DNA of 64,000 nucleotides from an uncultured Myxococcales bacterium (GTDB lineage: Bacteria > Myxococcota_A > UBA9042 > CAZBRS01). The DNA lies in assembly GCA_964494475.1 (NCBI GenBank), contig CAZBRS010000003.1, forward strand, positions 80,286-144,285. The letters run 5' to 3'. The notes beneath the pieces are model-generated. The model made no database searches, was not told the origin of the DNA, and saw only the letters and a list, made by a program, of their open reading frames with translations. How positions within the stretch are numbered: position 1 is the stretch's first letter; each line of letters starts with the position of its first letter. Positions 1 through 64,000 of the stretch are shown here, piece by piece. The position numbers and the translations under genes were made by a program.

Positions 1-680
1 ACCTGAACCGGGCCTCGACCGTGGTCTTCGGGCACGACGAAGACAACCGCCTGGCCATCTCCGAGGCCGTGCGCGCGTCGACGGCGCTGCCCATCATGTA
101 CAGCCCCGCGCGCCTGGCGGGCAACGAGTACGTCGACGCCGCCGTGCTGAAGACGGCGCACGTCACCCTGGCCGTCGAGAAGGGCGCCGACCTGATCATC
201 GCCTACAACCCGTTCCGACCGCTGGTCGTGCCCCAGGGCGCGGTCGAGCCGCGCGTCGAGGGGCTGGGGCAGCTCGGCATCTTCACCGTCATCAACCAGG
301 CCGCGCGCATGATGCTGCACGCCCGCCTGCAGGAGTCGCTCGACCGCATCCGCGACGAGAGCTCCTTCAAGGGCGACATCATCCTGTTCGAGCCGGTCGA
401 GGCCGACCGCAGCTTCTTCGCCACGAACCCCGTAGCCTTCTGGAAGCTCGCCTCGTCGGCCGAGCACGGCTTCGTCTCGGTCAAGGACAGCATCGAACGC
501 CACCACGACAAGCTGCGCCCCATCCTGCACCGCTACGGCATCGAGGCCGAGTTGGCGGGGCTGCGACGCGACTTCGACGACATCCACACGCGCTCGGCCG
601 GAGAAGACCAGGTCGCGATGGTCGAGCGCATGGGCACGCGCCAGGTGCCCCGCCGACTGCGCCACCTGCGCGCCGTGTGA
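1..680 (+). CDS. Patatin-like phospholipase, C-terminal portion (5' end lies outside the window)
   Basis: The ORF runs to the window edge. It carries a YVDAAVL...IAYNP motif that resembles the patatin D-G-G/A and NxP region. GC3 is high. Confidence 0.5.
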   Translation, partial: LNRASTVVFGHDEDNRLAISEAVRASTALPIMYSPARLAGNEYVDAAVLKTAHVTLAVEKGADLIIAYNPFRPLVVPQGAVEPRVEGLGQLGIFTVINQAARMMLHARLQESLDRIRDESSFKGDIILFEPVEADRSFFATNPVAFWKLASSAEHGFVSVKDSIERHHDKLRPILHRYGIEAELAGLRRDFDDIHTRSAGEDQVAMVERMGTRQVPRRLRHLRAV

Positions 681-702
681 GCGCCTGCCCGCTTTTCCTT
701 TT

Positions 703-731
703 TGAAGGCGCCGGCCGAACGGGCTATACTG
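703..731 (+). promoter_or_regulatory. Sigma70-like promoter, TTGAAG-17nt-TATACT
   Basis: TTGAAG lies at 703-708 and TATACT at 726-731, separated by exactly 17 nt. It sits in a non-coding gap after the patatin stop codon. Confidence 0.45.
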
Positions 732-737
732 AGCCTG

Positions 738-964
738 CCTGTGGGGCTCGTGAGGGGAGCCAGTGTGTTAACCCCTGACTGTTTGTCAGGGATCGATCTC
801 CTGGTCGTGGTGAGCTTCCGCCTCGCGCGGGAAGCCTGAAGCGGCCAAACCCGAACCCACCTGTTGGGTCAAGGGTTAACAAAGTCTCCCCCACGGCTCG
901 CGCGGGTTCCTCGCGCCCCGGATGAGCGGCACGTCGAGGCTGCCTTCCGGGGCGCCTTTTTTTT
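738..964 (+). ncRNA. Candidate structured small RNA of about 225 nt, unclassified
   Basis: The region is bounded by the promoter above and by an intrinsic terminator. The terminator stem is gcgccccgg at 913-921 paired with ccggggcgc at 947-955, followed by a T8 run at 957-964. A 12/13-bp long-range helix pairs 768-780 with 868-880. Internal hairpins include ctgac-tgttt-gtcag and gcttcc...ggaagc. No convincing ORF is present; the only one is a 25-codon GTG ORF that uses rare TTA, CCT, TGT and TCA codons. Confidence 0.45.
913..964 (+). terminator. Rho-independent terminator, 9-bp GC stem followed by a T8 run
   Basis: Inverted repeat gcgccccgg/ccggggcgc with an inner 4-bp ggca/tgcc helix, followed by tttttttt. 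It abuts the stop of the minus-strand gene at 968. Confidence 0.55.
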
Positions 965-967
965 CTT

Positions 968-2068
968 CTAACGACAGAGCGCGTCGGTGGGCGGGCAACG
1001 GAAGCGCACGTGCAGGTGGTCGGCGTGGCCCTTCACGTGCCGGATGATGCCCTCGCGCGTGGTGGACTCGCGCGGGTACTGGAAGAGCCGTTCGAGATCC
1101 TCGGCCGGGTAGCCGAGCGCCTCGGCGTGGGCCCGAAACAGGGGCTGCAGGCCGTGGTCCATGAACACGTACTCGACGCTGTCGGTGCGCAGGCACGACT
1201 CGATCAGCTGCCAGCTCTTCTCGACGTCGACGGTCTCGGGCGTGGCCTCGACGAAGTCGTAGAGTTCCTGGTTTCCGGTCAGGAAGTACGCCAGATCGAC
1301 GTCGCGCCCCGTCTTGTGCGACAGGTGGTGCTGGATGCGCCCGCCGATCGGCCCGCTGAGATCGCCCACGAATACGTCGGACGAGTCGGGATAACGCTCG
1401 TGCAGGTCGGCGATGGCCGTGCGGAGCAGTGCGATGGCCCAAGGTCGGCCGTAGTTCTTGTCGGGGCGCTTGATCACGTAGCCCTCGCCCGGCTCGAGCC
1501 GCGCCCAATCCTTCAGGAAGGGCCGCACCTCCTCGGCCTTGCGGGGGTCGCCCTTCTTGATGAGCACGAGCTGACCGGGGTGCAGCATGCGCAGCTTCTT
1601 CTCGCCGTTCAGGCGACGAAGGTCGGCCGCCGTCACGTCGTACTTGCGCGCGATGCTCCAGACCGAGTCGCCCTTGCGGACGCGGTGCACCTTGTCGAGG
1701 TCGCCCCAGGCCGGCTCGCGCTTGGCCTTGCCGGCCTTGCCCTTCGCGGTCGTCGCGCTACCCTTGCCCTTCACGGTCGTCGCGCTACCCTTGGCCTTCG
1801 TGGCGGGCTTCGCCGCGGCCTTGGCCGGCGTGGTCACGGCCTTTCCGCTCTTCCCGGCCTTCTCGGCCTTCTTCGCGGCCTTCTTTCCCGCCTTGGTGCC
1901 CCCAGCGGACTTGGTGGCCTTCTTGCCCGGGCCCTTGGCCTTCGTCGCCAGAGCGGGCTTGGCGGTGACCTTGGCCGCGGCCTCGGCCCGGAAGCCCCGG
2001 GGGTTCGGGAGCCCGCAGAGCGCGAGCACGATGAGGGCGATGAGCAGCTTGGTCCAACGACGCGCCAT
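968..2068 (-). CDS. LysM-domain murein endopeptidase, MepA-like LAS-family zinc peptidase, secreted
   Basis: There is a signal peptide, MARRWTKLLIALIVLALCG. An Ala/Lys/Pro-rich low-complexity linker follows. The LysM domain is GDSVWSIARKYDVTAADLRRLNG. The MepA zinc motifs are HHLSHKTGRDVDL and GHADHLHVRF. The start codon was chosen at 2068 (M of MARRW). Confidence 0.75.
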   Translation of the reverse strand: MARRWTKLLIALIVLALCGLPNPRGFRAEAAAKVTAKPALATKAKGPGKKATKSAGGTKAGKKAAKKAEKAGKSGKAVTTPAKAAAKPATKAKGSATTVKGKGSATTAKGKAGKAKREPAWGDLDKVHRVRKGDSVWSIARKYDVTAADLRRLNGEKKLRMLHPGQLVLIKKGDPRKAEEVRPFLKDWARLEPGEGYVIKRPDKNYGRPWAIALLRTAIADLHERYPDSSDVFVGDLSGPIGGRIQHHLSHKTGRDVDLAYFLTGNQELYDFVEATPETVDVEKSWQLIESCLRTDSVEYVFMDHGLQPLFRAHAEALGYPAEDLERLFQYPRESTTREGIIRHVKGHADHLHVRFRCPPTDALCR

Positions 2069-2279
2069 GGGCGCAGGATGGCCCAAGTCCGGGCAGGCGT
2101 CAATTCGCGAGCCGCGCTTGTCAGAATGACAACGTTTCGGGCGCCGACTCCGGCGTCGTGTCAACGAGACAGAGTTGCGGCGTGTGAAGCAGGGCCGCGC
2201 CGCTCGCTGTGCCGTTCGGATTCGCTGGCATCGAAGTTGCTTCCTGGTACCCTACGGTCGGAACCGTCGCGGGGTTCGG

Positions 2280-3473
2280 ATGATCCTACGTCGCCTCCTC
2301 ATCGCTGCGCTCGTCGTGCTCTGGAGCCAGGTGGCCACCGCCGAGATCTACGGCTTCGCCATCAACAAGATCGAGGGCTTGAACGGCGTCGAGCTCGACG
2401 ACCGCTTCGGCGTCACCGCGTCGGCCACCGAGCACCTCGTGAACTACAAGGACTGCCTGGCCTACCTGAACATCGACGCGGGCCAGAGCCTCGATCCCGA
2501 GAGCACCGTCGAAGAGGTCGTCGAGGCGACCACGACCGACGTCGTCGAGACGGTCGACGTCGCCGAAACGGTCGACGCGGCCGACGCCGCGAGCGACTCG
2601 GCCTCGCCGGCCGACACGTCGACCGACGGCTCCGGCGGGGGCGGCGGCGCAACCACCGAGGGCATCCGCAAGATCTCGATCGACTTCAGCGTCAACGACT
2701 CGCTGATCGGCAAGTGGTGGTACTCCATCCGCATCGGCAGCTGCACCGAGTCGTCCGAGGTCGACGAGGCCGCCACCGACTCGTGCACCTACCTGCGCCA
2801 GAAGACCGAGCTCACGCGCTACTCGACCGACACCATCGAGATCCCCGTCACGCGCATCCTCGGCTACGAGTGTGCCAAGGGCTCCACCGACGACGTGCGC
2901 CTCTACTTCACCATCCAGAGCGACCTCGACTACAACCAGCGCGGCACCGAGACCGTCGACATCGAGCTCGACTACGACGCGCCCAAGCCGGTGACGAACC
3001 TCACGCTCGAGGCGGGCGAGGAGAACCTCTCGGTGGCGTGGGACGATGAAGCCAACGCCGACACCGAGACCGTCACCTACCGGGTCTACTGGTACGACGC
3101 CTCGTTCGACGAGGACACCCTCGACGACGTGTCGAGCAAGGGCGATCTCACCGCCAAGGCGTTCCAGATTACCGGGCTCGAGAACGGCAAGGACTACTGG
3201 GTCGGCGTGGTCGCCCTCGACGACTTCGACAACGAGTCCACGCTCCCCGATCTGGTCGAGGGCACGCCCGTGCTGGTCACCGACGGCTTCGAGGCCTACA
3301 AGGACGCCGGGGGCGCCGAGAAGGGTGGCTTCGGCTGCACGGTGAATGGCGGCAGCGCGACCTCGGGCGCCGAAGCCTCGGCGAAGGCGGCGGCCGTGCT
3401 GCTGCTCCTGGCGGTCGCGCTGCTCGCGGTGCTGCCGCGGGGCGGGCGCCGCAACGCCGGGAGGGGAGCATGA
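2280..3473 (+). CDS. Secreted fibronectin-III-like domain protein with a MYXO-CTERM-like C-terminal sorting tail
   Basis: There is a signal peptide, MILRRLLIAALVVLWSQVATA. An acidic Thr/Asp-rich region follows, then an FN3-like segment (SVAWDD...YRVYWYD...GLENGKDYWV). The C-terminal tail GGFGCTVNGG...AAAVLLLLAVALLAVLPRGGRR is MYXO-CTERM-like. Confidence 0.7.
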   Translation: MILRRLLIAALVVLWSQVATAEIYGFAINKIEGLNGVELDDRFGVTASATEHLVNYKDCLAYLNIDAGQSLDPESTVEEVVEATTTDVVETVDVAETVDAADAASDSASPADTSTDGSGGGGGATTEGIRKISIDFSVNDSLIGKWWYSIRIGSCTESSEVDEAATDSCTYLRQKTELTRYSTDTIEIPVTRILGYECAKGSTDDVRLYFTIQSDLDYNQRGTETVDIELDYDAPKPVTNLTLEAGEENLSVAWDDEANADTETVTYRVYWYDASFDEDTLDDVSSKGDLTAKAFQITGLENGKDYWVGVVALDDFDNESTLPDLVEGTPVLVTDGFEAYKDAGGAEKGGFGCTVNGGSATSGAEASAKAAAVLLLLAVALLAVLPRGGRRNAGRGA

Positions 3474-4189
3474 ACCGCGTCGTCCTCGCCCTGCTGTTCA
3501 GCCTGGCCCTGCCCGCCAGCCTGGGGGCCGAGAGCCCGCGCAGCGTGAACCTCGAGTTCAAGCTGGCCGCCTGGTACGTACCCGAGGTCGACGACGAGTT
3601 CCCCGCGGGGGTGCACCCCTACCGCGACGTCTACGGCGACGGCTCGCTGCTGCTCTTCCAGATGCGCAGTGACTACATCTTCTACTCCGGCGTCTTCGGC
3701 ACCGTCGGGGCGGGCGGCGGTTTCGGCTACGGCCAGAAGACGGGCCATGGCTTCCTGACCGACGGCAGCCCCTCCAGCGACGACACCACGCTGCACCTGC
3801 TGCCCCTCGAGGGCGGCCTGCTCTACCAGTACGACTACCTGGCGACCCGATGGAACATCCCGGTGGTCCCCTACGGCCGCGCCGACCTGGCCTACGCCTT
3901 CTGGTGGATCACGAACGGCGTCGGCGACACGGCGGCCTACGTCGTGAACGGCGAGAAGCAGGCCGACGGCAAGGGCGGGACCTGGGGCTTCCGCCTGGCG
4001 GGTGGGGGCAAGCTGCTCCTCGACGTCTTCGCGCCCTCCATGGCCCGCACGTTCGACGTGGACTTCGGCGTGAACAACTCGTACGTGCTGGTCGAGTACG
4101 TCTGGACGCGCCTCGACGACTTCGGCTCCGCCTCCAGCATCCGGCTGGGCGGCGGGTACGTGAACTTCGGCCTGGCCTTCGAGTTCTGA
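3470..4189 (+). CDS. Outer-membrane beta-barrel protein
   Basis: There is a signal peptide. The protein is rich in Gly and aromatic residues, with an alternating pattern. The C-terminus ends FEF, with a terminal Phe. ATGA overlap with the upstream gene suggests translational coupling. Confidence 0.6.
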   Translation: MNRVVLALLFSLALPASLGAESPRSVNLEFKLAAWYVPEVDDEFPAGVHPYRDVYGDGSLLLFQMRSDYIFYSGVFGTVGAGGGFGYGQKTGHGFLTDGSPSSDDTTLHLLPLEGGLLYQYDYLATRWNIPVVPYGRADLAYAFWWITNGVGDTAAYVVNGEKQADGKGGTWGFRLAGGGKLLLDVFAPSMARTFDVDFGVNNSYVLVEYVWTRLDDFGSASSIRLGGGYVNFGLAFEF

Positions 4190-4192
4190 GCG

Positions 4193-5002
4193 GTGCGCTC
4201 CCTCCGGCTGCTCATCGCCTTCGACGGCACCGACTTCTCGGGATTCCAGCGCCAACCGAACGTCCGCACCGTGCAGGGCGAGCTCGAGGCCGCGGTCCTC
4301 GCGCTCACGGGCGAGACCACGCGCGTGCGCGGCTCGAGCCGCACCGACGCGGGCGTCCACGCGCGCGAACTGCTCGTGAGCTTCCAGACCGAGCGCGCCT
4401 ACCCGCTCCGAGCCTTCCACCTGGGACTGAACGCGCTGCTGCCGCCCGACGTGGCGGTGATGGAGGCCGCCGAGGCCCCCGACGGCTTCAACGCCCGCTG
4501 GGCCTCGCTCGGCAAGACCTACTCGTACACCCTCTGGAACGCGCGCTCGCCGAACCCGCTGCTCCGTCGCACCGCGTGGCACCTGAAGAAGCCCCTCGAC
4601 GTCGACCTCGTCCGCGCCGCCCTGCCCGACCTGGTGGGCTCGCGCGACTTCGCGTCGTTCCGGGCCGCGCACTGCGACGCGCCGACCACCGAGAGGGAGG
4701 TCTGGCGGGCCACGTGGGACGTCGAGGGCGACACGCACCGCTTCACCATCTGCGGCAACGCCTTCCTGCGCAACATGGTGCGCATCGTGGTGGGCACGTT
4801 GGTCGAGATCGGGCTCGGTCGACGTCCCCCCGACGATCTTCGGCGCCTCTTCGAGGTCCTCGATCGAACCCAGGCGGGCGAGACCGCGCCGCCCCAGGGC
4901 CTCACGCTCGAGCGCGTCTTCCTGACGCGCGCGGCGCTGTTCGAGCACCTGGGCCGCGAGGTCCGGGTGTACAAGGAGCCGTTGGTCGACGACCCCACCT
5001 GA
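4193..5002 (+). CDS. truA: tRNA pseudouridine(38-40) synthase TruA
   Basis: GTG start. The conserved RTDAGVHA motif is present, and the overall TruA signature includes FLRNMVR. Confidence 0.85.
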   Translation: MRSLRLLIAFDGTDFSGFQRQPNVRTVQGELEAAVLALTGETTRVRGSSRTDAGVHARELLVSFQTERAYPLRAFHLGLNALLPPDVAVMEAAEAPDGFNARWASLGKTYSYTLWNARSPNPLLRRTAWHLKKPLDVDLVRAALPDLVGSRDFASFRAAHCDAPTTEREVWRATWDVEGDTHRFTICGNAFLRNMVRIVVGTLVEIGLGRRPPDDLRRLFEVLDRTQAGETAPPQGLTLERVFLTRAALFEHLGREVRVYKEPLVDDPT

Positions 5003-5011
5003 TGCAGCGAC

Positions 5012-5470
5012 CTACTCGGGGAAGAGGCGCGAGACGTGCGATCCGTCGGGCGCGTGGGCGGCCAGCAGGAATCGCCCCCGCAGGTTGGCCCCCAGGGGGT
5101 CGAAGACGGCGCGCGGCTCGGAGGCGGCGGCCAGCCAGGCACGAACCTCCACGTCGGCCAGCAACTCGGCCAGCAGCGCGTCGAAGCGAGCGCTGAAGTC
5201 GGCCACCACGTCGGACAGATCGGGGTCGGAGGGCTCGTCGGGCCGGAGGGGGAACGCCACCTCGGTGAGCACGAGCAGCCGCGGAGGCACGTCGACGGTG
5301 CGCGACAGCGTGAGCTCGATTCGCTCCTGCAGGGGGGGATCGAGCGCCGCCACGCGCGCCGACGCCACCTTCCACGACGCCAGCAGCGGAGCGGCCGAGC
5401 CGCGGCGCGCGCGCTCGAGCGCCTGCTCGACGGTCAGGGTGGGCGCGACTTCGTTGGGGGGAGTGGCCAC
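5012..5470 (-). CDS. Hypothetical acidic protein downstream of the calpain-like protease
   Basis: High GC3 on the same strand and in the same operon as the calpain-like gene. No recognisable domain. Confidence 0.45.
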   Translation of the reverse strand: MATPPNEVAPTLTVEQALERARRGSAAPLLASWKVASARVAALDPPLQERIELTLSRTVDVPPRLLVLTEVAFPLRPDEPSDPDLSDVVADFSARFDALLAELLADVEVRAWLAAASEPRAVFDPLGANLRGRFLLAAHAPDGSHVSRLFPE

Positions 5471-5498
5471 GGCGAACCTCCGATGATGCGGCCGGTGC

Positions 5499-6662
5499 TC
5501 AGGCGTACTGCAGCTCGGCGAAGATGTCGTCGAACTCCGGGAGCGACAACGTGAAGACGCCCGTGGCCTCGCCCGGCGCGCCCTTGGGGTTCGACCCCCA
5601 CGGGTTCCGGATCGTGATGCGATCGGCCTTGGCGTCCCAACCGATTACGCTGTAGGCGTGCCCCTTGGGCAGCTTGAGCCGGTTCTCGGTCATCACGGCC
5701 GCCGTCACGATGCGGCCCTCCTTGAAGGCACGCGTGAGCTTGCCCCGGGTCGCGGCCAGCCCCGTGAGCGCCAGGAAGTCGTGGTCGCCGCGATGCCCGC
5801 TGAACGTGAGGACGCCCTCGCTCAGCAGGTTGCCATCGCCGACCTCGGCCTGACGATCCGTCTGGGCGCTCTTGCCCTTCACCTGGCCGTAGGCCTTCTC
5901 GAGCACCGGCAGCCACAGCCCGTCGCCGCCCGACGACGAGTAACGCGCCACTTCGGCGTCGGTGGGCGGCGCGATGGTCACCGTCCCCCGGCCCGGGAAG
6001 TCGACCGTATAGCCGACGACCTGCTTGCCCTTGCGGTTCTCGCGAATCATGCGGACCACGGCCAGGGGGTCGCGCGCGATGACGCTGCCGAGAGCCGCCA
6101 GGAAATAGCAGTCGCCCAGGCCGCCCTGCCTGAGCGCCGAGAGGGTGGGCGCGCCGTTCGGGAACAGCACGCGGGACTGACCCGCGATCCGCGCCAGCCC
6201 GTTCGAGTGCGACAGGTCGACGCCGCGCTTCTTTCCGGCCTCGTAGGCCACGAGATCGGTGCGCGAGAGCCCGTCGTTCTCGTCGCCGAGCTCGTCGTTC
6301 GACAGCTCTTCGAGATCCTCGATGGCCTTGTGCAACGCCGCCACGGCCGCCGCCTCGGCGCCCGTGATGCGGGGGTCGAGCATCAGCGAGTTGGCCTCGG
6401 CCCGCGAGATGAAGCCGTCGCCGTTCCGGTCCCACGTCGAAAAGCGCGCGCGCGCGATGGTGGCCCACCCCGACGCCGGCACCGCCGGCTTCACCGCCGT
6501 GGCGCCGGCCCCGGCGGCCGTCGTCGGACGCAGCGCCGCGGTCTGGGCTCCGTAGCCCGTGGCGGGCACGTTGGCGCGCGCGACCGTCGTACGCGTCTTG
6601 TCGGCCGGCGCTACCGAGGGGGTCGCAGCGGTCTTCGGTTGGGGCTTCTGGTCGTGGGGCAA
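5499..6662 (-). CDS. Calpain-like cysteine protease (peptidase C2 catalytic domain) with an N-terminal EF-hand
   Basis: The EF-hand loop is DRNGDGFISRAE. The calpain catalytic triad motifs are QGGLGDCYFLAALG, KGHAYSVIGW and RNPWG. A TTG start at 6662 is proposed, preceded by GGGAGG with a 6-nt spacer. The upstream part of the 597-aa ORF is an S/T/R-rich frame artefact that collides with the lipoprotein gene at 6781. Confidence 0.7.
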   Translation of the reverse strand: MPHDQKPQPKTAATPSVAPADKTRTTVARANVPATGYGAQTAALRPTTAAGAGATAVKPAVPASGWATIARARFSTWDRNGDGFISRAEANSLMLDPRITGAEAAAVAALHKAIEDLEELSNDELGDENDGLSRTDLVAYEAGKKRGVDLSHSNGLARIAGQSRVLFPNGAPTLSALRQGGLGDCYFLAALGSVIARDPLAVVRMIRENRKGKQVVGYTVDFPGRGTVTIAPPTDAEVARYSSSGGDGLWLPVLEKAYGQVKGKSAQTDRQAEVGDGNLLSEGVLTFSGHRGDHDFLALTGLAATRGKLTRAFKEGRIVTAAVMTENRLKLPKGHAYSVIGWDAKADRITIRNPWGSNPKGAPGEATGVFTLSLPEFDDIFAELQYA

Positions 6663-6780
6663 GCGGGCCTCCCGCCCCGACGAGGGGCGATGCGTTCCTT
6701 CTGCGGCGTCGATGGTATAGAATTCACCCGCGACCCGCAAGGCGAGCGCCCCCGGGGCCCGCTGCCGGGGAGGGAGGCCC

Positions 6781-7320
6781 ATGCCACGTCTCGTGACCGC
6801 GCTGCTCGTGCTCGTGCTCCTCGGCTGCCGCGGCGCGCCCGCCGCCGTGCCTCCCGAGTGCGGGCCGACGCGCCTCGACGAAAGTCGCGTCAGGGCGGCG
6901 CTCCCCCTGGTGTTGCCCCCCGAGCTCGCCGCCTGGAACGTGATCGCGCTCCAGCAGGACGCCTGCCCGGGCGCCGAGGCCTGGGAGCGGGTCGACGTGA
7001 CGCTCGAGGCCGCCCCTCGCGAGGGAGCACCGACCTGGCGGGCCGTGCTGACGCTGCGGCTCTCCGTACCCGAGGCGCGCCTGGTCGAAGGCGACGAGAT
7101 GCCCGCGGTGCGCGCAGTGGCCGAAGCGGCCGGGCGATGTCGCGAGCTCGAGGCCCTGGAGCCCGTCGTCGCCTGGCTCGCGACGCACGGCCCCGCGCTG
7201 GCCGTCCTCGAGCCCGGCGCACCCGACCTGGCCGTGGTGCACCTTCGGCCCCGCGAGGCGTCGGCTGGCGGGACCGAGCTCCGCTTCGCCACCCGGCTCG
7301 GTCGTCCCCTCCCGCCCTAG
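6781..7320 (+). CDS. Lipoprotein, hypothetical
   Basis: The ribosome binding site GGGAGGGAGG precedes the ATG. The signal peptide carries an LLGC lipobox. GC3 is high. Confidence 0.6.
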   Translation: MPRLVTALLVLVLLGCRGAPAAVPPECGPTRLDESRVRAALPLVLPPELAAWNVIALQQDACPGAEAWERVDVTLEAAPREGAPTWRAVLTLRLSVPEARLVEGDEMPAVRAVAEAAGRCRELEALEPVVAWLATHGPALAVLEPGAPDLAVVHLRPREASAGGTELRFATRLGRPLPP

Positions 7321-7392
7321 GAACGTGGACTTTTCGCCCGAATCGGCGACAATGCGCTCGATTCCGGGCCCCGCCCCAACGGAGACCACGCC

Positions 7393-8712
7393 ATGCGGCT
7401 CGCGAGCTTCCTCCTGCTCCTGATCGGACTCTCTCCGGCCCCCGTGTCAGCTCAGGCTCCCCTCGGCGGCCTGTCGGCGCTGGGCGGCGAGAACGTCGAC
7501 ATCTTCTCGATCCACGTGGTCGTGGGCCCCTCCGAGCGCGATCTGGAGTCGGTGGCGCTGTGGATCAAGGAGTGCGAGCCGTCCGATCGTCCGGCAGTCT
7601 GCGGCGAGCTGATGCGCCTCCTGAACAAGGACCTGCAGCTGACCGGGCTCTTCCGCCTGGTCGACCCCACGGCCCTGATCGTCGATCGCGACAAGGAGAG
7701 CTACGAGACCACCCAGTACCAGGGCTGGTTCGACAGCGGCGCGCGCTACCTGGTGAAGGGCGCCGTGCGCGACGGCAAGGTCTCGCTCAAGCTGCACAAC
7801 GTGCTCGAGAAGGGCTCGTTCCGGTTCAAGAACGAGTCGTTCGCCGCCGACGAGAAGAGCCTCGTCAAGGGCGTGCACGGCTTCATGAACGAGCTCGTCC
7901 TCGCCCTGTCGGGCCAGAAGGGGCTGTTCGACTCGGTCATCTGGTTCGTCGCCATGGGCGCCAAGGGCACCAAGTCCATCCGCTCGTGCTATCTCGACGG
8001 CACCGGCCTCTCGACGCTCATCGACAACGGCTCGGTCAACCTCTTTCCGGCACCCGCGCCGGGCGGCAAGGTGCTCTACACATCGTTCCTGGCCGGCCTG
8101 CCGCAGATCTTCATCGGCGACAAGCGCCTCACCCACGACGATCTGCAGTACCGCGGCGCGCAGTTCTCACCCGACGGCAAGCGGTTGGCCGTGGCGGTCA
8201 ACGTCGACGGCGACGGCGATCGCGAGAGCCAGACCGACATCTTCCTCATGGACCCCGAGTCGGGCCGGCTCGGCAAGAACCTGACCGAGTCCGACGCCGA
8301 CGAGGTCACCCCCTCGTGGTCGCCCGACGGCGGGCAGCTCGCGTTCGTGTCGAACCGCAGCGGCAACCCCCACATCTACGTCATGAACGCCGACGGCACC
8401 GGCGCGCGCCGCCTCACCTACGCCGGCATCTACAACAGCACGCCCGACTGGGGCCCCAACGGCCTCATCGTGTTCACCGGGCTCGACGAGGGCAACGCCG
8501 ACATCTTCACCGTCGACCTCGGCGGCAACCTGCGGCGCCTCACCCAGGACCAGGGCAAGAACAAGGACCCGCGCTGGGGCCCCGACGGCCGGTACATCAC
8601 CTACGTGTCGCGCCGCAGCGGCTCGTGGAACCTGTACCTCATGACCCCCGACGGTCGCTATCAGTGGATGATCGTGAACGGGGAAGGCGATCTGTCGACG
8701 CCCTGGTGGTAA
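7393..8712 (+). CDS. tolB: Tol-Pal system beta-propeller protein TolB
   Basis: There is a signal peptide and a TolB N-domain. PD40/WD40-like repeats are present (SPDGKRLA, SWSPDGGQLAF and NPHIYVMNADG). Confidence 0.85.
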   Translation: MRLASFLLLLIGLSPAPVSAQAPLGGLSALGGENVDIFSIHVVVGPSERDLESVALWIKECEPSDRPAVCGELMRLLNKDLQLTGLFRLVDPTALIVDRDKESYETTQYQGWFDSGARYLVKGAVRDGKVSLKLHNVLEKGSFRFKNESFAADEKSLVKGVHGFMNELVLALSGQKGLFDSVIWFVAMGAKGTKSIRSCYLDGTGLSTLIDNGSVNLFPAPAPGGKVLYTSFLAGLPQIFIGDKRLTHDDLQYRGAQFSPDGKRLAVAVNVDGDGDRESQTDIFLMDPESGRLGKNLTESDADEVTPSWSPDGGQLAFVSNRSGNPHIYVMNADGTGARRLTYAGIYNSTPDWGPNGLIVFTGLDEGNADIFTVDLGGNLRRLTQDQGKNKDPRWGPDGRYITYVSRRSGSWNLYLMTPDGRYQWMIVNGEGDLSTPWW

Positions 8713-10446
8713 CTAACCTGCCGGATTGAACACGAACGGCCACTTGACGATGCAGATGCCGCCCTTGGGCTTCTGGAACGTCATGCGACGGATGCTGCGG
8801 AGCACGCAGTCCTCGACCTGCCCGTTCTTCAGGGTGGTCGCGATCACCGTGGCGTTCTGGGCCTTGCCTTCCTGGTCGATGGTCCAGCGCACGTCGATCT
8901 TGCCGGCCAGATCGGGGTTCAGGATGAGCTGGCTCTCGTAGCACGCCTTGATGGCGTTCTTGCGGCGCATCACCATGTTGCGGATGTTGCTCTTCTCGCA
9001 GAAGCCCTCGGCGCTGCCCTGGCCGAAGTTGATCTGCGACACCTTCTTGGTGCCCTTGCGACCCAGGCTGGCCTTCATGCCCACGCCGCCCCCGGTATCG
9101 ATCTTGCCGAGGCCCTGGATGCGCCCGTAGCCGCCAGCGCCACCGCCGCCCTTGCCCGTTCCGCGGAAGCCGAGGCCTCCGGATCCGTGGCCGAGGACGA
9201 ACTCGGCGCCCGTGCCGCTCATGGCGACGGCCAGCTTGTTGTTGAACCCCTCGTCGTTGGACATGAGGTTCGAGAGCGCGCTGTTGTTGTTCAGGTTGTC
9301 GGACAGCATGGAGTTCAGGCCGATCTTCTTGGGATCGATCTCCTTGACCATCTTGCCGTCGCGCTTCGGCACCTTGCTCTCGAGGTCGGGATCGACGTCG
9401 GTGTCGCCGAACTTGCCCTCGTCGCCTTCGGCCTGCTTGCCGGTGGTGTCTTCCTCTTCGCCGAGATCCTGCTGCTTCTGCTCCTCGAACGTCTCGAACT
9501 CGACCTTGAGCGTCTTGTTCGGGTCGTCGATCTTGGGCTTGGCGGGGGACTCGACCCAACTGAACAGCGAGAACGCCAGCAGCCCGAACTGCAACACGAC
9601 CGACGCCAGGAACACGCCCATGAGGTCACGGTCGAACACCATGCCGAGCGAGCCGAAGCGCCGGTGCTGCCGCACGAAGCGGAAGAACAGGTTCACGCGG
9701 CCGATGTTCCACACACCCCAGTCGCCGTCGTTGAACGGCACGTAGTTGACGCCCGAGACGTTGAAGGTGTTGGCCTTCAGGAACTCGGCGATCTCGCTCT
9801 TCTTTCCGCCGATGGAGACCTGGCCCTTCATGGCGGTCGACAGACCGATCTTGTATTCACCGGCGCCCGTGGCCGTGAACAGCTTGAACGACTTGGGCAG
9901 GTCGGTCGAGGGCACCGTGAACGTGTTGGCGATGCCCTCGCCCGCCGTGACGTCTTGCGGTTCGGTGAACATGAGCTCGTGCACGACCTCGCCGTGGAAG
10001 AACTGCGCCACGCGCAGGAACGGCCCGTGCGGCAGCCAGCCCGTCTCGGCGTTGACCGTGGCCAGGCCGCCGACCAGCAGCGCCACCGAACCCAGCATGA
10101 CGAAGTAGTACCCCACCAGCGCGATGATGACATCGGTCTGGAAGATCTGCGGACAGGCCAGGAAGATGTAGCCGAGGGTGGCCATCGTCCAGAGCCCGAA
10201 CACGATGTTCGCGGCGCCGTAGGCCCGCCGCATCTTGCGAACGAAGATGACCGCGCTGACCCCGAGCGAGAGCACGAGCGTCGCGATGAGCATCGCGATC
10301 GAGCCGGTGGGCCCCTCGAGGCCCAACAACCACTCGAGCCCCGTGACGTTCATGAGGAGTTGTTCGAGCTCGAAGAACGGAAGGACCGTCGCCCCGATGA
10401 GCGCGACGAACGCGCCCACGACGGAGATCAGGAGTCCTTTCTTCAT
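8713..10446 (-). CDS. Polytopic inner-membrane protein with a C-terminal TonB/TolA-C-like (AgmX/PglI-type) domain
   Basis: There are about five N-terminal TM helices. A Lys/Glu/Asp/Gly-rich low-complexity linker follows. The C-terminal 100 aa (AIKACYESQLILNPDLAGKIDVRWTIDQEGK...VLRSIRRMTFQKP) fit a TonB_C-like pattern. The stop codon directly abuts the tolB stop, with 0 nt between them. Confidence 0.6.
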   Translation of the reverse strand: MKKGLLISVVGAFVALIGATVLPFFELEQLLMNVTGLEWLLGLEGPTGSIAMLIATLVLSLGVSAVIFVRKMRRAYGAANIVFGLWTMATLGYIFLACPQIFQTDVIIALVGYYFVMLGSVALLVGGLATVNAETGWLPHGPFLRVAQFFHGEVVHELMFTEPQDVTAGEGIANTFTVPSTDLPKSFKLFTATGAGEYKIGLSTAMKGQVSIGGKKSEIAEFLKANTFNVSGVNYVPFNDGDWGVWNIGRVNLFFRFVRQHRRFGSLGMVFDRDLMGVFLASVVLQFGLLAFSLFSWVESPAKPKIDDPNKTLKVEFETFEEQKQQDLGEEEDTTGKQAEGDEGKFGDTDVDPDLESKVPKRDGKMVKEIDPKKIGLNSMLSDNLNNNSALSNLMSNDEGFNNKLAVAMSGTGAEFVLGHGSGGLGFRGTGKGGGGAGGYGRIQGLGKIDTGGGVGMKASLGRKGTKKVSQINFGQGSAEGFCEKSNIRNMVMRRKNAIKACYESQLILNPDLAGKIDVRWTIDQEGKAQNATVIATTLKNGQVEDCVLRSIRRMTFQKPKGGICIVKWPFVFNPAG

Positions 10447-10555
10447 TGTCGCCCCCGTGCGGATGCGGCCCCGAGCGGCCAGACCTGCGGTATGGTAGTA
10501 AGGTCGCCTTGGGGCGTCAAGCGTTTTGGGCTCGCGCGTCGAGCCAGGAAATTCG

Positions 10556-10584
10556 TTGACAGCCCTCTACCCCGTCGATATCAT
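10556..10584 (+). promoter_or_regulatory. Sigma70-like promoter, TTGACA-17nt-TATCAT, upstream of the tolQ/aglR-like operon
   Basis: TTGACA lies at 10556-10561 and TATCAT at 10579-10584. They sit in the divergent intergenic region about 65 nt upstream of the ATG at 10653. Confidence 0.4.
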
Positions 10585-10652
10585 CCCGTCCGTTGCCCGG
10601 CCGTGGTATTGGCCGCGGTAGGTTCATTCCTGTCTATTCTGGGAGGAGCCAG

Positions 10653-11312
10653 ATGAGCTTCATCGCGGAGTCGTTCGAGAAGGGCGGATGGATGATGTGG
10701 CCGATCCTCATCACGAGCATCTTCGTGTGGGGTGTGGCAATCGAGAGAACCATTTACCTGTTCTTCCGGGCCAGCGCCCCCGCGGAGGCGCTCCTGCACC
10801 TGCTCGAGCGGTCCATCATGTCGGGCGACCTCGCCCGCGCCATCAAGGACTCCTTGACGCAGAACTCGCCCCTGGCGCGCATCATCCGCTCGGGCCTCAC
10901 CAAGGTCGAGCGCGGCACCGACGAGGTGCAGGCCGCCATCGACGAGGCCGCCCTCCGCGAGCTGCCGAAGATCGAGAAGCGCACGGCCTACCTTGCCATG
11001 TTCGGCAACGTCGCCATGCTCCTCGGCCTGCTCGGCACCATCACGGGCATGATCATTTCGTTCGGCGCCGTCGCGAACGCTGATCCGTCCGAGAAGGCCT
11101 CCCTGCTGGCCCGCGGCATCTCCGAAGCCATGAACTGCACCGCCTTCGGTCTGATCACGGCCATCCCGGCGCTGCTGTTCTTCGCCATCCTCCAGGGCAA
11201 GACGCAGAAGCTCATCGACGACATCAACGAGGGCTCGATCCGCGTCGTCAACCTGGTGCTGGCGCACAAGGACCAGCTCCTGTCGAAGGAGTCCACGCGT
11301 ACGAAGGGCTAA
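10653..11312 (+). CDS. MotA/TolQ/ExbB-family proton channel, AglR/TolQ-like
   Basis: The ribosome binding site GGGAGGAG precedes the ATG. There are three TM helices with the conserved family architecture. Confidence 0.8.
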   Translation: MSFIAESFEKGGWMMWPILITSIFVWGVAIERTIYLFFRASAPAEALLHLLERSIMSGDLARAIKDSLTQNSPLARIIRSGLTKVERGTDEVQAAIDEAALRELPKIEKRTAYLAMFGNVAMLLGLLGTITGMIISFGAVANADPSEKASLLARGISEAMNCTAFGLITAIPALLFFAILQGKTQKLIDDINEGSIRVVNLVLAHKDQLLSKESTRTKG

Positions 11313-11367
11313 ACACCCGTCGTCGCGTTCCTGACTCCCTCCAACCTGCCTTCGGGAGGAGCACAGC

Positions 11368-11850
11368 ATGGCTGGCGGTGGATCCCCGACTCCGAGCAAG
11401 AGTGGCAAGAAGTCCTTGGACTTCGTCGTCAATCTTGTGCCGATGATTGACCTTCTCTCCGTGCTGATCTCGTTCCTGCTCATCACCGCCGTGTGGACCG
11501 AGTTGGCTCGCATCAACACGGACAACGTGATGGACAAGTCCGACGTCAAGCCCAAGCAGGAGCAGCAGGAAGAACGCAAGGACCTGAAGATCCTGCTCGA
11601 CGACAAGGGCGGCGTTCAGATGCGCTTCACGGGCGAAGAGCCCGTTCGCGTCGAGCGGGGTGACGACCTCATGGGTCGCTTCCGCGAGAAGATCACCGAG
11701 CTCAAGAAGCGCGCCAAGGAGAACCAGAAGGTCATCGTCGCCGCCGAAGACAAAGTCCAGTACGAGCTGCTCATCCAGGTCATGGACATTTGCCTCGACG
11801 TCGGCCTGAAGGCGCTCTCGGTCGGTGATCCGAGCGCGTTCGAGTCCTAG
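11368..11850 (+). CDS. ExbD/TolR-family protein, copy 1
   Basis: There is a single TM helix carrying the conserved Asp (VPMIDLLSVL) and a periplasmic ExbD fold. Confidence 0.8.
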   Translation: MAGGGSPTPSKSGKKSLDFVVNLVPMIDLLSVLISFLLITAVWTELARINTDNVMDKSDVKPKQEQQEERKDLKILLDDKGGVQMRFTGEEPVRVERGDDLMGRFREKITELKKRAKENQKVIVAAEDKVQYELLIQVMDICLDVGLKALSVGDPSAFES

Positions 11851-11877
11851 TCTGGCACTGCGCCGCGGGAGGTTCCG

Positions 11878-12438
11878 ATGCCCGTAAAGAAGCCCCAGAA
11901 GCAGATCGGCAAATCGATCAGCTTGAGGTTCTACAAGAAGAGCGCGCACGGCAAGGCCTCGATGCTGGCCGACCTCAACGTGACGCCCATGGTCGACATG
12001 CTCATGATGCTCGTCGTGTTCCTGCTGATGTCGTTCAGCGCCTCCGGCGAGATCCTGTTCATCTCCAAGGACATCACCCTGCCCAAGGCCTACAACTCCG
12101 TGACCCTCGACCGCGCCCCCGTAATCGCGGTCTCCGCGTCGTCCGTGGCGCTCGAAGGCGAACTGGTCATGCGCACCGGCGACGTCGATGAGCGCTGGTA
12201 CTCCGACTGGAAGCTCCCGCCCGTCATCGAACGCCTGGAGCGCATGCGTCGCCTCGCGCAGGAGGCCAACCCCGACAGGCCGTTCAAGGGCGAGGTCATC
12301 ATCCAGTCCGACGGACAAGTGCAGTTCGCGGTCATCAAGATGGTCATGTTCTCGTGCGCCCAGGCTGGCTACGTGAACGTGAACTTCGCCGTTCAGAAGG
12401 GTGGCAAGGCCGTCGTCACCACCGGCGGCGAGCACTGA
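11878..12438 (+). CDS. ExbD/TolR-family protein, copy 2
   Basis: The TM helix carries the conserved Asp (TPMVDMLMML). It is a second paralog in the same operon. Confidence 0.8.
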   Translation: MPVKKPQKQIGKSISLRFYKKSAHGKASMLADLNVTPMVDMLMMLVVFLLMSFSASGEILFISKDITLPKAYNSVTLDRAPVIAVSASSVALEGELVMRTGDVDERWYSDWKLPPVIERLERMRRLAQEANPDRPFKGEVIIQSDGQVQFAVIKMVMFSCAQAGYVNVNFAVQKGGKAVVTTGGEH

Positions 12439-12464
12439 GCCGCGGCCCTTCGTCAGGGGGTCCC

Positions 12465-13505
12465 GTGCCCCTCTTCTTCTTTCGCTTCTTCCCTCGACAT
12501 CGCCTCGGGTTGGTGCTCGCGCTCGGCTTCCTGCTGCTCGTGGCCGGGGCCTTCGTGTTCTTCACCTGGCGCGGCCGCGACGTCCTGACCGACTTCTACG
12601 AGCCCAAGCTGCTGACCCTGCGCGTGGGGGGCGTGACCGTCTATCCCTCCACCAGCGCCATGGCCGAGGTCATGGCCGGTCTGCCGGTCGAGGTGACCTG
12701 CGAGGTCGTGGCGCCCGCGCGCCCGGGTGAGCAGTCGCACTTCGTCCTGCAGGGGGGCGGAGAGCCCGTGAGCGCGAAGGGATGCAACGCGAAGCTCGCG
12801 TGGAGCGGTCCCTCCGGCCAGGAGGGGCGCGTGTCGGTCGAGTACCACGTGCGTGGGGCCGACGGCACCGATCGGCTCATCGAGCGCCGCGAGGCCAAGG
12901 TCACCCTGGTCGCGCAGCGCGAGTACCTCCGCATCCGCTCGCTGGAAGACGATCAGCAGCGTCCGCTCCCCACCCTGACCGTACCGCGCTCGGTCGTGCC
13001 GTTCGTCGACGCGGCGTTGCGCCTCGAGGGCAGCCCGGAGCACTACGCCGTGCTCTTCTTCGTGCGCAGGCAAGGCGGCACCTCCCCGGTGCTGCAGGTT
13101 CTGGTGCCGCCCGACGATCCCAAGGCCTGGCGCCCCGTGGTCGCGCCGTTGCGAAAGTTCCGCTCGTGGGGCGAGGGTCTGAATGGCTTCGCTGCCTGGC
13201 CCGGGGGCCGCGACCCGCGCAAGGATCAGCCGGCCGACCCCATCCAGATCGGCAACCAGGAAGAGACCCGCGTGGCGTTCGAGCTCTTCGCGGGCCTGTT
13301 CCGCCTGGCCGACGTGCCGCGCGTGACCGAGGCCGCCATCAGCCTCAAGGAGGTCGGCGGCGAGCGCGCGGTGTTCCAGGTCAAGGGGCTCGAGCTCGAG
13401 GCCCTGCGCCAGATCGCGTACAAGGGCTGGCTGAGCGAGCCCGTCACCGTGGTTCGCGCCGAGGTCGCCCCCAAGGCCACCACGTTCGAGTGGCGCGCCG
13501 AGTAG
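12465..13505 (+). CDS. Hypothetical membrane-anchored periplasmic protein, last gene of the motor operon
   Basis: A GTG start is proposed at 12465, after AGGGGG. There is a single N-terminal TM helix (LGLVLALGFLLLVAGAFVFF). It lacks the TolA-like Ala/Lys/Glu-rich helical region. Confidence 0.5.
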   Translation: MPLFFFRFFPRHRLGLVLALGFLLLVAGAFVFFTWRGRDVLTDFYEPKLLTLRVGGVTVYPSTSAMAEVMAGLPVEVTCEVVAPARPGEQSHFVLQGGGEPVSAKGCNAKLAWSGPSGQEGRVSVEYHVRGADGTDRLIERREAKVTLVAQREYLRIRSLEDDQQRPLPTLTVPRSVVPFVDAALRLEGSPEHYAVLFFVRRQGGTSPVLQVLVPPDDPKAWRPVVAPLRKFRSWGEGLNGFAAWPGGRDPRKDQPADPIQIGNQEETRVAFELFAGLFRLADVPRVTEAAISLKEVGGERAVFQVKGLELEALRQIAYKGWLSEPVTVVRAEVAPKATTFEWRAE

Positions 13506-13529
13506 TTCCCCGCCTGAACCGGAGTCACC

Positions 13530-15221
13530 ATGAAGATCCTGGGCCTCAACTTCTCGAACGACTCGGCGGCGGCCCTGGTCGTCGACGGGCGCATCGAAGC
13601 GGCCGTCCAGGAGGAGCGCTTCTCCCGCGTCAAGCACGACCGCGCCTTCCCCTTCCAGGCGGTGCAGTACTGCCTGGCCCACGGAGGCCTGCAGCTCGCC
13701 GAGCTGGACGCAGTGGCGTTCTTCTGGAACCCGCTCCAGCACATGGACACCTACAGCGCGCGCATGAACAGCGCGTTTCGGCACCACCTCGAGTACCTGT
13801 ACGACGTGCCCGCCAGCCTGGCCCGCTATCTTCCCACGGCTTGGACGCGCGCCCCCTACGTCAAGCTCAGCGTTCCGCTGCCCGACGGGCGCGAGCTGCC
13901 GTTCTACTTCGTCGAGCACCACCTGGCGCACGCCGCCTCGGCCTTCCTGGGCTCGCCTTGGGACGAGGCCGCCATCCTGACCGTCGACGGCTACGGCGAG
14001 CGCACCACGACCCTCCTGGCGCGTGGCAAAGGCACGTCGCTCGAGGTGCTCGGGCGCGTCGACTTTCCGCACTCCATCGGCTCGGTCTACGCGGCCGTCA
14101 CCGAGTTCCTGGGCTTCAAGCCCAACCGCGACGAGGGCAAGGTCATGGGCCTCGCCTCCTACGGACAGCCGCGCTACCTCGAGGCGTTCCGCGAGCTGGT
14201 GCGGCTCACCGACGACGGCTACGAGGTCGACCTCAACGCGTTCCGGTACTACCTGGAGGCGCCCCACCGCTTCTCGGACGCCTTCGTGGCCCGCTTCGGC
14301 GCCCCGCGCGCGGCCGAGGCTCCGCTGACCGAGCGCGACCAGGACCTGGCCGCCAGCCTGCAGGCGCGCACCGAGGAGGTGCTCCTGCACCTGGCGCGGC
14401 GCCTGCGCGAGAAGACGGGCCTGAAAGCCCTGGCCATGGCCGGCGGGGTCACGCTCAACTGCGTGGCCAACGGTCGTCTCCAGCGCGAGGCCGGCTTCGA
14501 CGAGTACTTCTTCCTGCCCGCCTCGAGCGACGCCGGGGCCAGCCTGGGCGCCGCGCTCTACGTCGAGCACGTGCTCGGCAAGAACCCGGCGCGCTTGCCC
14601 TTCCCGGGCGAGTACCTGGGCCCGTGTTACACCGACGCACAGATCGAAGAGCGCCTGGCGCGCGGGGGCGTCCGGGCCGTACGCGTCGACGGCATCGAGC
14701 AGCGCGTGGCCGAGCTGCTGGCCGAAGGCAGGATCGTGGGCTGGTTCCAGGGCCGGGCCGAGTTCGGGCCCCGCGCGCTCGGCAACCGGAGCATCCTGGC
14801 CGATCCGCGCCGAGTCGACATGAAGGACGTGCTGAACGCGCGCGTGAAGTTCCGTGAACCGTTCCGACCCTTCGCCCCCTCTATCTGCGAGGAGGCCTGC
14901 GGGCAGTTCTTCTCGAGCGCGGTACCGTCGCCTTACATGCTGCGCGTCTACGACACGCTGCCCGACAAGCGGGGCGTGCTGCCCGCCATCACCCACGTCG
15001 ACGGCGGCGCGCGCGTGCAGACCGTGAACCGGCAACAGAACCCGAAGTACTACGACCTCATCCGCGCCTTCGGCGACCTCACGGGCGTGCCCTGCGTGGT
15101 GAACACCTCGTTCAACGTGCGGGGCGAGCCCATCGTCACGACCCCCGAAGAGGCGTACCGCTGCTACGCCAGCACCGACATGGACGCGCTGGCGATCGGA
15201 TCCTATCTATTCGTGAAGTAG
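13530..15221 (+). CDS. NodU/CmcH-family carbamoyltransferase
   Basis: The N-terminus is MKILGLN..DSAAAL..DGRI..AVQEERFSRVKHD. Both the N and C carbamoyltransferase domains are conserved. Confidence 0.8.
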   Translation: MKILGLNFSNDSAAALVVDGRIEAAVQEERFSRVKHDRAFPFQAVQYCLAHGGLQLAELDAVAFFWNPLQHMDTYSARMNSAFRHHLEYLYDVPASLARYLPTAWTRAPYVKLSVPLPDGRELPFYFVEHHLAHAASAFLGSPWDEAAILTVDGYGERTTTLLARGKGTSLEVLGRVDFPHSIGSVYAAVTEFLGFKPNRDEGKVMGLASYGQPRYLEAFRELVRLTDDGYEVDLNAFRYYLEAPHRFSDAFVARFGAPRAAEAPLTERDQDLAASLQARTEEVLLHLARRLREKTGLKALAMAGGVTLNCVANGRLQREAGFDEYFFLPASSDAGASLGAALYVEHVLGKNPARLPFPGEYLGPCYTDAQIEERLARGGVRAVRVDGIEQRVAELLAEGRIVGWFQGRAEFGPRALGNRSILADPRRVDMKDVLNARVKFREPFRPFAPSICEEACGQFFSSAVPSPYMLRVYDTLPDKRGVLPAITHVDGGARVQTVNRQQNPKYYDLIRAFGDLTGVPCVVNTSFNVRGEPIVTTPEEAYRCYASTDMDALAIGSYLFVK

Positions 15222-15241
15222 GGGCGCTGCTCGCTGCGCCC
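15222..15241. terminator. GC hairpin between convergent genes, possible bidirectional terminator
   Basis: The stem gggcgc/gcgccc flanks an 8-nt loop. There is no U-tract. Confidence 0.25.
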
Positions 15242-15258
15242 TGGCTCGCGACGCCCTG

Positions 15259-15816
15259 TCAGTTCAACCGCGGATCCTCGGGCTCTTCGTCGACGCCCAG
15301 GTTCAGGCGCGCCAGGTTGCCGAAGAGATCGTCGGACGAGACGGGCGGGGCCGCGATCTCGTCGGCTTCGGTGAGGCCGAGTTCGTCGGCCTCGGGCAGG
15401 GGCTCCTCGAAGCCGGGCAGACCGAGAGCGTTCATCGACTCGGGGTCGCGGCCCAGGATCGTGCGCAGCATGCGCACCAGATCGGTCTTGCGGAAGCGCG
15501 GCAGATCGTCGAGGAACTCGACCAGATCGAAGAAGCTCTCCTCGTCGCCCACGTAGGCCATGGCCACGGCCACCGCGTGCTCGCAGTACCGCACGGCCTC
15601 GCCGCAGTCGCAGCGCGTGGTGAAGCTGTAGGCCCCCACGTCGACCTCGACGTGGCAGACCATCTCGTCGGTCAGCACGTCGGCCAGCAGCGCGTCGCCG
15701 TTCTTCACGCGCCGGAAGACGCGCCCGTCGTTCACGAGGGTTGCCGCACGCTCGAGCCTGCGACGGCTGACGAGATCGCGAAGGTGACGATCGAGCTTCT
15801 CGGCCTTGTCGGACAT
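15259..15816 (-). CDS. SWIM zinc-finger domain protein
   Basis: The ribosome binding site GGAGG sits 5 nt before the ATG at 15816. The SWIM motif is CHVEV...CDCGEAVRYCEHAVAV (CxC...CxH). The C-terminus is acidic. Confidence 0.55.
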   Translation of the reverse strand: MSDKAEKLDRHLRDLVSRRRLERAATLVNDGRVFRRVKNGDALLADVLTDEMVCHVEVDVGAYSFTTRCDCGEAVRYCEHAVAVAMAYVGDEESFFDLVEFLDDLPRFRKTDLVRMLRTILGRDPESMNALGLPGFEEPLPEADELGLTEADEIAAPPVSSDDLFGNLARLNLGVDEEPEDPRLN

Positions 15817-15862
15817 GCGGGCCTCCGATTCGGCCGAAAGGATAGCCACCCCTGGCGCGGAT

Positions 15863-16822
15863 TCAACCCGATTGCGCAGCCTCGCCTGGATCGGAGGCCA
15901 GGCGCCGGGACGGGAGGAAGCCGAAGAGCCCGACGAGCACGGCGAACCACAGCGTGGCGAAGCGGATGAGCAGCGTGGCGAAGACCGCGACCGACTGATC
16001 GTGACAGACGCCGAGCAGCAAGAGCAACCCCACCATGCTGCCCTCGGTGGCGATCAGCCCCCCCGGCAGCATGGAGACGGCGCCCGCCAGGGCCGCCACC
16101 GTGTAGACGAACATGGCCGACTGCGGCGTGACGTTGGCGCCGAGGGCCTCGAGCACCAGGTAGAAGGCCAGGGCCTCGGCGCCCCACGCCACGACGCCCA
16201 ACGTGTTCCCGATCAGCAACGGCCACGGCCGCAACAACGTCGACAGCCGGTCGAACACCACCTCGGCCTTGGACGCCAGCCCGGCCAGGCGCGGCCTGCG
16301 CTCGAGGCGCCGGAACACGAAGCGAAGTGGCGCGCGCCACAGGACGAGCAGCAGGAAGGCGCCGATCATCAACGCGCCGCCCAGCACCAGGTCGCCGCCC
16401 ACGCCGAGCCCGGCGAAGCCGATCAGGGCCAGGAGCAGCACCGAGGTGAGGTCGGTGAAGCGCTCGCTGACCACGACCGCCGCCGTCTCGGAGATGGGGA
16501 TGCCGAAGCGACGCTTCAGGAGCACGGACTTCAGGACCTCGCCCACCTTGCCGGGCGAGATGGCCATGAACAGCCCCGCGAGAAAGATGGAGAAGCTGGC
16601 CGGGGCCGGCACGCGATGCCCCTGCTGGCCGAGGTAGATCTGCCAGCGCGCGAAGCGCACCAGGTAATTGGCGGCCGAAAGCGCCAGCAGCAGGGGGAAC
16701 CCGCTCCAGGCGTAGGCTCGCGACAGCTCGGCCAGCTTGCGCACGTCGGCCAGGAGCATGAACGCCACGTACAGGACGAACGCCGCCACGACCACGGCCA
16801 CGAGAACCCGCGTGCGCGTCAT
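15863..16822 (-). CDS. Lysylphosphatidylglycerol-synthase-TM-like (UPF0104) integral membrane protein
   Basis: The protein has multiple TM helices with an LPG_synthase_TM-type architecture. Its ATG overlaps the folK stop as ATGA. Confidence 0.6.
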   Translation of the reverse strand: MTRTRVLVAVVVAAFVLYVAFMLLADVRKLAELSRAYAWSGFPLLLALSAANYLVRFARWQIYLGQQGHRVPAPASFSIFLAGLFMAISPGKVGEVLKSVLLKRRFGIPISETAAVVVSERFTDLTSVLLLALIGFAGLGVGGDLVLGGALMIGAFLLLVLWRAPLRFVFRRLERRPRLAGLASKAEVVFDRLSTLLRPWPLLIGNTLGVVAWGAEALAFYLVLEALGANVTPQSAMFVYTVAALAGAVSMLPGGLIATEGSMVGLLLLLGVCHDQSVAVFATLLIRFATLWFAVLVGLFGFLPSRRLASDPGEAAQSG

Positions 16823-17355
16823 CCCGCGGCCTCCCCGGCGTCGAGCGGCGCAACCTGCGCGAGGGCGTCGGGGTTCCGGCCGACCCAACGGCTCCACGCG
16901 TCGAGGACCGCGCGGCCGGTGACGGGGTGCGTCCACGTGGGGTCGAGCTCGACCAGCGGGGCCAGCACGAAGCCGCGCTCCTCGACGCCGGGGTGCGGCA
17001 GCACGAGGTCGGACGACGTCAGCACCGTGTCGCCGTGGAAGAGCAGGTCGAGGTCGAGCGTTCGGGGCCCCCAGCGCGTGTGTCGAACACGACCGAAGAG
17101 ATCTTCGATGAAGTGCAGCACGGCCAGCACCTCGCGGGGCGTCAGGTTGGTGCGGGCCCGGAAGGCGCCGTTCACGTAGTCGGGTTGCGCGGGACCCATG
17201 GCCCGGGTCCGGTAGAGCCCCGACACGACCACGTCGGCGAAGGCGCCGTGCTGCTCGACGACCGTGAGCGCGTTCTCGAGGATCTGGCGGGAGTCGCCCA
17301 CGTTGGAGCCGAACGAGACGAACACGATGGACGACGGGGCTCGCATGGGGCTCAT
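16819..17355 (-). CDS. folK: 2-amino-4-hydroxy-6-hydroxymethyldihydropteridine pyrophosphokinase (HPPK)
   Basis: The conserved HPPK motifs IVFVSFGSNVGD, RWGPRTLDLDLL and LPHP are present. An alternative start lies 3 codons downstream. Confidence 0.85.
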   Translation of the reverse strand: MSPMRAPSSIVFVSFGSNVGDSRQILENALTVVEQHGAFADVVVSGLYRTRAMGPAQPDYVNGAFRARTNLTPREVLAVLHFIEDLFGRVRHTRWGPRTLDLDLLFHGDTVLTSSDLVLPHPGVEERGFVLAPLVELDPTWTHPVTGRAVLDAWSRWVGRNPDALAQVAPLDAGEAAG

Positions 17356-17356
17356 C

Positions 17357-18460
17357 CTACGGAGCAGCCCGGTTTCCGTCGACCCCGGCCTCGGGCTTCG
17401 GGAGCGTGGCCAGCAGCGCCTCGAGCTTCTTCAGGCTCTGCTCGCTCTTCTCCATCCACTCGTTCTCGGCGCGCACGCGGCGGCCCATCTCGAGGTTCTT
17501 GCGGTAGACCTCGATGGCCCTCCGGACGAGCGGCGCGATGTGACGCTTCAGCTCGGCGAAGTAGACCTCGCGCGCCTCGGCGTCGAGCTCGGCAGGCACC
17601 TCGGCCGCGTGCAGGTCGGCGGTGAAGTCCTCGTAGGCCTGCCCGATGCGATATCCCGCGGCCAGGGCCCAGTAATGGTCGCGCATGCGAATGGCCTTGA
17701 GGAAGGCGTTCTGGGCGTTCAACAGCAGGCGTCCCTTGGCCTCGAGGTCGACCCGCATGCGCTCGAGCGGCAACAGCAGCGGAACCTGCGAGGAGCGCTC
17801 GGCGAAGAGGTCGCCCACCTGGTACTGGGCGCGAGCGGCCCACGTGGGGTGGTACTGCAGGAAGAGGTCGGTGGTCTGCCGGTAGAGCTGCACGGCCTCG
17901 CGGTAGTGGGCGCGCGCGGCGTCGTAGTGCCCGGCCCGTTGGCGGCAGATGCCCGCGCGCACGAGCTGCTCGACGCGCTGGGCCGGTGCGCCCTCGGCGA
18001 CGAGCAGGTCTTCGAACGCCTGGGCCGCGGCCTGCCACTGGCCGAGCCCCGCCCAGGCGATGGCCAGGTGGAAGCGCGCGTCGCGAGCGTCGCCGTTCGT
18101 ACCGGCCCACGCCTCGGCCGCCTCGAAGTCACGCACGGCTTCGCGGTAGTCTTCGAGGCGCATGGCGACCAGCCCGCGGTTGAAGGCGTACAGGTCGCGC
18201 CAACGCGACTCGGGGTGGGCGCTCCGGAGCGCCGTGTAGATGCGCCGTGCGGCCGGCAGGTCGTCGCGCTCGTAGGCCCTCACGGCCTCGTCGAAGAGGT
18301 CGCGCTCGTCGCCCATCACGACCGTCGAGCGCCCCCCCCGGTCCATCACGAGCACGTGGGTGTCGTCGAGCGTGATCTGCTCGGCCGGGCGGGAGACCGA
18401 GCCGCACGCGGTCGCGACGAGGAGCAGGAGGACCATGACGGGACGAACCATGACGCCCAT
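17357..18460 (-). CDS. TPR-repeat lipoprotein
   Basis: The signal peptide carries the lipobox LVATAC. Several TPR-like repeats are rich in Ala, Tyr and Arg. Confidence 0.65.
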   Translation of the reverse strand: MGVMVRPVMVLLLLVATACGSVSRPAEQITLDDTHVLVMDRGGRSTVVMGDERDLFDEAVRAYERDDLPAARRIYTALRSAHPESRWRDLYAFNRGLVAMRLEDYREAVRDFEAAEAWAGTNGDARDARFHLAIAWAGLGQWQAAAQAFEDLLVAEGAPAQRVEQLVRAGICRQRAGHYDAARAHYREAVQLYRQTTDLFLQYHPTWAARAQYQVGDLFAERSSQVPLLLPLERMRVDLEAKGRLLLNAQNAFLKAIRMRDHYWALAAGYRIGQAYEDFTADLHAAEVPAELDAEAREVYFAELKRHIAPLVRRAIEVYRKNLEMGRRVRAENEWMEKSEQSLKKLEALLATLPKPEAGVDGNRAAP

Positions 18461-18582
18461 TGTAGAGACACCGCGACCGCGGTCAACCGCCGGACCGCTC
18501 CGTGACTTCGTTCCTGGGGTTCCCGCTGGCTTCAGAAATCGTCTGATCGTAACATACCGACCGTCGGGGAGGGGTGCGCGGT

Positions 18583-19698
18583 ATGACGCACGACGAGCAC
18601 AGGGAGAAGTCGGATCCGCAGGTGCGGTGCCTGGTCGTCGATGACGACGAGGACGATCGGTTCCACCTGATCCGCATGCTCCGCCAGGACGCCGAGGTCA
18701 CGTACCAGTTCAGCGAAGCCGCGACCGGCGAGCTCGGTCTGGCTGCCGCCGGGCGTGACGTCTTCGACCTCATCGTGCTCGACTACCGCCTGCCGGGAGA
18801 CGACGGCCTCTCGCTGCTGCCGCGCTTCCGTAAGGCCTGCCCCACCGCGGCGGTGGTGTTCGTGACCGGCGTGCAGGACATGGAGGTGGCCCGCTGCGCC
18901 CTGGCGGCCGGTGCCCACCACTTCCTGTTCAAGACCGAGCTCTCGACCACGGCGGTCAACCACGGCATGCGCGCGGCCCTCGGCCGGCGGCGCCTCGACG
19001 TCATGTCGGGCGAGTTGAACCGCATGGGCGACATGGCGCGCAACCTCTCGGCGTTCGTGCCGACCGACCTGGTCGACACGGTGATGCACTCCGCCGAGAG
19101 CGGCCACGAGACCGGAGCGCAGCGCCTGCCGGCCGGCATCCTGTTCGGTGACGTGGCCAACTTCTCGAGCATCGTCGAGGTCCTCGGGCCCGAGGGCACC
19201 ATCGAGATCCTGAACCGGTTGGTGGCGCGCTTCGAGTCCACGCTCCGCGAGCGACGCGGCATCCTCGACAAGATCATCGGCGACGGCGTGCTGGCCATCT
19301 TCCCGGGTCGGGCCGTGCCCGACGACGACCGTCGCACGCTCATGGAGAACATGATCCGGAGCGGCGCCGAGATGATCCGCGCGTTCGACGAGGAGTGGCG
19401 GCAGACGCCTTTCCACCAGGGCATCCCCAGCGGCTTCCGCGTAGGGTTGTCGTTCGGCGAGGTGATCCGCGGGCACGTGGGCTCCGAGCGCCGCCGCGAC
19501 TACACGGTGGTGGGCCGCACGGTCACGCTGGCCAAGCGCCTCGAGTCCCAGGCACCCTCCAACGCCATCCTGTTCGACGCGTCGGTCTACCAGCACGTGG
19601 CGCCCCTGCCGCGCGCGCTCGATTTGGGCGCCATGCGGCTGAAGGGCATCCCCGAGACGGTGCGCGTCTACCGGCTCGACGCCGACTGGGTGGGGTGA
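18583..19698 (+). CDS. Response-regulator receiver domain fused to a class III adenylate/guanylate cyclase
   Basis: The ribosome binding site GGGGAGGGG precedes the ATG at 18583. The receiver domain shows the acidic pocket VVDDDEDD. The cyclase domain contains ILFGDVANFSS and KIIGDGVLAIF. Confidence 0.8.
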   Translation: MTHDEHREKSDPQVRCLVVDDDEDDRFHLIRMLRQDAEVTYQFSEAATGELGLAAAGRDVFDLIVLDYRLPGDDGLSLLPRFRKACPTAAVVFVTGVQDMEVARCALAAGAHHFLFKTELSTTAVNHGMRAALGRRRLDVMSGELNRMGDMARNLSAFVPTDLVDTVMHSAESGHETGAQRLPAGILFGDVANFSSIVEVLGPEGTIEILNRLVARFESTLRERRGILDKIIGDGVLAIFPGRAVPDDDRRTLMENMIRSGAEMIRAFDEEWRQTPFHQGIPSGFRVGLSFGEVIRGHVGSERRRDYTVVGRTVTLAKRLESQAPSNAILFDASVYQHVAPLPRALDLGAMRLKGIPETVRVYRLDADWVG

Positions 19699-19742
19699 CG
19701 AACCCCCGTTCTCTCCGACACCGTCCATGGTACACTGCCTCC

Positions 19743-20660
19743 ATGAGCGCCCTCCTCTCCCGGACGTTCGCGACGGCCCGTCGCGCGCTGCAGGTCTTCT
19801 CCGAGGCTCGCGGCTTCCAGCACGCCGCCGCCATCAGCTACTTCGCGGTGCTGTCGCTCCTGCCCTTCCTCATCCTGCTGGTGGCCGCGTTCGGCTTCGT
19901 GGCGACCTTCCTCGGCTCGCGTTCGGGCTCCGAGGAGTCGCTGCTCGAGATGATCGCGCGAGCGCTGCAAGACCTGGCGCCCTTCCTGGTCGACCAGGTC
20001 ACCTCGCGCCTGCGCTCGGTCATCCAGGCCCGCGATGCCCTGGGGCTGGTCGGCGTGGTCGTGCTGCTGGTCACGGCCAGCCTGGTGTTCGAGGCCATCG
20101 AGACCGCCGCGCGTGAGATCCTGCAGGCGCCGCGCACGCGCCACGTCCTGCTGGCGCGCGTGCTGTTCCTGGCGCTCTTCGCCGGCGTGTCGCTGCTGGT
20201 GGCCGTCGCGGGCGTGCTGCTGGCGCTGGTGCGCTCGTGGCTGGCCGTCAGCGACGACGCCTCGCTCGTGACGCTGGTCGCGCGCTACCGCTTCCTCGAC
20301 TGGGCGGTCTCGGTGGGCCTCCTGGCCAGCCTCTTCGTGGGTATCGTGGGGTACGTTTCGCGCGAGCACCGCGCGCGCTGGCCGCTCGCGGGGGGTGCCC
20401 TGGTGTTCCTGGCGCTCTTCGCGCTGTCGCGCTTCGCCTTCGGCGTCTACGTCGAGCGGTTCGCCCGCTTCGACCTGGTGTACGGCTCCCTGGCCACGAT
20501 CGTGATCGGCCTCGTGTGGATCTACTACGTGGCGCTCGTGTTCCTGCTCGCGGTGGCGGTGGTTCGCGTGCTGGGGGAGGAGCCCTCACCGCGCCCCGAA
20601 GAGGTCGGTGCCGACCCGCACGAAGGTGGCCCCCTCGGCGATGGCGACCTCGAGGTCTGA
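19743..20660 (+). CDS. yihY: YihY/BrkB-family inner membrane protein
   Basis: The protein has six TM helices and the conserved N-terminus FSEARGFQHAAAISYFAVLSLLP. Confidence 0.7.
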   Translation: MSALLSRTFATARRALQVFSEARGFQHAAAISYFAVLSLLPFLILLVAAFGFVATFLGSRSGSEESLLEMIARALQDLAPFLVDQVTSRLRSVIQARDALGLVGVVVLLVTASLVFEAIETAAREILQAPRTRHVLLARVLFLALFAGVSLLVAVAGVLLALVRSWLAVSDDASLVTLVARYRFLDWAVSVGLLASLFVGIVGYVSREHRARWPLAGGALVFLALFALSRFAFGVYVERFARFDLVYGSLATIVIGLVWIYYVALVFLLAVAVVRVLGEEPSPRPEEVGADPHEGGPLGDGDLEV

Positions 20661-21287
20661 GCTCATGCCCATGCTGAGCTCGCGGAAGGCGTCGCCGAGC
20701 CCCGGGAGTCGGGCGCGAAGATCGTCGCGAAGCCGGCGCAGCCGCCGGAAGTAGGGCCTCGCCATCTCGGGCTCGACGAACGGGGGAATGCCCATGAGCC
20801 CCCGGAGGGCCACCCCCGGCGAGGCTGCGGCGCGGGCCACCAGGGCTTCGAGCTCGGCCTCGGAGCAACCCGACTTGGTCTCTTCGTTGCCCACGTTGAC
20901 CTCGACGAGCACGCCCGTGACCAGGCCCGCGCGCGCGGAGCGCGTCGAGATCTCGTCGAGCACCGAGGCGCGATCGACCGAGTGCACCAGGTGCACGCGC
21001 CCCACCAGGTACTTGACCTTGTTGCTCTGGAGCGCGCCGATGAAGTGCCAGCGCAGGTCGCGATCCGCGAGCGCGTCGGCCTTGCCGCGCCACTCCTGCA
21101 CGTAGTTCTCGCCGAAGTCGCGGAGCCCCGCGGCCCAGGCGGCGCCGAGCAGGTCGGGCGGCTGCGTCTTCCCCACGCCCACGAGCGTAATCTCGGCGGG
21201 CTCGCGCCCGGCCAGGCGCGCCGCCGCCGCGATGCGCTCGCGAACGACGGCCAACCGGCCGGCGACGTCAGAAGGGGAGGATGTCAT
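20586..21287 (-). CDS. yggS: YggS-family PLP-binding protein (PLP homeostasis)
   Basis: The TLVGVGKTQP, FGENYVQE and HFIGALQSNK motifs are present. Confidence 0.85.
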   Translation of the reverse strand: MTSSPSDVAGRLAVVRERIAAAARLAGREPAEITLVGVGKTQPPDLLGAAWAAGLRDFGENYVQEWRGKADALADRDLRWHFIGALQSNKVKYLVGRVHLVHSVDRASVLDEISTRSARAGLVTGVLVEVNVGNEETKSGCSEAELEALVARAAASPGVALRGLMGIPPFVEPEMARPYFRRLRRLRDDLRARLPGLGDAFRELSMGMSSDLEVAIAEGATFVRVGTDLFGAR

Positions 21288-21927
21288 CGGCGCCCATCTC
21301 CTGCATCATCTCGACCAACTGGCAGAGCGGGAGCCCGACGATGTTCGTGTAGGAGCCGGCCAGCGAATCGACCAGGTACCCGCCCACGCCCTGGATGGCG
21401 TAGGCTCCCGCCTTGTCGGCCGACTCGCCGAGCGAGATGTACTTCTCGACCTCGCGCGGCCGCAACTGCTTGAAGCGCACGACCGACGTGACCGCCTGCA
21501 GTCCCTCGCGGTTCTTGACGAGGTCGTACAGGCAGAAGCCCGTGATGACCACGTGCTCGCGCCCGGACAGCCCGTTCAGCATGCGAATGGCCTCGTCGTT
21601 GTCGCGGGGCTTGCCCATGATCTCTTCGCCCGCCACCACGACGGTGTCGGCGCCGACGATCCAGCGGACGTTGGTGAAGCGCTCGATGGCACGCGCCTGC
21701 GTGTAGGGGAGCTGCTTGTGATCCTCGGGGAGCGCGGTGGCCTTCAGGCGCTCGACCACGGCCAGCACCTTCTCGCGGGCGATGCGCTTCACGAAGTTCT
21801 CGGGCAACTCGTCGGGCCGAATCTCCTCGGGGATGTTCGGCGGCATGACCTTGACCTGGAAGCCCAGGCCCTCGAGGAGCTCGCGTCGCCGCGGCGACGC
21901 GGAGGCCAGGATGATCTGCTCCGGCAT
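21268..21927 (-). CDS. maf: Maf-family nucleoside triphosphate pyrophosphatase
   Basis: The ribosome binding site AGGGAGG precedes the ATG at 21927. The ILASASPRRRELL motif is present. Confidence 0.85.
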   Translation of the reverse strand: MPEQIILASASPRRRELLEGLGFQVKVMPPNIPEEIRPDELPENFVKRIAREKVLAVVERLKATALPEDHKQLPYTQARAIERFTNVRWIVGADTVVVAGEEIMGKPRDNDEAIRMLNGLSGREHVVITGFCLYDLVKNREGLQAVTSVVRFKQLRPREVEKYISLGESADKAGAYAIQGVGGYLVDSLAGSYTNIVGLPLCQLVEMMQEMGADDILPF

Positions 21928-22075
21928 CGCACCCTCCCTTGTGGGGCCTCTCGTATAGCGCCCCGGAGGCCCGCGCGTCAAGCTCGTGGCGCGCGCCGGT
22001 CTCGGAGCGGCATCCGGGGCTTCGCGCGGACCCTGGCTCGGCGTATACTGGCAAGACAGAACCCGGGAGGAGCCC

Positions 22076-22945
22076 ATGCACCTCGACTCGTCGCTCGTCG
22101 GTCTCTCGCTGCGACCCATCGAGGCCCACGTCACGTGGCGCCAGACCACGAACTTCGCGGCCGCCGTCGGCGATCTCAACCCGCTCTACCTCGACGACAC
22201 GCTCGACGACGGTCTGGTGGCGCCACCCACGTTCCCCGTGGCGCTCAGTTGGCCGCTGCTGGCCGCCTTGCCGGACCACGCCGACCTGCCGTTCGGGTCC
22301 GAGATCCTGTTGTCGCTCGTGCACTACAGCGAAGCCCTGGTGCTGCACCGCCTGGTGCGCCCCGAGGACCACCTCCGCATCGGCGGCGAGATCGCGGCGC
22401 TCCTCCCGCACCGCGCCGGCTCGCACCTGGTCCTGAAGCTGGTGGCCAGCGACGAGCGCAACCGCGTGGTCTTCACCGAGTACGTGGGCGCGCTGCTCAT
22501 GGGCATCCCCTGCTCCGACGGCGGCGCGGGGGCCGAGGATCTGCCCCACGTCCCGCCGCCCCCCGGCGGCGAGCCCCTCTGGGAGGTGAACCTGCCCATC
22601 GCGACCGAGGCCCCCTGGGTCTACGACGGCTGCACGGGCATCGAGAATCCCCTCCACACGTCCGTCGCCTTCGCACGCCAGGCCGGGCTCCCGGGCCCCG
22701 TCCTGCAGGGCACGGCCACCCTCGCCAAGGCCGTCGCCGAGATCGTGAACCGCGAACTGAATGGCGACCCCAGCCGCGTCGAGTTCGTCTCGGCGCGCTT
22801 CACCGATCTGGTCGTTCCGGGCACCGAGGTGCGCGTGCAGTTGCTCGGCAGCGACGACCTCGAACGGGGGCGCGGCCTGCACTTCCGCGTGCTCGGCCCG
22901 AGCGGTCGACCGGCCGTCAACCGGGGGTTCTTGCGCGTGAAGTAG
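22076..22945 (+). CDS. MaoC-like double hot-dog dehydratase family protein
   Basis: The ribosome binding site GGGAGGAG precedes the ATG at 22076. There is two-domain hot-dog-like conservation. Confidence 0.6.
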   Translation: MHLDSSLVGLSLRPIEAHVTWRQTTNFAAAVGDLNPLYLDDTLDDGLVAPPTFPVALSWPLLAALPDHADLPFGSEILLSLVHYSEALVLHRLVRPEDHLRIGGEIAALLPHRAGSHLVLKLVASDERNRVVFTEYVGALLMGIPCSDGGAGAEDLPHVPPPPGGEPLWEVNLPIATEAPWVYDGCTGIENPLHTSVAFARQAGLPGPVLQGTATLAKAVAEIVNRELNGDPSRVEFVSARFTDLVVPGTEVRVQLLGSDDLERGRGLHFRVLGPSGRPAVNRGFLRVK

Positions 22946-22986
22946 CCGTGTAGGATGGCATGGTATCGCCGGTTTCGGAGCCTCGC

Positions 22987-24207
22987 ATGCGCTGGATCTT
23001 CAGGCTGCTCCTCCTGTTGCCCCTGGTGGCCCTCGGCCTGTTGGCGCTGGCCTGGGCGCTGTTGGTCCACACCGACGCCCCCGCGCACGTCGTGACCACC
23101 GGATTCAACGACGAGAACACCCGGCTGTGGCTCGAGGCCCGAACGGCTCGCCTGCACGGCGACCTGATGGGCCTGCGGATCGAGGACCTCTCGCTGGCCG
23201 AGCGCACGCGCACGCAGCCCATGGTGCGCGTCGAACGCTTCGATGCGAGCTTGAGCGCGCTGCCCACCGATGACCTCGTCGACATCGATCGCGTCGAGGT
23301 GAGCGGACTCGACATCGATCTCGACGTGGCCTGCCTGCCCGCCCTGCAGGAGTTCGCGATCCGCAAGGCCGAGCCCCCGAAGCCCGGCGGGCCGGCGCCG
23401 TCGGTCCGCTTCGGGAGGCTCGTGCTCACCGACGCGTCCTTCGCGTGGCGGGGCGCCGCGTCGTCCGTCGAGATCCCCGACCTCGACCTCGAGCTCTCGG
23501 GCGTCACGGGACCGGCCACCGACGTGACGCTCGCCGCGAGCCTGGCGGGCGCCACCATCGGCGCCGCGTCCACGGCGGTCAAGCTGGGCAAGCTGAAGCT
23601 CGACGGCTCGTTGAAGGGCAGCACGGAGGGCTCGGGAGAGTTGAAGCTCGACGCCGTCGCGCTCGAGAGCGTCGAGGCCGGCGCCTGGCGGATCGGGGGG
23701 CTGGCGCTCGGGGAAACGACGCTGACCTTGCAGGGACTCGGTGGGCGGCTGGTCCTCGGCGCGCTCGGGCTCCGCAGCCTCACCGGCCCCGACTTCGATC
23801 TGGCCGACGCCACCCTCTCGCTCGACGCCACGGGAGGGCTGGCCGGCGTCGAGCTCACGCGGGCCGCGCTCTCCTCGCCGCGCCTCTCGATCACGCTCGA
23901 CGGCACCGCGAAGCCCACCCTCGGCCTCACGGGCAGCGGCCTCGAGGTCAAGCTGCAGGGCTCGTTCCAGGTCGAGCCCGCGGCGCTGCTGCCGAAGGCC
24001 TGCGCCGGCGTCACCCGCGCGAGCGGGCGCTTCCTCGTCACGGGCGGATCGAAGGGCGGCCTGAAGCTCGACTCGCTCACGCTCACGATGACCGGCGCCG
24101 ACGGCGACCACGAGTTCACGCGCTCGGGCGTGGCGCTGACCGAAGGTGCGGTCGTACGAGCCCTCTTCAGTGAACTGTGCTCCACGGTGGGCACCGGAGC
24201 GCCGTGA
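22987..24207 (+). CDS. AsmA-like membrane-anchored protein, first gene of the TamB/Omp85 operon
   Basis: The ribosome binding site GGAG precedes the ATG at 22987. There is an N-terminal TM anchor, followed by beta-rich repeats rich in Gly and Leu. Confidence 0.55.
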   Translation: MRWIFRLLLLLPLVALGLLALAWALLVHTDAPAHVVTTGFNDENTRLWLEARTARLHGDLMGLRIEDLSLAERTRTQPMVRVERFDASLSALPTDDLVDIDRVEVSGLDIDLDVACLPALQEFAIRKAEPPKPGGPAPSVRFGRLVLTDASFAWRGAASSVEIPDLDLELSGVTGPATDVTLAASLAGATIGAASTAVKLGKLKLDGSLKGSTEGSGELKLDAVALESVEAGAWRIGGLALGETTLTLQGLGGRLVLGALGLRSLTGPDFDLADATLSLDATGGLAGVELTRAALSSPRLSITLDGTAKPTLGLTGSGLEVKLQGSFQVEPAALLPKACAGVTRASGRFLVTGGSKGGLKLDSLTLTMTGADGDHEFTRSGVALTEGAVVRALFSELCSTVGTGAP

Positions 24208-27200
24208 CCACGCCGTCGGCCAGGGAGACCCCCCCGCGCACGCGCCCACCCCGCAGGGGAGGCTTGCGGCGCCTCGGCCGCTGGGCCGTGCGCCTGCTGG
24301 CGACCCCCTTCCTGCTGCTCGCCCTCTCCTACCCGGTGGCCTGGTTCGCGCTCAATTCACCCGAATTCCTGACCCGCGCGCTCACGACCGTCAACGAGGC
24401 CATCCCTGGCACCATCCGGGTACGCGAGCTGGAGTGGGGGCCCCTGCCCTGGAGGCTCCACCTCACGGGCGTTCGCATCCTGGCGCCCGGCGACCCCGAG
24501 CCCGTGATCGCGGTGAACGACCTGGTGGTCGACCTCGCGCTGACCGACGCGCTGCGGAGCGCCCTCGCCACGCTCCTGCGGGGCGAGGGCTTCTTCCTGC
24601 CCGTCGACTCCGTGACGATGCGGGGCTACTCGTGCACGCTCACCTTCGACGACGACTTCGACCTGCGCCTGAAGCACGCGTTCGTGACCCCGACCCCCGC
24701 TGCCGAGGAGCCCCCGGACCCCGAGGACACGGACGACGACGCCAGGGGCTTCTCGATGGACGTTCGACGGGTGGTGGGACGCGGAGGCCGCTTCCGCATC
24801 GACTACCCGGCGTGGGGAGCGTCGACCGACGGCATCGACCTGTACGCGGTGTTCCGCCTCGAGAGCGACGGGACCCCCTTCGTGCTGGCGTCGACCGTCA
24901 CGAGCCGACGGGGTGAACTGCGGGTGGGCGACGGCGGACAGCCGGTGGTCTTCCCCTTCGAGGACCTCGAGGTCCACGGCTACATGCTCGATCACCTCTT
25001 CGAGCGCTTCGGGAGCGTCCGCTTCTCCAGCGAGGGCCTCCGGGTGCTGGCCACCGGACACCTGGCCACCGACGATCCCGCGCGCTGGTCCGAGCTCATC
25101 GCCAAGATCGAGGTGCCCGTCGACGCCCCGGGTCTGCTGCGATGGACGGGCGACCACGTGAGCCTGGCCGCGCCGGCCTCGTTCGAGGGACGCCTCGAGG
25201 GCCCCCTGGCGAGCCCGTCCCTGACCTTGGCGGCGGGGCCCCTGGCGATCACCAGCCCCTGGGTCCCGGGCCGGGTCTCGGTCGAACCGTTCCAGGCCAC
25301 CCTCGCCTTCCGGCCCATCGACGACGAGCTCAGCATCTCGCGCCTGGCCTTCGCGGGCGACTGCCTGCCGGCCGTCGAGGCCCGTGGGCTGCGGTTGGGC
25401 CTGGGCTCGCTGAACATCGAGGGCGAACTGCACGCCGGCGAGCTCTCGCGCGCGTTGTGGCCGCTCGACTGGCCCGTGGTGCTCGAGGCCGTGAAGAAGG
25501 CGGGGGGCTCTCTGCGCGTGGCGGGTCAGTTGCCCCTCGGCGAGGTCTGCGGACGACGGCTGGAGCTCGACGCCGACCTCGATCTCGGTGGGCACAGGGG
25601 ATTGACGGGCCGGCTCACGTGGGACCCCACGCGCCTCGAGTTGACCGATCTGCGCCTGGCGATGGACGTGGGCGAGGCCTCGGCCACCGGCTGGATCGAG
25701 CCCGGATCGGGCCGGCTCGACCTGCGCACCGAGGGCAAGGTGCGCGACCTCGCGACGTTCGTCGAGCGCCTGCACCTGCCTCCACGGGTGGCCGGCTCGG
25801 CGGTGTGGTCGGCCGAGGCCCGCGGCGCGTGGCCCGACCTCGACGGGAGGGGTTCGCTCGACGCCACGGCGCTGCACGTGGCCGGCCTCGACCTGGGCGC
25901 CGTTCGAGCGCGGGCCACGTTCGAGGAGCGGGTGCTCCGAGCCACGCGCTTCGAGATGACGGGGCCCCTCGGCGCCTATGCCGGGCGCGGCCTCGTCGAG
26001 CTCGACGAGGCCTGGCGGCCGACGCACGTTCGGCTCGACGAGGTGCGGGCCGCGCTCGACGCGCCCTCCATCCTCCTGCCCGATCTTCCCCTCGGCGCGC
26101 GGCTCGAGGTCAGCGCGACCGACCTCGAGCTCGAGGTCTCGGCGCCGCTGGCCTCGCTTCGGGGGAACGCGACGGTGCGGGCGGCCGGCGTGTCGTGGCT
26201 GGGCGAACCCATCGGCGACGTACAGGCCGACGTGCACGCGCCCGCTGGCGGCGATCTGCGGCTCGATCGCGTCGAGGTCCGCCGAGGGGGCAAGCGCCTG
26301 CTGGCCGCGGGGCTGACCGTCGATCGCGGCCTCGAGCGCGTGGCGGGCTCGGCGTCCGTCTCGGCGACCGTGGCGGAGCTCCCGTTCCTCCAAGGCCTGC
26401 CGTTCCCGCTGTCCGCCGAGGTCGCGCTCTCGCTCAGCGTCGAGGGTGCGCTCCTCGACCCCCTGGTGAGCGGCGTGCTTCGGCTCGACGACTGGGAGGT
26501 GCGCCCGCGTCCGGGCCTGCGGGTCCGGGGCAACGAGGCCACCGTGCGCCTGTGGGGTCGGCCCTCGACCGGCCTGCACCTGGCCTCGGACGACCTCTAC
26601 CCCGGCGTGCGGCTCAGCGAGCAGTCCACGCTGCGGCCCCTCGACGTCGACCTCTTCCTCGAGGTCGAGGGCCTGCAGCCCCTCGAGTTCTTCGAGGCGG
26701 CGGCCGACCTGCCCCTCTCCATCACGCTCGGCGGCACCTACCGCGTGAGCGCCCGCTTCGGCGGGCCCGCCTCGGTCACGGTGCTCGGCCGCATCCCGCG
26801 CCGGTCGCTCGGGGTGTCGCTGCAGGACGAAGAGGTGACCCTCTGGAACGAGGAGGAGACCGTCTTCGGCGTGTCGCCCCTGGGGCTCTTCGTGAACCGC
26901 CTCCACCTGACCGGCCAGAGCCTCGAGGCCGCCCTGTGCGGCGAGATCGGCCCCGACGGGGCGCTCGACGTGTCGGCCTCGCTGCAGGCCCGCGTCGCCA
27001 ACCTGCCGGGCCTGAAGGAGTTCCTCATCGAGCGGGGCGGCGAGCTCCGGACCGAGGGGCGGGGCGACGCGGCCTCGTGCCTGCCCGACGCTGGCGGCAT
27101 CCACGTGGGGGGCACGTTGGACCGACCTCGCTTCTCGGGGGCCGTGGTGCTGCAGGACCTGGCGCTGCGCCCGCGCGGCTTCGCGAGCACGATCCAGGTG

Positions 27201-28415
27201 CCCGGCCGGGCGCGCCTGCTCGTGAGCCAGGAGGACGACGAGACCTGGGTGCGCGTCGACCCTGAGGCGCCGCTGAAGGGCGTGCTCGACGAGGGCGCCT
27301 TCGAGGTGTCCGGCTCGGCCCGCTTCCGGCGCTTCCGGTTCGAGGAGGGCTCCGTCACCGTGACCGGCGCCAACGTGGCCTATGCGCTCCCCGGCGTGAC
27401 CGAGTTCACGGCCAACCCGAAGCTCACCCTCACCGCGCGCCCCGGCACCGACGACCCCTACGTGCTCTCGGGCGACGTGCGGTTCGTGAGCGGCCTGTTC
27501 TACAAGGACTTCGACCAACTGCGGCAGATGCTGACGGGAGTGCTCGGCGACCGTCACGCCGCCGCCTACTCGCGCCCCATCGACGAGCTCCTGCCCTTCG
27601 TCAAGGACCTGCGCTTCGACGTGCGCCTGCGGGGCCAGAACTACGACGTGCGCTGCCGCCTGCCGTTCGGCGAGACGGATCTGGCGTTGAACCTCGACCT
27701 CCGCCTGGCCGGTACGTACAGCCAGCCCGAGCTCTACGATCGCGTCGAGATCGTGCCCGGCTCCATGGTCACGTACCAGCTCGTGAAGCGCGACTTCGAG
27801 GTGACCCACGGCACCCTCGACTTCACGGGCGAGCCGGCGCGCCCCGAAGTCGAGATCCGCGCCAAGACCGACATCGACGTGCTGGTGCGCGCGGGGTCCA
27901 CGGGAGGCGCGACCACGGCCTGGATCGACACCGATCGCGAGGAGACGGTCACGCTCGTGCTGGCCCTCTCGGGGCGCCCCCCCGATCTGCGCTTCGACCT
28001 GTCGTCGAACCGCACCGACTTCGACCAGGAGGATCTGCAGTACCTGCTGGTGACGGGCCAGCCCAAGCAGGCGGGCAGCTCGGGCCTCGTGAGCGGCGTC
28101 AGCCTGAACCTGCTGACCCAGGATCTCGTGAAGTCGCTCTCGAGCTTCTTCCTGGCTCCCTTCCTCGACCGGGTCAGCCTGGGCTTCACGGCCGAGGGGG
28201 GCGTGAACGCCGACCTCATGACCCGGCTGGGTCGCCGCGTACAGCTTCGCACTCGCATCCTGCAGGAGGGCACCGACGTACGCTACTCGGCCGGCTTCAC
28301 GTTGAAGCTGAGCGATCGCCTGAGCCTCGACGGCCGCATGAAGGCCATCGAGACCGAGGGCTTCCAGAGCCGCACCTACGAGGCCAAGCTGCGCTACCGC
28401 ATCGAGGTCGACTGA
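24204..28415 (+). CDS. TamB-like translocation and assembly module protein (AsmA family, DUF490-type C-terminus)
   Basis: The GTG start overlaps the upstream stop as GTGA. There is an N-terminal TM anchor. The protein is about 1400 aa of beta-rich sequence. The C-terminal region (LDLRLAGTYSQPELYDRVEIVPGS...) resembles TamB DUF490. Confidence 0.7.
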   Translation: MTTPSARETPPRTRPPRRGGLRRLGRWAVRLLATPFLLLALSYPVAWFALNSPEFLTRALTTVNEAIPGTIRVRELEWGPLPWRLHLTGVRILAPGDPEPVIAVNDLVVDLALTDALRSALATLLRGEGFFLPVDSVTMRGYSCTLTFDDDFDLRLKHAFVTPTPAAEEPPDPEDTDDDARGFSMDVRRVVGRGGRFRIDYPAWGASTDGIDLYAVFRLESDGTPFVLASTVTSRRGELRVGDGGQPVVFPFEDLEVHGYMLDHLFERFGSVRFSSEGLRVLATGHLATDDPARWSELIAKIEVPVDAPGLLRWTGDHVSLAAPASFEGRLEGPLASPSLTLAAGPLAITSPWVPGRVSVEPFQATLAFRPIDDELSISRLAFAGDCLPAVEARGLRLGLGSLNIEGELHAGELSRALWPLDWPVVLEAVKKAGGSLRVAGQLPLGEVCGRRLELDADLDLGGHRGLTGRLTWDPTRLELTDLRLAMDVGEASATGWIEPGSGRLDLRTEGKVRDLATFVERLHLPPRVAGSAVWSAEARGAWPDLDGRGSLDATALHVAGLDLGAVRARATFEERVLRATRFEMTGPLGAYAGRGLVELDEAWRPTHVRLDEVRAALDAPSILLPDLPLGARLEVSATDLELEVSAPLASLRGNATVRAAGVSWLGEPIGDVQADVHAPAGGDLRLDRVEVRRGGKRLLAAGLTVDRGLERVAGSASVSATVAELPFLQGLPFPLSAEVALSLSVEGALLDPLVSGVLRLDDWEVRPRPGLRVRGNEATVRLWGRPSTGLHLASDDLYPGVRLSEQSTLRPLDVDLFLEVEGLQPLEFFEAAADLPLSITLGGTYRVSARFGGPASVTVLGRIPRRSLGVSLQDEEVTLWNEEETVFGVSPLGLFVNRLHLTGQSLEAALCGEIGPDGALDVSASLQARVANLPGLKEFLIERGGELRTEGRGDAASCLPDAGGIHVGGTLDRPRFSGAVVLQDLALRPRGFASTIQVPGRARLLVSQEDDETWVRVDPEAPLKGVLDEGAFEVSGSARFRRFRFEEGSVTVTGANVAYALPGVTEFTANPKLTLTARPGTDDPYVLSGDVRFVSGLFYKDFDQLRQMLTGVLGDRHAAAYSRPIDELLPFVKDLRFDVRLRGQNYDVRCRLPFGETDLALNLDLRLAGTYSQPELYDRVEIVPGSMVTYQLVKRDFEVTHGTLDFTGEPARPEVEIRAKTDIDVLVRAGSTGGATTAWIDTDREETVTLVLALSGRPPDLRFDLSSNRTDFDQEDLQYLLVTGQPKQAGSSGLVSGVSLNLLTQDLVKSLSSFFLAPFLDRVSLGFTAEGGVNADLMTRLGRRVQLRTRILQEGTDVRYSAGFTLKLSDRLSLDGRMKAIETEGFQSRTYEAKLRYRIEVD

Positions 28416-28416
28416 C

Positions 28417-31400
28417 GTGAACCGGCCCCGCACCAGGAGGCTCGCCCTGTTCTTGGGGCTCTTGCTGGCGGCAGCGCCCCGCCTCGCGGCGCAGGTCGTC
28501 TCGGTCGAGGGCGTGCCCGACGCCGGCCCCTGCCTCGGACACCCGCTGGCCGACGTGCGCGTGACCGCCTGCACCCTCGATCGCTGCGCCGACCCCGACT
28601 TCGTGGCGTCCCTGGTGGGCTCGCTCGGGCTGTTGCCGGGCCTGGTGCTGCAGGTCGACGACCTCGCGCGCGCCAGCGGAAGGCTCGCGGCGCTGCAGGT
28701 CTTTCGCGGGATCGAGCTCCGCTGCGTGGCCGCCTCGGGCGATCCGCCGTCACCCGCGGAGGGGCTCGTGGCTCCGGTCGTCCTCGAGCTCTCGCTCGAG
28801 GGACGGTACGTGGTCGACGACGTCACGATCAGCGGCCATCGCGACCTGTACAAGTCCGACATCCTGAAGCGCACCTACCTGCGCGCAGGCCAGTACCTGG
28901 AAGACGCGTCGCCCGACGCCGAGGCGTTCCGCAGCCAGGCCCGCGCCCTGGAGGCGCTGCACGAGCGCGAGGGCTTCGAGGGCGCGAAGGTCGAGGTCGT
29001 GCCCGTCCCGCTCCCGAACAACCGCGTCCGCGTCGAGATCCGAATCCAGCCGGGCCTCCGCCACGTGCTCGAGCGCATCGACGTGACGCTGGGCGAGCCC
29101 GACCCCTCGTCGGGATGCGCGGCGCTCGGAGAAAGCGAGGTGCGCTCGGCCTTCGGCCTGAAGGCCGGCGCGACGCTGACCCCCAAGGTGCTGAAGGACG
29201 CGCGCCGCGCGCTGCTCGCTCGACTCTGGGCGCACGGCGCGACCAATGCCCGGGTGACGACCGAGCTCGACGAGGAGGGGTCGATCGTCCGCCTCGCCGT
29301 GCACCACTCGCAGTGCTGGCGCGTGCAGTTCTGGACGTCGCGGGACGATCCGGCGCGGCCCTACGTGCCCGCCGACCCGTCGGACTGGCGCGACGTGCTC
29401 ACGTTCAAGGAGAGCGGGACCTTCGACTGGGAGGAGGCCGAGATCGGTCGCCTGGCCCTGATCGATCACCTGCGCGAGCGCGGCTACGTCGACGCCCGCG
29501 TGACGATGGAGGTGCGCACGCTCCCGACCGACGGCAGCCCCGCCGTGCTCGGCCAGGTCGACTACTTCCTCGACCTCGGGCGCCCACCGACCATCGACCG
29601 CATCACCTTCGTGGGCCGCGAGCACCTGGCCGAGTCCGACCTGCGCGAGCTGATGCAGACCGAGGAGTACAGCCTGTTCTCGCAGGGAGGCACGCTGCTG
29701 GTCGAGCAGCTCTTCTCGGACCTGGGCCGCATCGCCGAGCGTTACCGGGCCGAGGGCTTCCACGCCTTCGCGTTCGAGGGCGCCCGCGCCGACGACGACA
29801 CGCGCCAGCGCATCGAGCGCAACCCCGACCCTGCCGTCGGCGGCCCGGGCGACCAGGGGACCGAGCGCGAGGTGTGGCGCTGGTCCCGTGGCGAGTTGGC
29901 GTTCGATCTGGTGCGCCGGAAGGGCAAGGGCGGGGTCGAGGTCCAGATTCGGTTGCTCGAGGGACCCCGCAGCGTGCTCGAGGCCGTCGACGTGGCGGGG
30001 GCCTCGCGCCTCAGCGAGGAGCGGCTGCGCCGCGCGCTCGGCCTGACCGCCAACCTGCCCTGGAGCCTGCCGGTGCTGCAGCGCCTCGAGGGCGCGCTGC
30101 GCAACACGTACAGCGCGCGGGGCTTCTCGATGATGACCTTCGAGAGCCGCTGCGCCGCGCGCGAACCCGACGTGGAGTGGGGGCCCTGCGACGTCGACCG
30201 CCTGAAGAGCCGACGCGTCCTGCTGCGCTTCACCATCGACGAGGGCGAGAAGGCCGTCGTCCGGCACGTCTTCGTCTTCGGCAACCGCGTGACGCGCTCG
30301 TCGTTCGTGCTGGCCAGCCTGCCGAAGCCCGGAGAACCCTACGACATCGAGCGCGTGCGCGCCGGCATCACCGACCTGCGCAACACCGGCCTGTTCGCGT
30401 CGGTGCAGGCCAGCGCGCTCGGCCCCGACGAGCAGCCCCCGAGCCGCGACGTGACCCTGGTCGTGCACGTCGAAGAGCTCGACTACCAGACGTTCGACGT
30501 GGCCGCCGGCTTCGAGACCATCAACCGCCCCGGCGAGAGCGCGCCGGCCTTCGTCTCGACCCTCGTGCGCAACAGCGTGGCGGTCGCCGACGCCTCGCTC
30601 ACGGGCAACGAGGAGCCCTTCCTGACCGAACTGCCCGACCTGTTGATCACGGCCGAGGTGGCGTACACCAACATGAACTTCCTGGGCCGCGCCCGCCAGC
30701 TCTACGTGCCGCTCAAGTACGGCTTCTCGATGACGCATCCCCTCCGCTACGCCTCGTTCGCGCCCATGTACACCGACCCCTACTTCACGCGCCCGCGCCT
30801 CACGTTGCAGGTCTCGCCCTTCGTCACCTACGACCGCGCCACCGAGGCCATCGACAAGGCGCTGCTCGGGCTGACCACGGCGCTCTCGAAGTCGTTCCTG
30901 GGGCACTTCCACGTGTCGCTCGGCTACGAGATCTCCGAGATCACCTACCGCCTGCCCGGCGACCCCGTGCGCGGCGACTGGAGCCCCTGGGGCCTGCAGA
31001 ACAAGGTGAACCTGCGCGGCTCGATCACGTACCTCGACAACCCCATCCACCCCACGCGCGGCGTCTTCCTCGGCGCGAGCACCACCTACCTGAACGCGCT
31101 GCAGCAGGGCGACTTCCGCAACTTCGTGAAGTGGGATCTGCAGGTGAAGGGCTTCCTGCCCGTGCGCCGTTGGCTGGTCATCGGCTCGATGGCGCGCTAC
31201 GCCGACAGCCGCTCGTTCGAGGGCGCCGCCCTGCCCGACTACGAGCGCTACAAGCTGGGCGGCTCGAAGGGCCTGCGCGGCTTCGACGACGACGCCGTGA
31301 CCCAGTACTACGCCGACGGCTCCCTGCGCTACGCGCCCGTCGAGACCGTCGACGGCGAGACCCGCGCGGTGCAGGCGCTGCAACCCTTCGGTGGCGACGT

Positions 31401-31725
31401 GCTGATCCAGGGCTCCGAAGAGCTGCGCGTGCCCATCTGGCGCGCCATGGGGCTGTGGGCCGGGGGCTTCTTCGATTGGGGCGCCGTGGCCGAGCGCGCG
31501 GTCGAGCTGCACGCCAAAAGCTTCCGCACCTCCGCGGGCTTCGGTCTGCGCTGGCTGCTCGGCGGCCAGGTGCCCCTGCGCATCGACTACGGCTTCAAGC
31601 TCGAGCGGCGCTGCGAGAAGCTGGGCTACGCCGACCCCGCCAACGCCACGGCGGCCGACGAGCCGGTGTGCCTGGCGAAGGAGAACCTGGGCGCGCTGCA
31701 CTTCGGGTTCTTGTATACGTTCTGA
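28417..31725 (+). CDS. Omp85-family outer-membrane protein (BamA/TamA-like), unusually long at 1102 aa
   Basis: The GTG start lies 1 nt after the TamB-like stop. There is a signal peptide, a POTRA-like region and a C-terminal surface-antigen barrel (GGSKGLRGFDDD...LHFGFLYTF). Confidence 0.75.
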   Translation: MNRPRTRRLALFLGLLLAAAPRLAAQVVSVEGVPDAGPCLGHPLADVRVTACTLDRCADPDFVASLVGSLGLLPGLVLQVDDLARASGRLAALQVFRGIELRCVAASGDPPSPAEGLVAPVVLELSLEGRYVVDDVTISGHRDLYKSDILKRTYLRAGQYLEDASPDAEAFRSQARALEALHEREGFEGAKVEVVPVPLPNNRVRVEIRIQPGLRHVLERIDVTLGEPDPSSGCAALGESEVRSAFGLKAGATLTPKVLKDARRALLARLWAHGATNARVTTELDEEGSIVRLAVHHSQCWRVQFWTSRDDPARPYVPADPSDWRDVLTFKESGTFDWEEAEIGRLALIDHLRERGYVDARVTMEVRTLPTDGSPAVLGQVDYFLDLGRPPTIDRITFVGREHLAESDLRELMQTEEYSLFSQGGTLLVEQLFSDLGRIAERYRAEGFHAFAFEGARADDDTRQRIERNPDPAVGGPGDQGTEREVWRWSRGELAFDLVRRKGKGGVEVQIRLLEGPRSVLEAVDVAGASRLSEERLRRALGLTANLPWSLPVLQRLEGALRNTYSARGFSMMTFESRCAAREPDVEWGPCDVDRLKSRRVLLRFTIDEGEKAVVRHVFVFGNRVTRSSFVLASLPKPGEPYDIERVRAGITDLRNTGLFASVQASALGPDEQPPSRDVTLVVHVEELDYQTFDVAAGFETINRPGESAPAFVSTLVRNSVAVADASLTGNEEPFLTELPDLLITAEVAYTNMNFLGRARQLYVPLKYGFSMTHPLRYASFAPMYTDPYFTRPRLTLQVSPFVTYDRATEAIDKALLGLTTALSKSFLGHFHVSLGYEISEITYRLPGDPVRGDWSPWGLQNKVNLRGSITYLDNPIHPTRGVFLGASTTYLNALQQGDFRNFVKWDLQVKGFLPVRRWLVIGSMARYADSRSFEGAALPDYERYKLGGSKGLRGFDDDAVTQYYADGSLRYAPVETVDGETRAVQALQPFGGDVLIQGSEELRVPIWRAMGLWAGGFFDWGAVAERAVELHAKSFRTSAGFGLRWLLGGQVPLRIDYGFKLERRCEKLGYADPANATAADEPVCLAKENLGALHFGFLYTF

Positions 31726-31744
31726 CCGCCCGGCGGTCCGCCCC

Positions 31745-34700
31745 TCAGCGGCTCGCGGTCCCTCGGAGCAGCGCGCTGGCCGGATACACCCCCGGGTGCC
31801 TCGCCACGAACCGCAGGAGCGGCTCCCGCGCCTTGGGATCTTCCTCCAGGGCCGCGTTCAGGCCCCACAACAGGTCGCGCAGGTCGGCCAGGGCCAGGGG
31901 CTGCTTCAGCCAGCCCGTGGGGTCGGGCACGGGCGCGGCGGGGAGCGGCGTGGGCCAGGCGGCCAGCACGTCGTGGCGGCCGGCGCGGGCCAGGGCCACG
32001 AAGACGTCGCGCAGGAACGTGGGGTCGGCGCTCGCGGCGCCGGGCGTGCCCAGCCAGGCGCCGAGGGCCTCGACGAAAGGCACGGCGTTCGGCTCGTAGA
32101 ACATGGAGGTGGCGTGGGCCAGCAGCCAGGCCTGGGCCTCGAGCCAGGCGCGCTCGGGCCTGGGAGCCGCCGCCACCAGGGCCTCGACGTTCGGCTCGCC
32201 GTGCCGCGCGAAGAGCTGTTGCCCGAAGGCGTCGCCCGGGAAGAGCAGGCGCCAGGCCCAGGCGAGCGAGCGCAGCAGCGCGCGGTCGGTGGTGCCCTGG
32301 CGCGCCTCGAGGTAGGCCACCAGGGCCTCGATGGTCTTCGACGACAGGCGGTGCGCGCGGATCACGTCGGCCAGGTGCGTGCGGTTGCGGTCGAGCGGCG
32401 CCAGGCGCTCGTCGACGCGCCACAGCAGGTTCGAACGGGCGCCCGCGAAGAAGGCCTTCGGGGCGGCGTACTCGAGCACGGGCCGGGTGTCGGAGTTGAA
32501 GGGCGGCTCGCCGGGGAAGAGCTTGCGGAAGCGCCCGGCCGAGAGGATCTGGTTCGCGAGCAGCACCTCGGCGTCGTGCAGGGGCTGGCCCACCACCTCG
32601 CGGTTCAGGTCGTCGTGCACCGCAGGCAGCGCCAGGCGGGAGCGCACGTGCGCCAGGTCGAGCTTCAGGGGCTCGGCCGAGGCCACCACCAGGATGTCGC
32701 GCGTGTTGCACTGCCACAGCTCGACGTTCGGGAACACGGCGGCGAGCGTGTTGAGGATGACGCGCAGGAGGGCGTCGTTCAGCTCGTACAGGTGCACCCA
32801 CTGCACGAGCACGCCGCCCGGCGCGAGGTGCGCGCGGATCTCGGTGAAGTACTCGAGGCTGAACAGGTTGCCGATGCCGGCGATCCACGGGTTCGAGGGC
32901 TCGCTGACGATGACGTCCCAGCGATCGTCGGGCTTCAGCTTGAAGAACTCCTTGGCGTCGCCCACGTGCAGGCGAAAGCGCGGGTCCTCGAGCAGGTTGC
33001 CGTTGTAGGGCGCGAAGTAGCGGGCGCCCTCGACCACCGTGTCGGCGATCTCGACCAGGTCGACGTCGGCGCCCGGGTGGGTGAGCACGGCCGAGGCCGT
33101 GATGCCGCTTCCGAGCCCGATGATCATGGCGTGCTTCGCGGCGGGGTTCAGGAACATGCCGAGGTGCCCCAGCCACAGCTGGGTGGTCATGTCGTGGCCC
33201 GTGCCCGCGTCGGTCTTGCCGTTGACCTTCAGGTACAGGTGGTCGGTGCGCGTGTCGCGGATGACCGCCACCGACGTGTCGGCGCCGTCGCGGGCGTACT
33301 CGACCCGGAAGGGCTTCAGCTCGCCCAGCATGGCCTCGAACGACTCGGCGGCGAACTGCTTGTGCCGGAAGAGGCCGAAGTGCAACGCCAGCGGGCTCCA
33401 GGCGGGCAGCACCGCCAGCGCGAGCGCGAGGGCGGCCAGCACGCCGGCCGACGTACCCACGCGACGCGCGCGCGGCAGGTCGGAGGCCCAGAACAACAAG
33501 ACCCCGAGCAGCGCCGACAGCACGAGGCCGAGCTCGAGCGCGTGCCGGAGCCCCAGCGCCGGCAAGAGCACGAGGCCCGTGAGGACCGAGCCCACCACGG
33601 TGCCGAGGGTGTTGATCGAGAAGACCGAGCCCACGCGGCGGGCGACGCGGCCGACATCGTCGACGCGCACGCGGCTGGCCAGCGGCAGCGTCATGCCGAT
33701 GAAGAAGGTGGGCAGGAACATGAGCGCCACCGACACGGCCACCTGGATGGCCAGATAACCCCAGAAGGCCTCGGGCGAACGGGGCAGCAGGGACGCAATG
33801 GCCGCGAAGGTGTAGGGCAGCCGATCGTAGAGCGGGATGAGGGGCAGGATGGAGGCGAACACACCGACCTCGGCCCAGGCGAGCCAGCGCACGGGATCGT
33901 GCCGCTCGCCGAAGGTGCGGCCCACGGCCCAGGCACCCGCCGTGATGCCCGCGATGAAGGTCAGGAGCATGATCGAGAACGAGTACGCCGACGAGCCGAG
34001 CACGAGCGACAGGAGGCGCACCCACACGAGCTCGTAGAGCATGGACGCGCCACCCGAGACACCGATGGCGACGAAGACGGCGCGCTGCTGCCGACGGGTG
34101 AACGTGCGCGCCTCGGACTCCGGGGCGAGCACGCCCTCCGGGGCCGAGACGACGGCAGGCGTGGGGCAGGGAGCGATCGGCGCGGCCGCGCGAAGGCGCC
34201 GCGAGGCCACCAGGAAGGCCGCGGCCAGCCCGATGTTGAGGAGCGCGCTCAGGCGGATGGTCCAGGCGAAGCCGAGGGCCGGCACCAGCACGAAGCCACC
34301 GAGCACCACGCCGAGCACGGCGCCCAGGCTGTTGACCGTGTACAGGTGGGCCACCGACACCGTCACGTCGGACAGGCTGCGCACGATGGCGCGCGTGAGC
34401 ACCGGCAGCGTGCCCCCCATGAGGAAGGTGGGGACCAGCACCACCGACGCCGACAGCGCCACCTTCAGGGGCAGCGTGAGCGGGTCGCCGAAGCCCAGAG
34501 GGCCGGCCAGGCGCACGTACAGGTCGCCCAGCACGGCGAAGAGCTCGGGGAAGAAGAAGCACGCGAGCCCCACGCCGAGCTCGAGGCGCGCGTAGAGGCC
34601 GAGCGGGTCGGGGCTGCGATCGGCGCGCGGCGCGAGCAACCAGTTGCCGAGGGCCAGCCCCCCCATGAAGGTGGCGAGCACGACCGTCTGCGCCAAGGTG

Positions 34701-34828
34701 GTGCCGCCGATGAGCAGCGTGAGCGCCTTGGACCAGACGATCTCGTCGACCAGCCCGGCCAGGCCCGACACCAGGAAGCCGGCGGTGATGAGCCGGCGCA
34801 GTCCGACGGAGGGGACCGACGCGCTCAT
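31745..34828 (-). CDS. Fused MFS/spermidine-synthase family protein
   Basis: There are two 6-TM halves. A spermidine-synthase-like domain follows (DVDLVEIADTVVEGARYF...VIVSEPSNPWIAG). The C-terminus is TPR-like. Confidence 0.7.
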   Translation of the reverse strand: MSASVPSVGLRRLITAGFLVSGLAGLVDEIVWSKALTLLIGGTTLAQTVVLATFMGGLALGNWLLAPRADRSPDPLGLYARLELGVGLACFFFPELFAVLGDLYVRLAGPLGFGDPLTLPLKVALSASVVLVPTFLMGGTLPVLTRAIVRSLSDVTVSVAHLYTVNSLGAVLGVVLGGFVLVPALGFAWTIRLSALLNIGLAAAFLVASRRLRAAAPIAPCPTPAVVSAPEGVLAPESEARTFTRRQQRAVFVAIGVSGGASMLYELVWVRLLSLVLGSSAYSFSIMLLTFIAGITAGAWAVGRTFGERHDPVRWLAWAEVGVFASILPLIPLYDRLPYTFAAIASLLPRSPEAFWGYLAIQVAVSVALMFLPTFFIGMTLPLASRVRVDDVGRVARRVGSVFSINTLGTVVGSVLTGLVLLPALGLRHALELGLVLSALLGVLLFWASDLPRARRVGTSAGVLAALALALAVLPAWSPLALHFGLFRHKQFAAESFEAMLGELKPFRVEYARDGADTSVAVIRDTRTDHLYLKVNGKTDAGTGHDMTTQLWLGHLGMFLNPAAKHAMIIGLGSGITASAVLTHPGADVDLVEIADTVVEGARYFAPYNGNLLEDPRFRLHVGDAKEFFKLKPDDRWDVIVSEPSNPWIAGIGNLFSLEYFTEIRAHLAPGGVLVQWVHLYELNDALLRVILNTLAAVFPNVELWQCNTRDILVVASAEPLKLDLAHVRSRLALPAVHDDLNREVVGQPLHDAEVLLANQILSAGRFRKLFPGEPPFNSDTRPVLEYAAPKAFFAGARSNLLWRVDERLAPLDRNRTHLADVIRAHRLSSKTIEALVAYLEARQGTTDRALLRSLAWAWRLLFPGDAFGQQLFARHGEPNVEALVAAAPRPERAWLEAQAWLLAHATSMFYEPNAVPFVEALGAWLGTPGAASADPTFLRDVFVALARAGRHDVLAAWPTPLPAAPVPDPTGWLKQPLALADLRDLLWGLNAALEEDPKAREPLLRFVARHPGVYPASALLRGTASR

Positions 34829-34835
34829 GGAGGGG

Positions 34836-35702
34836 TCAGCCCCGCTTTTTTCGACGCGCGGGGACGGGCACGGGCGTCGGCGTGTCGCAGGCGGGCACCT
34901 TGAGCCGCCCGAACGTGCCTCGGAGAGCCAGGGCCAACCAGATGTACCCGACCACCGCGAAGGGGATGCTGAGATACTGGCCCTCGGTCAGCCACGACTG
35001 ATCCGGGCTCAAGGCCTGGTATTCCTTGAAGAACTCGACCACGAAGCGCCCCGTGAAGTAGAGCGACATGAACAGCCCGAAGAGGATGCCGCGCTTGCGG
35101 CCGTTATCGGGCAGCAGCCGGTCGACCAGCAGGACGACGCCGAAGATCGCGAAGCCGAGGCCGGCCTCGTACAGTTGGCTGGGATGGCGCGCGTGGGCGC
35201 CATGGTCGTCGTAGCGCGGGAAGCACACGGCCCAGGGCGCGTCGGACACGCGGCCCACGATCTCGCTGTTCATGAAGTTGCCGAGCCGCACGAACGTGGC
35301 CCCCATGGTGGTGGGGATGGCCATGCGGTCGAGGACCTCGATGTAGGGGATGCGGTACTTGCGACTGTACAGCCACAACGTGAAGATGATGCCGAGCGTG
35401 GCGCCGTGGCTGGCCAGCCCGCCCTTCCAGACGAACAGGATCTCGAGGGGGTGCTTGAGGTAGTACAGGGGCTCGTAGAACAGGCAGTGCCCCAGGCGCG
35501 AGCCGGCCACCACGGCCACGACGCCCCACACCAGCCACTTGTCGGCCACGACCAGGTCGTACCCCAGCCGCTTGCTCTGGCTCATCCAGAACCTGAAGCC
35601 GAGCAGCAGCCCCGCCACGAAGAGCAGGCTGTAGTAACGAATGGCCAGCGGTCCGATGCGGAAGATCTCGGGATCGGGGTTCCAGACGAAGCAGTCGGGC
35701 AT
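34836..35702 (-). CDS. lgt: Prolipoprotein diacylglyceryl transferase
   Basis: The Lgt signature region is present, including GLASHGATLG. The ATG lies at 35702. Confidence 0.8.
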   Translation of the reverse strand: MPDCFVWNPDPEIFRIGPLAIRYYSLLFVAGLLLGFRFWMSQSKRLGYDLVVADKWLVWGVVAVVAGSRLGHCLFYEPLYYLKHPLEILFVWKGGLASHGATLGIIFTLWLYSRKYRIPYIEVLDRMAIPTTMGATFVRLGNFMNSEIVGRVSDAPWAVCFPRYDDHGAHARHPSQLYEAGLGFAIFGVVLLVDRLLPDNGRKRGILFGLFMSLYFTGRFVVEFFKEYQALSPDQSWLTEGQYLSIPFAVVGYIWLALALRGTFGRLKVPACDTPTPVPVPARRKKRG

Positions 35703-35809
35703 TTTTCCGCGTTCCCGCACAAGGTTGGCGGCGGGACGATATCGGAGGCTGCGGGCAGCGTCAACGGATTCTCCTTGCACCCCGCAAACCGGTGCTGGAT
35801 AAGCCCTCT

Positions 35810-36736
35810 ATGGACACCCGGCCGGTCGTGGAGCTCGAAGACGTCCGCAAGCGCTACGGCGAGGTCGTAGCCGTCAACGGCGTGTCGCTGGCCGTCGCCG
35901 GGGGCACGTGCTTCGGCCTGATCGGACCGAACGGCGCAGGCAAGACCTCGCTCTTGAAGATGATCGTGGGCCTCAGCCCGCTCACGGCCGGGCGCATCCG
36001 CGTGTTCGGGCACGACGTGGCCACCCACCGCCGCGAGGTGAACCGGCGCCTGGGCGTGGTGCCCCAGGAGGGCAGCCTCGACACGGCGGTCACCGCGTTC
36101 GACAACCTGGTCATCTACGCCACGTACTTCGGCCTGCCCCGCCGCGAGGCGCGCGTCCGCGCTGAAAAGCTCCTGGCCTTCGTGCAGCTCTCCGAGAAGA
36201 AGGCCACGGAGATCAGCGCCCTCTCGGGCGGCATGGTGCGGCGCCTGGTGCTGGCGCGCGCGCTCATGAACGACCCCGAGCTGTTGGTGCTCGACGAGCC
36301 CACCACGGGCCTCGACCCCCAGGCCCGCCACCTGTTGTGGGACCGCGTGCGCCAGCTGCGGGCCGAGGGCCGCTCGGTGCTCCTGACCACGCACTACATG
36401 GACGAGGCGGAACAGCTCTGCGATCGCATCGCGGTCATCGACCACGGCCGCGTGCTGGCCGAAGACACCCCCCCCTCGCTCGTCGAGCGCTTCGCGGGCG
36501 GCGACGTGATCGAGGCCACGCTCGCCGACGCGGAGCACGCCGCCCCGCACGTCCGGGCCGCGCTCGAGCCGGCCTACGCGGTCGAGGTGCACGGAGACGT
36601 CGCGCGCGGCTACGGCCGTGGCGGCCTCTCGCTCGACGCCCTCGCCGGCCTCCCGGGCGTGGTCGCCGTCACCCGCCGACGGGCCAACCTCGAAGACGTG
36701 TTCCTGCGCCTGGCGGGGCGGGAGATCCGCGAATGA
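35810..36736 (+). CDS. ABC transporter ATP-binding protein
   Basis: Walker A GPNGAGKTS, the signature motif LSGGMVRR and Walker B LLVLDEPT are present. Confidence 0.85.
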   Translation: MDTRPVVELEDVRKRYGEVVAVNGVSLAVAGGTCFGLIGPNGAGKTSLLKMIVGLSPLTAGRIRVFGHDVATHRREVNRRLGVVPQEGSLDTAVTAFDNLVIYATYFGLPRREARVRAEKLLAFVQLSEKKATEISALSGGMVRRLVLARALMNDPELLVLDEPTTGLDPQARHLLWDRVRQLRAEGRSVLLTTHYMDEAEQLCDRIAVIDHGRVLAEDTPPSLVERFAGGDVIEATLADAEHAAPHVRAALEPAYAVEVHGDVARGYGRGGLSLDALAGLPGVVAVTRRRANLEDVFLRLAGREIRE

Positions 36737-37533
36737 GATCCTTGCAGCTCGGCGCGATCCTGGGGGCCCTGTTCAACCGCTACACGGCCCGCGTGGTGGC
36801 TCGCAACCTCTACGTGTGGCGCAAATTCCTCGTCCCGAGCTTCCTCGGCAACTTCGGCGAGCCCTTCCTCTACCTGCTGGCGCTCGGCTTCGGCCTGGGC
36901 ACCATGATCTCGCCCGAGGCGCTGGGGGGCGAGGACTACGCCCACTTCATCGCGCCTGGCCTGGTGCTGTCGACCGCCATGTACACCGCCACCTTCGAGT
37001 GCACGTTCGGCACCTTCACGCGCATGAAGACGCTGCGCATCTTCGAGGGCATCCTGGCCACGCCGGTGCGCATCGAGGAGGTGGTGGCCGGCGAGGTGTG
37101 GTTCTCGACGCTGAAGGGGGTGGTGGGCTCGCTGGTGGTCTTCGGGGTCGTGCTTCTCTTCGGCCTGGTCGACCACGCCACCGCGCTCTTCGGCTTCGGC
37201 GTGGCGCTGCTCGTGGCCTTCCTCTTCTCGGCCATGGCCATGATCGTGACGGCCCTCGCGCCCAGCTACGACTTCTTCAGCTACTTCTTCACCATCTTCG
37301 TGAGCCCCATGTTCCTGTTCTCGGGCATCTTCTTTCCGCTCGAGAACCTGCCCGACTGGGCCCGCGCCATCGCCTGGGTGTTCCCGCTCACCCACGCGGT
37401 CAGCCTGATCCGACCGCTGTTCCGGGGGCAGGTGCCCCCCGCGCTCGTCTCCGACCTCGCCTGGCTGCTCGTGGCGGCGCTGCTCTGCTACATCGTGGCG
37501 GCGGTGGCGCTGCGCAAGCGCGTCATCGTGTAG
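36733..37533 (+). CDS. ABC-2 type transporter permease
   Basis: The ATG overlaps the stop of the ATPase gene as ATGA. The protein has six TM helices. Confidence 0.75.
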   Translation: MRSLQLGAILGALFNRYTARVVARNLYVWRKFLVPSFLGNFGEPFLYLLALGFGLGTMISPEALGGEDYAHFIAPGLVLSTAMYTATFECTFGTFTRMKTLRIFEGILATPVRIEEVVAGEVWFSTLKGVVGSLVVFGVVLLFGLVDHATALFGFGVALLVAFLFSAMAMIVTALAPSYDFFSYFFTIFVSPMFLFSGIFFPLENLPDWARAIAWVFPLTHAVSLIRPLFRGQVPPALVSDLAWLLVAALLCYIVAAVALRKRVIV

Positions 37534-37540
37534 GGGGAGC

Positions 37541-38953
37541 ATGGCCGTCGTCTTCCTGCACCCGCGCCGCATGGCGCGCACGTACCGCGCCGACACGGTG
37601 ACCGCCGTGTACCGGGCGGCGCTAGCGCGCGAGGCGCTCCCCTCGTTCCGGCTCGACGTCGTGCTCGACGAGCCCGCATCCGAGGCCGCGCGGCTGGCCG
37701 AGATGACCGCGTGGCTCGTTGAGCGCAAGGCCCGCGTGGTCGTGGTCGAGCACGGCTTCTCGGGCGCGCTGCTGGCGGCCGTGCGGGCCGCCGGCGTGGC
37801 CCACGTGGTCGCCGTTGGGCGGCCCTCGGAGATCCATCGACCGGGCCTCGACGCGGCCACCGAGACGGTGTCGGCGGCCACGTTCTGCCGCCTGGTGCTG
37901 ACGCTGCACGACGGCGTGCGCGGGCCCGAGCTGCCCGGGGTCTGGCGGCGCGACGGAGCGCGCGTGCTCGAGCCGAGCGCCCGCGAGCGCTTCGACGTGC
38001 GCCACGAACTGGCGCATCGCCCGCTGTGGGCCGACGAGCACCGCCTGGGGGGCCCGGCTTCGGAGCCCTGGCTCTCGCGCGGGGTGCTGGCCGATCTGGG
38101 CTGCCCCTACCGCGCCCGGGCCTGCACGTCGCCCCTGCTGCAGGGGGTCGCGCTGCCCGCCGACGTGCCCTCGGGCGGGTGCGCCTTCTGCGAACGCCCG
38201 CCGGCCGCGCGCCTGCCCACGTCGCTGCGGATCGAGCTGCTCGTGAACCAGGCCCGGCACCTGGCCCGCGAGCGGCCCGAGGTCACGCGCCTGCAGGTGG
38301 TCGACGAGCTGTTCGTGGCCTACGTCGACCGCTTCGCGCGCGCCCTGCTGGCCGCCGACCTGCCCCCTCGCGAGCTGCTGATCGCGGCGCGCCCCGACTG
38401 GCTGCTGACCCACGCCGACCGGCTCGAGACCGCCGCGGCCGCGCTGGAAGGCCGGCACCGCCTGGTGCTGTTCTCGGTGGGCGTCGAGAGCTTCTCCGAC
38501 GCCGAGCTCGCGCGCTTCGGCAAGGGCTTCGGCGCTCGCGTGAACCTCGACGCCCTCGCGCGGCTCGACCTGGCCTTGGCCCGCCACCCGAACCTCGGCG
38601 TGGAGCCCGCCTTCGGCTTCATCTTGTTCACGCCGTGGACGCGCCTGCGCGACCTGGCCGCCAACGCCCGGGCCCTGCGCGCCACCCGCTTCGCGCGGTT
38701 CCGCGAGGGCGTGATCCACTCGCGGCTGCGGCTCTATCCCGAGATCCCGCTCTTCCACCGCGCGCGGGCCGAGGGCCTGCTGGTGGCGCCCGAGCGCAGC
38801 GTGGGGCCCGACTTCGGCTACGGCGACGCCGAGTGGCGCTTCAAGGACCCCGCCGTGGCGGCCGTGTACGCGGCGGTGCAGGCCGAGGGGCTGGGGGGCG
38901 ACGACCTCGACGCGTTCGCGCGGCTGGTGGCGAAGGCAGCGCTCGAACGCTGA
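37541..38953 (+). CDS. Hypothetical protein, B12-binding/radical-SAM-like with a non-canonical Cys cluster
   Basis: It is the third gene of the ABC-2 operon. The N-terminus is Rossmann-like (VVVVEHGFSGALLAAVRAAG). GCPYRARAC, followed by 22 aa and then GGCAFC, resembles a disrupted GCPYxCxFC radical-SAM motif. Confidence 0.45.
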   Translation: MAVVFLHPRRMARTYRADTVTAVYRAALAREALPSFRLDVVLDEPASEAARLAEMTAWLVERKARVVVVEHGFSGALLAAVRAAGVAHVVAVGRPSEIHRPGLDAATETVSAATFCRLVLTLHDGVRGPELPGVWRRDGARVLEPSARERFDVRHELAHRPLWADEHRLGGPASEPWLSRGVLADLGCPYRARACTSPLLQGVALPADVPSGGCAFCERPPAARLPTSLRIELLVNQARHLARERPEVTRLQVVDELFVAYVDRFARALLAADLPPRELLIAARPDWLLTHADRLETAAAALEGRHRLVLFSVGVESFSDAELARFGKGFGARVNLDALARLDLALARHPNLGVEPAFGFILFTPWTRLRDLAANARALRATRFARFREGVIHSRLRLYPEIPLFHRARAEGLLVAPERSVGPDFGYGDAEWRFKDPAVAAVYAAVQAEGLGGDDLDAFARLVAKAALER

Positions 38954-38960
38954 CGCAAGC

Positions 38961-40154
38961 TTACTTGGGCACCGGCACGGGCGCGGGGTCGCCGAGCAGC
39001 GGCGCGAGCACGGCGTCCCACTTCTCGGCCGACAGGTAGCCGGGCATGACCTTGCCGTTCACCACGAAGGTGGGCGTGCCCTGAATCTTGTACTGGCGGG
39101 CCCGCTCGATGTCGGCGGCCACCGAACGCTTGAGGCTGCCCTCGGGATCGGACAGGCAGGCCTTGAACGCCGGAAGGTCGAGCCCGGCCTTCCCGGCCAG
39201 GTCGAGGACGACCCGATCGTCGAGCTCTTTCTGGTGGTCGAAGAGCAGGTGGTGATAGTGCCAGTACTTGCCCTGCCGGGCGGCGCACCGGCTGGCGTAG
39301 GCGGCGTAGCAGGCCAGGCGGTGGAAGGGCTTGGGGATGTACGGGTTGCAGGCCTGGTCGAGGGGGTAGTCGATGTGCTCGAAGCGGATGCGATCGCCGT
39401 ACTTCTCGAGCACGTGTTCGACGGCCTGGGCCGCACGCCCGCAGTAGGGGCACTGGAAGTCGGTGATGCCGAGGACGGTCACGGGCGCGCCGAGGGGGCC
39501 GCGCACGGGCTCGGTGCCAGGCTGCGAGGGGCGATCGGTCGTCGAGGGGCTGAGCTGGAGCCCGCCCATGGGGTGCGCCCAGAACCAGCCCACGGCGACC
39601 AGGCCGGCCACGACCGCGCCGGCGCTCACGTAAGCCCGCACCCCGGAGAAGAGCCAGACCAGGTCGGCCCGGGCCTCGCGCGCCAGGCCGACCAGCCCGA
39701 AGCGCCGCTCGAGCAGGAGGGCGAGCACCAGCAGCAGATTCAGCCCGTACGTGACGACGCAGACGATGCACACCGAGCCGATGCAGGTGAACTGCAGGTA
39801 GACCAGGTAGACGTCGTCGAGCAGCACCACGAAGGGCAGCCAGAAGAAGACGGCGTCCCAGCGGAAGGCCCCCTCGTCGCGCCGGATCAACCGGACGACG
39901 GCACCCAACAGCAAGAGGCCGTAGAGCCCGATGCCCCACAGCGCGTACGGAACGCCGAGGAAGACCGAGTACTCGCTGGCGGCCACCTTCTCGCAGTCGA
40001 GCGCGTCGGAGAGGGTGCAGAAGCTGTCGCCGGTGGCCTCGCCCTGCCGGACCTCGAAGAACACGTCGAGCAGGTAGACGCTGGCGACCAGCCCCGCCAG
40101 GGAGATGAGCGCCACGACGATCGGAGTGACGATGCCTCGCCGGTTTGCCTGCAC
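38961..40154 (-). CDS. Vitamin K epoxide reductase (VKOR) domain fused to a DsbA-like thioredoxin domain
   Basis: The N-terminal 4-5 TM helices carry a CIVC (CxxC) motif. The C-terminal thioredoxin fold carries CPYC. Confidence 0.75.
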   Translation of the reverse strand: MQANRRGIVTPIVVALISLAGLVASVYLLDVFFEVRQGEATGDSFCTLSDALDCEKVAASEYSVFLGVPYALWGIGLYGLLLLGAVVRLIRRDEGAFRWDAVFFWLPFVVLLDDVYLVYLQFTCIGSVCIVCVVTYGLNLLLVLALLLERRFGLVGLAREARADLVWLFSGVRAYVSAGAVVAGLVAVGWFWAHPMGGLQLSPSTTDRPSQPGTEPVRGPLGAPVTVLGITDFQCPYCGRAAQAVEHVLEKYGDRIRFEHIDYPLDQACNPYIPKPFHRLACYAAYASRCAARQGKYWHYHHLLFDHQKELDDRVVLDLAGKAGLDLPAFKACLSDPEGSLKRSVAADIERARQYKIQGTPTFVVNGKVMPGYLSAEKWDAVLAPLLGDPAPVPVPK

Positions 40155-40295
40155 GGTGACTCCTGGCGTGCGCCGCGGCCAAGCGGGCTCAAAGCGGGCT
40201 CATTCTAGGCTGGGCCCCCGGCAAATCAACTGGAAAGCCCGGTTGCCTTTCGTATACTGAGGGCATCGATCGGCACGAAGGGCGCGGCCATCTCC

Positions 40296-40970
40296 ATGGA
40301 CGCCATCGAGAAAGACAAGCTGCTCCAGCGACTGACGAAGCGCACGGGCGAAGGCACCGGCGGCGAACGCTTCGTGTCGGGGCTGCTCAAGAAGTACCGT
40401 GCCGGACAGGGCGCCGACGGACGCGAGGCCGGCCAGGTGAAGCACGCCGCCCGCGCCATCGGCGACGACGCCCCGAAGCGCCTCGACGTGCCGACGCAGG
40501 CCCGCATGGAGGCCATGCTGGGCGTCGATCTCTCCGACGTGCGCATCCACACGGGCGAGGCCGCGCAGCAGGTCGCCGAAGGCGCCGGAGCCCGCGCGTT
40601 CACGCTGAACGATCGCGACATCTACTTCGCCCGCGAAGAGTTCGTGCCCACCAGCACCGAGGGCCGCGCCCTGCTGGCCCACGAGCTCACGCACGTGGCC
40701 GAGCGCCGCGAGGGCGCCTTCCCGTCGCTGCGGGCACCCTCAGCACGCCACGACAGCGAGCGCAGCGCCGAGCACACCGAGGCCCTCACGCTGGCGCTCG
40801 AGGAGTCCTCGGCCGAGGTGGTCGAGCGGGTGCTGCGCACCGAGCGCATCGAAGAGGTCATCGACGAGAGCATGTCGCTCGACGAAAAGAAGCGCTGGCT
40901 GGTCGAGCAGGCCTGGCGGCGCTTCATCGAAGCCGAGCGGCGTCAGGTCGACCGGCTGGGGTCGTTCTAA
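40296..40970 (+). CDS. DUF4157-domain protein, putative HExxH zinc metallopeptidase-like
   Basis: The DUF4157 signature is LGVDLSDVRIHTGEAA...AFT...IYF...LLAHELTHV. Confidence 0.65.
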   Translation: MDAIEKDKLLQRLTKRTGEGTGGERFVSGLLKKYRAGQGADGREAGQVKHAARAIGDDAPKRLDVPTQARMEAMLGVDLSDVRIHTGEAAQQVAEGAGARAFTLNDRDIYFAREEFVPTSTEGRALLAHELTHVAERREGAFPSLRAPSARHDSERSAEHTEALTLALEESSAEVVERVLRTERIEEVIDESMSLDEKKRWLVEQAWRRFIEAERRQVDRLGSF

Positions 40971-40973
40971 CCG

Positions 40974-42173
40974 TCAGAACATCTGACCGACCACGAAATC
41001 AATCGTCGTGGCCTCTGACGACATGCCCAGGTCGACACGCATGAGCGTGACCTCGTCCCAGGCCGCCCGCAGGCCCGCGCCCCCCGAGGCGTGCAGCAGC
41101 TTCGACGGGCTCCAGCCGCCGTCGTCCTCGCGGCTCCACACGCGGCCCAGGTCCGAGAAGAGCACGCCGCCCAGATCGAAGCGTTGGCCCCACACGAAGA
41201 GGGTGAGCGGCATCCAGCGCACCTCGAGGTTCGCGAGCAGCTTGACGGGGCCCACGAAGCGCCGGCGGGGCACGCCGCGCATGGACGTGCCGCCGCCGAG
41301 CCCCAGGAAGGGCTCGTAGTCACGGAACGCCGAGAGCTCGAGGAACGGCACGTCGCCGAAGACGGCGTCGAGCGCGAAGCGGCCGGCGAGCACGAGCCTC
41401 GAGAGCGGAGACCAGTACCCGCGCGCGGTCCAGTTGCCCCCCCCGAGCCAATGCAGCCCGCCCACGAAGGGCCCCGCCGCGCGCACCGTCATGGCCGTGA
41501 GCGTGCCGCGCGTGGGCAGCCACTCGCTGTCGCGCGTGTCGGCCAGCACCCCGAAGAACACGAAGCCGTGGCGCCCGCCGTCGGCGCCCGAGGGCTCGTC
41601 GACGGCCAGCAGCGACGTGGCCGGGGCGTCGATCACGCTCCACTCGAACTGCACGCCGTGCACCAGCGAGAGGGGCGGCGCGAGCGCCACGCGCGCCGTC
41701 AGGCGAACCCAGGGCCGGCGCAGGCGGAAGAACGTCAGGCGTTCGGCGCGGAAGCCGTCGGCGCCCGGCGTCTCCCACGCGGGCTCCCAGGGCGCGGCGT
41801 TGCCCACCCCGAAGTAGCGATCGTCGGGCAGATCGGTGTAGCCGGCCGCCACGTGCAGGCGCAGGCGCGAGCCGCCCACGCGCGGCAGGTCGAGCGCCAC
41901 GAAGTGATCGTGCATGCGGCGCCAGGTGCCGACGCTCTGGGCCTGCAGCCGCCAGCGGTACGGCGCGGCCCCGTCACCGTAGTCGACCAGATCGCCGTAG
42001 GCCCCCAGCAGCCAGCCGAACTCGCCGCGGTACGAGCAGATGGGCCAGCCGGTCAGGTCGACGCCGCGATGGTAGTCGGGCGGGGGCTCCTCGGCCCCGC
42101 GGGCGGGCAGCGCTGCCAGCAGGAGGAGGCAGACGACGGACGACACGGCGCGGATCAAGGGTTCGGGCTCCAA
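40974..42173 (-). CDS. Omp85-superfamily outer-membrane beta-barrel protein without POTRA domains
   Basis: There is a signal peptide. The barrel motifs include GGTSMRGVP and ANLEVRW. The C-terminus ends in Phe. Confidence 0.55.
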   Translation of the reverse strand: MEPEPLIRAVSSVVCLLLLAALPARGAEEPPPDYHRGVDLTGWPICSYRGEFGWLLGAYGDLVDYGDGAAPYRWRLQAQSVGTWRRMHDHFVALDLPRVGGSRLRLHVAAGYTDLPDDRYFGVGNAAPWEPAWETPGADGFRAERLTFFRLRRPWVRLTARVALAPPLSLVHGVQFEWSVIDAPATSLLAVDEPSGADGGRHGFVFFGVLADTRDSEWLPTRGTLTAMTVRAAGPFVGGLHWLGGGNWTARGYWSPLSRLVLAGRFALDAVFGDVPFLELSAFRDYEPFLGLGGGTSMRGVPRRRFVGPVKLLANLEVRWMPLTLFVWGQRFDLGGVLFSDLGRVWSREDDGGWSPSKLLHASGGAGLRAAWDEVTLMRVDLGMSSEATTIDFVVGQMF

Positions 42174-42354
42174 CGGGCGCAGTTCACGCGCCGATCCTCA
42201 TGGTACCTGGTTCGAGCCAAGTGGCAATCCGGGCGCACCGCAGCGCGCCGCGAACGACCCGGCCCTCCGTGGCCTGCAGTCCGCGAAGGCGGACTTGATA
42301 GCCTGAGCCGCGACTTCAGTCGACGGCTTGCTCGGCCCGCGCTACCATCACCCC

Positions 42355-44478
42355 ATGCGCCCTGCCCTGCTGCTCCTCCTGCTGCTGACCCGCTGCGCCG
42401 CGGACGCGCCCGACGACGCGGGCCCCTGGCGCGTGGGCGCCACCGTCGCCAGCGGCTGGCGCCTGACCGCGCTCGAGCGCCAGCCCGAGTTCGCGCGGCT
42501 GCGCTGGCAGCACGGCGCTGACGCCACGGTCGTCGAGCTCGGCGCGCGCGCCGACGCTCCGTCGGAGTGGGCCACGCTGCTGCACCGCGTGCAACCGGCG
42601 CCCGGGGAGACGCCGCCCGAAGCGCTGCTGGTCGCCGTGCGCGACGGGCTGCGTGCCTGGGAGGCGGGGCCGACGGGTCGCTCGCTGCTTGCCCCCGGCG
42701 TGGCGGCGACGCCGCGGCGCTCGGCCGCCGCGCCGCTCCTCGGAGCCCTGGTCGCGGCGTGGGCGCTCGCCCTGGCGGGCGCGCTCGGGCTGCTCTGGCG
42801 ACGCGAGCCCCGGGCTCGCCGCCCGCTCGCGCTGGTCGCGGCGGCCCTCGCCGCCGCCGCACTGGCGGCCGCGCTGGAGCCCGCCTCGCGCCTTCCCGTG
42901 GGCTGGCTCACGGTGCTGCACGAGGGCACGGGGCGCTGGCACGTCGAGCAGCTGTACGCGCGCGGCGTGCACGCCGGACCGCTCGCCGCCTGGCTGGCCC
43001 GGCTCGCCGCAGGAGGCGCCGAGCCGGGCCTCCGCGACGTGGTTTGGCTGAACACCTGGCTGGCGGTCGTGAACCTCGGCGCCGGCGCCGCGAGCGCCTG
43101 GCTCGCGACGGGGCGGGTGTGGGCCGCCCTGCTGTTCGCCGGCGCGCTGGTGCTCTGCCCGCCCTTCGTGCTGTCGGCCGGCTCCGAGTTGGTGGCCCAG
43201 CCGGCGCTCACGCTCGCGTTCGGGGCGGCGGCCGGTCTCGCCCTGCTGGCGCGCACGCCGAACCTTGGCGAGCGGGCCCTCGCCTGCGCGAGCCTGGCCC
43301 TGGCCGTCGCGCTGGTCGGCCTGCTGCGCACCGAACTGCTGCTGCCCGCGGGCGCGGCGCTGGGGGGCGCGCTGGCGCGCACGTTGCTCGGCGACGCCGG
43401 CCTCGCGGCGTTGACCGAACGAGCGAGGATACGCCTCGGCTCGTTGCCGGCCCGCGCGGCCCTGGCCGCGCTGCTGATCGGAGCGGGGCTGGCCGCCACG
43501 GCGTGGAGCGGCCCGCACCTCGGCAAATTGGAGTGGGCCGTGGCGGGTCTGAACCCGCTTCACCCGTCGATCTGGCACGTGCCCGCGGCGTTGACGCTGA
43601 CCCTGCCCCTGGGTGGGGCGCTGCTCGTGCTGGTCGCGCTCACGCGCGCGCTGGTCGTCCCCGGCGCGCCCTGGCTGATGCCCCTGGCCCTGCTCGTGCT
43701 CGTGAAGACGGCCGTGGCGGCCAGCCTCGACAACCCGTACGTGCTCACGCGCCTGTTGGCCTACGTGGCACCCCTCGCGCTGCTCGCGAGCCTGCCGGCC
43801 TGGCCCGCCCTGGTCAGCGGTGCGCGTCGATGGAACGCCCGGGCGCGCCACCCCCGCCTGGCCGGCGCCGCGCTCGCCGCGCTGGCGCTGACGCCGGGCG
43901 GCCTCGCCGGCCTGTCGGCGCTCGCGCCCTGGCACGCGGCCCTCGCCCGCGACGGGGCCCCCGCCTTCACCCTCGATCGCGACACCCAGGCCGAGGTGCG
44001 CGCCCTGGTCCGCTGGACCGAGGCGCACCCCGACTGCGTGGTGCTCACGCGGCTGGTGGCGGCCGACCGCGTGAGCAGCGCCCCCCTGCCCTGGCAATGG
44101 AAGGCGTTCGGCCGCCCCCTGGCCGAGCCCATCGAGCTCGCCTGGCGACAGGGCGACGACCCCGCGCGGGTCGCCGCCGAGGCCGCGCCCCGCGCGACCT
44201 GCCGGCTTCTCTACTGCGGGCTCGACACCAACCTGACGCTGGCCGACGGCCCTGTCCCGAACGAAGTCGAGGGATGCCCCGAGGCCGCGGGCCTGCCCGT
44301 GGTCGAGGAGTGGCGCTTCGCGTCACGCCCCTACGTGCGCGCGCAGACGTTCGGCGAGCACCGCAGCGACATCCGGCTGCGCCTGGTTCGTCTGCCGCGT
44401 CCGGGAACGCAGCCCGACGTCACGCCGAGGGTTTCGCCGCCAGATCGCGGCGCAGATCGTGCGCCGCCTGACGAATGA
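42355..44478 (+). CDS. Hypothetical polytopic membrane protein, Ala/Leu-rich, at least 10 TM helices
   Basis: GC3 is high on the plus strand. The competing minus-strand ORF is an R/G/Q-rich artefact. Possibly a glycosyltransferase-like membrane protein. Confidence 0.45.
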
Positions 44479-46102
44479 CCGTGGCGTCGGCGCCCAGGTG
44501 CAGCAGGGCCTGCCGGGTGAGCTCGAGGGCGGCCTCCAGTTCGGGTTGCACCACGCGCACGGCCCCCAGCCCCGCCAGCGAGGCCGCCAGCGCCGGGTCG
44601 GACGCTCGAGCGGTCACGTGCAGATCGGGGCGCAGTCCGCGCGCCTGCCGAACGATCTCGGTGGCCACCAACGGGCCCGGGACCGTGATGAGCAGCAAGC
44701 TGGCCTTGTCGAGCCCGGCGGCCTTCAGCACCACCGGATGCGCGGCGTCGCCGTAGATCGTGGCGAACCCCGCCTCGCGCGCCTGCTCGAAGCGGCGTTG
44801 ATCCAGCTCGACCAGCACGAAGGGCTTGCCCGCCCGCGCCAGCACGGTGGCCACGTGCCAGCCCGTGCGGCCGACCCCCGCGATGATCACGTGGTCGGCC
44901 AGCCCGCCCTTCGGCAGGTGCACGTTGCGCAGCGGCTCTCCCGGATAACGGCGACGAACCAGCGCGTACAGGCGGGCCGTCTGGCCCGAGAGCAGGGGCG
45001 TGAGGGCCATCGACACCACGGCCGCCGCCAACACCTGGCCGTAGAAGGCCTTGGAGATCGAGCCGCTCGACACGCCCAGCCGGGCCAGCACGAACGAGAA
45101 CTCGCCGATCTGGAAGAGGCCGAGGCCCACGGCCAGCGGGATCACGTTGCCGTAGCCGAAGAGGCGCACGATACCGGCGAAGAGCAGCCCCTTGATCAGC
45201 CCCACCGCCACCACCAGCCCGAGCACGGCACCCAGGTGGTCGAACACGAAGCGCGGGTCGAACAGCATGCCCACCGACACGAAGAACAGGAGGCCGAACA
45301 CGTCGCGCAGCGGCGCGATCTCGGCCAGCGCCTGGTGCCCGTGCTCCGACTCGGCCAGCACCAACCCGGCCACGAACGCGCCGAAGGCGAACGACAGGCC
45401 CACCAGGTAGGTGGCGTAGCCGACGCCGAGCCCGATGGCCGTGGCCGTCAGGAGGAACAGCTCGCGCGACCGCCAGCGCGCCACGCGGGCCATCAGCAGC
45501 GGCAACACGCGTGCCCCCACCAGCAGCATGGCCGCCAGGAAGCCGGCTGCCTTCAGGACCGCCAGGCCGAGCGCCGGCAGCCCCACCAGGGGGTCGTCGA
45601 GGATGGGCAACACCAGGATCAGGGGCACGACGGCCAGATCCTGCACCACGAGCATGCCGATCATCACGCGGCTCGACAACGTGCCCAGCCAACCCTGGTT
45701 CGCGAGCGTCTTCAGGAGCACCATGGTCGACGACAGCGACACCAGCGCCCCGAGCCACACGCTCTCCTTCCACTCGAGCCCAAGGGCGCGGCCGAGACCA
45801 TAGCCCGCGGCGATGGTCAGGATCATCTGCAGGGGCGTGCCCAGAAGTGCCACGCGGCGGACGGGCGCCAACTCGCCGAGCGAGAATTCGAGGCCCAGCC
45901 CGAACAGCAGCAGCGCCACGCCGATCTCGGCCAGCAGCTCGATGTCGTGCACGTCGGTGACGGTCACGCCGCCGGTGTAGGGGCCGACCAGCACGCCGGC
46001 CAGGATGTAGCCGAGCACGAGGGGCTGGCCCAGGCGCCTCGCGACCATGCCGCCGAGCAGCGCCGCCAGCACGACGATGACGATGTCGGTGGCGATCCCC
46101 AT
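44420..46102 (-). CDS. CPA2-family monovalent cation:proton antiporter with an RCK/TrkA-N domain (KefB-like)
   Basis: The Na_H exchanger TM core starts [18 protein letters not shown]. The C-terminal Rossmann motif is IIAGVGRTG. Confidence 0.8.
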
Positions 46103-46122
46103 CTTCCCCTCTCGAGGCCACG

Positions 46123-47181
46123 TCAGGCCGCGGGGGCGGCCCCCACCATCTCGCGCAGCACGCGCACCGACTCGCGCGGACCGAGCACGATGAGGTGCGT
46201 TCCGGCCGTCAGCGTGAGGTCGGGGCCGGGGTTGTAGGTGAAGGTGCTGTTGCCCTCGTCGCGAATGCCGACCACCAGCAGGTTGGTGCGCTTGCGGATC
46301 TCGGAGTCGGCCAGCCGCCGCCCGTGAAGCGACGAGCCGGCGGGGATGAGGACCTCGTCGAAGACCAGGCCCTGGCCCTTGTCGAGCAGCAGGTAATCGA
46401 CGAAGTCGGTCACGTTCGGGCGGATCATCTGCAGGAACATGCGGTAGCCGCCCATGGCGCTCGGCGACACCACGTGGTCGGCGCCCACCTGCTTGAACTT
46501 CTTCAGCGAGCGCTGCTCGTTGATCTTCGACACGACGTGCAGGCCGGGGTTCAACTCCTTGGCCGACAGGATGAGGAAGAGGTTGTCCTCGTCCTCGGGC
46601 AGCGCGGCCATGAGGCCCCGGGCCCGCTGCACGCCGGCCTTCAGCAGCACCTCGTCGTCGTGCGTGACGTCGCCGATTACGTACGAGAGGTCCATGCCGT
46701 GGGTCTTCAGGAAGCCCTGGACGGCCTCCTCGGAGCGGTCGATCACGACCACCGGATGGCCCGCGCTCACGAGCTGCGCGGCCGCGTACTCGCCATTGCG
46801 CCCCACGCCGCAGACCAGGTAGTGGTCGCGCATCCCCTCGATCGCCTTGTCCATGCGCCGCCTCCGGATGATCTGGTTCAGGTTGCCCTCGACCAGGAAG
46901 GCCGTCACCGTCGAGAGCAGGTACAGCATGGACCCCGCGCCCAGGAAGATGAGCGTAATCGTGTAGATGCGCAGAATCGGATCATCGCCCACCGGGACCA
47001 CCTCACGGAAGCCCACGGTCGAGATGGTGGTGGCCGTCATGTACGCGCAGTCGGAAAGGCTCCAGGCCCCGGCGCCCAGCGCGAAGTAGCCCGCCGTGCC
47101 CGTGACGAAGATGCCCCCGACGATCAGGAGCGGCAGCACGAAGGGCCGGATCGGGTTCTCGGCGGCGGGCCGCGTGGGCAT
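46123..47181 (-). CDS. Two-TM ion channel with TrkA-N/TrkA-C (RCK) domains and an atypical pore motif
   Basis: The ATG lies at 47181. The pore region is [10 protein letters not shown] where TVGYG would be canonical. The RCK domain carries VCGVGRNG. Confidence 0.7.
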
Positions 47182-47197
47182 CGCTGCTCTCCTCGGG

Positions 47198-48661
47198 TCA
47201 GGCCTCCGGGGGCTTCGCGGGCAGGGCCTTGAGCTTCGAGACCGCGTCGCGCAGGCGGAACTGGCAGATGGGCTTGCCGAGCGCCTCCATGGTCTCGAAG
47301 AGGCCCGGCGACGCGGCGCGGCCCGTGGTCGCGATGCGCACGGCCATGAACAGGTCGCCGGCCTTCCAGCCCTGCTCCTCGGTCCACGCGCGGAGCACGG
47401 CTTCGACGTTCGCGAGCGTCCACTCGACCACCTTGTCGAGGCGCTCGGCCACGGCCTCGAGGGCACCCTGCACCTCCTTCGCGTCGTGGCGCTTGCGGCA
47501 CTTGTCGAAGAGCAGATCGGGGTCGTACTCGAGGCGCCCGTTGAAGAAGAACGAGGTCGCGTCGATGAACTCGTCGAGCCGCCGGATGCGGGGCTGGATG
47601 TGCTCGACGAACGAGCGCACGTAGTCGCGCCGCAGCACGGTCTCGAACACGCGGTCGACCATCTGGTCGGGCGTGAGCGCGCGCAGGTAGTGGCCGTTCA
47701 GCCACTCGAGCTTCTCGAGGTCGAACACGGGGCCGCCCAGGCTGACGCGGGCCCAGTCGAAGGTGGCGACCATCTGCTCGAGGGTGACGATCTCGTTTTC
47801 GTCGCCCGTCGAGTAGCCCATGAGCGCCAGGAAGTTGAGCACCGCCTCGGGCAGGAAGCCCGCGCGGCGGTAGTAGTCGAGCGACACCGGGTTCTTGCGC
47901 TTCGAGATCTTCGAGCGGTCCTGGTTGCGCAGGAGCGGCAAATGAAAGAAGCGCGGGGGCTCCCAGCCGAAGAGCTCGTACAGGCGCAGGTGCTTGGGCG
48001 TCGAGGGGATCCACTCCTCGGCGCGGATCACGTGGGTGATGCCCATCAGGTGATCGTCGACCACGTTGGCCAGGTGGTAGGTGGGGAAGCCGTCGGTCTT
48101 CAGGAGCACCTGGTCGTCCATCTGGCTGTTGAGGTAGCTGACCTCGCCGCGGAGGCCGTCCTGGATCAGGGTGGCGCCCTCCCGGGGCATCTTGAGGCGG
48201 ATGACGAAGGGCTCCCCCGCGTCGGCGCGGCGGCGGGCCTCGGCCGTGTCGAGTTCACGACAGGCGCCGTCGTAGCGGATGTCCTGCTTGTTGACGCGCT
48301 GCTCCTCGCGCAGCGCGCCCAGGCGCTCGGCCGTGCAGAAGCAGGGGTAGGCGCCGCCGGTCTCGACGAGCTTCCAGGCGTGCTCGCGGTAGATGGCGGT
48401 GCGCTCCGACTGGCGGTAGGGCCCGCACGGCCCGCCCACGTCGGGGCCTTCGTCCCAGGTGAGGCCCAGCCAGTGCAGGGCGCGCAGGATGGCCTCCTCG
48501 GACTGGCGCGTGGAGCGCGTCTGGTCGGTGTCCTCGATGCGCAGCACGAACGTGCCGCCGTGGTGACGCGCGAAGGCGTAGTTGAACAGGGCGATGTAGG
48601 CGGTGCCCACGTGGGGGTCGCCCGTGGGGCTGGGCGCGATGCGGACCTTGACGGTGGCCAT
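47198..48661 (-). CDS. gltX: Glutamate--tRNA ligase
   Basis: The conserved N-terminal signature is RIAPSPTGDPHVGTAY, followed by the KISKR motif. The ATG lies at 48661. Confidence 0.9.
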   Translation of the reverse strand: MATVKVRIAPSPTGDPHVGTAYIALFNYAFARHHGGTFVLRIEDTDQTRSTRQSEEAILRALHWLGLTWDEGPDVGGPCGPYRQSERTAIYREHAWKLVETGGAYPCFCTAERLGALREEQRVNKQDIRYDGACRELDTAEARRRADAGEPFVIRLKMPREGATLIQDGLRGEVSYLNSQMDDQVLLKTDGFPTYHLANVVDDHLMGITHVIRAEEWIPSTPKHLRLYELFGWEPPRFFHLPLLRNQDRSKISKRKNPVSLDYYRRAGFLPEAVLNFLALMGYSTGDENEIVTLEQMVATFDWARVSLGGPVFDLEKLEWLNGHYLRALTPDQMVDRVFETVLRRDYVRSFVEHIQPRIRRLDEFIDATSFFFNGRLEYDPDLLFDKCRKRHDAKEVQGALEAVAERLDKVVEWTLANVEAVLRAWTEEQGWKAGDLFMAVRIATTGRAASPGLFETMEALGKPICQFRLRDAVSKLKALPAKPPEA

Positions 48662-48675
48662 GACGGTTTCTCCGT

Positions 48676-49314
48676 TCAGCGGGACGGTGCGGGGTTCGGG
48701 CCCTCGAAGGTGGCCAGGACGGCGCGGGCCAGGGCGCCACGTCGCGAGGTCGCGGAGCGCTCGGCGCGCACGATGGCGGCCAGGTCGGCCGTGGCCACCT
48801 CGAGGTCGTCGTTCACGATCAGGTAACGATACACCTCGTGGCCCTGGCACTGCGAGGCCACCAGGCCGAGGCGCCGCTCGATGGTGGCCGCGTCGTCCTT
48901 GCCACGGGCCTCGAGCCGGGCGCGCAGATCGGCGTAGCGCGGCGGCAACACGAACACGCTGACCACGTCGGGCAATTGGCGGAGGAGGGCGTGCCCCCCG
49001 ACGATGTCGAGATCGAAGAGGGCGTCGCGCCCCGCGGCGTGCAGGCGCGCCACCTCGCTGCGGGGCGTGCCGTAGCGGTAGCCGTACACGCTGGCCCACT
49101 CGAGCAGGGCGTCGGCGGCCAGCAGCCGATCGAACTCGGCCTCGGTCGCGAAGTGGTAGTCGCGACCGTCAACCTCGCCGAGCCGAGGCGCGCGCGTGGT
49201 CACCGACACCGAGAAGCCGAGGCGCGCGTCGGCCTGCAGCAGGCGCCCGATGAGCGTGGACTTGCCCGAGCCCGAGGGTCCGGACACCAACAGGGTCAGA
49301 GCATCAGTACACAT
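48676..49314 (-). CDS. gmk: Guanylate kinase
   Basis: The P-loop is GPSGSGKST. GMP-binding region motifs are present. The ATG lies at 49314. Confidence 0.85.
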   Translation of the reverse strand: MCTDALTLLVSGPSGSGKSTLIGRLLQADARLGFSVSVTTRAPRLGEVDGRDYHFATEAEFDRLLAADALLEWASVYGYRYGTPRSEVARLHAAGRDALFDLDIVGGHALLRQLPDVVSVFVLPPRYADLRARLEARGKDDAATIERRLGLVASQCQGHEVYRYLIVNDDLEVATADLAAIVRAERSATSRRGALARAVLATFEGPNPAPSR

Positions 49315-50176
49315 TGGCGGACTGCTCCCGGATCTGCTCGTTCCAGAGGCGGGCCTCGATGAGCGGCGCCGTGACCTCGGGCGCCGCGTTCTTCGAGGCG
49401 CAGGTGTTGAGCTCGCGGTGGATCTCGACGCACAGGTAGTCGAGCTTCTTGCCCTTCGGCGCGGCCTTCGGCTCGGCGAGCAGGCGCTGGAGCTCGGCCA
49501 GGTGGGAGCGCAGGCGCGTGAGCTCTTCGCCCACGTCGGCGCGCTCGACCAGCAGCGCCACCTCCTGTTCGAGCCGCGCCGGATCGAGGGCGCCGCCCAC
49601 CGCGTCACGGATGCGCGCGAGCAGCGCCTCGCGACGCTTGGGCTGCAAGGCAGCGAGCAGCGCCGCGGCCTTGTCGACCTCGGTGCCGAGGCCCGCCACG
49701 CACCGGCGTACGTGCGCCTCGGTGCGGGCGCCCTCGCGCTCGGCCATCTCGCGGTGGTGCTCCAGGGCCTCGTCGACCGCGGCCAGCGCCGTGGCCTCGT
49801 CGAGCGCCTCGTCGGGAGGGGGGCTGGCCAGGAGCGCGTCCTTCACCTGCAGCACGTGCTCGAGCTGCACCGGCCAGTCGCGGCCGGCGGCGCCCGCCAG
49901 GCCCTCGAGCCAGTGCACGACCGCACGCACGCGCGCGGGATCGGTCGCCGGCACGGTCGCCTCGGCCGTTCGCGTGAGCCGGAGGCGCACGTCGACCTTG
50001 CCGCGCGGGATGCGCTCCTTGACCCTGGCCTCGACGAGGGCCTGCAGGCCCGCCAACTCGTCGGGGCCCACCACGCGCACGTCGAGGAAGCGCGCGTTCA
50101 CCGAGCGGATCAGCACGCTGAGGGAATAGCCCGCCGCGCTCCGCGAGGCCTGTCCGAAGCCGCTCATGCTGATCAT
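49304..50176 (-). CDS. yicC: YicC-family stress-induced protein
   Basis: The N-terminus MISMSGFG... aligns with the YicC start, and the C-terminal DUF1732-like region aligns. It sits immediately upstream of gmk, which is conserved synteny. Confidence 0.8.
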   Translation of the reverse strand: MISMSGFGQASRSAAGYSLSVLIRSVNARFLDVRVVGPDELAGLQALVEARVKERIPRGKVDVRLRLTRTAEATVPATDPARVRAVVHWLEGLAGAAGRDWPVQLEHVLQVKDALLASPPPDEALDEATALAAVDEALEHHREMAEREGARTEAHVRRCVAGLGTEVDKAAALLAALQPKRREALLARIRDAVGGALDPARLEQEVALLVERADVGEELTRLRSHLAELQRLLAEPKAAPKGKKLDYLCVEIHRELNTCASKNAAPEVTAPLIEARLWNEQIREQSANVY

Positions 50177-51642
50177 GCCGTCTCTCCGTTGTCGCCCGAC
50201 GAGCCCTCGCGGAACGTGAGAACGAAGGTCGCGCCCTTGCCGGGCACGCTCTCGACGTCGAGGTCGCCGCCGTGGTCCTGGGCGAGGAAGCTCGAGATCG
50301 TGAGGCCGAGCCCCGTGCCCCGATCGCCTTTGGTAGAATAGAACGGACGGAAGATGTTGTCCAACTCGTCGAGGGGGATGCCGGGCCCGAAGTCCTTGAC
50401 GCGAATACGGACCTTTCCGTCGCGGGCGCCGGCCCGGATCTCGACCACGCCCTTGCCGTCCATGGCGTCGGAGGCGTTCAGCAGCAGGTTCATGAGGATC
50501 TGGTGCAACCGCGAGCCCGGGATGGCCACCCGCAAGGGCTCGCGGTCGAGCAGCAGCTTCAGGCTGATGTTCTTGAACTTCTTCTGCGCCTCGAGGAACC
50601 GCCACAGCTCCCGCACCGTCTCGCCCACCTCGCAGTCCTCGGCCTCGTCGCTGGTGGGCCGGCTGAAGTTCAAGAGATCCTTCACGATACGCTTGATACG
50701 CGCGATCGAGTCGTCGAGGATGCGCAGGATCTCGTTGCGCTCGTCGGGCCCCAGGTCGCTGCGCTCGAGCACCGACAGGTAGCCCTGGATGACCCCCAGG
50801 GGGTTGCCGATCTCGTGCGCGATGCCGGCGCTCATCTCGCCGATGGTGGCCAGCTTGCCGCTCTGGACCAGGTGACCCTGGGTCATCTCGAGCTCCCGGT
50901 TGACGCGGCGCAGCTGCTGGTGCTGGCGCTGGGCGCGCTCGGACTCCTCGCTGCGCCCGGCCGCGAGGGCCTGGAGCGACGCCGCAAGGCGCCGGAACTC
51001 GGCCAGGAACGGCCGCGGCAGCTCCTGCCAGTCGTCGTCGGGCACGTCGACGTGGAGCGCCGCCTCGCGCACCAGGCGCTGGACGGGCCGAACCACCAGC
51101 GCCGTGAGCCAGGTGTCGGTGAAGAGCCACGAGAACAGGAAGGCCACGCCCGCCAGCAGCAGGGCCAGGCGGCGGAAGGCAGACAGCCGGGCGTCGAGCG
51201 GCGCGGTCGAGGACACGCCGACCAACACGCGCGTCGGCGCCAGGGCCCGGCAGGTGAGCAGCACGTCGCGGCCGTCGACGGCGAAGTACCGGGACCGGGG
51301 ACCTGGGCCCTGGCCGCACTGCTCGAGGAACCCTTGGGGGATGCCGACTCGCGCGGCCGAACGGCGCAGCGAGAGGAAGCGCGCCTGGGCCAGATCGATG
51401 AGCAGCACGTCGTCGTCGGCGTGGGGCAACTTGGCGGCCGCGTCGCGGAGCCCGGGCTCGTCGGTCGCCGAGAGCGCGGAGAGAGCGGCCAGGCGCGTGG
51501 CCGTGAAGCCCTCGAGCAACGCCACGTAGTACAGCCGCTCGACGGCCACGTACGTGAAGCCGAGCGCCGACACCGTCAGCAGCCCCGTGATCAGGAGCAT
51601 CCAGGGCCGGAGCCCCACGCGGCTCAGGACAGCGCGGACCAT
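50173..51642 (-). CDS. Sensor histidine kinase (2 TM helices, HisKA and HATPase_c domains)
   Basis: The H-box is IAHEIGNPLG. The N, G1 and G2 boxes are present (GTGLGLTIS). Its stop overlaps the yicC ATG as ATGA. Confidence 0.8.
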   Translation of the reverse strand: MVRAVLSRVGLRPWMLLITGLLTVSALGFTYVAVERLYYVALLEGFTATRLAALSALSATDEPGLRDAAAKLPHADDDVLLIDLAQARFLSLRRSAARVGIPQGFLEQCGQGPGPRSRYFAVDGRDVLLTCRALAPTRVLVGVSSTAPLDARLSAFRRLALLLAGVAFLFSWLFTDTWLTALVVRPVQRLVREAALHVDVPDDDWQELPRPFLAEFRRLAASLQALAAGRSEESERAQRQHQQLRRVNRELEMTQGHLVQSGKLATIGEMSAGIAHEIGNPLGVIQGYLSVLERSDLGPDERNEILRILDDSIARIKRIVKDLLNFSRPTSDEAEDCEVGETVRELWRFLEAQKKFKNISLKLLLDREPLRVAIPGSRLHQILMNLLLNASDAMDGKGVVEIRAGARDGKVRIRVKDFGPGIPLDELDNIFRPFYSTKGDRGTGLGLTISSFLAQDHGGDLDVESVPGKGATFVLTFREGSSGDNGETA

Positions 51643-52457
51643 GACTCGAACCTCGCCAGCAGCAGGTCGGAGAGGAAGAGCCACTCGAGCGCTGCGAGCG
51701 CCAGGAACGGGCCGAACGGGATGCGCAACCCCTGAGCGCTGACGCGCCGCCAGAACAACCCCGTGAAGAGCAGCCCCTGCAGCGACGAGGCCAGGAAGAC
51801 GAACAGCAGCGAGAGGGGCCCCAGGAAGGCGCCGATGAACATGACGAGCAGCACGTCGCCCTCTCCCATCCCCTCCTTGCGGCGAACGAACAAGAAGCCG
51901 AGCGCCAACAGCAGCAGCGAGCCTCCGCCCGCGGCCGCGCCGATCAGCGACGACGTGAACGACGTGAGCACCCGGCCGCCGGCGGCCTCGGCCACCAGCG
52001 GCGCGAGCGCCCCCACCGCGATGCCGGGGGTGACCCAGGAGCCCGGGATGACGAACGACTCGGCGTCGATGAACACCACCGCCAGCAGCACGAACACGAA
52101 GAAGAAGAGCGGCAGGTACGAGGCGAGCCACGCCACGGGCTCGGCGCCGGCGGGCAGGAGCCCCGCCACGCGCAGGTGGAGCGCCACGGCGAGGAGCCCC
52201 GTGAGCAGCTCGACCAGGGCGTAGCGCACCGAGAAGGGCGCGCGGCAGTCGGCGCACCGCCCCCGGAGCACCAGCCACCCGAGCACCGGCACGTTGTGGC
52301 GAGCCCGGACGGGCGCCCCGCAGGCCGGGCAGCACGAGCCGGGACGCACCAGCGAGAGCCCGCGCGGCAGACGGTAGACGACCACGTTGAGGAAGCTGCC
52401 GAAGACCGCCCCCCACACGAACCAGAACGCAATGACGAGTGCCTGGACCGCGAGCAT
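51624..52457 (-). CDS. pilD: Type IV prepilin leader peptidase (A24 family)
   Basis: The Zn-binding CCPACG...CADC motif is present. The A24 membrane core includes catalytic Asp regions. Confidence 0.8.
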   Translation of the reverse strand: MLAVQALVIAFWFVWGAVFGSFLNVVVYRLPRGLSLVRPGSCCPACGAPVRARHNVPVLGWLVLRGRCADCRAPFSVRYALVELLTGLLAVALHLRVAGLLPAGAEPVAWLASYLPLFFFVFVLLAVVFIDAESFVIPGSWVTPGIAVGALAPLVAEAAGGRVLTSFTSSLIGAAAGGGSLLLLALGFLFVRRKEGMGEGDVLLVMFIGAFLGPLSLLFVFLASSLQGLLFTGLFWRRVSAQGLRIPFGPFLALAALEWLFLSDLLLARFESWSALS

Positions 52458-52597
52458 GGCGCCATCCTAACGGAAGGCGGTCGCGCTGTCAGCCAGAGAG
52501 CTTGCGAATGTACTACGGTAACTCAGAAGTTTTCGGATTGCCGAGGCCACGCCGGCCGGTTATGCTCCGCGCGGGTACTGCACGCCACGGGTGGGGG

Positions 52598-53575
52598 ATG
52601 GGCGAGCAGGTCGAGCGACGCCAATATCCGCGCAAACCGCTCCAGAAGCAGGTCTTCTGCTACGTCGAGGGCCAGCGCCTCGACGCCGAGACCGCCGACA
52701 TCAGCGCCCGGGGTGCCCTGATCCGCACCGTCTGGACCGACTCGGCCAACGGCGAGGCGCTGGTCTCGGTGTCGTTCCGCTCTCGCGAGCCCGAGGTGCG
52801 CGACGTGTTCCTGTTCGGGCGCGTCGAGCGCGTGCAGGAAGGGCCCACGCGCGGCTTCGCGCTTTCGTGGGTGCGCGCCGTGACCACCGGCCCGCGCGTG
52901 GGGCTGGTCACGCTGCTGCGCGACGTGCTCAGCGTTCCGGAGGACCTCATCGAGGGCCAGCGCCTGACCCCCGACGGCAAGCCCTGCAAGGTCTTCCACT
53001 TCGACGGCCTCGACGCGCGCAAGGAGGCCGCCGCCGTTCGACCCGCCACCGTGCCGGGGCTCCGCGAGCCCCGCGTCCCGACCTCCGAGCACGACTGGAA
53101 GCGCTACCCCACGCGCGGGCCGCTGACCCGCACGCTCGAGGCCACGACCGACCGCGAGCCCATCACCCTGAAGGCCCTGCTGGTCTCGGGCGAGACGCGC
53201 CGCAACGTGCGCATCACGTCGCTGGGGCAGGTCTCGCTGGCGCTCGATCTGAAGGGCAACCTCGAGGGCATCGGCGAGACGGCCACCGTGCGCTTCAACG
53301 TGCCGCTCCGGCGCGGCGTGGGGCTGGTGGCGGTGACGGGACGGGTCACCAGGTCGGCGACGCGCCCGGCCGAGGGCATCGCGTTGCTCGAACTGAGCAT
53401 CGACAGCCTCGACGAGGCCGATCGCCCGGGCGTGCTCGAGCGCTACCTCCGCTGGCTGCGCCAGCGCACCCTGGGCACCACGCCCGAGACCGCGCCGCTG
53501 CCGCCCGACGCGCCCGGCCCGAGCGAAGCCGAGGGGCCTGAAGCCGACGGCATCGAGCCCGGGGCGGGCACGTAG
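52598..53575 (+). CDS. PilZ-domain protein
   Basis: The PilZ motifs are RRQYPRKP and DISARGALI. The start is ambiguous between 52562 and 52598. Confidence 0.55.
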   Translation: MGEQVERRQYPRKPLQKQVFCYVEGQRLDAETADISARGALIRTVWTDSANGEALVSVSFRSREPEVRDVFLFGRVERVQEGPTRGFALSWVRAVTTGPRVGLVTLLRDVLSVPEDLIEGQRLTPDGKPCKVFHFDGLDARKEAAAVRPATVPGLREPRVPTSEHDWKRYPTRGPLTRTLEATTDREPITLKALLVSGETRRNVRITSLGQVSLALDLKGNLEGIGETATVRFNVPLRRGVGLVAVTGRVTRSATRPAEGIALLELSIDSLDEADRPGVLERYLRWLRQRTLGTTPETAPLPPDAPGPSEAEGPEADGIEPGAGT

Positions 53576-53608
53576 CGCACCTCTCGCGGCCCCTTCGATG
53601 GTTCCGGA

Positions 53609-55993
53609 TCAGTAGTAGACATCCCCCGACAGCGCCCCGTCGACCGTCTCTTCGATCGCGTAGGTGGCGCCGCGCGCGGGGTCGGCGAAGAAGAGCGACG
53701 AGATCTCGTCGACCCAGACCATCTCTTCCGGGAGACCGCCCGTGGCGATCCAGCGGGGCTGCACGCCTCCCGTGATGCGGAAGCGCCAGCGCACGTCGCG
53801 CTCGGGCGCGACGGGGCGGTACTTCAGCGACTCGAGGCGCTCGCAGCCCGGGTAGAGGGTGAGCTGGAACGAGGGGTTCTGGAAGGTCTCGGCCTCGAAG
53901 GCGACCGCGTCGCCGAGGGCGGGGCAGGCGTCGAGCTCGACCAGGGGGTCGACGGGTCGGGCCACCTTCGCGCGCGCGGCGAAGAGCGGGTCGGCGTCGG
54001 GCCGCGCCACGCAGCGCCCGGCCTGCGACGTCCAGGGGTGCAGCAGCCCCGTGCGCCCGCCGGTGACCAGGAACGAGCCCGAAGAGCGCACCTCGTAGCG
54101 CAGGCCCGAGCGGCCGCACGCGCCCGCGAGCACCGGCGGCTTGGCCGGGGCCACGCCGTCGGCGGGCGCCAGGGCGTCGAGCGTCACGGTCAGGCGGTCG
54201 CGCGAGACGGCCTCGATGGGCACCTCCCAGTCGCGGCCGAGCAGCGGCGCGCAGTCGGGCTCGACCTCGGGCAGGCGCAGCACCAGGCGATCGCCCGCCT
54301 CGACGCCCAGCTCGCAGAAGTCGGCGGAGGGGTCGATCAGGCTGCCCGAGGCGGCATCGAGCGCGCCCCGCTGCCCGCGGCTCTTCGGCAGCAGGCCCTC
54401 GTACTCGAGCGTCCAGGTCTCGCTGCGCACGTCGGCGCGCGCCGCGGCCGGCACGATGCCGTAGTACACCGAGCTGCCGTCGGGCTGCTCGGCCACCTCC
54501 ATGACCCCGAAGCCGGGGTAGGCGAAGGGGCTGGTCAGGCCCACCTCGACCGCGAGCTCGCCGTCCTGGAGCAGCGGCTTGGTGAGCGAGGTGTCGGAGG
54601 GCTCCTCGATCTCGATCATGCTGAGCTGCCAGGCGCTCGGCGCGGCGGCGTCGGTGGCGTCGGCGGTGTCGGTGGCCAGCAGGCGATAGACCAGGCCGTC
54701 GGCGGCCAGGGCGTAGACGGGCACCGTGCCGTCGTCGGAGGCCGAGGCCGCCACCACGCGCAGGGCCGTGACGGGCAGGGGCACGCCGGGGACCCGCTCG
54801 GCCCGTTGCAGGAGGGGCAGCTCGCCGGTGGGCGTCTCGAGGCCGGCCTCGAGATCGAGCACGTGCAGGGCGCCGTAGCGGCCCTCGGCGACCACGACGC
54901 GCAGGCCGTCGGGCAGGAAGGCGAAGCCGGTCGCGAGGGGCCGGGGGTCGGGGCCCTCGTCGAGATCGAAGACCCCGAGGCAGCCGGCGTCGGCGCGGTC
55001 GATCGCGCCGTCGCCGTCGTTGTCGAGGCCGTCGGCGCAGGGGTACGAGAACAGGCGCGTGCCACAGCGGGGCGTGCCGTCGGAGGCCGCCGTGCAGAGC
55101 AGCGCGTCGGCCCCCTCGGCGTCGCCGTTCGAGCCCCGGCAGCCCGCGTCGGCGGCGTCGATCGTGCCGTCGCCGTCGTCGTCCTGGCCGTTGGCGCACT
55201 CGCCGGCGTCGGCCGCCACCGCAGGATCGACCTCGTCGGCGTCCCACTCGTGCTCGCAGCCCGGGTCGCGGGCGTCGGCCAGCCCGTCGCCGTCGTCGTC
55301 GAGGCCGTTCTCGCAGGCGCGCAGGAACGGCACCAGGTGCAGGTCGCGGGTCGCGAGGTCGACCCAGCCGACGGCGGCCACGTCGCGGTACGTCCAGGCC
55401 AGCACGCCCGGCAGCGACGAGAGCGCCAGGCGGTCGGGCACGTGGGGCAGGTCGAGGGTGTCGACGAGCTCGAGGGTGGTCGGGTCACGCAGCTCGAGGC
55501 GGGGCTGGCCATCCAGCAGCAGGGCCAGGAAGCGGCCATCGGGGGTCTCGAACCACTCGAGCGCGCGGGGCGAGGCGTCGACGTCGGCCACCGTGGTGGC
55601 CGTGTCGGTCAGCGAGAAGCGGACCAGGCGGTCGGGCTCGCTCACGCCGGCCACGAGGCCCGGGCCGCCGGACTCCGCGACCACCGCCCGCGGCAGCCCC
55701 TCGAAGCTCCAGCCGTTGAAGCCCGGCGTGGTCGCGCTCGCGTCGAGGTACTCGCCGGCGACCCAGTCGATGGCCTTGATCTCGTAGAGGGCGGGGTCGA
55801 GCACGAGCGCCAGCAGCGAGCCCCCCTCGGAGAGGCAGTCGCCGCCCCCGCGGAACGAGCCGGTGGCGTCGCGACAGGCCACGCGCACGCCCATGGGGTA
55901 CTCGAGGGTGTTGGGGACCGACGAGGCCGTCTGCTGGCAGGCCAGCAGGCCGAGGACCACGAGGAGGGGGAGGCGGCGTGCCATGGTGCTCAC
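53609..55993 (-). CDS. Lipoprotein with three MopE-like Cys-bounded DDDGDG putative metal/Ca-binding repeats
   Basis: The lipobox is VVLGLLAC. The repeats are CENGLDDDGDGLADARDPGC, CANGQDDDGDGTIDAADAGC and CADGLDNDGDGAIDRADAGC. Confidence 0.65.
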   Translation of the reverse strand: MSTMARRLPLLVVLGLLACQQTASSVPNTLEYPMGVRVACRDATGSFRGGGDCLSEGGSLLALVLDPALYEIKAIDWVAGEYLDASATTPGFNGWSFEGLPRAVVAESGGPGLVAGVSEPDRLVRFSLTDTATTVADVDASPRALEWFETPDGRFLALLLDGQPRLELRDPTTLELVDTLDLPHVPDRLALSSLPGVLAWTYRDVAAVGWVDLATRDLHLVPFLRACENGLDDDGDGLADARDPGCEHEWDADEVDPAVAADAGECANGQDDDGDGTIDAADAGCRGSNGDAEGADALLCTAASDGTPRCGTRLFSYPCADGLDNDGDGAIDRADAGCLGVFDLDEGPDPRPLATGFAFLPDGLRVVVAEGRYGALHVLDLEAGLETPTGELPLLQRAERVPGVPLPVTALRVVAASASDDGTVPVYALAADGLVYRLLATDTADATDAAAPSAWQLSMIEIEEPSDTSLTKPLLQDGELAVEVGLTSPFAYPGFGVMEVAEQPDGSSVYYGIVPAAARADVRSETWTLEYEGLLPKSRGQRGALDAASGSLIDPSADFCELGVEAGDRLVLRLPEVEPDCAPLLGRDWEVPIEAVSRDRLTVTLDALAPADGVAPAKPPVLAGACGRSGLRYEVRSSGSFLVTGGRTGLLHPWTSQAGRCVARPDADPLFAARAKVARPVDPLVELDACPALGDAVAFEAETFQNPSFQLTLYPGCERLESLKYRPVAPERDVRWRFRITGGVQPRWIATGGLPEEMVWVDEISSLFFADPARGATYAIEETVDGALSGDVYY

Positions 55994-57138
55994 CGGATGA
56001 AGGCGATGGTCTGGAGGTAGCGTTCACTGTCCGGATCGAGGTCGAGCACCCCGACGCGGTGCTCGGAGAACGACGAGAAGTAGGCCCGGCGGAGGCCCGC
56101 GGACGGCAGGTCGACCAGGGCGAGCTCGTAGGGGCGGCGCGTGAGCCCCAACACCTTCTCGAGCTGGCCCGAGGCCGGATCGAGCACGGCCAGGCGGCGC
56201 TGGTCGAAGGAGGTCAGGATCAGCTTGCCCTCCGCCGACGCGGCCATGCCGGTCACGCCCGGGATGGCGGGCAGCGTGCGGACCACCGTGTTGCTGCGGG
56301 CGTCGATGACCACCACGCGGTCGGTGTTGCGATCGGCCACGTAGAGCGTGTCGCCCACGGCGAGCAGGCGTCGGAAGTAGTCGCCGGTGGCGAGCCCGAC
56401 CGGCAACGAGAGGTCGTGGCGATCGCTGATCTCGAGGGGCGCCGTGCCGTAGTCGAGCTCGAACGACGTGAGCGTGTTGTAGAACTTGTTCGGGATGTAG
56501 AGGCGGCCCGTGCCGGGCACGAAGACCGGCGTGAGCAGCCCGGGCAGGTCGAGCGCCACGCGGCCGAGGGGCGCGGGAACGCCCGCGTCGTCCAACTGGA
56601 ACACGTCGACCCCGCCGTCGGCGAGCTCGGTGACCACCAGCACGTCGGCGTCGAGCCTCGGCTCGTGGAACACGGCCGCGCCAAAGGGATCGGAGCCGAT
56701 GACGGTCTCGTCGTCGATGACGGACACCCGGTGGGCGTCGTCGCACACGGGAGAGCCGTCGGCGCTGCAAGAGAGCTGCAGCGTTCCGTCGGAGGTGTCG
56801 AGGTCGACCACCACCACCTCGTCGTCTTCGCGCAGCGGCACGTAGGCCTTCAGGGGTACGCCGTTCCTCACCAGCAACGCGATGTCGCCGGCAAAGTTGC
56901 CGATCTCGACGCCGCGGTCCTTCAGCACCGCGTTGCGCTCGACGTCGAGCACGGAGAGGCCACCCGCGCGGTACTGCAGATCGAAGTTGGCGCTGGCCAC
57001 GAGCAGGAAGCGCTGGTCGGGCGTGGCGGTCAGGGAGATCGGGAAGCGCAGCTCACCGATGGGATAGGGCACCCCGCCGAAGTCGCGCGACTCACAGGCC
57101 ACGAGCAGGAGGACGAACAGCGGGGCGAGCCTCTTCAT
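55990..57138 (-). CDS. Beta-propeller lipoprotein, YVTN/PD40-like repeats
   Basis: The lipobox is LLLVAC. Repeated beta-strand blocks are present. Its stop overlaps the downstream ATG as ATGA. Confidence 0.6.
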   Translation of the reverse strand: MKRLAPLFVLLLVACESRDFGGVPYPIGELRFPISLTATPDQRFLLVASANFDLQYRAGGLSVLDVERNAVLKDRGVEIGNFAGDIALLVRNGVPLKAYVPLREDDEVVVVDLDTSDGTLQLSCSADGSPVCDDAHRVSVIDDETVIGSDPFGAAVFHEPRLDADVLVVTELADGGVDVFQLDDAGVPAPLGRVALDLPGLLTPVFVPGTGRLYIPNKFYNTLTSFELDYGTAPLEISDRHDLSLPVGLATGDYFRRLLAVGDTLYVADRNTDRVVVIDARSNTVVRTLPAIPGVTGMAASAEGKLILTSFDQRRLAVLDPASGQLEKVLGLTRRPYELALVDLPSAGLRRAYFSSFSEHRVGVLDLDPDSERYLQTIAFIR

Positions 57139-57151
57139 GCGTGGACACCCT

Positions 57152-59353
57152 TCAGAACTGGACGCGGGCGAAGTCGGCGAAGCGCCGGAAGCGGTCGGCC
57201 ACGGCCCGCACGAGCCCCAGGCGGTTCGCGCGCACGACGGGGTCGTCGGCCATGACCAGCACGCCGTCGAAGAACGCGTCGATGGCCGGCTTGAGGCCGA
57301 CGATGGAGGAGAGCGCCCGGTCGTAGTCGCGCTCCTCCATGGCGCCGTCGAAGACGACGACCATGCGCTCGAAGGCGTCGGCCAGGGCGTGCTCGGCGGC
57401 CTCGAAGAGGCCCCGCTGGTACGCGGACGCCTCGTGATCCTTCGTGATGTTCATGACGCGCTTGAAGGCGATCATCATGGGCGCGAACTCGGCCGAGCCG
57501 GCGATGGCCTCGAGGGCCATGAGGCGGCGCAGCAGGTCGGCGGGGTTGCCCGAGCCGGTGCCCAGGGTGGCGCCGACCAGGTTGTTGTCGTGCCCGTCGT
57601 CCTGCAGCTTGACGCGGAGGCGCCCCAGCAGGAAGTCGGTCACCTTGTCGACCAGCGCCGCGCGATCCTTGACGATGGCCGGGCCCAACGCCTCGGCCGC
57701 GAGGCCCACGAGGTCGCGCACGTCGAGATCGAGGGGCGCGGGTGCGTGGGGCCCCTGGCCGGCGCCGTCCTGCAACAGGATGCGCAGCACGCCGATGGCC
57801 TGGCGCCGCAGGGCGTAGGGATCCTGGCTGCCGCTGGGCTCGAGCCCCAGGGCGAAGGCGCCCGTGATCGAGTCGAGCTTGTCGGCGAGCGAGACGATGG
57901 TGCCTTCGCGCGTGGTCGGGATGGCGTCGCCGGCGAAGCGCGGCTGGTAGTGCTCGTCGATGGCGCGGCACACGTCGGCGTGCTCGCCATCGGCCGTGGC
58001 GTAGTGCCGGCCCATGACCCCCTGCAGTTCGGGGAACTCGCCGACCACGTGGGTGCCCAGATCGGCCTTGGCCAGGCGCGCGGCGCGCACGGCCCGCGCG
58101 GCCAGGTCGGGCCCGGCGAAGCACGGCGCCAGCCCGGCGAAGCGGCCCACGAGCCCGGCGGCCAGGACCTCGAGCCGCGCGGCCTTGTCGTACACCGTGC
58201 CCAGGCCCTGCAGGAAGATGCGACCCTTCAGCGCCTCGACGAAGGAGGCCAGGGGCTGCTTGCGATCGTCGTCGAAGAAGAACGCGGCGTCGGCCAGGCG
58301 GGCCCGCAGCACGCGCTCGTTGCCGGCCACGACCGTGCGGCACACCTCGGCCGGGGCGTCGGGCGGCAGGTTGGTGACCACGGCGAAGCGCGCCAGCAGC
58401 TTGTCGGCGTCGTGGCCGGCGGCCCCCTCGGGGTGCACCCAGACGGGGAAGTAGCGCTGGTGGTGCTTCATGGCGGTCACGAGGATCTCGGCCGGGATGG
58501 CCAGGTGCCGCTCGTCGAACGAACCGACCAGCACGCGCGGCGACTCGGTGAGGTTCGAGACCTCGCGCAGGAACTCGTGATCGGACATCACCTCGCGGAT
58601 GCGGTACCCGGCGCCGGCCGGGGGCGCGCCCAGCGAGGCCACGGCCTCGCGGAGGCCCAGGGCGATGCGGTCGGCGCGCACGTCGGCGTCGAACTCGACG
58701 TGCGCGGCGCGCAGCATGAGGGCGTAGTCGCTGAAGTCGGCCACGGTCAGCGGGGCATTGCCGCGGAAGCGGTGGCCGCGCGTGGCCGAACCGGCCTTCA
58801 CGCCGGCGATCTCCACGGGGATGACCTCGCCGCCCAGCAGCGCGACGATCCAGTGGATGGGGCGCAGGAACTGGAAGCGCTCGGCGCCCCAGCGCATGGT
58901 CTTCGGCTGCGGCAGGGTGCGCAGGATTTCGGGCACGGCCTCGGCCAGGATCTCGGCGGTGGTGCGCCCCTTCACGAACTTGTTCGCGACCAGCACCTCG
59001 CCCTTGGGGGTGACCAGGCGCAGGAGATCGGCCACGGCCACGCCCTGCGTCTTGGCGAAGCCCTCGGCGGCCTTGGTGGGGACGCCGGCGGCGTCGAAGG
59101 CGATGCGCACGGGGGGCCCCTGGACCGCGACGGTCTGGTCGGCCTGGCCCGAGAGCACGCGCGGGGCCACGAACACCAGGCGCCGCGGGCCGCTGTACGA
59201 GCGGGGGATCTCGCCCGGCGGCAGCAGGCCGGCGTCGGTCAGCTTCTTGACCAGGGCCGTGTGCAGCTCGGCGTGCAGGGCGTTCAGGTGGTTCGACGGG
59301 ATCTCCTCGCAGCCGATCTCGAGCAGCAGCTCGCGGGTGTCGACGTGGCTCAT
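57152..59353 (-). CDS. glyS: Glycine--tRNA ligase beta subunit
   Basis: The ribosome binding site GGAGGTGG precedes the ATG at 59353. The GlyS N-terminus ([11 protein letters not shown]) and the anticodon-binding C-terminus are conserved. Confidence 0.9.
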
Positions 59354-60255
59354 ACCGCCACCTCCTTCGCGGCCGCCAGGAGGGGATGGCCCAGGGCTTC
59401 GCGCTTCTTGACCCAGCCCTGAGCACACAGCCGCGCCAGCTTGCGCACGCGGCCGATGTACTTCTGACGCTCGGCCACGCTGATGGCGCCACGTGCGTCG
59501 AGCACGTTGAAGGCGTGCGAGCACTTCAGGCAGAAGTCGTACGCGGGCCGCACCAGATCGAGCTCAATCAGGCGCAGGCTCTCGCGCTCGTAGTCGTCGA
59601 ACCAGCGCAGATGGGCGGCCACGTCGGCCTGCTCGAAGTTGAAGGTCGAGAACTCGACCTCGTCGGCGTGGTGCACGTTGCCGTACGTCACGCCCGGCGC
59701 CCACAGGAGGTCGTACACGCTCGCGACGTTCTGAAGGATCGTGGTGATGCGCTCGAGGCCGTAGGTGATCTCACCGGTGATGGGAGAGAGGTCGATCCCG
59801 CCGGCCTGCTGGAAGTACGTGAACTGCGTGACCTCCTGCCCGTCGAGCCAGACCTCCCACCCGAGACCCCAGGCGCCCAGGGTGGGGCTCTCCCAGTCGT
59901 CCTCGACGAAGCGGATGTCGTGCTCGTCGGCGCGAATGCCGAGCTCGGCCAGGCTGGCCAGGTACAGGTCCTGGATGTCCTTGGGGCTCGGCTTCAGCAC
60001 CACCTGGAACTGGTAGTAGTGCTGCAGGCGGTTCGGGTTCTCGCCGTAGCGCCCGTCGGTGGGCCGGCGCGAAGGCTCGACGTAGGCGGCCTTCCAGGGC
60101 TCGGGCCCGAGGCAACGCAAGAACGTGTTGGGATTGAACGTGCCGGCGCCGGTCTCGAGGTCGATCGGCTGCGTGAGCAGGCACCCCTGGCGAGCCCAGA
60201 ACTGGCTGAGCCGCAGGATGACGTCGTGGAAGTAGAGGAACGAGTCGCGAGCCAC
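59350..60255 (-). CDS. glyQ: Glycine--tRNA ligase alpha subunit
   Basis: The protein aligns with E. coli GlyQ ([33 protein letters not shown]). A GTG start is proposed at 60255, after AGGGA. Its stop overlaps the glyS ATG as ATGA. Confidence 0.9.
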
Positions 60256-60384
60256 GGTGATCCCTGGTCGGTTCGAGGCGCACAACTATAGGAAGCGCCC
60301 CTCCGGATTGTCAACGTCGGCTTGACCTCGCGCGGTCGAAGAGGTATTCCTAGGCCGATTTGCGAACGGAGACGGGTAGACGCC

Positions 60385-61362
60385 ATGTTGCAAAGCTCAC
60401 GCGCGTGGTCGATCTCGCTGTTGGCGGTGGCGTTCCTGATGTTCGGCTGCGGCGACATCCAGCAGAGCAGCGACGACTCCGACAACGTCCAGACCAAGGC
60501 GCTGCTGCTCCCCCCCAACATGCTGGTGAAGGACACCATCAACGCCAACGAGGGCGACCTCGAAGACTGGCGCGATCTCACCGTGTTCGTCGACTCGAGC
60601 GTGACGCTCCTCTACGTGGTCGGCGGCATGGGCGCCAAGCACGACGTGGTGGGCGACATCACCTGCTTCGACATGAAGTCGCGCGAGATCGCGGGCGAGC
60701 CCGTGTCGCCCGAGAAGCCGAGCTACGAACTGTCGTTCGAGGCCATGGGCAAGGAGCACTACTTCTGCCGCTTCCGGGTCAAATCGGGCTCCAGCGCCTA
60801 CACCGTCAACACCGAGACCCGGGCCATCCTCAAGGATCCCTGCGCCGCGTGCGGTGTCGAAGAGCGCTGCGTCGAGGGCCAGTGCATCGGCAAGAACGAG
60901 TGCTACCCCGGCTGCACGTCGGGCCAGGAGTGCGCCGGCGGCATGTGCGTCTGCCCCCGGGGCACCGAGTGGGACACCAAGAAGAACGCGTGCCTCGCCC
61001 AGAAGAAGAAGGGCGGGGGCAAGACCCAGGTCGCGCTCCCCGAGCCCAGCGTGCCGTGCAACCCGGCCTGCGGGGCGGGCCTGACCTGCGACACCAAGGT
61101 CGGGCAGTGCGTGAAGACCGCCGCGCCGGCGCCCGCCTCGAAGGGCGGTGCCAAGGTGCTGAGCGCCATCCCCGACGGCTCGAAGGGCTCGGTCCTCACC
61201 CTCAACCGGGGCAGCCACCACGGCGTGCAGAAGAAGCAACGCGGCACGCTCGAGAACGGCGCGGCCATCGAGGTGATCGAGGTCTTCCCGTTCCGCTGCC
61301 GGGCCAGCACCAAGCTTCCCGCGTCGGCCATCAAGGCCGACATGGGCGTCACCCTCGAGTAA
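60385..61362 (+). CDS. Lipoprotein with Myxococcus-type Cys-rich (EGF-like) repeats
   Basis: The lipobox is LMFGCG. The Cys-rich repeats are CAACGVEERCVEGQC, CYPGCTSGQECAGGMCVC and CNPACGAGLTCD. Confidence 0.65.
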   Translation: MLQSSRAWSISLLAVAFLMFGCGDIQQSSDDSDNVQTKALLLPPNMLVKDTINANEGDLEDWRDLTVFVDSSVTLLYVVGGMGAKHDVVGDITCFDMKSREIAGEPVSPEKPSYELSFEAMGKEHYFCRFRVKSGSSAYTVNTETRAILKDPCAACGVEERCVEGQCIGKNECYPGCTSGQECAGGMCVCPRGTEWDTKKNACLAQKKKGGGKTQVALPEPSVPCNPACGAGLTCDTKVGQCVKTAAPAPASKGGAKVLSAIPDGSKGSVLTLNRGSHHGVQKKQRGTLENGAAIEVIEVFPFRCRASTKLPASAIKADMGVTLE

Positions 61363-61396
61363 TCCGGGCCCCTCGTGGTCCGTTCAGGAGACGCGA

Positions 61397-62401
61397 ATGC
61401 GCCGCTCCCCCCTCACGCTCGTCGCCCTGACCGCGCTGGTCGCGGCGCTGTCGATCGCTGCGTGTTCGAAGAAAGAGGCCCCGAACGAAGCCGACCCCAA
61501 AGCCGGCGACGTCGACCCGGGCGCGGTCGATGCGGCGAAGGCCGAGGCCTCGGCCGCCGAGGCGCCCGACGCGGCCCCGGCCGCCGGCAAGAACCGCCAG
61601 GTCGCCATGGCCGAGAAGGTCAAGGCGCGCGAGGCCGCCCGCAAAGCGGCCAAGGCCGCCCGCGAAGCCCGCGCCACCGCCGAGGCCGACGCGCCCCCTG
61701 CCCCCGAGGGCGAACCCTCCGACGATGAGCAGGTCGCGGAGGCCCAGGCCGGGACCCCGACCCCCGTCACGCCCGCGGAGGCCGCTGCCGCCCGCGCCGC
61801 CGGGGCCGCCCACCTCGTGGCCAGGGCCGACGGCTCGCACCTGCCCCCCGGCGCCGCCGCCGCCGCCTCGTCGTTGGTCTCCCGCACCGAACCGGGCGCC
61901 GTGGCCCCCACCCCGCCGGCGCCGGCGCCCCACGCCGAGGCGCCCGCCGACGCCCCCGGCGGCGTCGAGTTCGTGGTGCGCGACGACGCCCCGCTCGACC
62001 TGTCGAAGCTGGTCACGCTGGCCGACGTCCAGAAGATCATGAAGAAGACGGCCCTCCGCGAGAGCGAGCCCCTGGCCGGGAGCCTCCCGGCGCGCGACTA
62101 CAACGGCGTGCGCTTCTTCGCGGCGCCGAACGAGACCCTCGGCGTCGCCGTCCAGGTCTGGCGCTTCTCCACGACCATCGACGCCCGACGGCGCTACGAC
62201 GTCTATTCGAGCCACTACCCCAACGCCGAAAAGACCGACGCGGTGGCGACCCAGGGCTTCTTCGCGCAATCGGGCGACCTGCTCTACCTCGGTTTCCTCG
62301 ATCAGGCCAAGAAGGCCGTGGCCATCGTGAGCTGCTCCGAAGACGCCTGCGACATGAAGGACCTTTACGTGCTCGCGCGCGACCTGCAGAAGAAGCTCTA
62401 G
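61397..62401 (+). CDS. Lipoprotein, hypothetical, with an Ala/Pro/Glu-rich N-terminal half
   Basis: The lipobox is LSIAAC. GC3 is high. Confidence 0.5.
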   Translation: MRRSPLTLVALTALVAALSIAACSKKEAPNEADPKAGDVDPGAVDAAKAEASAAEAPDAAPAAGKNRQVAMAEKVKAREAARKAAKAAREARATAEADAPPAPEGEPSDDEQVAEAQAGTPTPVTPAEAAAARAAGAAHLVARADGSHLPPGAAAAASSLVSRTEPGAVAPTPPAPAPHAEAPADAPGGVEFVVRDDAPLDLSKLVTLADVQKIMKKTALRESEPLAGSLPARDYNGVRFFAAPNETLGVAVQVWRFSTTIDARRRYDVYSSHYPNAEKTDAVATQGFFAQSGDLLYLGFLDQAKKAVAIVSCSEDACDMKDLYVLARDLQKKL

Positions 62402-62425
62402 GTGGACCAGCACAGGAGCCCCCGC

Positions 62426-63763
62426 ATGGCGACCGCACAGGTCCTCCTCATGGACGACGATCCGCGGATGGAGGCCCTCCTGTTGGGTGCGGTCCGACTG
62501 CCTCCGAGCCTGCTCGTGCGGGACCCGGCGGGCATCTTCGAGCCCGACCCGCTGAAGCACGGGCTCGTGCTGTTGAACGCCGAGTTCCAGAAGAGCTTCG
62601 GCCTGTGTCGGCGCTTCAAGAAGAAACGCGAGACCGCTGGCGTACCCATCGCGTTCTTCACGTTCTCGCACGACCGGGAGCACCTGCGCATCCTGGCCGA
62701 GCACCGGGCGCTGCCGACCCACGCCGACCACTACCTGCTGCCCCCCACCACGGCCGAGCGCGTCCTCGATCTGCTGACGAAGACCATCGGCGCGTTCGAA
62801 GCCGCACTTCCCGCGGAGCCCCCGACGCCCCGCGAGCCCGACGCCGACGAGCTCCCCCCCGACCTCGAGGCCGGCGACGACGACGCGCCGAGCTTCGACC
62901 GGGAAGAAGCCCACGAGCCGACCCGCGAAGACACCGAGGCCCCCGCTGCGACCCCGGAGTTGGTCGCCGAGCGCGCGCTGCCCTCCGGCGACGACGACGA
63001 GTTCTCGTACGAGGCCCCCGACTCCGGCGACGACGACGACGTGCCGCCTCCGCCCCCCGAGGGCATGCTCGAGCCCCTGGCGGCGGACCCCTCCATCGGC
63101 CAGGGCGAGCCCAGCCTCGGCGGCTTCCGGACCGACCGCCTCACGAGCGTCGAGCGCTACGTGTCGGGCCTGCACGACGAGATCGCGCGGCGCGAAGACC
63201 AGATCGAAGCGCGCCGCGCCGAGCTCGACCGCGAGGAGGCCCAGCTGCGGGCCGAGTCTGCCGCCGCCGTGATCGAGGCGCAGCGCAAGGCGTCGGCGCT
63301 GGCCGAGGAGGCCGCGCGCCTGCGCGACGAGCTGCAGGCCGCGCTGTCCGCGCACGGCGACGCCGCCGAGCTGGAGCGGGTGCAGGCCGAAGTGGCGACC
63401 CTGCGGGCCGAGCTCGAGTGGGCGCGCGCCGAGGCCGAGCAGAACCAGACAGAACTGAAGCGCCTGCGCGCCGAGGGCGAACGCGTGCTGGCCGAATCCG
63501 ACCGCGTGCGCGGCGAGTCCGAACGCCTGCGCGCCGACGCCGAGCGGCTGCGCGCCGAGTTGGCCGAGGCCACGAAGCGGGCGGCGCTGACCACCGCGCT
63601 CGAGGCCCGCCTCAACCGCTCGGTGCAGCGAACGGCGGCCCTGGGTCAGGCCCTGCTGGCGGCCCGCCCCTCCCTGGTGACCCTCCTCGAGTTCTCGCGC
63701 GACCTCGAGCTCGAGCGACAGGTCGACGCCGACGGCGTTCCGACGGGCCTCGACGATCGATAA
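62426..63763 (+). CDS. Pseudo-receiver domain plus long coiled-coil protein, FrzS/AglZ-like architecture
   Basis: The ribosome binding site AGGAG precedes the ATG at 62426. The N-terminal CheY-like fold (QVLLMDDDP) lacks a clear phospho-acceptor context. The C-terminal 150 aa are heptad-like and Ala/Glu/Arg/Leu-rich. Confidence 0.6.
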   Translation: MATAQVLLMDDDPRMEALLLGAVRLPPSLLVRDPAGIFEPDPLKHGLVLLNAEFQKSFGLCRRFKKKRETAGVPIAFFTFSHDREHLRILAEHRALPTHADHYLLPPTTAERVLDLLTKTIGAFEAALPAEPPTPREPDADELPPDLEAGDDDAPSFDREEAHEPTREDTEAPAATPELVAERALPSGDDDEFSYEAPDSGDDDDVPPPPPEGMLEPLAADPSIGQGEPSLGGFRTDRLTSVERYVSGLHDEIARREDQIEARRAELDREEAQLRAESAAAVIEAQRKASALAEEAARLRDELQAALSAHGDAAELERVQAEVATLRAELEWARAEAEQNQTELKRLRAEGERVLAESDRVRGESERLRADAERLRAELAEATKRAALTTALEARLNRSVQRTAALGQALLAARPSLVTLLEFSRDLELERQVDADGVPTGLDDR

Positions 63764-63778
63764 CGGGACGAGACCCCG

Positions 63779-63797
63779 GGCGGGGGTGAACCCCGCC
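63779..63797. terminator. GC hairpin between convergent genes
   Basis: The stem is ggcgggg-gtgaa-ccccgcc, 7 bp. There is no U-run. Confidence 0.3.
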
Positions 63798-64000
63798 TAC
63801 AGCTCCAAGACGACCTTGCCACACTGGCCGGCGGCCATGAGCTCGAAGCCCTGCTCGTAATCTGCGAACGGCAGGTGGTGCGTGATGACGGGGCGGATGT
63901 CGAGGCTGCCCGACTTGAACAGGCCCGCCATGCGGTACCAGGTGTCCCAGATGCGGCGCCCGGTGACACCCTTGATGGTGAGCGAACGGAAGATGACGTC
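63797..64000 (-). CDS. tdh: L-threonine 3-dehydrogenase, C-terminal 67 codons (gene continues beyond the window)
   Basis: The translated tail DVIFRSLTIKGVTGRRIWDTWYRMAGLFKSGSLDIRPVITHHLPFADYEQGFELMAAGQCGKVVLEL* aligns with the E. coli Tdh C-terminus. Confidence 0.7.
   Translation of the reverse strand, partial: DVIFRSLTIKGVTGRRIWDTWYRMAGLFKSGSLDIRPVITHHLPFADYEQGFELMAAGQCGKVVLEL

Follow-up and report, generated by a model that had tools for sequence, protein, structure and literature searches.

The gap between a patatin-like gene and a convergent endopeptidase gene of an uncultured Myxococcales bacterium very probably holds a standalone 6S RNA gene

In the stretch of DNA analysed here, 64 kb of a contig from an uncultured Myxococcales bacterium (the window), a short gap lies between a patatin-like phospholipase gene and a LysM and peptidase M74 gene. 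A preliminary description had placed in this gap a structured, non-coding small RNA bounded by a promoter and a terminator, had not been able to match it by eye to 6S RNA, tmRNA, SRP RNA, RNase P RNA or Pxr, and had proposed a cmscan search against Rfam. Which RNA, then, does the gap encode? The Rfam search, run on the whole window, settled the identity as 6S. The sole match within the 64 kb was to RF00013 (6S/SsrS) at 733-912 (+), with 74.2 bits against a gathering score of 46.4, an excess of 28 bits, and an E value of 9e-13; it spanned model positions 1-187 of 187 and lay on the + strand only. We took as the mark of 6S membership a one-strand match that spans the whole model and reaches the curated gathering threshold, and this match had all three properties. 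Sub-threshold matches (ncS54, mmgR and a toxic sRNA) were far below the cut-off and covered only the terminator hairpin and U tract. We conclude with high confidence that 733-912 (+) is the ssrS gene for 6S RNA, standing alone. The RNA is conserved, 6S RNA is already a known kind, and the gene is an ordinary one. The structured, bounded and non-coding character given to the RNA in the preliminary description was borne out by conservation, by fold statistics and by the lack of a conserved open reading frame (ORF), while its status as an RNA without a family was not; the failure to match it to 6S by eye was a mistake, given the full-length, above-threshold match and the reciprocal recovery of E. 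coli ssrS described below.

The coordinates of the locus are collected in Table 1. The RNA, 180 nt in length, had the rod-like form of 6S RNAs (about 180-200 nt), in which the two ends form a closing stem below an apical stem-loop and small loops interrupt the rod, and 43 of the 51 RF00013 model pairs were canonical in the window sequence. The closing stem and the apical arm were recovered independently by the minimum free energy (MFE) fold and by RNAalifold. The closing stem has 21 bp with bulges at 748, 753 and 900; because 733-736 and 908-912 are variable and unpaired, the functional body probably runs from about 737 to 907. None of 200 shuffles was as stable as the native sequence, with z = -3.8 for 733-912 and z = -5.0 for 733-968.

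Table 1. Features of the ssrS locus, in window positions
Feature	Positions	Strand	Basis and remarks
Upstream patatin-like phospholipase gene, 3' part	21-680	+	ORF list; PF01734 Patatin, 29.8 bits; stop codon 678-680
-35-like hexamer TTGAAG	702-707	+	Promoter scan
-10 hexamer TATACT	725-730	+	Promoter scan; invariant in five orthologous intergenic regions
6S RNA (ssrS), extent of the Rfam match	733-912	+	RF00013
Closing (terminal) stem, 5' strand	737-759	+	Pairs with 886-907; MFE, RNAalifold consensus and open-bubble constrained fold agree
Helix P2 ("downstream duplex"), 5' strand	764-774	+	Rfam alignment; pairs with 873-883
Central bubble, 5' strand	775-788	+	Rfam structure; alternative local hairpin 773-779/785-791
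Apical (internal) stem-loop with internal loops	789-858	+	Rfam alignment, folds; apical loop 822-826
Central bubble, 3' strand, starting with the family-conserved ACCUG	859-872	+	Rfam alignment; alternative hairpin 855-859/865-869
Helix P2, 3' strand	873-883	+	Rfam alignment
Closing stem, 3' strand	886-907	+	Same folds as the 5' strand
G+C-rich 3' hairpin, intrinsic-terminator stem, possibly kept in the RNA	913-955	+	Folds; outer stem invariant in five orthologs
T8 tract of the terminator, after C956	957-964	+	Sequence
Convergent LysM and peptidase M74 gene (penicillin-insensitive murein endopeptidase-like)	968-2067	-	ORF list; PF03411, PF01476; orthologs P0001-P0006

Between the closing stem and the apical arm, a 6S RNA is expected to have a wide, largely unpaired central bubble as its mimic of the open promoter. 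The model alignment gives a bubble of 14 + 14 nt, whereas prediction for the free RNA closed both strands into local hairpins, the 5' one with seven perfect base pairs (probability 0.63-0.95) and the 3' one with a probability of 0.64-0.75. The open-bubble conformer was predicted to lie 9.7 kcal/mol above the MFE of the free RNA (-76.2 vs -85.9). In the free-RNA ensemble, the pairs of P2 had probabilities of 0.36-0.66. P2 is the outer part of a long-range helix that had been drawn with 12 of 13 pairs at 768-780/868-880; the helix is real, with its register corrected to 768-779/868-879 (11 of 12 pairs and a C775/A872 mismatch), and it extends outward to 764/883, while its inner part, 868-872, has a probability of 0.05. 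The two local hairpins that this helix was said to enclose are indeed present, but they overlap its inner end and so compete with it. How P2 and the bubble are set in register is ambiguous: posterior support in the Rfam alignment is weaker across 866-872, and CCCCUGAC/GUCAAGGG in the window looks like the downstream duplex of E. coli with its register shifted. The two candidate registers of P2 are 764-774/873-883 and an E. coli-like 771-780/867-876.

The signals on both sides of the RNA fitted a transcription unit of its own. The promoter TTGAAG-17-TATACT at 702-730 (+) was located correctly in the preliminary description, and no such site occurred in 50 shuffles; "near-consensus" was a generous term for 9 of 12 consensus matches (4/6 in the -35 and 5/6 in the -10 hexamer). 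The -35 is the weakest part of the promoter call, because TTGAAG is conserved only in the window and in one ortholog (L007), the other three having TTCCCT or TTCCCG. From the position of TATACT, transcription would begin near 737, at the very base where the closing stem starts. At the other end, a G+C-rich hairpin is followed by a U tract on the transcribed strand, as in an intrinsic (Rho-independent) terminator. The T8 tract was as described, and the GC stem, given as 9 bp, is an outer stem of 10 bp (913-922/946-955; nine G-C pairs and one A-U) whose inner continuation makes a hairpin of about 16 bp, with -33.4 kcal/mol and z = -3.9. A simple terminator scan reported only the tip of this hairpin. 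A transcript from about 737 through the hairpin and the U tract would be about 228 nt long. There is no downstream gene on the + strand, as had been stated, the next gene being convergent with its stop codon 3 nt past the T tract. We also considered a bidirectional terminator serving this endopeptidase gene and rejected it, as the + strand lacks an A tract upstream of the hairpin.

To place the locus among relatives, we compared it with four metagenomic loci (L004-L007), which kept the layout of patatin-like gene, 6S RNA and convergent LysM/M74 endopeptidase gene and each of which had a full-length 6S match (75.9-83.5 bits) in the corresponding place and orientation. The patatin-like gene is cut by the start of the window, and the orthologous loci carry a full patatin gene of 449-451 aa in the same place. 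P0003, L008 and L009 were left out of the intergenic comparison; the contigs of L008 and L009 end before the intergenic region. Over the five sequences, the mean column identity of the RNA body was 91%, the -10 box and the terminator stem were invariant, and the upstream spacer diverged; the apical loop and the adjoining stem formed the most variable internal region. The U tract was U8 in the window, U7 in L007, U6 in L005 and degenerate in L004 and L006. The RNA of the window was 85-93% identical to those of the orthologs, and the third codon positions of the flanking genes were 75-87% (endopeptidase) and 79-91% (patatin) identical. Changes in the closing stem were all one-sided and kept the pair. 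The comparison of orthologous regions proposed in the preliminary description thus bore out conservation, and it gave no double compensatory change within the clade, where shuffle controls did as well as the real structure in RNAalifold and in pair counts; because the five sequences are 91% identical, this reflects a lack of power and is not a contradiction.

More distant relatives were sought in two scans. A pattern scan of metagenomes with a loosened 3' bubble/P2 motif returned three loci, whose RNAs were identical to that of L005 or L006 and added no diversity. A scan of the genome collection with the C-terminal domain of the endopeptidase returned three distant loci (33-35% identity), none with an adjoining 6S RNA, and these were of no use for covariation because no 6S lies beside the endopeptidase gene. 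The distant loci belong to a Nannocystaceae MAG, a Nannocystales MAG and an uncultured proteobacterium. The named relatives of a flanking gene were only MAGs of Nannocystales and Polyangiales, at about 34% identity. A Pfam search with the largest ORFs and a scan for tRNAs yielded no taxonomic marker, and on these data a place in Myxococcota is plausible.

The same alignment bears on whether the gap holds a small protein-coding gene whose RNA structure is incidental. The preliminary description had counted a single ORF of 25 codons, which we could not reproduce; with ATG, GTG and TTG starts, ORFs of 28-56 codons were found on both strands, and a 56-codon ORF on the minus strand persisted in three of five orthologs. 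Such open frames come as no surprise in conserved DNA with a G+C content of 63%, and among the five orthologous sequences neither a conserved frame with conserved ends nor codon-periodic substitutions, the signs of a small gene, was found. Owing to 1-nt indels, the starts, ends and frames of the ORFs differed between orthologs, and the 36 substitutions were spread 14/11/11 over the codon positions. Moreover, the + strand ORF of the window has its start codon within the -35 box, ahead of the point where transcription would begin. No ORF was conserved in the orthologs, which agrees with the non-coding reading, and the probability of a coding gene is negligible.

Further evidence came from a covariance model, R1, built from the five clade sequences only. 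R1 picked out E. coli ssrS precisely as annotated, at 5001-5184 of L013, with 53 bits and an E value of about 2e-10 in a search of 93 kb. Over 175 aligned positions the two RNAs were 49% identical (61% at unpaired and 40% at paired positions). Forty of 50 pairs were canonical in both, and 20 of them had changed on both sides and were still paired, compared with 0-3 in slid controls, in a comparison of two lineages that favours pairing because the alignment was fitted to the structure of the model. These results bear on the implicit reading of the preliminary description, a lineage-specific small RNA unrelated to 6S, such as a regulator that base-pairs with mRNA. That reading could draw on the RNA having its own promoter and terminator and no gene downstream, and on the lack of a 6S match by eye; the full-length family match well above its gathering score, the reciprocal recovery of E. 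coli ssrS with its 20 compensated pairs, and the confinement of all other Rfam matches to the terminator leave it effectively refuted.

6S RNA, abundant and well known, restrains RNA polymerase and mimics an open promoter. It binds the holoenzyme with the housekeeping sigma factor through this mimicry and sequesters the enzyme, typically in stationary phase (PMC8876501, PMC9670815). By analogy with these systems, the 6S RNA of the window would bind the housekeeping-sigma holoenzyme as an open-promoter mimic. When nucleotides return, the polymerase would copy the 5' bubble strand, together with the 5' strand of P2, into a short product RNA (pRNA), with 764-774, by homology, templating most of it (the role of P2 is taken from PMC8876501). 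A start at about 775-779, e.g. 5'-(GUC)AGGGGUUAACAC, is predicted because U44 of E. coli aligns there in the model alignment; pRNAs complementary to about 764-779 might read 5'-AGGGGUUAACAC or 5'-GUCAGGGGUUAAC. The pRNA:6S hybrid would then unzip P2, the RNA would refold and the polymerase would be released. When we sequestered 764-779 in silico, GGGUU (873-877) was freed and paired with AACCC at 848-852, and the modelled pRNA-bound state had a two-tier 3' hairpin, with 848-852/873-877 around 855-859/865-869. As a positive control, the same procedure with the E. coli RNA reproduced its published 9-bp hairpin (PMC8876501). In the models of both RNAs, sequestering the template thus let the freed 3' strand of P2 take part in a lengthened 3' hairpin, and the modelled two-tier hairpin is the counterpart of the 3' bubble release hairpin of E. 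coli. A collapse helix of the B. subtilis type, UUUGU 782-786/ACAAA 879-883, was rejected, as its 5' partner varies without compensation in the orthologs, and inspection of the five-sequence alignment identified no ortholog-conserved collapse helix.

A further, rather doubtful proposal is that the 6S RNA of this clade adds both a three-way switch at CCCUGAC (773-779) and a retained 3' hairpin domain. CCCUGAC could pair with the perfect local GUCAGGG (785-791) or with its long-range near-duplicate GUCAAGGG (868-875), or stay open in the polymerase-bound state, and this competition could work as a switch within the RNA, tuning how polymerase is bound or how the pRNA drives release. If the 3' hairpin were retained, the mature RNA would be about 228 nt and not about 175 nt.

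The value of these results lies almost wholly in correct annotation: the gap holds the ssrS of this genome and is therefore not to be chased as a new RNA class. They also add a 6S sequence to the few data on an uncultured, G+C-rich lineage with nearest relatives that are metagenomic only, and display a clean standalone layout of promoter, 6S and terminator. The competing bubble pairings and the conserved 3' hairpin may be of interest to 6S researchers comparing how release works in different phyla.

These last features could also be taken as signs of a 6S-derived RNA with altered function, which binds core polymerase or an alternative-sigma holoenzyme, or uses the 3' hairpin as an extra domain. 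The stem of that hairpin does not vary, not even in orthologs with a decayed U tract, the competing hairpins in the bubble strands are unusually stable, and structurally related RNAs with other targets exist, e.g. Ms1 (PMC9130861). Yet all canonical 6S elements are present with a normal family-model score, and B. subtilis offers bona fide parallels for both features. In its free form, B. subtilis 6S-1 already contains a 3' bubble hairpin, and weak pairing within its 5' bubble strand is predicted (PMC8876501). The window RNA resembles it in the predicted 3' bubble hairpin, while its 5' bubble hairpin, for which all seven pairs are perfect and the probability rises to 0.95, is much stronger. B. 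subtilis 6S-2 is reported to retain a putative terminator hairpin at its 3' end (PMC10578484), as the window RNA would with its own putative terminator hairpin attached 3'. An altered function is very improbable, and we retain the reading as an ordinary 6S RNA. B. subtilis has both 6S-1 and 6S-2, and one 6S gene was seen in the window.

In the window RNA, closing stem, internal loop, P2, central bubble and apical stem follow one another as in the RF00013 family, and conserved unpaired motifs are shared as well, among them ACCUG, with which the 3' bubble strand begins, and GCCUGAA, which lies in the apical arm. The RNA differs from the family in that the outermost three model pairs are absent, as are four midway along the apical arm, and the closing stem is longer because the 12-nt internal loop of the model between closing stem and P2 is largely paired (754-759/886-891). 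With E. coli 6S RNA the window RNA shares near-identical CCCCUGA and CAAGGGUUA around the downstream duplex, with the same C/A mismatch. [quoted passage not shown] E. coli ssrS follows zapA and is co-transcribed with the downstream fau (ygfA); unlike it, the window ssrS lies alone between the convergent patatin and endopeptidase genes, with its own terminator, and its promoter directly adjoins the 5' end of the mature RNA, so that a long 5' leader is not expected.

To identify the RNA encoded in the gap, we searched the window with cmscan against Rfam 15. The only match above a gathering threshold in the 64 kb was RF00013 (6S/SsrS) at 733-912 (+), with 74.2 bits (gathering score, 46.4), an E-value of 9e-13 and coverage of model positions 1-187 of 187, so an RNA that could not be matched to 6S by eye in the preliminary description aligned with that family over its full length. 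A permissive Rfam scan of 600-1100 gave no 6S match on the opposite strand, and its other matches (ncS54, mmgR and a betaproteobacterial toxic sRNA), all far below threshold, covered only the terminator hairpin and the U tract. When the Rfam consensus structure was projected onto the window sequence, 43 of 51 pairs were canonical, and no shuffled sequence folded as stably as the real one (z = -3.8 over 733-912, z = -5.0 over 733-968). We are therefore highly confident that 733-912 is ssrS, and the plus-strand assignment was agreed by Rfam, promoter and terminator. A covariance model of the clade also produced reverse-strand "echo" matches of 25-43 bits (window 741-911 (-), and 3530-3689 (+) and 682-861 (+) in the orthologous contigs L006 and L007), which are expected because 6S RNA is rod-like and quasi-palindromic.

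The gap is bounded by the stop codon of a plus-strand gene (678-680) and that of a convergent minus-strand gene (968-970), as taken from the ORF list for 1-2400. The features of the RNA and its flanking genes are collected below.

Features of the 6S RNA locus in window coordinates
Feature	Position	Strand	Basis
Patatin-like gene (PF01734)	upstream of gap, truncated by window start	+	Pfam
Closing stem	737-759 with 886-907	+	Rfam alignment and folds
Helix P2 (downstream duplex)	764-774 with 873-883	+	Rfam alignment and folds
5' bubble strand	775-788	+	Rfam alignment and folds
5' bubble hairpin	773-779/785-791	+	free-RNA ensemble
Apical arm	789-858, loop 822-826	+	Rfam alignment and folds
3' bubble hairpin	855-859/865-869	+	folds
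3' bubble strand, starting with family-conserved ACCUG	859-872	+	Rfam alignment and folds
3' hairpin, 10-bp outer stem (inner stem extends it to about 16 bp in total)	913-922/946-955	+	folds
LysM and peptidase-M74 murein endopeptidase-like protein gene	downstream of gap, convergent	-	Pfam

The promoter proposed earlier, TTGAAG-17-TATACT, was confirmed at 702-730 (+) as the single sigma-70-like site in 500-1200, with 9 of 12 matches and none found in 50 shuffles. As the -10 box ends at 730, transcription is expected to start at about 737, the first paired base, suggesting that the RNA would need little or no 5' processing, unlike that of E. coli. Immediately 3' of the patatin stop codon, a weak 5-bp terminator-like hairpin with a T-rich tail (679-694 (+)) overlaps the -35 hexamer; it could shield 6S transcription from the patatin gene. 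At the other end, the hairpin described as a terminator with a 9-bp stem is real and larger than stated (about 16 bp, -33.4 kcal/mol), and is followed by U8 at 957-964. Its outer stem, GCGCCCCGGA/UCCGGGGCGC, was unchanged in the intergenic alignment of all five orthologs (the window and the metagenomic contigs L004-L007), and the U tract decayed from U8 through U7 and U6 to UCGCAUUUUC (L004) and UUUCUAUU (L006). The hairpin is probably a transcription terminator, and it may have a further selected role. Because B. subtilis 6S-2 includes its putative terminator hairpin (PMC10578484), the hairpin here is perhaps retained as a stabilising 3' domain. A canonical bidirectional terminator was rejected at this site, where no A tract precedes the hairpin.

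To place the locus among relatives, we scanned a genome collection with the endopeptidase domain, which recovered three loci only, all distant (33-35% identity): a Nannocystaceae MAG, a Nannocystales MAG and an uncultured proteobacterium, none of the three with a 6S gene near the endopeptidase homolog. At the very edge of a Nannocystales MAG locus (L002), about 2.9 kb from the homolog, the clade covariance model scored 15.3 bits (E 0.09) at 6300-6385 (-), where Rfam gave no match at threshold; this weak match is probably noise. A protein search yielded six closer endopeptidase orthologs (58-93% identity), all metagenomic; the lineage of the source organism is poorly sampled. The four ortholog contigs spanning the gap, L004-L007, formed the intergenic comparison set. 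All four carry the endopeptidase gene, a gap of about 290 bp and the convergent patatin gene, and all have a full-length 6S match (75.9-83.5 bits) in equivalent position and orientation. A further metagenome pattern scan added three loci, with RNAs identical to those of L005 or L006. The wider gene order common to the window (1-5000), L005 and L006 comprises a PEGA-domain protein, patatin, 6S, the convergent LysM/M74 endopeptidase and two hypothetical proteins, one with an fn3 domain, beyond which L005 has TruA and TolB genes. Within the endopeptidase gene, the Lys/Ala-rich linker is the most divergent part among orthologs; in the window, some 27 nt of it are duplicated in tandem (about 1744-1797 (-)), encoding KGKGSATTV/KGKGSATTA. 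Elsewhere in the window (24177-31722 (+)), neighbouring TamB-like (PF04357) and Omp85/POTRA (PF01103, PF07244) genes look like a translocation-and-assembly-module pair, with no relation to the 6S finding.

Across the whole-intergenic alignment of the five orthologs, the segment from the patatin stop codon to the -10 box diverged freely, the TATACT box was invariant and the RNA body had 91% mean column identity. The window RNA was 85-93% identical to its orthologs, about the overall identity of the adjoining conserved coding domains and above third-codon identity in the endopeptidase (75-87%) and patatin (79-91%) genes. The 36 substituted positions clustered at 733-736, in the 5' bubble hairpin loop, in the apical loop and at 908-912, with no codon periodicity (14/11/11). 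The 25-codon ORF reported as the only one was not reproduced: with alternative start codons, ORFs of 28-56 codons occur on both strands, their frame and ends shift between orthologs, and the plus-strand ORF of the window starts within the -35 hexamer. The shifting ORFs, aperiodic substitutions and conserved RNA body together indicate that the region is non-coding and under purifying selection as RNA.

Helix changes within the clade were all one-sided with the pair retained (G-C to G-U to A-U); there were no double compensatory changes and shuffles equalled the real structure, a comparison without power at 91% mean column identity. For a reciprocal test, the five sequences and the projected structure were made into a covariance model (R1), which was run on a 10-kb locus of E. 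coli from RefSeq with ssrS annotated at 5001-5184. The model matched exactly 5001-5184 (+) over its full length, with 53 bits and an E-value of about 2e-10. In the R1 alignment, the two RNAs were 49% identical (61% at unpaired and 40% at paired positions), and 40 of 50 pairs were canonical in both, in an alignment fitted to the model's structure and covering two lineages only. In this structure-fitted alignment, 20 of the 40 shared pairs had changed on both sides yet remained paired, compared to 0-3 when the 3' partners were slid by 1-3 columns.

The long-range helix noticed earlier exists in the register 768-779/868-879, with 11 of 12 pairs and a C775/A872 mismatch rather than 12 of 13, and runs on outward to 764/883. 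Its outer seven pairs belong to P2, and its inner part (776-779/868-871) extends into the bubble. The two local hairpins also exist, as bubble hairpins that are alternatives to the canonical bubble and are not enclosed by the helix. CCCCUGAC (772-779) has two near-duplicate partners, the local GUCAGGG and the long-range GUCAAGGG. For CCCUGAC (773-779), three states that exclude one another were predicted. In the free-RNA ensemble it pairs with its perfect local partner GUCAGGG (785-791) at a probability of 0.63-0.95 and with GUCAAGGG (868-875) at a probability of 0.05; in the canonical open form, 9.7 kcal/mol above the minimum-energy fold, it is single-stranded. Bubble-strand hairpins are documented for free B. 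subtilis 6S-1 (PMC8876501). A GUUAAC palindrome occurs in both P2 strands (767-772 and 875-880), making each self-complementary, so that intermolecular pairing is possible in principle.

In the family mechanism described in the literature (PMC8876501; PMC9670815), 6S RNA binds the primary-sigma holoenzyme through its resemblance to an open promoter. On this template, polymerase makes a short pRNA that begins in the 5' bubble strand and extends into P2; the pRNA hybrid unwinds P2, whereupon the RNA refolds and polymerase is released. Judging from where E. coli U44 aligns in the model, pRNA synthesis on the window RNA would start at about 775-779. As a computational probe, we barred the template segment from pairing. 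With 31-44 of the E. coli RNA masked in this way, the fold contained the 9-bp 3' bubble hairpin known from the literature. With 764-779 of the window RNA masked, the freed GGGUU (873-877) was predicted to join a two-tier hairpin, 848-852/873-877 around 855-859/865-869, which also forms in part of the free-RNA ensemble. This predicted hairpin is compatible with a release hairpin of the E. coli type and no more than suggestive of one.

The CCCCUGA/UCAAGGG motif of the window RNA, including its C/A mismatch, recurs in E. coli 6S RNA as the downstream duplex, offset by 5-7 nt from the register of the Rfam alignment, which leaves the exact P2-bubble border ambiguous. In the window, ssrS stands alone between convergent genes, whereas that of E. 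coli lies in zapA-ssrS-fau. The window promoter abuts the mature 5' end and strong bubble hairpins are predicted, both unlike E. coli. None of these differences in context, promoter and bubble hairpins moves the RNA outside the known kind: it belongs with the regular 6S/SsrS RNAs, and standard Rfam-based annotation would label it.

Follow-up and report, generated by a model that had tools for sequence, protein, structure and literature searches.

In eukaryotes, calpains are the classic example of Ca2+-activated proteases. In CAPN1 and CAPN2, a protease core of the CysPc family is coupled to EF-hand modules in a C-terminal penta-EF-hand domain, together with a CBSW/C2-like domain and a small subunit, and their protein partner calpastatin is intrinsically disordered. 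Secreted papain-like proteases with a cytoplasmic inhibitor encoded by a co-transcribed downstream gene are known from the staphopain/staphostatin (scpAB, sspBC) and SpeB/Spi systems. Both are similar in layout to the locus described here, with a protease gene followed by that of a ~110–150 aa protein without a signal peptide, which would shield the cytoplasm of the producer. The present locus differs from both systems in that it adds a predicted exported paralogue of the small protein and in that its protease has neither a Sec signal nor a pro-domain. Polymorphic toxin and effector–immunity modules likewise have a linked small 3' gene, whereas the delivery domain or adjacent secretion system that characterizes them is absent at our locus. 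In Cpe1–Cpi1, which served as the model for our preferred explanation, a cysteine protease effector is tightly linked to its cognate immunity protein (PMC12136450). However, that protease belongs to a family other than calpain, which the paper names as an analogy only, and no delivery domain or secretion-system link was found for the protein analysed here.

Bacterial calpains surveyed to date, including Tpr of Porphyromonas gingivalis, belong to the same MEROPS family (C2) and are rare, patchily distributed, devoid of the core Ca2+ sites and uncharacterised. Rawlings (2015) reported an EF-hand domain in none of the bacterial calpain homologues (PMC4631099), and Veselenyiova et al. (2022) described CysPc as the only part common to bacterial and other calpains (PMC9380684). 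Both surveys regard bacterial calpains as mostly Ca2+-independent and place the gain of EF-hands inside the eukaryotes (PMC4631099, PMC9380684). What sets the family described below apart from the surveyed bacterial calpains is that its members have a leader at the N-terminus, a conserved EF-hand pair and a partner family of their own. Its representative was found in a 64-kb stretch of DNA from an uncultured Myxococcales bacterium, which was analysed as a whole and is referred to as the window.

Organization of the locus

The locus is a three-gene module that consists of an EF-hand calpain gene, the gene of a cytoplasmic partner and a divergent gene for a predicted exported paralogue of that partner. 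The genes and the signals around them are as follows.

5499..6662, minus strand: EF-hand calpain coding sequence, 387 aa, TTG start, TGA stop (open reading frame; Pfam Peptidase_C2, 52.9 bits)
6660-6662, minus strand: TTG start codon of the calpain gene, in frame (sequence)
6668..6673, minus strand: GGGAGG, Shine-Dalgarno-like, five bases ahead of the calpain TTG start
6714..6740, minus strand: candidate promoter-like block TTGCGG-N15-TATACC, conserved, in the divergent intergenic region
5012..5470, minus strand: coding sequence of the 152-aa cytoplasmic-type partner, GTG start (family with an N-terminal MAxPP motif)
5477..5481, minus strand: GGAGG, ribosome-binding site of the partner, six bases before the GTG, in the 28-nt spacer
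6781..7320, plus strand: divergent gene for a 179-aa predicted exported paralogue of the partner, with a lipobox-like LLGC (hhalign, hydrophobic N-terminus)

The TTG start after GGGAGG had already been proposed in a first-pass annotation made from the sequence alone, and it was corroborated in several ways. Four orthologous loci keep the Shine-Dalgarno sequence, the start codon and the subsequent Pro-His-Asp codons, independent gene callers assigned 387 aa to a sequence identical to the window calpain, and the relatives P0002 and P0003 share this start position. GC2 in the calpain frame was 0.53 within the coding sequence versus 0.81 upstream of the TTG, and GC3 of the coding sequence was 0.93. 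The cluster mates P0075 and P0001 have been called with longer starts (413 or 417 aa), which were ruled out here because the TTG at 6738-6740 falls on the conserved promoter-like -35 block, because the region upstream is less conserved than the coding sequence and non-coding by GC2, and because the Shine-Dalgarno sequence and start at 6662 are conserved. The promoter-like block itself was kept in the window and in the locus L081, and partly in L091 and L082; since a consensus promoter scan made no call at 6714..6740, it is considered a candidate promoter only. A terminator-like hairpin within the calpain coding sequence (6113-6136) was at chance level (1 found versus 0.6 expected).

The partner reading frame begins 28 bases past the calpain stop, and no terminator-like site was found between the two genes, which are predicted to be co-transcribed on the basis of the short spacer with its GGAGG. 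The two-gene operon of the first-pass annotation stood as a calpain/partner pair, whereas the unit proved to be larger, with the lipoprotein gene at 6781-7320 on the plus strand. A 221-aa open reading frame antisense to this gene (6724-7389, minus strand) was rejected as spurious because independent callers pick the plus-strand gene, which has homologues.

Protease core

The part of the protein that defines it as a calpain, and the catalytic residues within it, lie at the following positions.

5499..6170, minus strand: calpain protease core, residues 165-387 (Pfam, PDB alignments, alignment of 53 relatives, Foldseek)
6108-6110, minus strand: Cys185 (TGC), in GDCYFLAA (sequence)
5658-5660, minus strand: His335, in GHAYSV (sequence)
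5604-5606, minus strand: Asn353, in RNPWG (sequence)

The calpain assignment of the first-pass annotation was upheld by Pfam, where Peptidase_C2 (PF00648; gathering cut-off 23.8) scored a significant 52.9 bits, with E=3.7e-14 (match at residues 383-567, numbered on the long open reading frame). PDB calpain cores were matched at E=5e-9 with the single window sequence and at 3.7e-26 with the family profile. The three motifs that had been recognized by eye remained intact on careful alignment, and the oxyanion Gln179, the catalytic triad Cys185/His335/Asn353 and the NPWG tryptophan Trp355 are all present. Gln, Cys and His did not vary among 53 aligned relatives; two of these have Asp in place of Asn, and three have His in place of Trp. 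The AF2 model of the window calpain had a pLDDT of 88.5 (94–98 in the core), and its best 36 PDB matches in Foldseek were calpain cores (best E=3.5e-11; TM 0.54–0.60, target-normalised), pointing to a two-lobed CysPc fold as in solved calpain protease cores. The protein therefore resembles CAPN1 and CAPN2 in family, in the placement of Gln, Cys, His, Asn and Trp in the same motifs, and in a predicted fold that superposes on the solved cores. Judged from these residues, it is a minimal cysteine protease of the calpain family (MEROPS C2) with a catalytic site that is predicted to be intact.

Beyond the core, the likeness to the classical enzymes ends. The protein stops at residue 387, where the final strand of the ~220-aa core ends, and unlike CAPN1 and CAPN2 it has no small subunit; neither a CBSW/C2-like domain nor a C-terminal penta-EF-hand domain was found in it by Pfam. 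Calpain-2 binds Ca2+ within its core at Ile89/Gly91/Asp96/Glu175 and at Glu292/Asp299/Gln319/Glu323 (PMC4631099). In our alignments, three of these positions are replaced (Asp96 by Ala176, Glu175 by Gly248 and Glu323 by Val369), and a deletion of ~16–20 residues after NPWG removes the loop that carries Asp299 and Gln319 in calpain-2. By these alignments, both intradomain Ca2+ sites of the classical core are absent.

N-terminal EF-hand pair and leader

The region ahead of the core contains two parts, an EF-hand pair and a disordered leader.

6240..6470, minus strand: EF-hand pair domain, residues 65-141 (AF2 secondary structure, family profile)
6396..6431, minus strand: canonical EF-hand loop DRNGDGFISRAE, residues 78-89 (sequence, loop pattern)
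6255..6302, minus strand: second, non-canonical acidic loop SNDELGDENDGLSRTD, residues 121-136 (conservation, AF2)
6483..6662, minus strand: disordered low-complexity leader, residues 1-60 (pLDDT 43-64, hydrophobicity scan)
6525..6557, minus strand: leader motif GYGAQTAALRP, residues 36-46 (family pattern [GS][YF]xxQxxxLxP)

The canonical loop, which the first-pass annotation had already placed N-terminal to the protease motifs, has the ligands D78, N80, D82 and E89 at positions 1, 3, 5 and 12, with G83 at position 6 and I85 at position 8. Its pattern, D-x-[DNS]-x-[DNSG]-G-x-[ILVMFYC]-x3-[ED], was found in 45 of 53 relatives. No other stretch of the N-terminal domain is as well conserved as the second loop, which lies between helices 101-117 and 134-141. 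Within this loop, the segment from L125 to D136 lacks a ligand at position 1 and carries its Gly at position 7, not 6, and the loop did not match calmodulin-type loops in the family-profile comparison. The Ca2+-ligand positions of the first loop and the acidic residues of the second were among the most conserved columns of the protein, across phyla.

The AF2 secondary-structure string, from which the paired helix-loop-helix and the beta bridge were read, gave helices at 65-77, 87-94, 101-117 and 134-141, with a loop between the first two and another between the last two, and one bridge residue in each half (85 and 132). The pLDDT was 91–98 in the pair, falling to 72 in the second loop. A family profile of the N-terminal domain matched calmodulin and calbindin with E values between 1e-10 and 3e-14, via the first hand only. 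Scores of the window protein alone against Pfam EF-hand_1, _5 and _6 were 14–16 bits versus cut-offs of ~25, while several relatives have precomputed EF-hand Pfam matches. The EF-hand call was based on the loop pattern, the family profile and the predicted structure. At the level of profile and predicted structure, the EF-hand proposed earlier is real, except that residues 65-141 are predicted to form a pair, with one canonical and one non-canonical loop.

The leader (residues 1-60) contained no Sec- or Tat-type hydrophobic segment in the hydrophobicity scan. Of the 26 closest relatives, 21 match the strict motif pattern and another three have variants of it, and AF2 predicted a short helix at residues 37-43, within the motif. 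A profile of 44 leader residues returned nothing at E<=10 against 5.8 billion proteins, a search that is uninformative for a short, low-complexity motif. A regular-expression scan of all collected loci found the motif in only four open reading frames other than calpains, consistent with chance.

Partner proteins

A member of the partner family was located directly 3' of the EF-hand calpain in all 14 distinct loci examined despite differing flanks, in agreement with the co-encoded partner proposed at first pass. The flanking genes were tolB and truA in the window, penicillin amidase and melibiase in the locus L083, and others again in L095 and L097. The small protein, which had not been described before, accompanies the protease in one or two copies. 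The description of the partner as a small acidic protein held for the linked 152-aa reading frame, which is only mildly acidic (pI 4.8; 22 D+E versus 15 K+R) and has no Cys (GC3 0.92). It had no match in Pfam, NCBIfam or PADLOC, and when 1.84 billion representatives were searched exhaustively with HMMER, the family came to only 18 members, whose best-conserved element is an N-terminal A-x-P-P segment. The fold of this very small orphan family is predicted with confidence (AF2, pLDDT 91.9) as a folded alpha/beta structure, and it has no solved relative. No likeness to known protease inhibitors or immunity proteins was found in sequence or fold, and none of staphostatin, cystatin, chagasin and calpastatin resembles it in either respect; the predicted folded structure also sets it apart from the disordered calpastatin. 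Between the window and L083, identity was 30% for the partner and 54% for the protease, the partner diverging faster.

A tblastn search with the partner against 80 GTDB loci returned nothing, and the homologues in L001–L004 surfaced in profile searches only. No partner homologue was found beside calpains below ~45% identity (L005–L080); the pairing may therefore be limited to a single Myxococcota clade, or the partner may have diverged past detection.

The divergent upstream protein matched the partner profile at E=5e-5 in hhalign. An identical protein in L085–L087 scored 4.6e-29 against a partner HMM, a value that is not independent because the alignment behind the HMM contained that sequence; against a three-member downstream profile free of upstream proteins, the counterparts in L001 and L083 scored 3.1e-8 and 2e-15, respectively. 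The exported paralogues have hydrophobic N-termini and 3–6 Cys, compared with 0–1 in the cytoplasmic type; in the window there are four versus none. On this basis, with signal peptide and lipobox called by inspection and a hydrophobicity scan only, the upstream gene product is predicted to be an exported, cysteine-bearing lipoprotein paralogue of the partner. In L002 and L003, the sole partner gene within 8.7 and 9.4 kb of sequence, respectively, was of the exported type. L094 is represented by a 3-kb contig only.

Distribution and genomic context

The EF-hand calpain family comprises at least ~50 sequence clusters from Myxococcota, Sericytochromatia/Melainabacteria, Vulcanimicrobiota, Planctomycetota and others, and all members come from uncultured organisms. 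Their database names are either ‘hypothetical protein’ or ‘Calpain family cysteine protease’. No EF-hand calpain was found in plasmid and phage collections, where only two distant, core-only matches on plasmids were obtained. Together with the absence of a PADLOC match and the housekeeping neighbourhood, a role in anti-phage defence or as part of a mobile element was ruled out.

The neighbours within the 64-kb window are housekeeping envelope genes, and no secretion or injection system was found among them. There were also no eCIS structural genes in the window, where a stand-alone DUF4157 protein is encoded 34 kb away. The window calpain itself has no signal peptide, lipobox, PAAR, Rhs, LXG or DUF4157 domain, or C-terminal secretion signal. 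Some of its relatives do carry such elements. In P0014 (49–52% identical), the same leader motif is followed by DUF4157/eCIS_core and then by the same EF-hand calpain, and P0024 retains a segment found after DUF4157 in P0014. An N-terminal DUF4157 with a C-terminal toxin is the architecture of eCIS-associated toxins (PMC8213781), to which the window protein, itself without DUF4157, is linked via these two relatives. P0051 carries WXG100, P0050 has a similar N-terminal helical region, and the distant EF-hand calpains P0044 and P0049 have Sec-like signal peptides. In rate of divergence, the module exceeds its core neighbours but not other non-core neighbours.

Proposed function and alternatives

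Our preferred reading, to which we assign a probability of roughly 45%, is that the calpain is an effector switched by Ca2+, which works outside its producer's cytoplasm and is neutralised by cytoplasmic and exported immunity or inhibitor proteins. The EF-hand pair would serve as the Ca2+ sensor of the enzyme, since the core has lost the Ca2+ switch of classical calpains. At the sub-micromolar Ca2+ of the cytoplasm, the pair would be empty and the enzyme off, and at the much higher Ca2+ outside, the pair would load. Neutralisation would come about by binding of the partner proteins to the protease, with one copy in the cytoplasm and the other in the periplasm or at a membrane; their A-x-P-P segment is a candidate cleft-binding, cleavage-resistant element. 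The conserved leader is a candidate export signal. Both the Ca2+ control and the inhibitor role of the partner are inferences. Action outside the cytoplasm is supported by the exported paralogues, by L002 and L003, by the Sec-like signals of P0044 and P0049, and by the fusions to delivery modules in relatives. Against the reading stand the missing export signal and delivery domain of the window calpain, the lack of a secretion system in the window and of other cargo with the leader, the non-canonical second loop with sub-threshold Pfam EF-hand scores, a partner unlike known inhibitors and immunity proteins, and a divergence of the module that does not exceed that of other non-core neighbours. 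A more specific version, which we hold with still greater reserve, is that of a toxin–immunity system not recognised before in bacteria. A calpain tagged by its leader would leave the cell non-classically, through a route that may be related to vesicles or to the loading of DUF4157/eCIS cargo, would be armed only by extracellular Ca2+ by way of a convergently acquired EF-hand pair, and would be countered by immunity proteins of a new fold in cytoplasm and periplasm.

The alternative that survives best, and that we nevertheless consider unlikely, is intracellular regulation in the manner of calpain and calpastatin, in which the protease would remain in the cytoplasm and Ca2+ transients, sensed by its EF-hand pair, would trigger limited proteolysis of particular targets (e.g., in stress or development), the 152-aa protein would be the inhibitor or regulator, and the exported paralogue would have a separate role. 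EF-hands typically respond to micromolar Ca2+, the range of intracellular signalling. The missing export signal of the protease, a cytoplasmic-type partner in the same operon without signal peptide or Cys, and the housekeeping surroundings without a secretion system also fit such an enzyme. However, the only partner found in L002 and L003 is of the exported type and would be unable to regulate a cytoplasmic protease, relatives have toxin-delivery fusions or Sec signals, and the conserved disordered leader is hard to square with a resident cytoplasmic enzyme.

Less probable again is that the small proteins are chaperones, secretion adaptors or maturation factors instead of inhibitors, which would hold the protease in an export-competent state or assist its folding or processing on one or the other side of the membrane. 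The strict one-to-one linkage would suit a dedicated chaperone or adaptor as well as an inhibitor, the partner is unlike known inhibitor folds, and the long disordered leader could be the segment that is bound. Chaperones and adaptors of secretion are as a rule confined to the cytoplasm, whereas the paralogues here are predicted to be exported and probably disulfide-bonded, and are sometimes the sole copy found. In addition, divergence that is fast relative to the effector is more typical of immunity proteins in toxin–immunity pairs, and the partner diverges faster than its protease.

Myxococcota secrete many degradative enzymes, and the least probable reading makes the protein a Ca2+-independent C2 peptidase, e.g., for the degradation of nutrients or prey proteins, with an EF-hand pair that is structural only, either permanently loaded with metal or free of it, and neighbours of unrelated envelope function. 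In spite of the non-canonical second loop, the sub-threshold Pfam scores and the predicted Ca2+ independence of most bacterial calpains (PMC4631099), we regard this as improbable given the conservation of the first-loop ligands and second-loop acidic residues and the linkage in 14 of 14 loci amid changing context.

Implications for the calpain family

The locus joins an EF-hand pair to the N-terminal end of a calpain core, a combination that published surveys denied for bacteria. Like CAPN1 and CAPN2 with calpastatin, it couples the protease to EF-hand modules and has a dedicated protein partner, here possibly an inhibitor. However, a C-terminal penta-EF-hand is replaced by an N-terminal pair with one canonical and one atypical hand, and in view of such differences from the classical system, the fusion looks like an independent, convergent coupling. 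If true, a Ca2+ sensor would have been attached a second time to a calpain core, in this case to one without an internal Ca2+ switch.

With 387 aa and a single Cys, the window calpain would be a compact model for the gating of this protease fold by EF-hands, and the linked orphan family, with its cytoplasmic and predicted exported versions, is a candidate for a new class of folded proteins that bind calpain. The locus also prompts the hypothesis, open to test, that the system is used between bacteria or in predation, and the value of the locus is that of a clear experimental lead instead of an established mechanism. Should the toxin–immunity reading be true, this family would include the first non-eukaryotic calpain coupled to a Ca2+ sensor, together with the first folded inhibitor specific to calpain.

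Protease gene and start site

The closest relatives of the window (G+C ~71%) were metagenome-assembled Myxococcota, and identical proteins are recorded in NCBI and Logan assemblies, on a 145 kb contig, solely as 'hypothetical protein'. The minus-strand ORF 5499-7292 encloses the three calpain motifs, the EF-hand loop, the SD sequence and the TTG codon named in the first-pass annotation, all of which were found intact at the following positions.

6668-6673, minus strand: GGGAGG (SD), five bases ahead of the in-frame TTG at 6660-6662
6396-6431, minus strand: canonical EF-hand loop 1, DRNGDGFISRAE, N-terminal to the catalytic motifs
6108-6110, minus strand: Cys185 in GDCYFLAA
5658-5660, minus strand: His335 in GHAYSV
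5604-5606, minus strand: Asn353 in RNPWG

The proposed start at 6662 is well supported by four lines of sequence evidence. Independent gene callers assigned 387 aa to the identical sequence; the orthologues P0002 and P0003 start at the same position; four orthologous loci share the SD, a TTG/GTG start and the Pro-His-Asp codons after it, and diverge upstream except for a block resembling TTGCGG-N15-TATACC; and 5499-6662 is coding-like by codon position (GC2 0.53, GC3 0.93), compared with a GC2 of 0.81, not coding-like, in the calpain frame upstream of the TTG. Longer starts (413 and 417 aa), called for cluster mates, were rejected because they would fall inside the promoter-like block.

Protease core

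The Pfam check proposed in the first-pass annotation gave a Peptidase_C2 match of 52.9 bits (cut-off 23.8, E=3.7e-14), and the motifs also held on alignment, with Gln179, Cys185 and His335 invariant among 53 relatives; Asn353 was replaced by Asp in 2 and Trp355 by His in 3 of them. Among solved structures, calpain protease cores were the best relatives, at E=5e-9 for the single sequence and 3.7e-26 for the family profile. The AlphaFold2 model, built with the 53 relatives, had a mean pLDDT of 88.5 and a pTM of 0.82, and in a Foldseek comparison with the PDB its top 36 matches were all calpain cores (best E=3.5e-11). The core comprises ~220 residues (165-387), the chain terminates with it, and the sole cysteine is the catalytic one. 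The protease shows every testable defining feature of family C2. Judged by its sequence, it belongs to that family but is not a classical calpain, because the core Ca2+ sites are not conserved and both the CBSW/C2-like domain and the penta-EF-hand (PEF) domain are absent. Rawlings 2015 (PMC4631099) lists the residues of both Ca2+ sites by which classical calpains assemble their active site; in the alignment with solved calpains, Asp96, Glu175 and Glu323 correspond to Ala176, Gly248 and Val369, respectively, and the post-NPWG loop bearing Asp299 and Gln319 is missing.

Leader and EF-hand pair

Residues 1-60 were predicted to be disordered (pLDDT 43-64), and a hydrophobicity scan detected no signal-like segment in them. 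They contain the conserved motif GYGAQTAALRP (residues 36-46). Of the 26 closest relatives, 21 have its strict pattern, [GS][YF]xxQxxxLxP, and three others a variant of it. The leader element may be broader than this regular expression, because a second group of EF-hand calpains (P0028-P0034, ~40% identity) carries, equally far from the N-terminus, different but similar-looking motifs ('LLGNSFLAQTML', 'GNAFLASMMP').

Residues 65-141 were predicted to form a helix-loop-helix twice (pLDDT 91-98), with the single bridge residues 85 and 132 that are the signature of EF-hand pairs. Loop 1 is canonical, its pattern being retained in 45 of 53 relatives, and the N-terminal domain profile matched calmodulin, calbindin and other EF-hand proteins through the first hand only (E=1e-10 to 3e-14). 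Loop 2 (SNDELGDENDGLSRTD) is the most conserved stretch of the domain and is non-canonical: with Leu132 as position 8, Asp127, Asn129, Ser133 and Asp136 occupy positions 3, 5, 9 and 12, Leu stands at position 1, and the Gly is displaced by one. The Pfam EF-hand scores of the window protease were sub-threshold (14-16 bits), and several relatives have matches above threshold. Longer relatives (P0037, P0038, P0041, P0042 and P0047) carry, ahead of the core, two to four copies of the whole two-loop unit (a canonical EF loop plus 'LEExSNDExGDENDGxTxxDL'); by sequence comparison, the atypical second loop therefore belongs integrally to a two-hand module that duplicates. From sequence and model, this is very likely an EF-hand pair with predicted Ca2+ binding. 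The second-loop motif at residues 113-131 (6270-6326, minus strand; 'LEELSNDELGDENDG') resembles 'LNICSDDELGSEEDGF' from the calcineurin A portion of a fused calmodulin-calcineurin chain (PDB 4il1_A); the match, at 6.2 bits, is not significant alone and is probably a coincidence.

Partner proteins

An operon with a small protein had been proposed, and the gene arrangement bears this out.

5012-5470, minus strand: 152-aa partner; GTG start six bases past GGAGG and 28 bases beyond the calpain stop
6781-7320, plus strand: 179-aa exported paralogue, divergent and upstream; hydrophobic N-terminus ending in LLGC

No terminator-like site was found between the calpain and partner genes. The partner had no match in Pfam, NCBIfam or PADLOC, and a HMMER search covering all 1.84 billion representatives returned just 18 relatives. 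In 14 of 14 distinct loci (the window; L081, L083, L001-L004, L089; L091/92, L093, L094; L095/96, L097, L098), the gene immediately 3' of an EF-hand calpain encodes a member of the partner family, although the flanking genes change: the window has tolB-like/truA, L083 penicillin amidase/CMD/melibiase, L095 glycosyltransferases and L097 acyl-CoA dehydrogenase. Next to calpains of less than ~45% identity, no homologue turned up. Divergence is faster in the partner (30% identity between the window and L083) than in the protease (54%), and only Ala2, Pro4 and Ala121 are near-invariant columns of the partner family. Its AlphaFold2 model (19 sequences) is alpha/beta and confident (pLDDT 91.9, pTM 0.83), with no Foldseek match at E<=1e-3 and no convincing solved relative.

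The first-pass annotation placed the partner correctly and overlooked the upstream gene, whose product is, by profile comparison, a paralogue of the partner. It matched the three-member, downstream-only partner profile at E=5e-5 (hhalign), and its counterparts in L001 and L083 matched the same profile, which contains no upstream proteins, at 3.1e-8 and 2e-15. The identical protein in L085-L087 scored 4.6e-29 against the broader partner HMM, a value that is not independent because the underlying alignment contains that sequence. Longer or exported paralogues (179-263 aa) occupy the divergent upstream position at the window, L081, L083, L001 and L089 loci, and a position further downstream at L095; in the available sequence of L002 and of L003, the single copy found is of the exported type (the L094 sequence spans 3 kb only). 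Signal peptides and lipoboxes were called by inspection and hydrophobicity scan rather than with a dedicated predictor. Exported-type members have 3-6 cysteines at conserved positions, compared with 0-1 in cytoplasmic-type members, a pattern that would fit disulfide formation outside the cytoplasm. The partner is strictly linked to and co-transcribed with the protease, and exists in cytoplasmic and exported forms.

The upstream paralogue is dispensable or recently lost, because it is absent from the close relatives L091/L092, where the calpain directly follows the tolB-like gene; L082 has a 37-aa remnant ORF. A 221-aa ORF (6724-7389, minus strand; high GC3) antisense to the lipoprotein gene was rejected as spurious; a naive GC3 filter chose it over the real plus-strand gene, and such long antisense ORFs are frequent at the 71% G+C of the window.

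Genomic surroundings and distribution

The window genes include tolB-like, ExbB/ExbD, TruA, LysM murein endopeptidase, TamB/Omp85, Lgt and GlnS-type tRNA synthetase genes, and a Tol/Exb-like envelope cluster flanks the calpain module.

7393-8712, plus strand: TolB-like beta-propeller protein
8713-10446, minus strand: 577-aa multi-pass protein, no Pfam match
10593-11312, plus strand: ExbB/TolQ
11368-11850, plus strand: ExbD/TolR
24177-28415, plus strand: TamB-like gene, 1412 aa
28417-31725, plus strand: large Omp85/POTRA gene, 1102 aa
40296-40970, plus strand: stand-alone 224-aa DUF4157/eCIS_core protein (E=9e-26), HELTH zinc motif

The adjacent TamB-like and Omp85/POTRA genes make up an outer-membrane assembly pair of the TAM type, with no apparent relation to the calpain module. 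The DUF4157 gene is flanked by a VKOR-DsbA fusion gene and an Omp85-like gene; its product lacks the calpain leader motif, and the 64-kb window contains no eCIS structural genes.

The EF-hand calpain family is not tiny: the protein collection held 49 clusters at E<1e-26, and matches reached into the EF-hand region in ~30 species-level genomes, all uncultured, of Myxococcota, Sericytochromatia, Melainabacteria/Obscuribacterales, Blackallbacteria, Vulcanimicrobiota, Xenobia and one Burkholderiales MAG. At five Melainabacteria/Obscuribacterales loci (L019 2311-9565, L021 2300-9586, L025 4096-10504, L023 and L027), the calpain stands among two or three tandem ORFs of 550-650 aa, mutually similar as clustered by BLASTP alone, apparently arrays of paralogous EF-hand-repeat calpains. 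Rawlings 2015 (PMC4631099) stated that the EF-hand domain occurs in no bacterial homologue and placed EF-hand acquisition by calpains inside eukaryotes, and Veselenyiova et al. 2022 (PMC9380684) regarded CysPc as the only part that bacterial calpains share with other calpains. Full-text literature searches found no paper on an EF-hand calpain in bacteria or on a calpain domain in polymorphic toxins.

Discussion

The window encodes a protease with a conserved leader and a conserved EF-hand pair fused to its C2 core, which is intact and lacks the internal Ca2+ switch of classical calpains. We tentatively favour, at a probability of roughly 0.45, an effector-immunity reading, in which the protease would act outside the cytoplasm, the EF-hand pair would be a Ca2+ sensor holding it off at low cytoplasmic Ca2+, and the partners would be immunity or inhibitor proteins, one for each of two compartments. 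Action outside the cytoplasm is suggested by the exported partners, sometimes the sole copy found; by Sec-like signal peptides on the distant EF-hand calpains P0044 and P0049 (hydrophobicity scan and inspection); and by relatives in which delivery modules are fused to the same protease. In P0014 the order is leader, DUF4157/eCIS_core, EF-hand calpain, and P0024 retains the segment that follows DUF4157 in P0014; P0051 carries WXG100, and P0050 has a similar N-terminal helical region. [quoted passage not shown] Against this reading, neither a secretion signal nor a delivery domain is recognisable in the window protease, the only genes in the 64-kb window are housekeeping ones for envelope and metabolism, a profile search did not link the leader to other cargo, and the partner is like no known inhibitor.

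An intracellular system working like calpain and calpastatin seems rather unlikely. That the partner is a chaperone or adaptor is less likely still. A Ca2+-independent ordinary peptidase with unrelated neighbours is improbable beside the conserved EF-hand pair and the unbroken partner linkage.

In staphopain/staphostatin and SpeB/Spi, a protease gene is followed in an operon by a small-protein gene; the window operon recalls this order, and also the Cpe1-Cpi1 toxin-immunity pair (PMC12136450), with no homology to any of them. The likeness of the window protease to classical calpains would be at most functional, since Ca2+ sensing would be by EF-hands. Classical calpains have core Ca2+ sites, CBSW and PEF domains, which the window protease lacks; its EF-hands sit at the opposite end and as a pair, so the EF-hand/calpain coupling looks convergent. 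An EF-hand calpain in bacteria contradicts a general statement of the calpain literature and, known from sequence and predicted structure in uncultured carriers, forms with its orphan partner family a compact, testable system.

Follow-up and report, generated by a model that had tools for sequence, protein, structure and literature searches.

A GltG-family protein and a putative Agl-type motor operon form a conserved unit in an uncultured Myxococcales bacterium

The conserved unit of the window (the whole 64,000-nucleotide stretch of DNA that was analysed) consists of the gene G (8713-10446, minus strand) and the divergent operon Q-D1-D2-U (10653-13505, plus strand). We consider it fairly probable that these genes encode a stand-alone, minimal Agl/GltG-like force transducer, and that the adjoining TolB-like, lipoprotein and carbamoyltransferase genes are recent neighbours. 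Neither the GltD, GltE and GltC scaffold nor outer-membrane components of Glt are encoded near the module.

Organization of the locus

The coordinates bore out the layout described in an earlier note on this DNA, namely a lipoprotein followed by tolB, with a convergent polytopic protein whose stop codon abuts that of tolB. A lipoprotein-like ORF (6781-7320, plus strand, 179 aa), with the lipobox LLGC and no family match, precedes a TolB-like gene (7393-8712, plus strand, 439 aa; TolB_N 32 bits against a cut-off of 22.4, PD40 87 bits). The stop codon of the latter (TAA, 8710-8712) abuts exactly that of G (TAG on the reverse strand, 8713-8715), which encodes a 577-aa protein with a TonB-CTD-like C-terminus and a predicted five TM helices. 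A divergent intergenic control region with promoter-like sites (10447-10652) separates G from the motor operon. All the genes claimed for this operon, one MotA/TolQ gene, two ExbD/TolR genes and one for a TM-anchored periplasmic protein, were present on the plus strand: Q (10653-11312, 219 aa, three TM helices; MotA_ExbB PF01618, 100 bits), D1 (11368-11850, 160 aa; ExbD PF02472, 63.5 bits), D2 (11878-12438, 186 aa; ExbD PF02472, 59.8 bits), and U (12465-13505, 346 aa). The carbamoyltransferase gene said to follow them (13530-15221, plus strand) is of the NodU/CmcH type (Carbam_trans_N 220 bits, Carbam_trans_C 240 bits) and starts 24 nt downstream of U.

The start of Q is most likely ATG 10653, preceded by a GGGAGG Shine-Dalgarno sequence, rather than TTG 10593, and that of U is GTG 12465 rather than 12354; both agree with the gene calls on public contigs. 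A search of 9.1 kb gave just two sigma-70-like matches, where chance alone would give 0.3, and both lie in the G-Q spacer: TTGACA-17-TATCAT on the plus strand (10556-10584, 11/12) and a 9/12 site on the minus strand (10520-10492).

The claim that tolA, pal and cpoB are missing also stood: a scan of positions 1-60285 of the window, up to the last three called genes (60385-63763), turned up no OmpA/Pal, TolA or CpoB/YbgF, the absence of Pal and TolA being judged for most genes from Pfam. At a canonical control locus (L116), five of six NCBIfam models passed: TolQ, TolA, TolB, Pal and CpoB exceeded their cut-offs, and TolR stayed just under its own (117 against 127). Of this genome the analysis covered the window; beyond it there may be Glt or Nfs genes, or a tolQRA-pal operon.

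Q, D1 and D2 resemble an Agl-type motor

Judged by a Bdellovibrionales cluster and by gene lengths, Q, D1 and D2 appear to make up an Agl-type motor, neither Tol nor Exb. On the NCBIfam equivalog models for TolQ (TIGR02796) and TolR, they scored 79.6, 39.9, and 35.2 bits against cut-offs of 221, 127, and 127, on par with the Agl motor of the Bdellovibrionales locus L130 (78.3, 30.6, and 22.1), whose gene sizes agree with the published Bdellovibrio bacteriovorus Bd0420-Bd0416 Agl/Glt cluster. Near-canonical Myxococcota TolQ and TolR proteins reached 219 and 113.5 on the same models. These scores and the orthology of D1 and D2 to Agl/Glt cluster subunits favoured the AglR-AglQ-AglS logic, as proposed earlier, over that of Tol-Pal.

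Q aligned with the L130 Q over its full length (155 bits, 39% identity), against 55-68 bits with the TolB-linked TolQs of canonical Tol-Pal operons, and was equidistant from the TolQ and ExbB proteins in the PDB (44 and 40 bits). A neighbour-joining tree placed it inside the Agl-type clade, apart from the TolB-linked TolQs. It carries the channel motifs TAFGLITAIP and GLLGT, the latter present in all Q homologues checked except that of L028. Its sequence points to an AglR-like stator subunit of the TolQ/ExbB family. D1 and D2, which matched each other with 31 bits, each had one counterpart in L130: D1 scored 46.6 bits with D1 and 20 bits with D2 of that locus, D2 40.4 bits with D2 and 20 bits with D1. 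This one-to-one pairing was repeated in 25 further loci of the window kind. D1 and D2 are one-to-one orthologues of the two Agl subunits of the L130 gliding cluster, D1 being AglQ-like and D2 AglS-like. Both keep the TM Asp whose retention had been noted before, D28 in D1, which has a charged post-TM linker, and D40 in D2, which has a longer cytoplasmic N-terminal tail (24 of 24 orthologues in each case).

[quoted passage not shown] Sizes and Pfam spans match: the three window proteins measure 219, 160, and 186 aa, those of M. xanthus 245, 162, and 194 aa, and the ExbD span is 15-152 in D1 and 15-158 in AglQ, 28-174 in D2 and 28-176 in AglS. The core complex described by Luciano et al. (2011) and its expanded versions, such as B. 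bacteriovorus Bd0416-Bd0420, represented here by L130, share with the window the Q, D1 and D2 similarities described above and the G-family C-terminal domain. Unlike the window module, they combine the motor with the TPR proteins GltD, GltE and GltC and, in Bdellovibrio, also with GltF and outer-membrane barrels.

G belongs to the GltG family

Four extra N-terminal TM helices set G apart within the GltG family. The best full-length model was NF033760 (GltG), which aligned from the pre-TM stretch in the cytoplasm onward, up to the C-terminus (residues 162-577), with 143.5 bits, short of the equivalog cut-off of 650, and NF033768, for the AgmX/PglI C-terminal domain, scored 96.7 bits (cut-off 40). 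The earlier description, of a TonB-C-like protein, missed this family identity.

A TM scan placed the N-terminal helices at residues 4-22, 50-68, 81-99, and 107-125, and the fifth at 277-295 (TM5), where the alignment of homologues showed no conserved polar residue. A cytoplasmic FHA-like beta domain (about 143-258) precedes TM5. The periplasmic linker (296-470) is acidic and Gly-rich (18% Gly, 3% Pro) and carries an invariant motif; the C-terminal AgmX/PglI domain (484-574), TonB-CTD-like, has four Cys residues, three of them invariant and one nearly so in an alignment of 24 homologues. In GltG and NfsG, the partners of the M. xanthus motor, one TM helix likewise precedes a long, disordered linker in the periplasm, which leads to an AgmX/PglI TonB-CTD-like domain. 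The AF2 model had pLDDT values of 80-90 in its folded parts, and Foldseek matched these with FHA domains and with the C-terminal domains of TonB, FusB and TolA (probability ~1.0, TMt 0.5-0.65, E-values all >0.001, the best 0.007). Unlike M. xanthus GltG, the window protein had no Pfam FHA match, and the Arg/Ser/His residues that usually bind phosphothreonine are missing from its FHA-like domain.

Linkage of G and the motor

G adjoins Q-D1-D2 in 21 of 80 Myxococcota GTDB species genomes and in three distinct arrangements (U<D<D<Q<G> in the nearest relative, L087), a linkage beyond chance. The coupling is not obligatory at the level of gene order, since G has no motor within 10 kb in the other 59 species and the motors of L085 and L086 have no adjacent G. 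U lies behind the motor or opposite to it in about 15 species loci; this unrelated bitopic companion of the motor is a difference from the M. xanthus Agl-Glt/Nfs systems.

One alternative is a gliding or sporulation motor proper, in which Q-D1-D2 would be the AglRQS orthologue of the lineage, serving Glt/Nfs-like complexes encoded elsewhere, and G an accessory or alternative GltG. The lengths and Pfam spans given above agree with it, as do those of Anaeromyxobacter (224, 162, and 194 aa) and the motor relatives in L012 (223, 162, and 194 aa). In Myxococcales, aglRQS sets as a rule stand alone, away from glt clusters, and L017, L022 and L029 are labelled Anaeromyxobacter or Anaeromyxobacteraceae by their submitters, cultured Anaeromyxobacter having one Agl set only. 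We nevertheless regard this alternative as unlikely. No homologue of GltD, GltE, GltC, GltA or GltB lay close to G or to the motor, either in the window or in any locus of this kind, and GltF, GltH, GltK and Nfs genes were likewise absent near the window module. G has no canonical N-terminal FHA domain, the one that docks on GltI, and in Bradymonas and many MAGs it sits in housekeeping envelope contexts (Mla, TatA, PBP1A, FtsH).

TolB-like, lipoprotein and carbamoyltransferase neighbours

The TolB-like protein, a predicted periplasmic beta-propeller, has a signal peptide and lacks a lipobox. It scored 227.7 bits on TIGR02800, where the cut-off is 343 and canonical-operon TolBs reached 348 and 362, and its match omits the first 42 of 418 model positions. 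TolB lies next to G solely in loci of the window species (L001-L004) and in a close relative whose G is 82% identical (L091), and was absent within 10 kb on either side at L087 (66% G identity) and at all other loci fetched with G or the motor. The gene is a recent, lineage-specific neighbour whose membership in the module has no synteny support. The lipoprotein ORF, without a homologue in any other locus, L091 included, is a species-specific neighbour outside the module, and the carbamoyltransferase gene, present in same-species contigs only, is a recent neighbour confined to the window species.

The earlier note, in sum, found partial support. Its Agl motor logic held, and the adjacency of tolB to the motor locus is real, but the protein falls well under the TolB equivalog cut-off; across Myxococcota the G-motor linkage recurred, whereas the TolB adjacency did not, and the idea of one functional neighbourhood of lipoprotein, tolB and motor found no support.

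A hybrid Tol system, distinctly unlikely in our view, would have G as a TolA analogue, energised by the Agl-type motor and acting on the adjacent TolB-like protein in outer-membrane maintenance and division, with Pal elsewhere or absent. The two genes abut, an adjacency preserved in L091; as in Tol-Pal, a motor of this superfamily and a TM-anchored transducer with a TolA/TonB-CTD-like fold stand alongside a TolB-family beta-propeller. A near-canonical TolQ/TolR pair (TIGR02796, 219 against 221) is found two genes away from a G-family gene at L039 and L054, and envelope-homeostasis contexts such as Mla are frequent for G-family genes. A parallel is also offered by the M. xanthus M2 motor (MXAN_3003-3005). 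This orphan paralogue of Agl is needed for neither gliding nor sporulation, and its AglR homologue binds neither GltG nor NfsG. Like the window set, M2 is a stand-alone Q-D-D set, in its case with no known transducer, and it lies three genes from aglU (MXAN_3008), which encodes a TolB-like WD lipoprotein. However, the M2 proteins are of somewhat different size (260, 173, and 193 aa), and AglU is a 547-aa lipoprotein, whereas the window protein is a non-lipoprotein with TolB_N. Against a hybrid Tol system stand the sub-cut-off TolB score, the absence of TolB at 66% G identity and from all other loci fetched with G or the motor, two heterologous TolR-like subunits where Tol-Pal has one, Tol equivalog scores far under all cut-offs, the absence of Pal, CpoB and TolA from the scanned 60 kb, and the lack of matches to the G C-terminal domain in canonical Tol-Pal loci.

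Operons of the type tonB-exbB-exbD1-exbD2 occur in other bacteria. A system of this kind, energising TonB-dependent outer-membrane transporters, is very improbable here: one ExbB-like and two ExbD-like genes, a C-terminal fold matching those of TonB and FusB, and the JGI name 'TonB family protein' on some homologues speak for it, but the motor scored 58 against 206 on the ExbB and at most 26 against 153-216 on the ExbD equivalog models, TIGR01352 (tonB_Cterm) and Pfam TonB_C were silent on G, the linker is no Pro-rich TonB spacer, and none of the annotated neighbourhoods examined contained a TonB-dependent receptor gene.

Proposed force-transducing module

The Agl motor of M. xanthus is modular, and its AglR subunit binds both GltG and NfsG (PMC3169522, PMC3858216); a model of AglR5QS-GltG has been published (PMC11761067). 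In the stand-alone transducer that we favour, Q, D1 and D2 would form a proton-driven Agl-type stator of the TolQR/ExbBD/MotAB family. What follows on subunit numbers, on contact between G and the motor, on the part played by U and on what the module does in the cell is inferred. By family and by analogy with the published AglR5-AglQ-AglS model, a Q pentamer would surround a D1/D2 heterodimer, each D subunit contributing a protonatable TM Asp. The motor may act on TM5 of G, as AglR does on GltG and TolQ on TolA. The FHA-like domain of G would lie in the cytoplasm under the stator, while the linker, with its invariant Gly-rich motif, and the presumably disulfide-bonded TonB-CTD-like domain would reach a periplasmic or outer-membrane partner. 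We would guess that the module serves to transmit force to the envelope and not to drive gliding as such.

U, the bitopic periplasmic protein encoded alongside the motor, is the best candidate for this partner or for an adaptor. Its N-terminal TM helix (14-32) is joined to a predicted periplasmic Ig-like beta domain with an invariant Cys pair (C79, C107), followed by a poorly modelled C-terminal half with a conserved R233/G236 motif; Pfam and NCBIfam searches gave no match. Its role is a guess because the AF2 model is weak (mean pLDDT 50). U homologues form just 35 clusters (50% identity) among 1.84 billion representatives, and the ten clusters that were looked up carried no informative name and came from metagenome or MAG sources.

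Gene organization of the locus

The locus begins with an open reading frame carrying a lipobox (6781-7320) and a TolB-like gene with TolB_N and PD40 domains (7393-8712), followed on the minus strand by G, which encodes a GltG-like protein of 577 aa (8713-10446). A spacer of 206 bp separates G from the divergently oriented motor genes Q (10653-11312; MotA/ExbB family), D1 (11368-11850; ExbD family), and D2 (11878-12438; ExbD family), which are separated by gaps of 55 nt (Q-D1) and 27 nt (D1-D2). Downstream lie U (12465-13505), encoding a transmembrane (TM)-anchored protein with no family name, and a carbamoyltransferase gene (13530-15221). All the genes described here in the earlier note are real. 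The direct abutment of the stop codons of the TolB-like gene and G is exact, the former lying at 8710-8712 and the latter at 8713-8715 on the reverse strand. Only two sigma-70-like sites were found in 9.1 kb, both in the G-Q spacer and facing outward. A terminator-like hairpin overlapping the start of U (12455-12474) was disregarded because such sites were no more common than in shuffled sequence (six found, 3.7 expected).

The window has a GC content of about 70%, and GC3 exceeds 0.85 in the real genes. Horizontal transfer was considered because of a GC dip at 8-12 kb (0.63-0.65 compared with about 0.70) and rejected, since GC3 stays at 0.86-0.94 and the dip tracks amino acid composition. Matches to Myxococcus-named families comprised MXAN_2561, MXAN_2562, and the AgmX/PglI tail of G. 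The first two form a pair at 2280-4189, consisting of an MXAN_2561-family MXYO-CTERM-type protein (71.5 bits, cut-off 150) and an MXAN_2562-family outer-membrane β-barrel (202 bits), which supports a Myxococcota origin of the window. The exact 577-aa G sequence was recovered from metagenome contigs only, all with the same layout.

The motor genes resemble an Agl-type system

Q matched PF01618 and contains three predicted TM helices, while D1 and D2, which share only 26% identity, each matched PF02472 and contain one. On the NCBIfam equivalog models for TolQ (TIGR02796, cut-off at least 221 bits) and TolR (TIGR02801, at least 127 bits; 127.3), Q, D1, and D2 scored 79.6, 39.9, and 35.2 bits, respectively. 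The window motor, which has two TolR-like genes, falls outside the TolQ and TolR equivalogs that accompany a single tolR. A canonical Tol-Pal control (L116) gave 234 and 117 bits on the same models, and a near-canonical Myxococcota pair (L039) gave 219 and 113.5 bits. The motor of a Bdellovibrionales Agl/Glt cluster (L130) behaved like that of the window (78.3, 30.6, and 22.1 bits). The ExbB and ExbD equivalogs were not reached either (ExbB, 58 against 206 bits; ExbD, at most 26 against 153-216 bits). Solved TolQ and ExbB structures were equidistant from Q (44 and 40 bits), and the PDB holds no Agl structure. With scores this far below the cut-offs, the motor genes are not clear canonical orthologs of TolQ, TolR, and ExbD, the possibility that the earlier note had set against its own proposal of AglR-AglQ-AglS logic.

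Assignment to the Agl type was made by comparison with the Bdellovibrionales cluster and with published gene lengths, in place of M. xanthus sequences. This cluster, found through a weak G homolog, has the order MotA_ExbB-ExbD-ExbD, a 999-aa TPR protein, a 91-aa protein, a GltG-like protein, more genes, and an outer-membrane barrel. Its protein sizes (225/148/165/999/411) match those published for B. bacteriovorus Bd0420-Bd0416 (248/149/165/987/408), an Agl/Glt cluster in which Bd0419 is listed as the AglQ homolog and Bd0418 as the AglS homolog. Q aligned over its full length with the Q of this cluster (39% identity, 155 bits), compared with just 55-68 bits for the TolQs of TolB-linked operons, and a neighbor-joining tree split the canonical TolQs from an Agl-type clade formed by the Bdellovibrionales sequence, a second set in locus L027, and all window-type Qs. 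D1 matched only the first ExbD of the Bdellovibrionales cluster (46.6 bits) and D2 only the second (40.4 bits), compared with about 20 bits for the cross pairs and 31 bits between D1 and D2 within the window. The same one-to-one pairing was repeated in 25 further loci, which argues that D1 and D2 represent an old heterodimer common to gliding-type motors, and a recent duplication of tolR was rejected.

The TM aspartates D28 of D1 and D40 of D2 are kept in 24 of 24 orthologs of each protein, in line with the retention described in the earlier note. Q contains the channel motifs GLLGT and TAFGLxxAIP, the former being present in all checked Q homologs except that of L028. D1 (160 aa, Pfam span 15-152) compares with M. 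xanthus AglQ (162 aa, 15-158), and D2 (186 aa, 28-174) with AglS (194 aa, 28-176). These sequence comparisons identify the motor as Agl-type, neither Tol nor Exb, and the proposed AglR-AglQ-AglS logic stands as judged by the pairing of Q, D1, and D2 with the Bdellovibrionales genes.

The TolB-like gene as a putative recent neighbor

The adjacency of tolB, which the earlier note had emphasized, stands at the level of the window, where the gene directly abuts G; it is not conserved beyond the window species and one near relative, and the protein scores below threshold as TolB. Among the comparison loci, TolB adjoins G only in L001-L004, which belong to the window species, and in L091 (identity to the window: TolB 88%, G 82%, Q 97%). 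Another near relative, L087 (G 66%, Q 81% identity), keeps the order U<D<D<Q<G> and has a retroelement-like gene set in the place of TolB. That set (12047-14645 of the locus) resembles a diversity-generating retroelement and comprises 23S_rRNA_IVP, bAvd, HRDC, and reverse transcriptase genes. Relaxed tblastn detected no TolB-like gene within ±10 kb in L005-L090, L129, and L130, loci retrieved by way of G or the motor. The lipoprotein and the carbamoyltransferase were found in the same species only.

On TIGR02800 (cut-off 343 bits), the TolB-like protein scored 227.7 bits and its L091 counterpart 241.5 bits, while TolBs of canonical operons scored 348 and 362 bits. The domain architecture is TolB-like, and the sub-threshold score therefore marks a divergent member of the TolB family; a TolB equivalog in conserved linkage was not found. 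As the earlier note had stated for the neighborhood, tolA, pal, and cpoB are lacking: Pfam and NCBIfam detected no Pal/OmpA, TolA, or CpoB among the window genes scanned to 60.3 kb (1-60285), with Pal and TolA judged mainly by Pfam. In the canonical metagenomic Tol-Pal locus used as an NCBIfam positive control (L116), TolQ, TolA, TolB, Pal, and CpoB passed and TolR was just under its cut-off. A TPR protein in the window (17357-18460) scored 29 bits on YbgF (cut-off 90). From these comparisons, the TolB-like gene appears to be a recent neighbor. The locus corrects a tempting misreading, since a TolB-like gene next to a TolQR-like motor is here not a Tol-Pal system.

Architecture of G

The C terminus of G matched NF033768 (AgmX/PglI) at 96.7 bits (cut-off 40). 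The best full-length model was GltG (NF033760; 143.5 bits, under the equivalog cut-off of 650), with residues 162-577 aligned to model positions 224-649. TIGR01352, Pfam TonB_C, and Pfam FHA (PF00498) gave no match in G, and a sequence search against the PDB returned nothing meaningful. Hydropathy analysis predicted four N-terminal TM helices, a soluble region (126-276), and a fifth TM helix (277-295), a layout that departs from the N-terminal cytoplasmic FHA domain and single TM helix of canonical GltG. The AlphaFold2 model, built with 24 homologs, featured three folded parts at a pLDDT of about 80-90, namely the TM bundle, a β domain (143-258), and the C-terminal domain, with residues 297-466 disordered. 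Foldseek related the β domain to FHA domains and the C terminus to the C-terminal domains of TonB, FusB, and TolA, with probabilities of about 1.0 and TMt values of 0.5-0.65 but weak E-values (best 0.007, none below 0.001) because the query was a multidomain model. The Arg/Ser/His residues typical of FHA domains are absent from the cytoplasmic FHA-like domain of G. Four cysteines lie in the C-terminal domain, three invariant and one nearly so. G is accordingly classed, by its model matches, as a putative GltG-family transducer with a new N terminus.

Gly makes up 18% and Pro 3% of the periplasmic linker of G, which includes a stretch (EGKFGD ... GHGSGGxGFxGTGxGGGG ... GLGKIDTGGG) that is invariant in homologs 36-67% identical overall. 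The Gly-rich motif (GHGSGGxGFxGTGxGGGG..GYGRIxGLGKIDTGGG) falls within 9067-9456 of the window, corresponding to residues 331-460, where the AlphaFold pLDDT is 31-46. Such strong conservation in a segment with no predicted fold suggests that the motif folds on a partner. By analogy with the published GltG-GltD model, where a disordered part of GltG wraps around GltD (PMC11761067), the invariant stretch is probably a partner-binding segment. No GltD, GltE, or GltF homolog of a gltD-E-F-G-H-type cluster was found in the window or in related loci. A locus encoding a true FHA-GltG (L090, protein P0082) has GltD-, GltE-, and GltF-like genes nearby and lacks the motor.

Recurrent linkage of G, the motor, and U

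Scanning a single genome for each GTDB species yielded 128 G relatives, and the counts given here come from the best 80. These were all from metagenome-assembled genomes (MAGs), mostly labeled Myxococcota, Myxococcales, or Deltaproteobacteria, with a few bins labeled otherwise (e.g., Enterobacteriaceae, Klebsiella); homolog searches likewise returned MAG proteins only. Bradymonas sediminis, the only cultured carrier found, has a short G, with motor and TolB absent within 10 kb. Comparison of synteny across Myxococcota, as the earlier note had suggested, placed G next to Q-D1-D2 in 21 of these 80 species, 17 loci having the order G>Q>D>D> and four having Q>D>D>G>; the divergent order of the window, seen also in L087 and L091, is a third arrangement. 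In about 15 loci, U comes after the motor or is oriented toward it, and two further loci (L085, L086) have a motor with U and no adjacent G.

In a neighbor-joining tree of G, one large motor-free clade lies between cystathionine-pathway and Fur/FeoB genes, and a second clade, which holds the window G, shows motor adjacency scattered over several subclades. Other frequent neighbors of G were an MlaF-MlaE-MlaE-MlaF-MlaD set, small TPR proteins, TatA, and PBP1A. The duplicated Mla set and a small TPR protein often lie upstream of G-family genes and TatA/PBP1A downstream (L005-L046; e.g., L089 3063-7182). The Mla set is absent from the window, and TPR families 12, 17, and 23, which flank G in other lineages, have no homolog there. 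The 367-aa TPR protein at 17357-18460 (minus strand), 4 kb downstream of U, weakly resembles BamD and YbgF/CpoB in their TPR regions, below threshold (29-31 bits); its homologs occur 4-6 kb from G in four loci (L044, L057, L063, L072), and a loose association with G is possible.

Two loci (L039 10001-14491; L054 1195-5968) have a TolQ/TolR-like pair downstream of a G-family gene, with an Ala-rich protein (411 or 333 aa) encoded in between. The L039 pair is the near-canonical one described above, and that of L054 groups with it in the Q tree, a placement by tree rather than by model score. G-type proteins therefore adjoin Tol-type motors too in some Myxococcota.

The U family is very small: a profile search of 1.84 billion representatives found 35 clusters (50% identity). 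Ten of these were inspected; they had uninformative names and came from metagenomes or MAGs, none cultured. An AlphaFold2 model of U from a seven-sequence alignment was poor (mean pLDDT 50).

Proposed function

The Agl motor is modular, serving gliding with Glt and spore-coat assembly with Nfs, and stand-alone Agl motors and multiple Agl/Glt-derived clusters with no assigned function have already been described (PMC3169522, PMC3858216). Myxobacteria carry further Agl/Glt-derived sets, namely the orphan M2 motor and an ancestral 'core complex'. The conserved pairing of an Agl-type motor with a four-TM GltG-like protein and U, without GltD, GltE, and GltC, is the new element of this locus. This third, stripped-down Agl pairing, found repeatedly in at least 21 species of uncultured Myxococcota, brings together the motor, the family-restricted U, and a transducer whose N-terminal membrane domain is new and whose periplasmic Gly-rich motif is invariant.

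The window encodes Agl-type stator proteins in which both protonatable Asp residues are kept, together with a GltG-family partner whose TM helix and linker connect a cytoplasmic FHA-like domain to a TonB-CTD-like domain, and the genetic linkage of motor, G, and U is recurrent. Binding of AglR to the TM segment has been described for both GltG and NfsG (PMC3169522, PMC3858216), and an AglR5-AglQ-AglS-GltG model has been published (PMC11761067). On the strength of family membership and this work, a Q5:D1:D2 complex would turn proton flow into movement of G TM5, and the linker and C-terminal domain of G would reach a periplasmic or outer-membrane partner, for which U may be the best candidate. 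TM5, the Gly-rich motif, and U are concrete candidates for tests. As output, we tentatively favor general envelope force transduction over gliding itself, because no Glt scaffold genes lie nearby and relatives occur in housekeeping envelope contexts. If this is an ancestral or housekeeping use of the motor, it would show the role of the machinery before it became a gliding engine.

An alternative is that Q, D1, and D2 are simply the AglRQS orthologs and serve Glt or Nfs complexes encoded elsewhere in the genome. Their lengths agree with this, as does the single stand-alone Agl set of Anaeromyxobacter; we consider the alternative unlikely. It is doubtful that the locus is a Tol hybrid in which G acts as TolA for the TolB-like protein. 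G and TolB are adjacent in the window, G lies near TolQ/TolR-like pairs in L039 and L054, and M. xanthus M2 (MXAN_3003-3005) lies three genes from aglU (MXAN_3008), but synteny with TolB is not conserved. Following the same observations further, the G family could be the missing TolA-like link from Tol-Pal to Agl-Glt, with an Agl-type heteromeric motor of these Myxococcota driving a GltG-like transducer that works with TolB-family propellers. In that case, TolB beside G (window and L091), G near TolQR, and M2 near aglU would all be remnants of a single ancestral Tol/Agl hybrid envelope system, and the module would also supply the partner and function of orphan M2; we regard this speculation as a long shot. 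Least probable is a TonB-ExbB-ExbD1-ExbD2 uptake system, given the ExbB/ExbD scores far under the cut-offs, a linker with 3% Pro in place of a Pro-rich spacer, and no TonB-dependent receptor genes in the examined neighborhoods. For the preferred reading, an Agl-type motor driving a GltG-family transducer, the envelope role remains of low certainty.

Additional features of the window and related loci

The second Agl-type set of L027 (2504-9041, minus strand) immediately adjoins genes for polysaccharide export (Wza-like, Wzc-like, and EpsL-like). Its members are a TolQ-like gene (249 aa), two small open reading frames, and a gene for a GltG-like protein of 496 aa scoring above the tonB_Cterm cut-off, and the set is reminiscent of the Agl-Nfs/Exo spore-coat system. 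Within the window, a TAM-type outer-membrane assembly pair (24177-31725) is made up of a TamB-like gene (1412 aa) and, after it, an Omp85/POTRA gene (1102 aa), and an additional small Omp85-domain protein is encoded at 40974-42173. A 224-aa protein with an eCIS_core domain (90 bits; 40296-40970) stands alone, with other contractile-injection genes not seen nearby. A 794-aa protein at 53609-55993, blank in Pfam, contains acidic double-disulfide repeats (NF033662, 74 bits).
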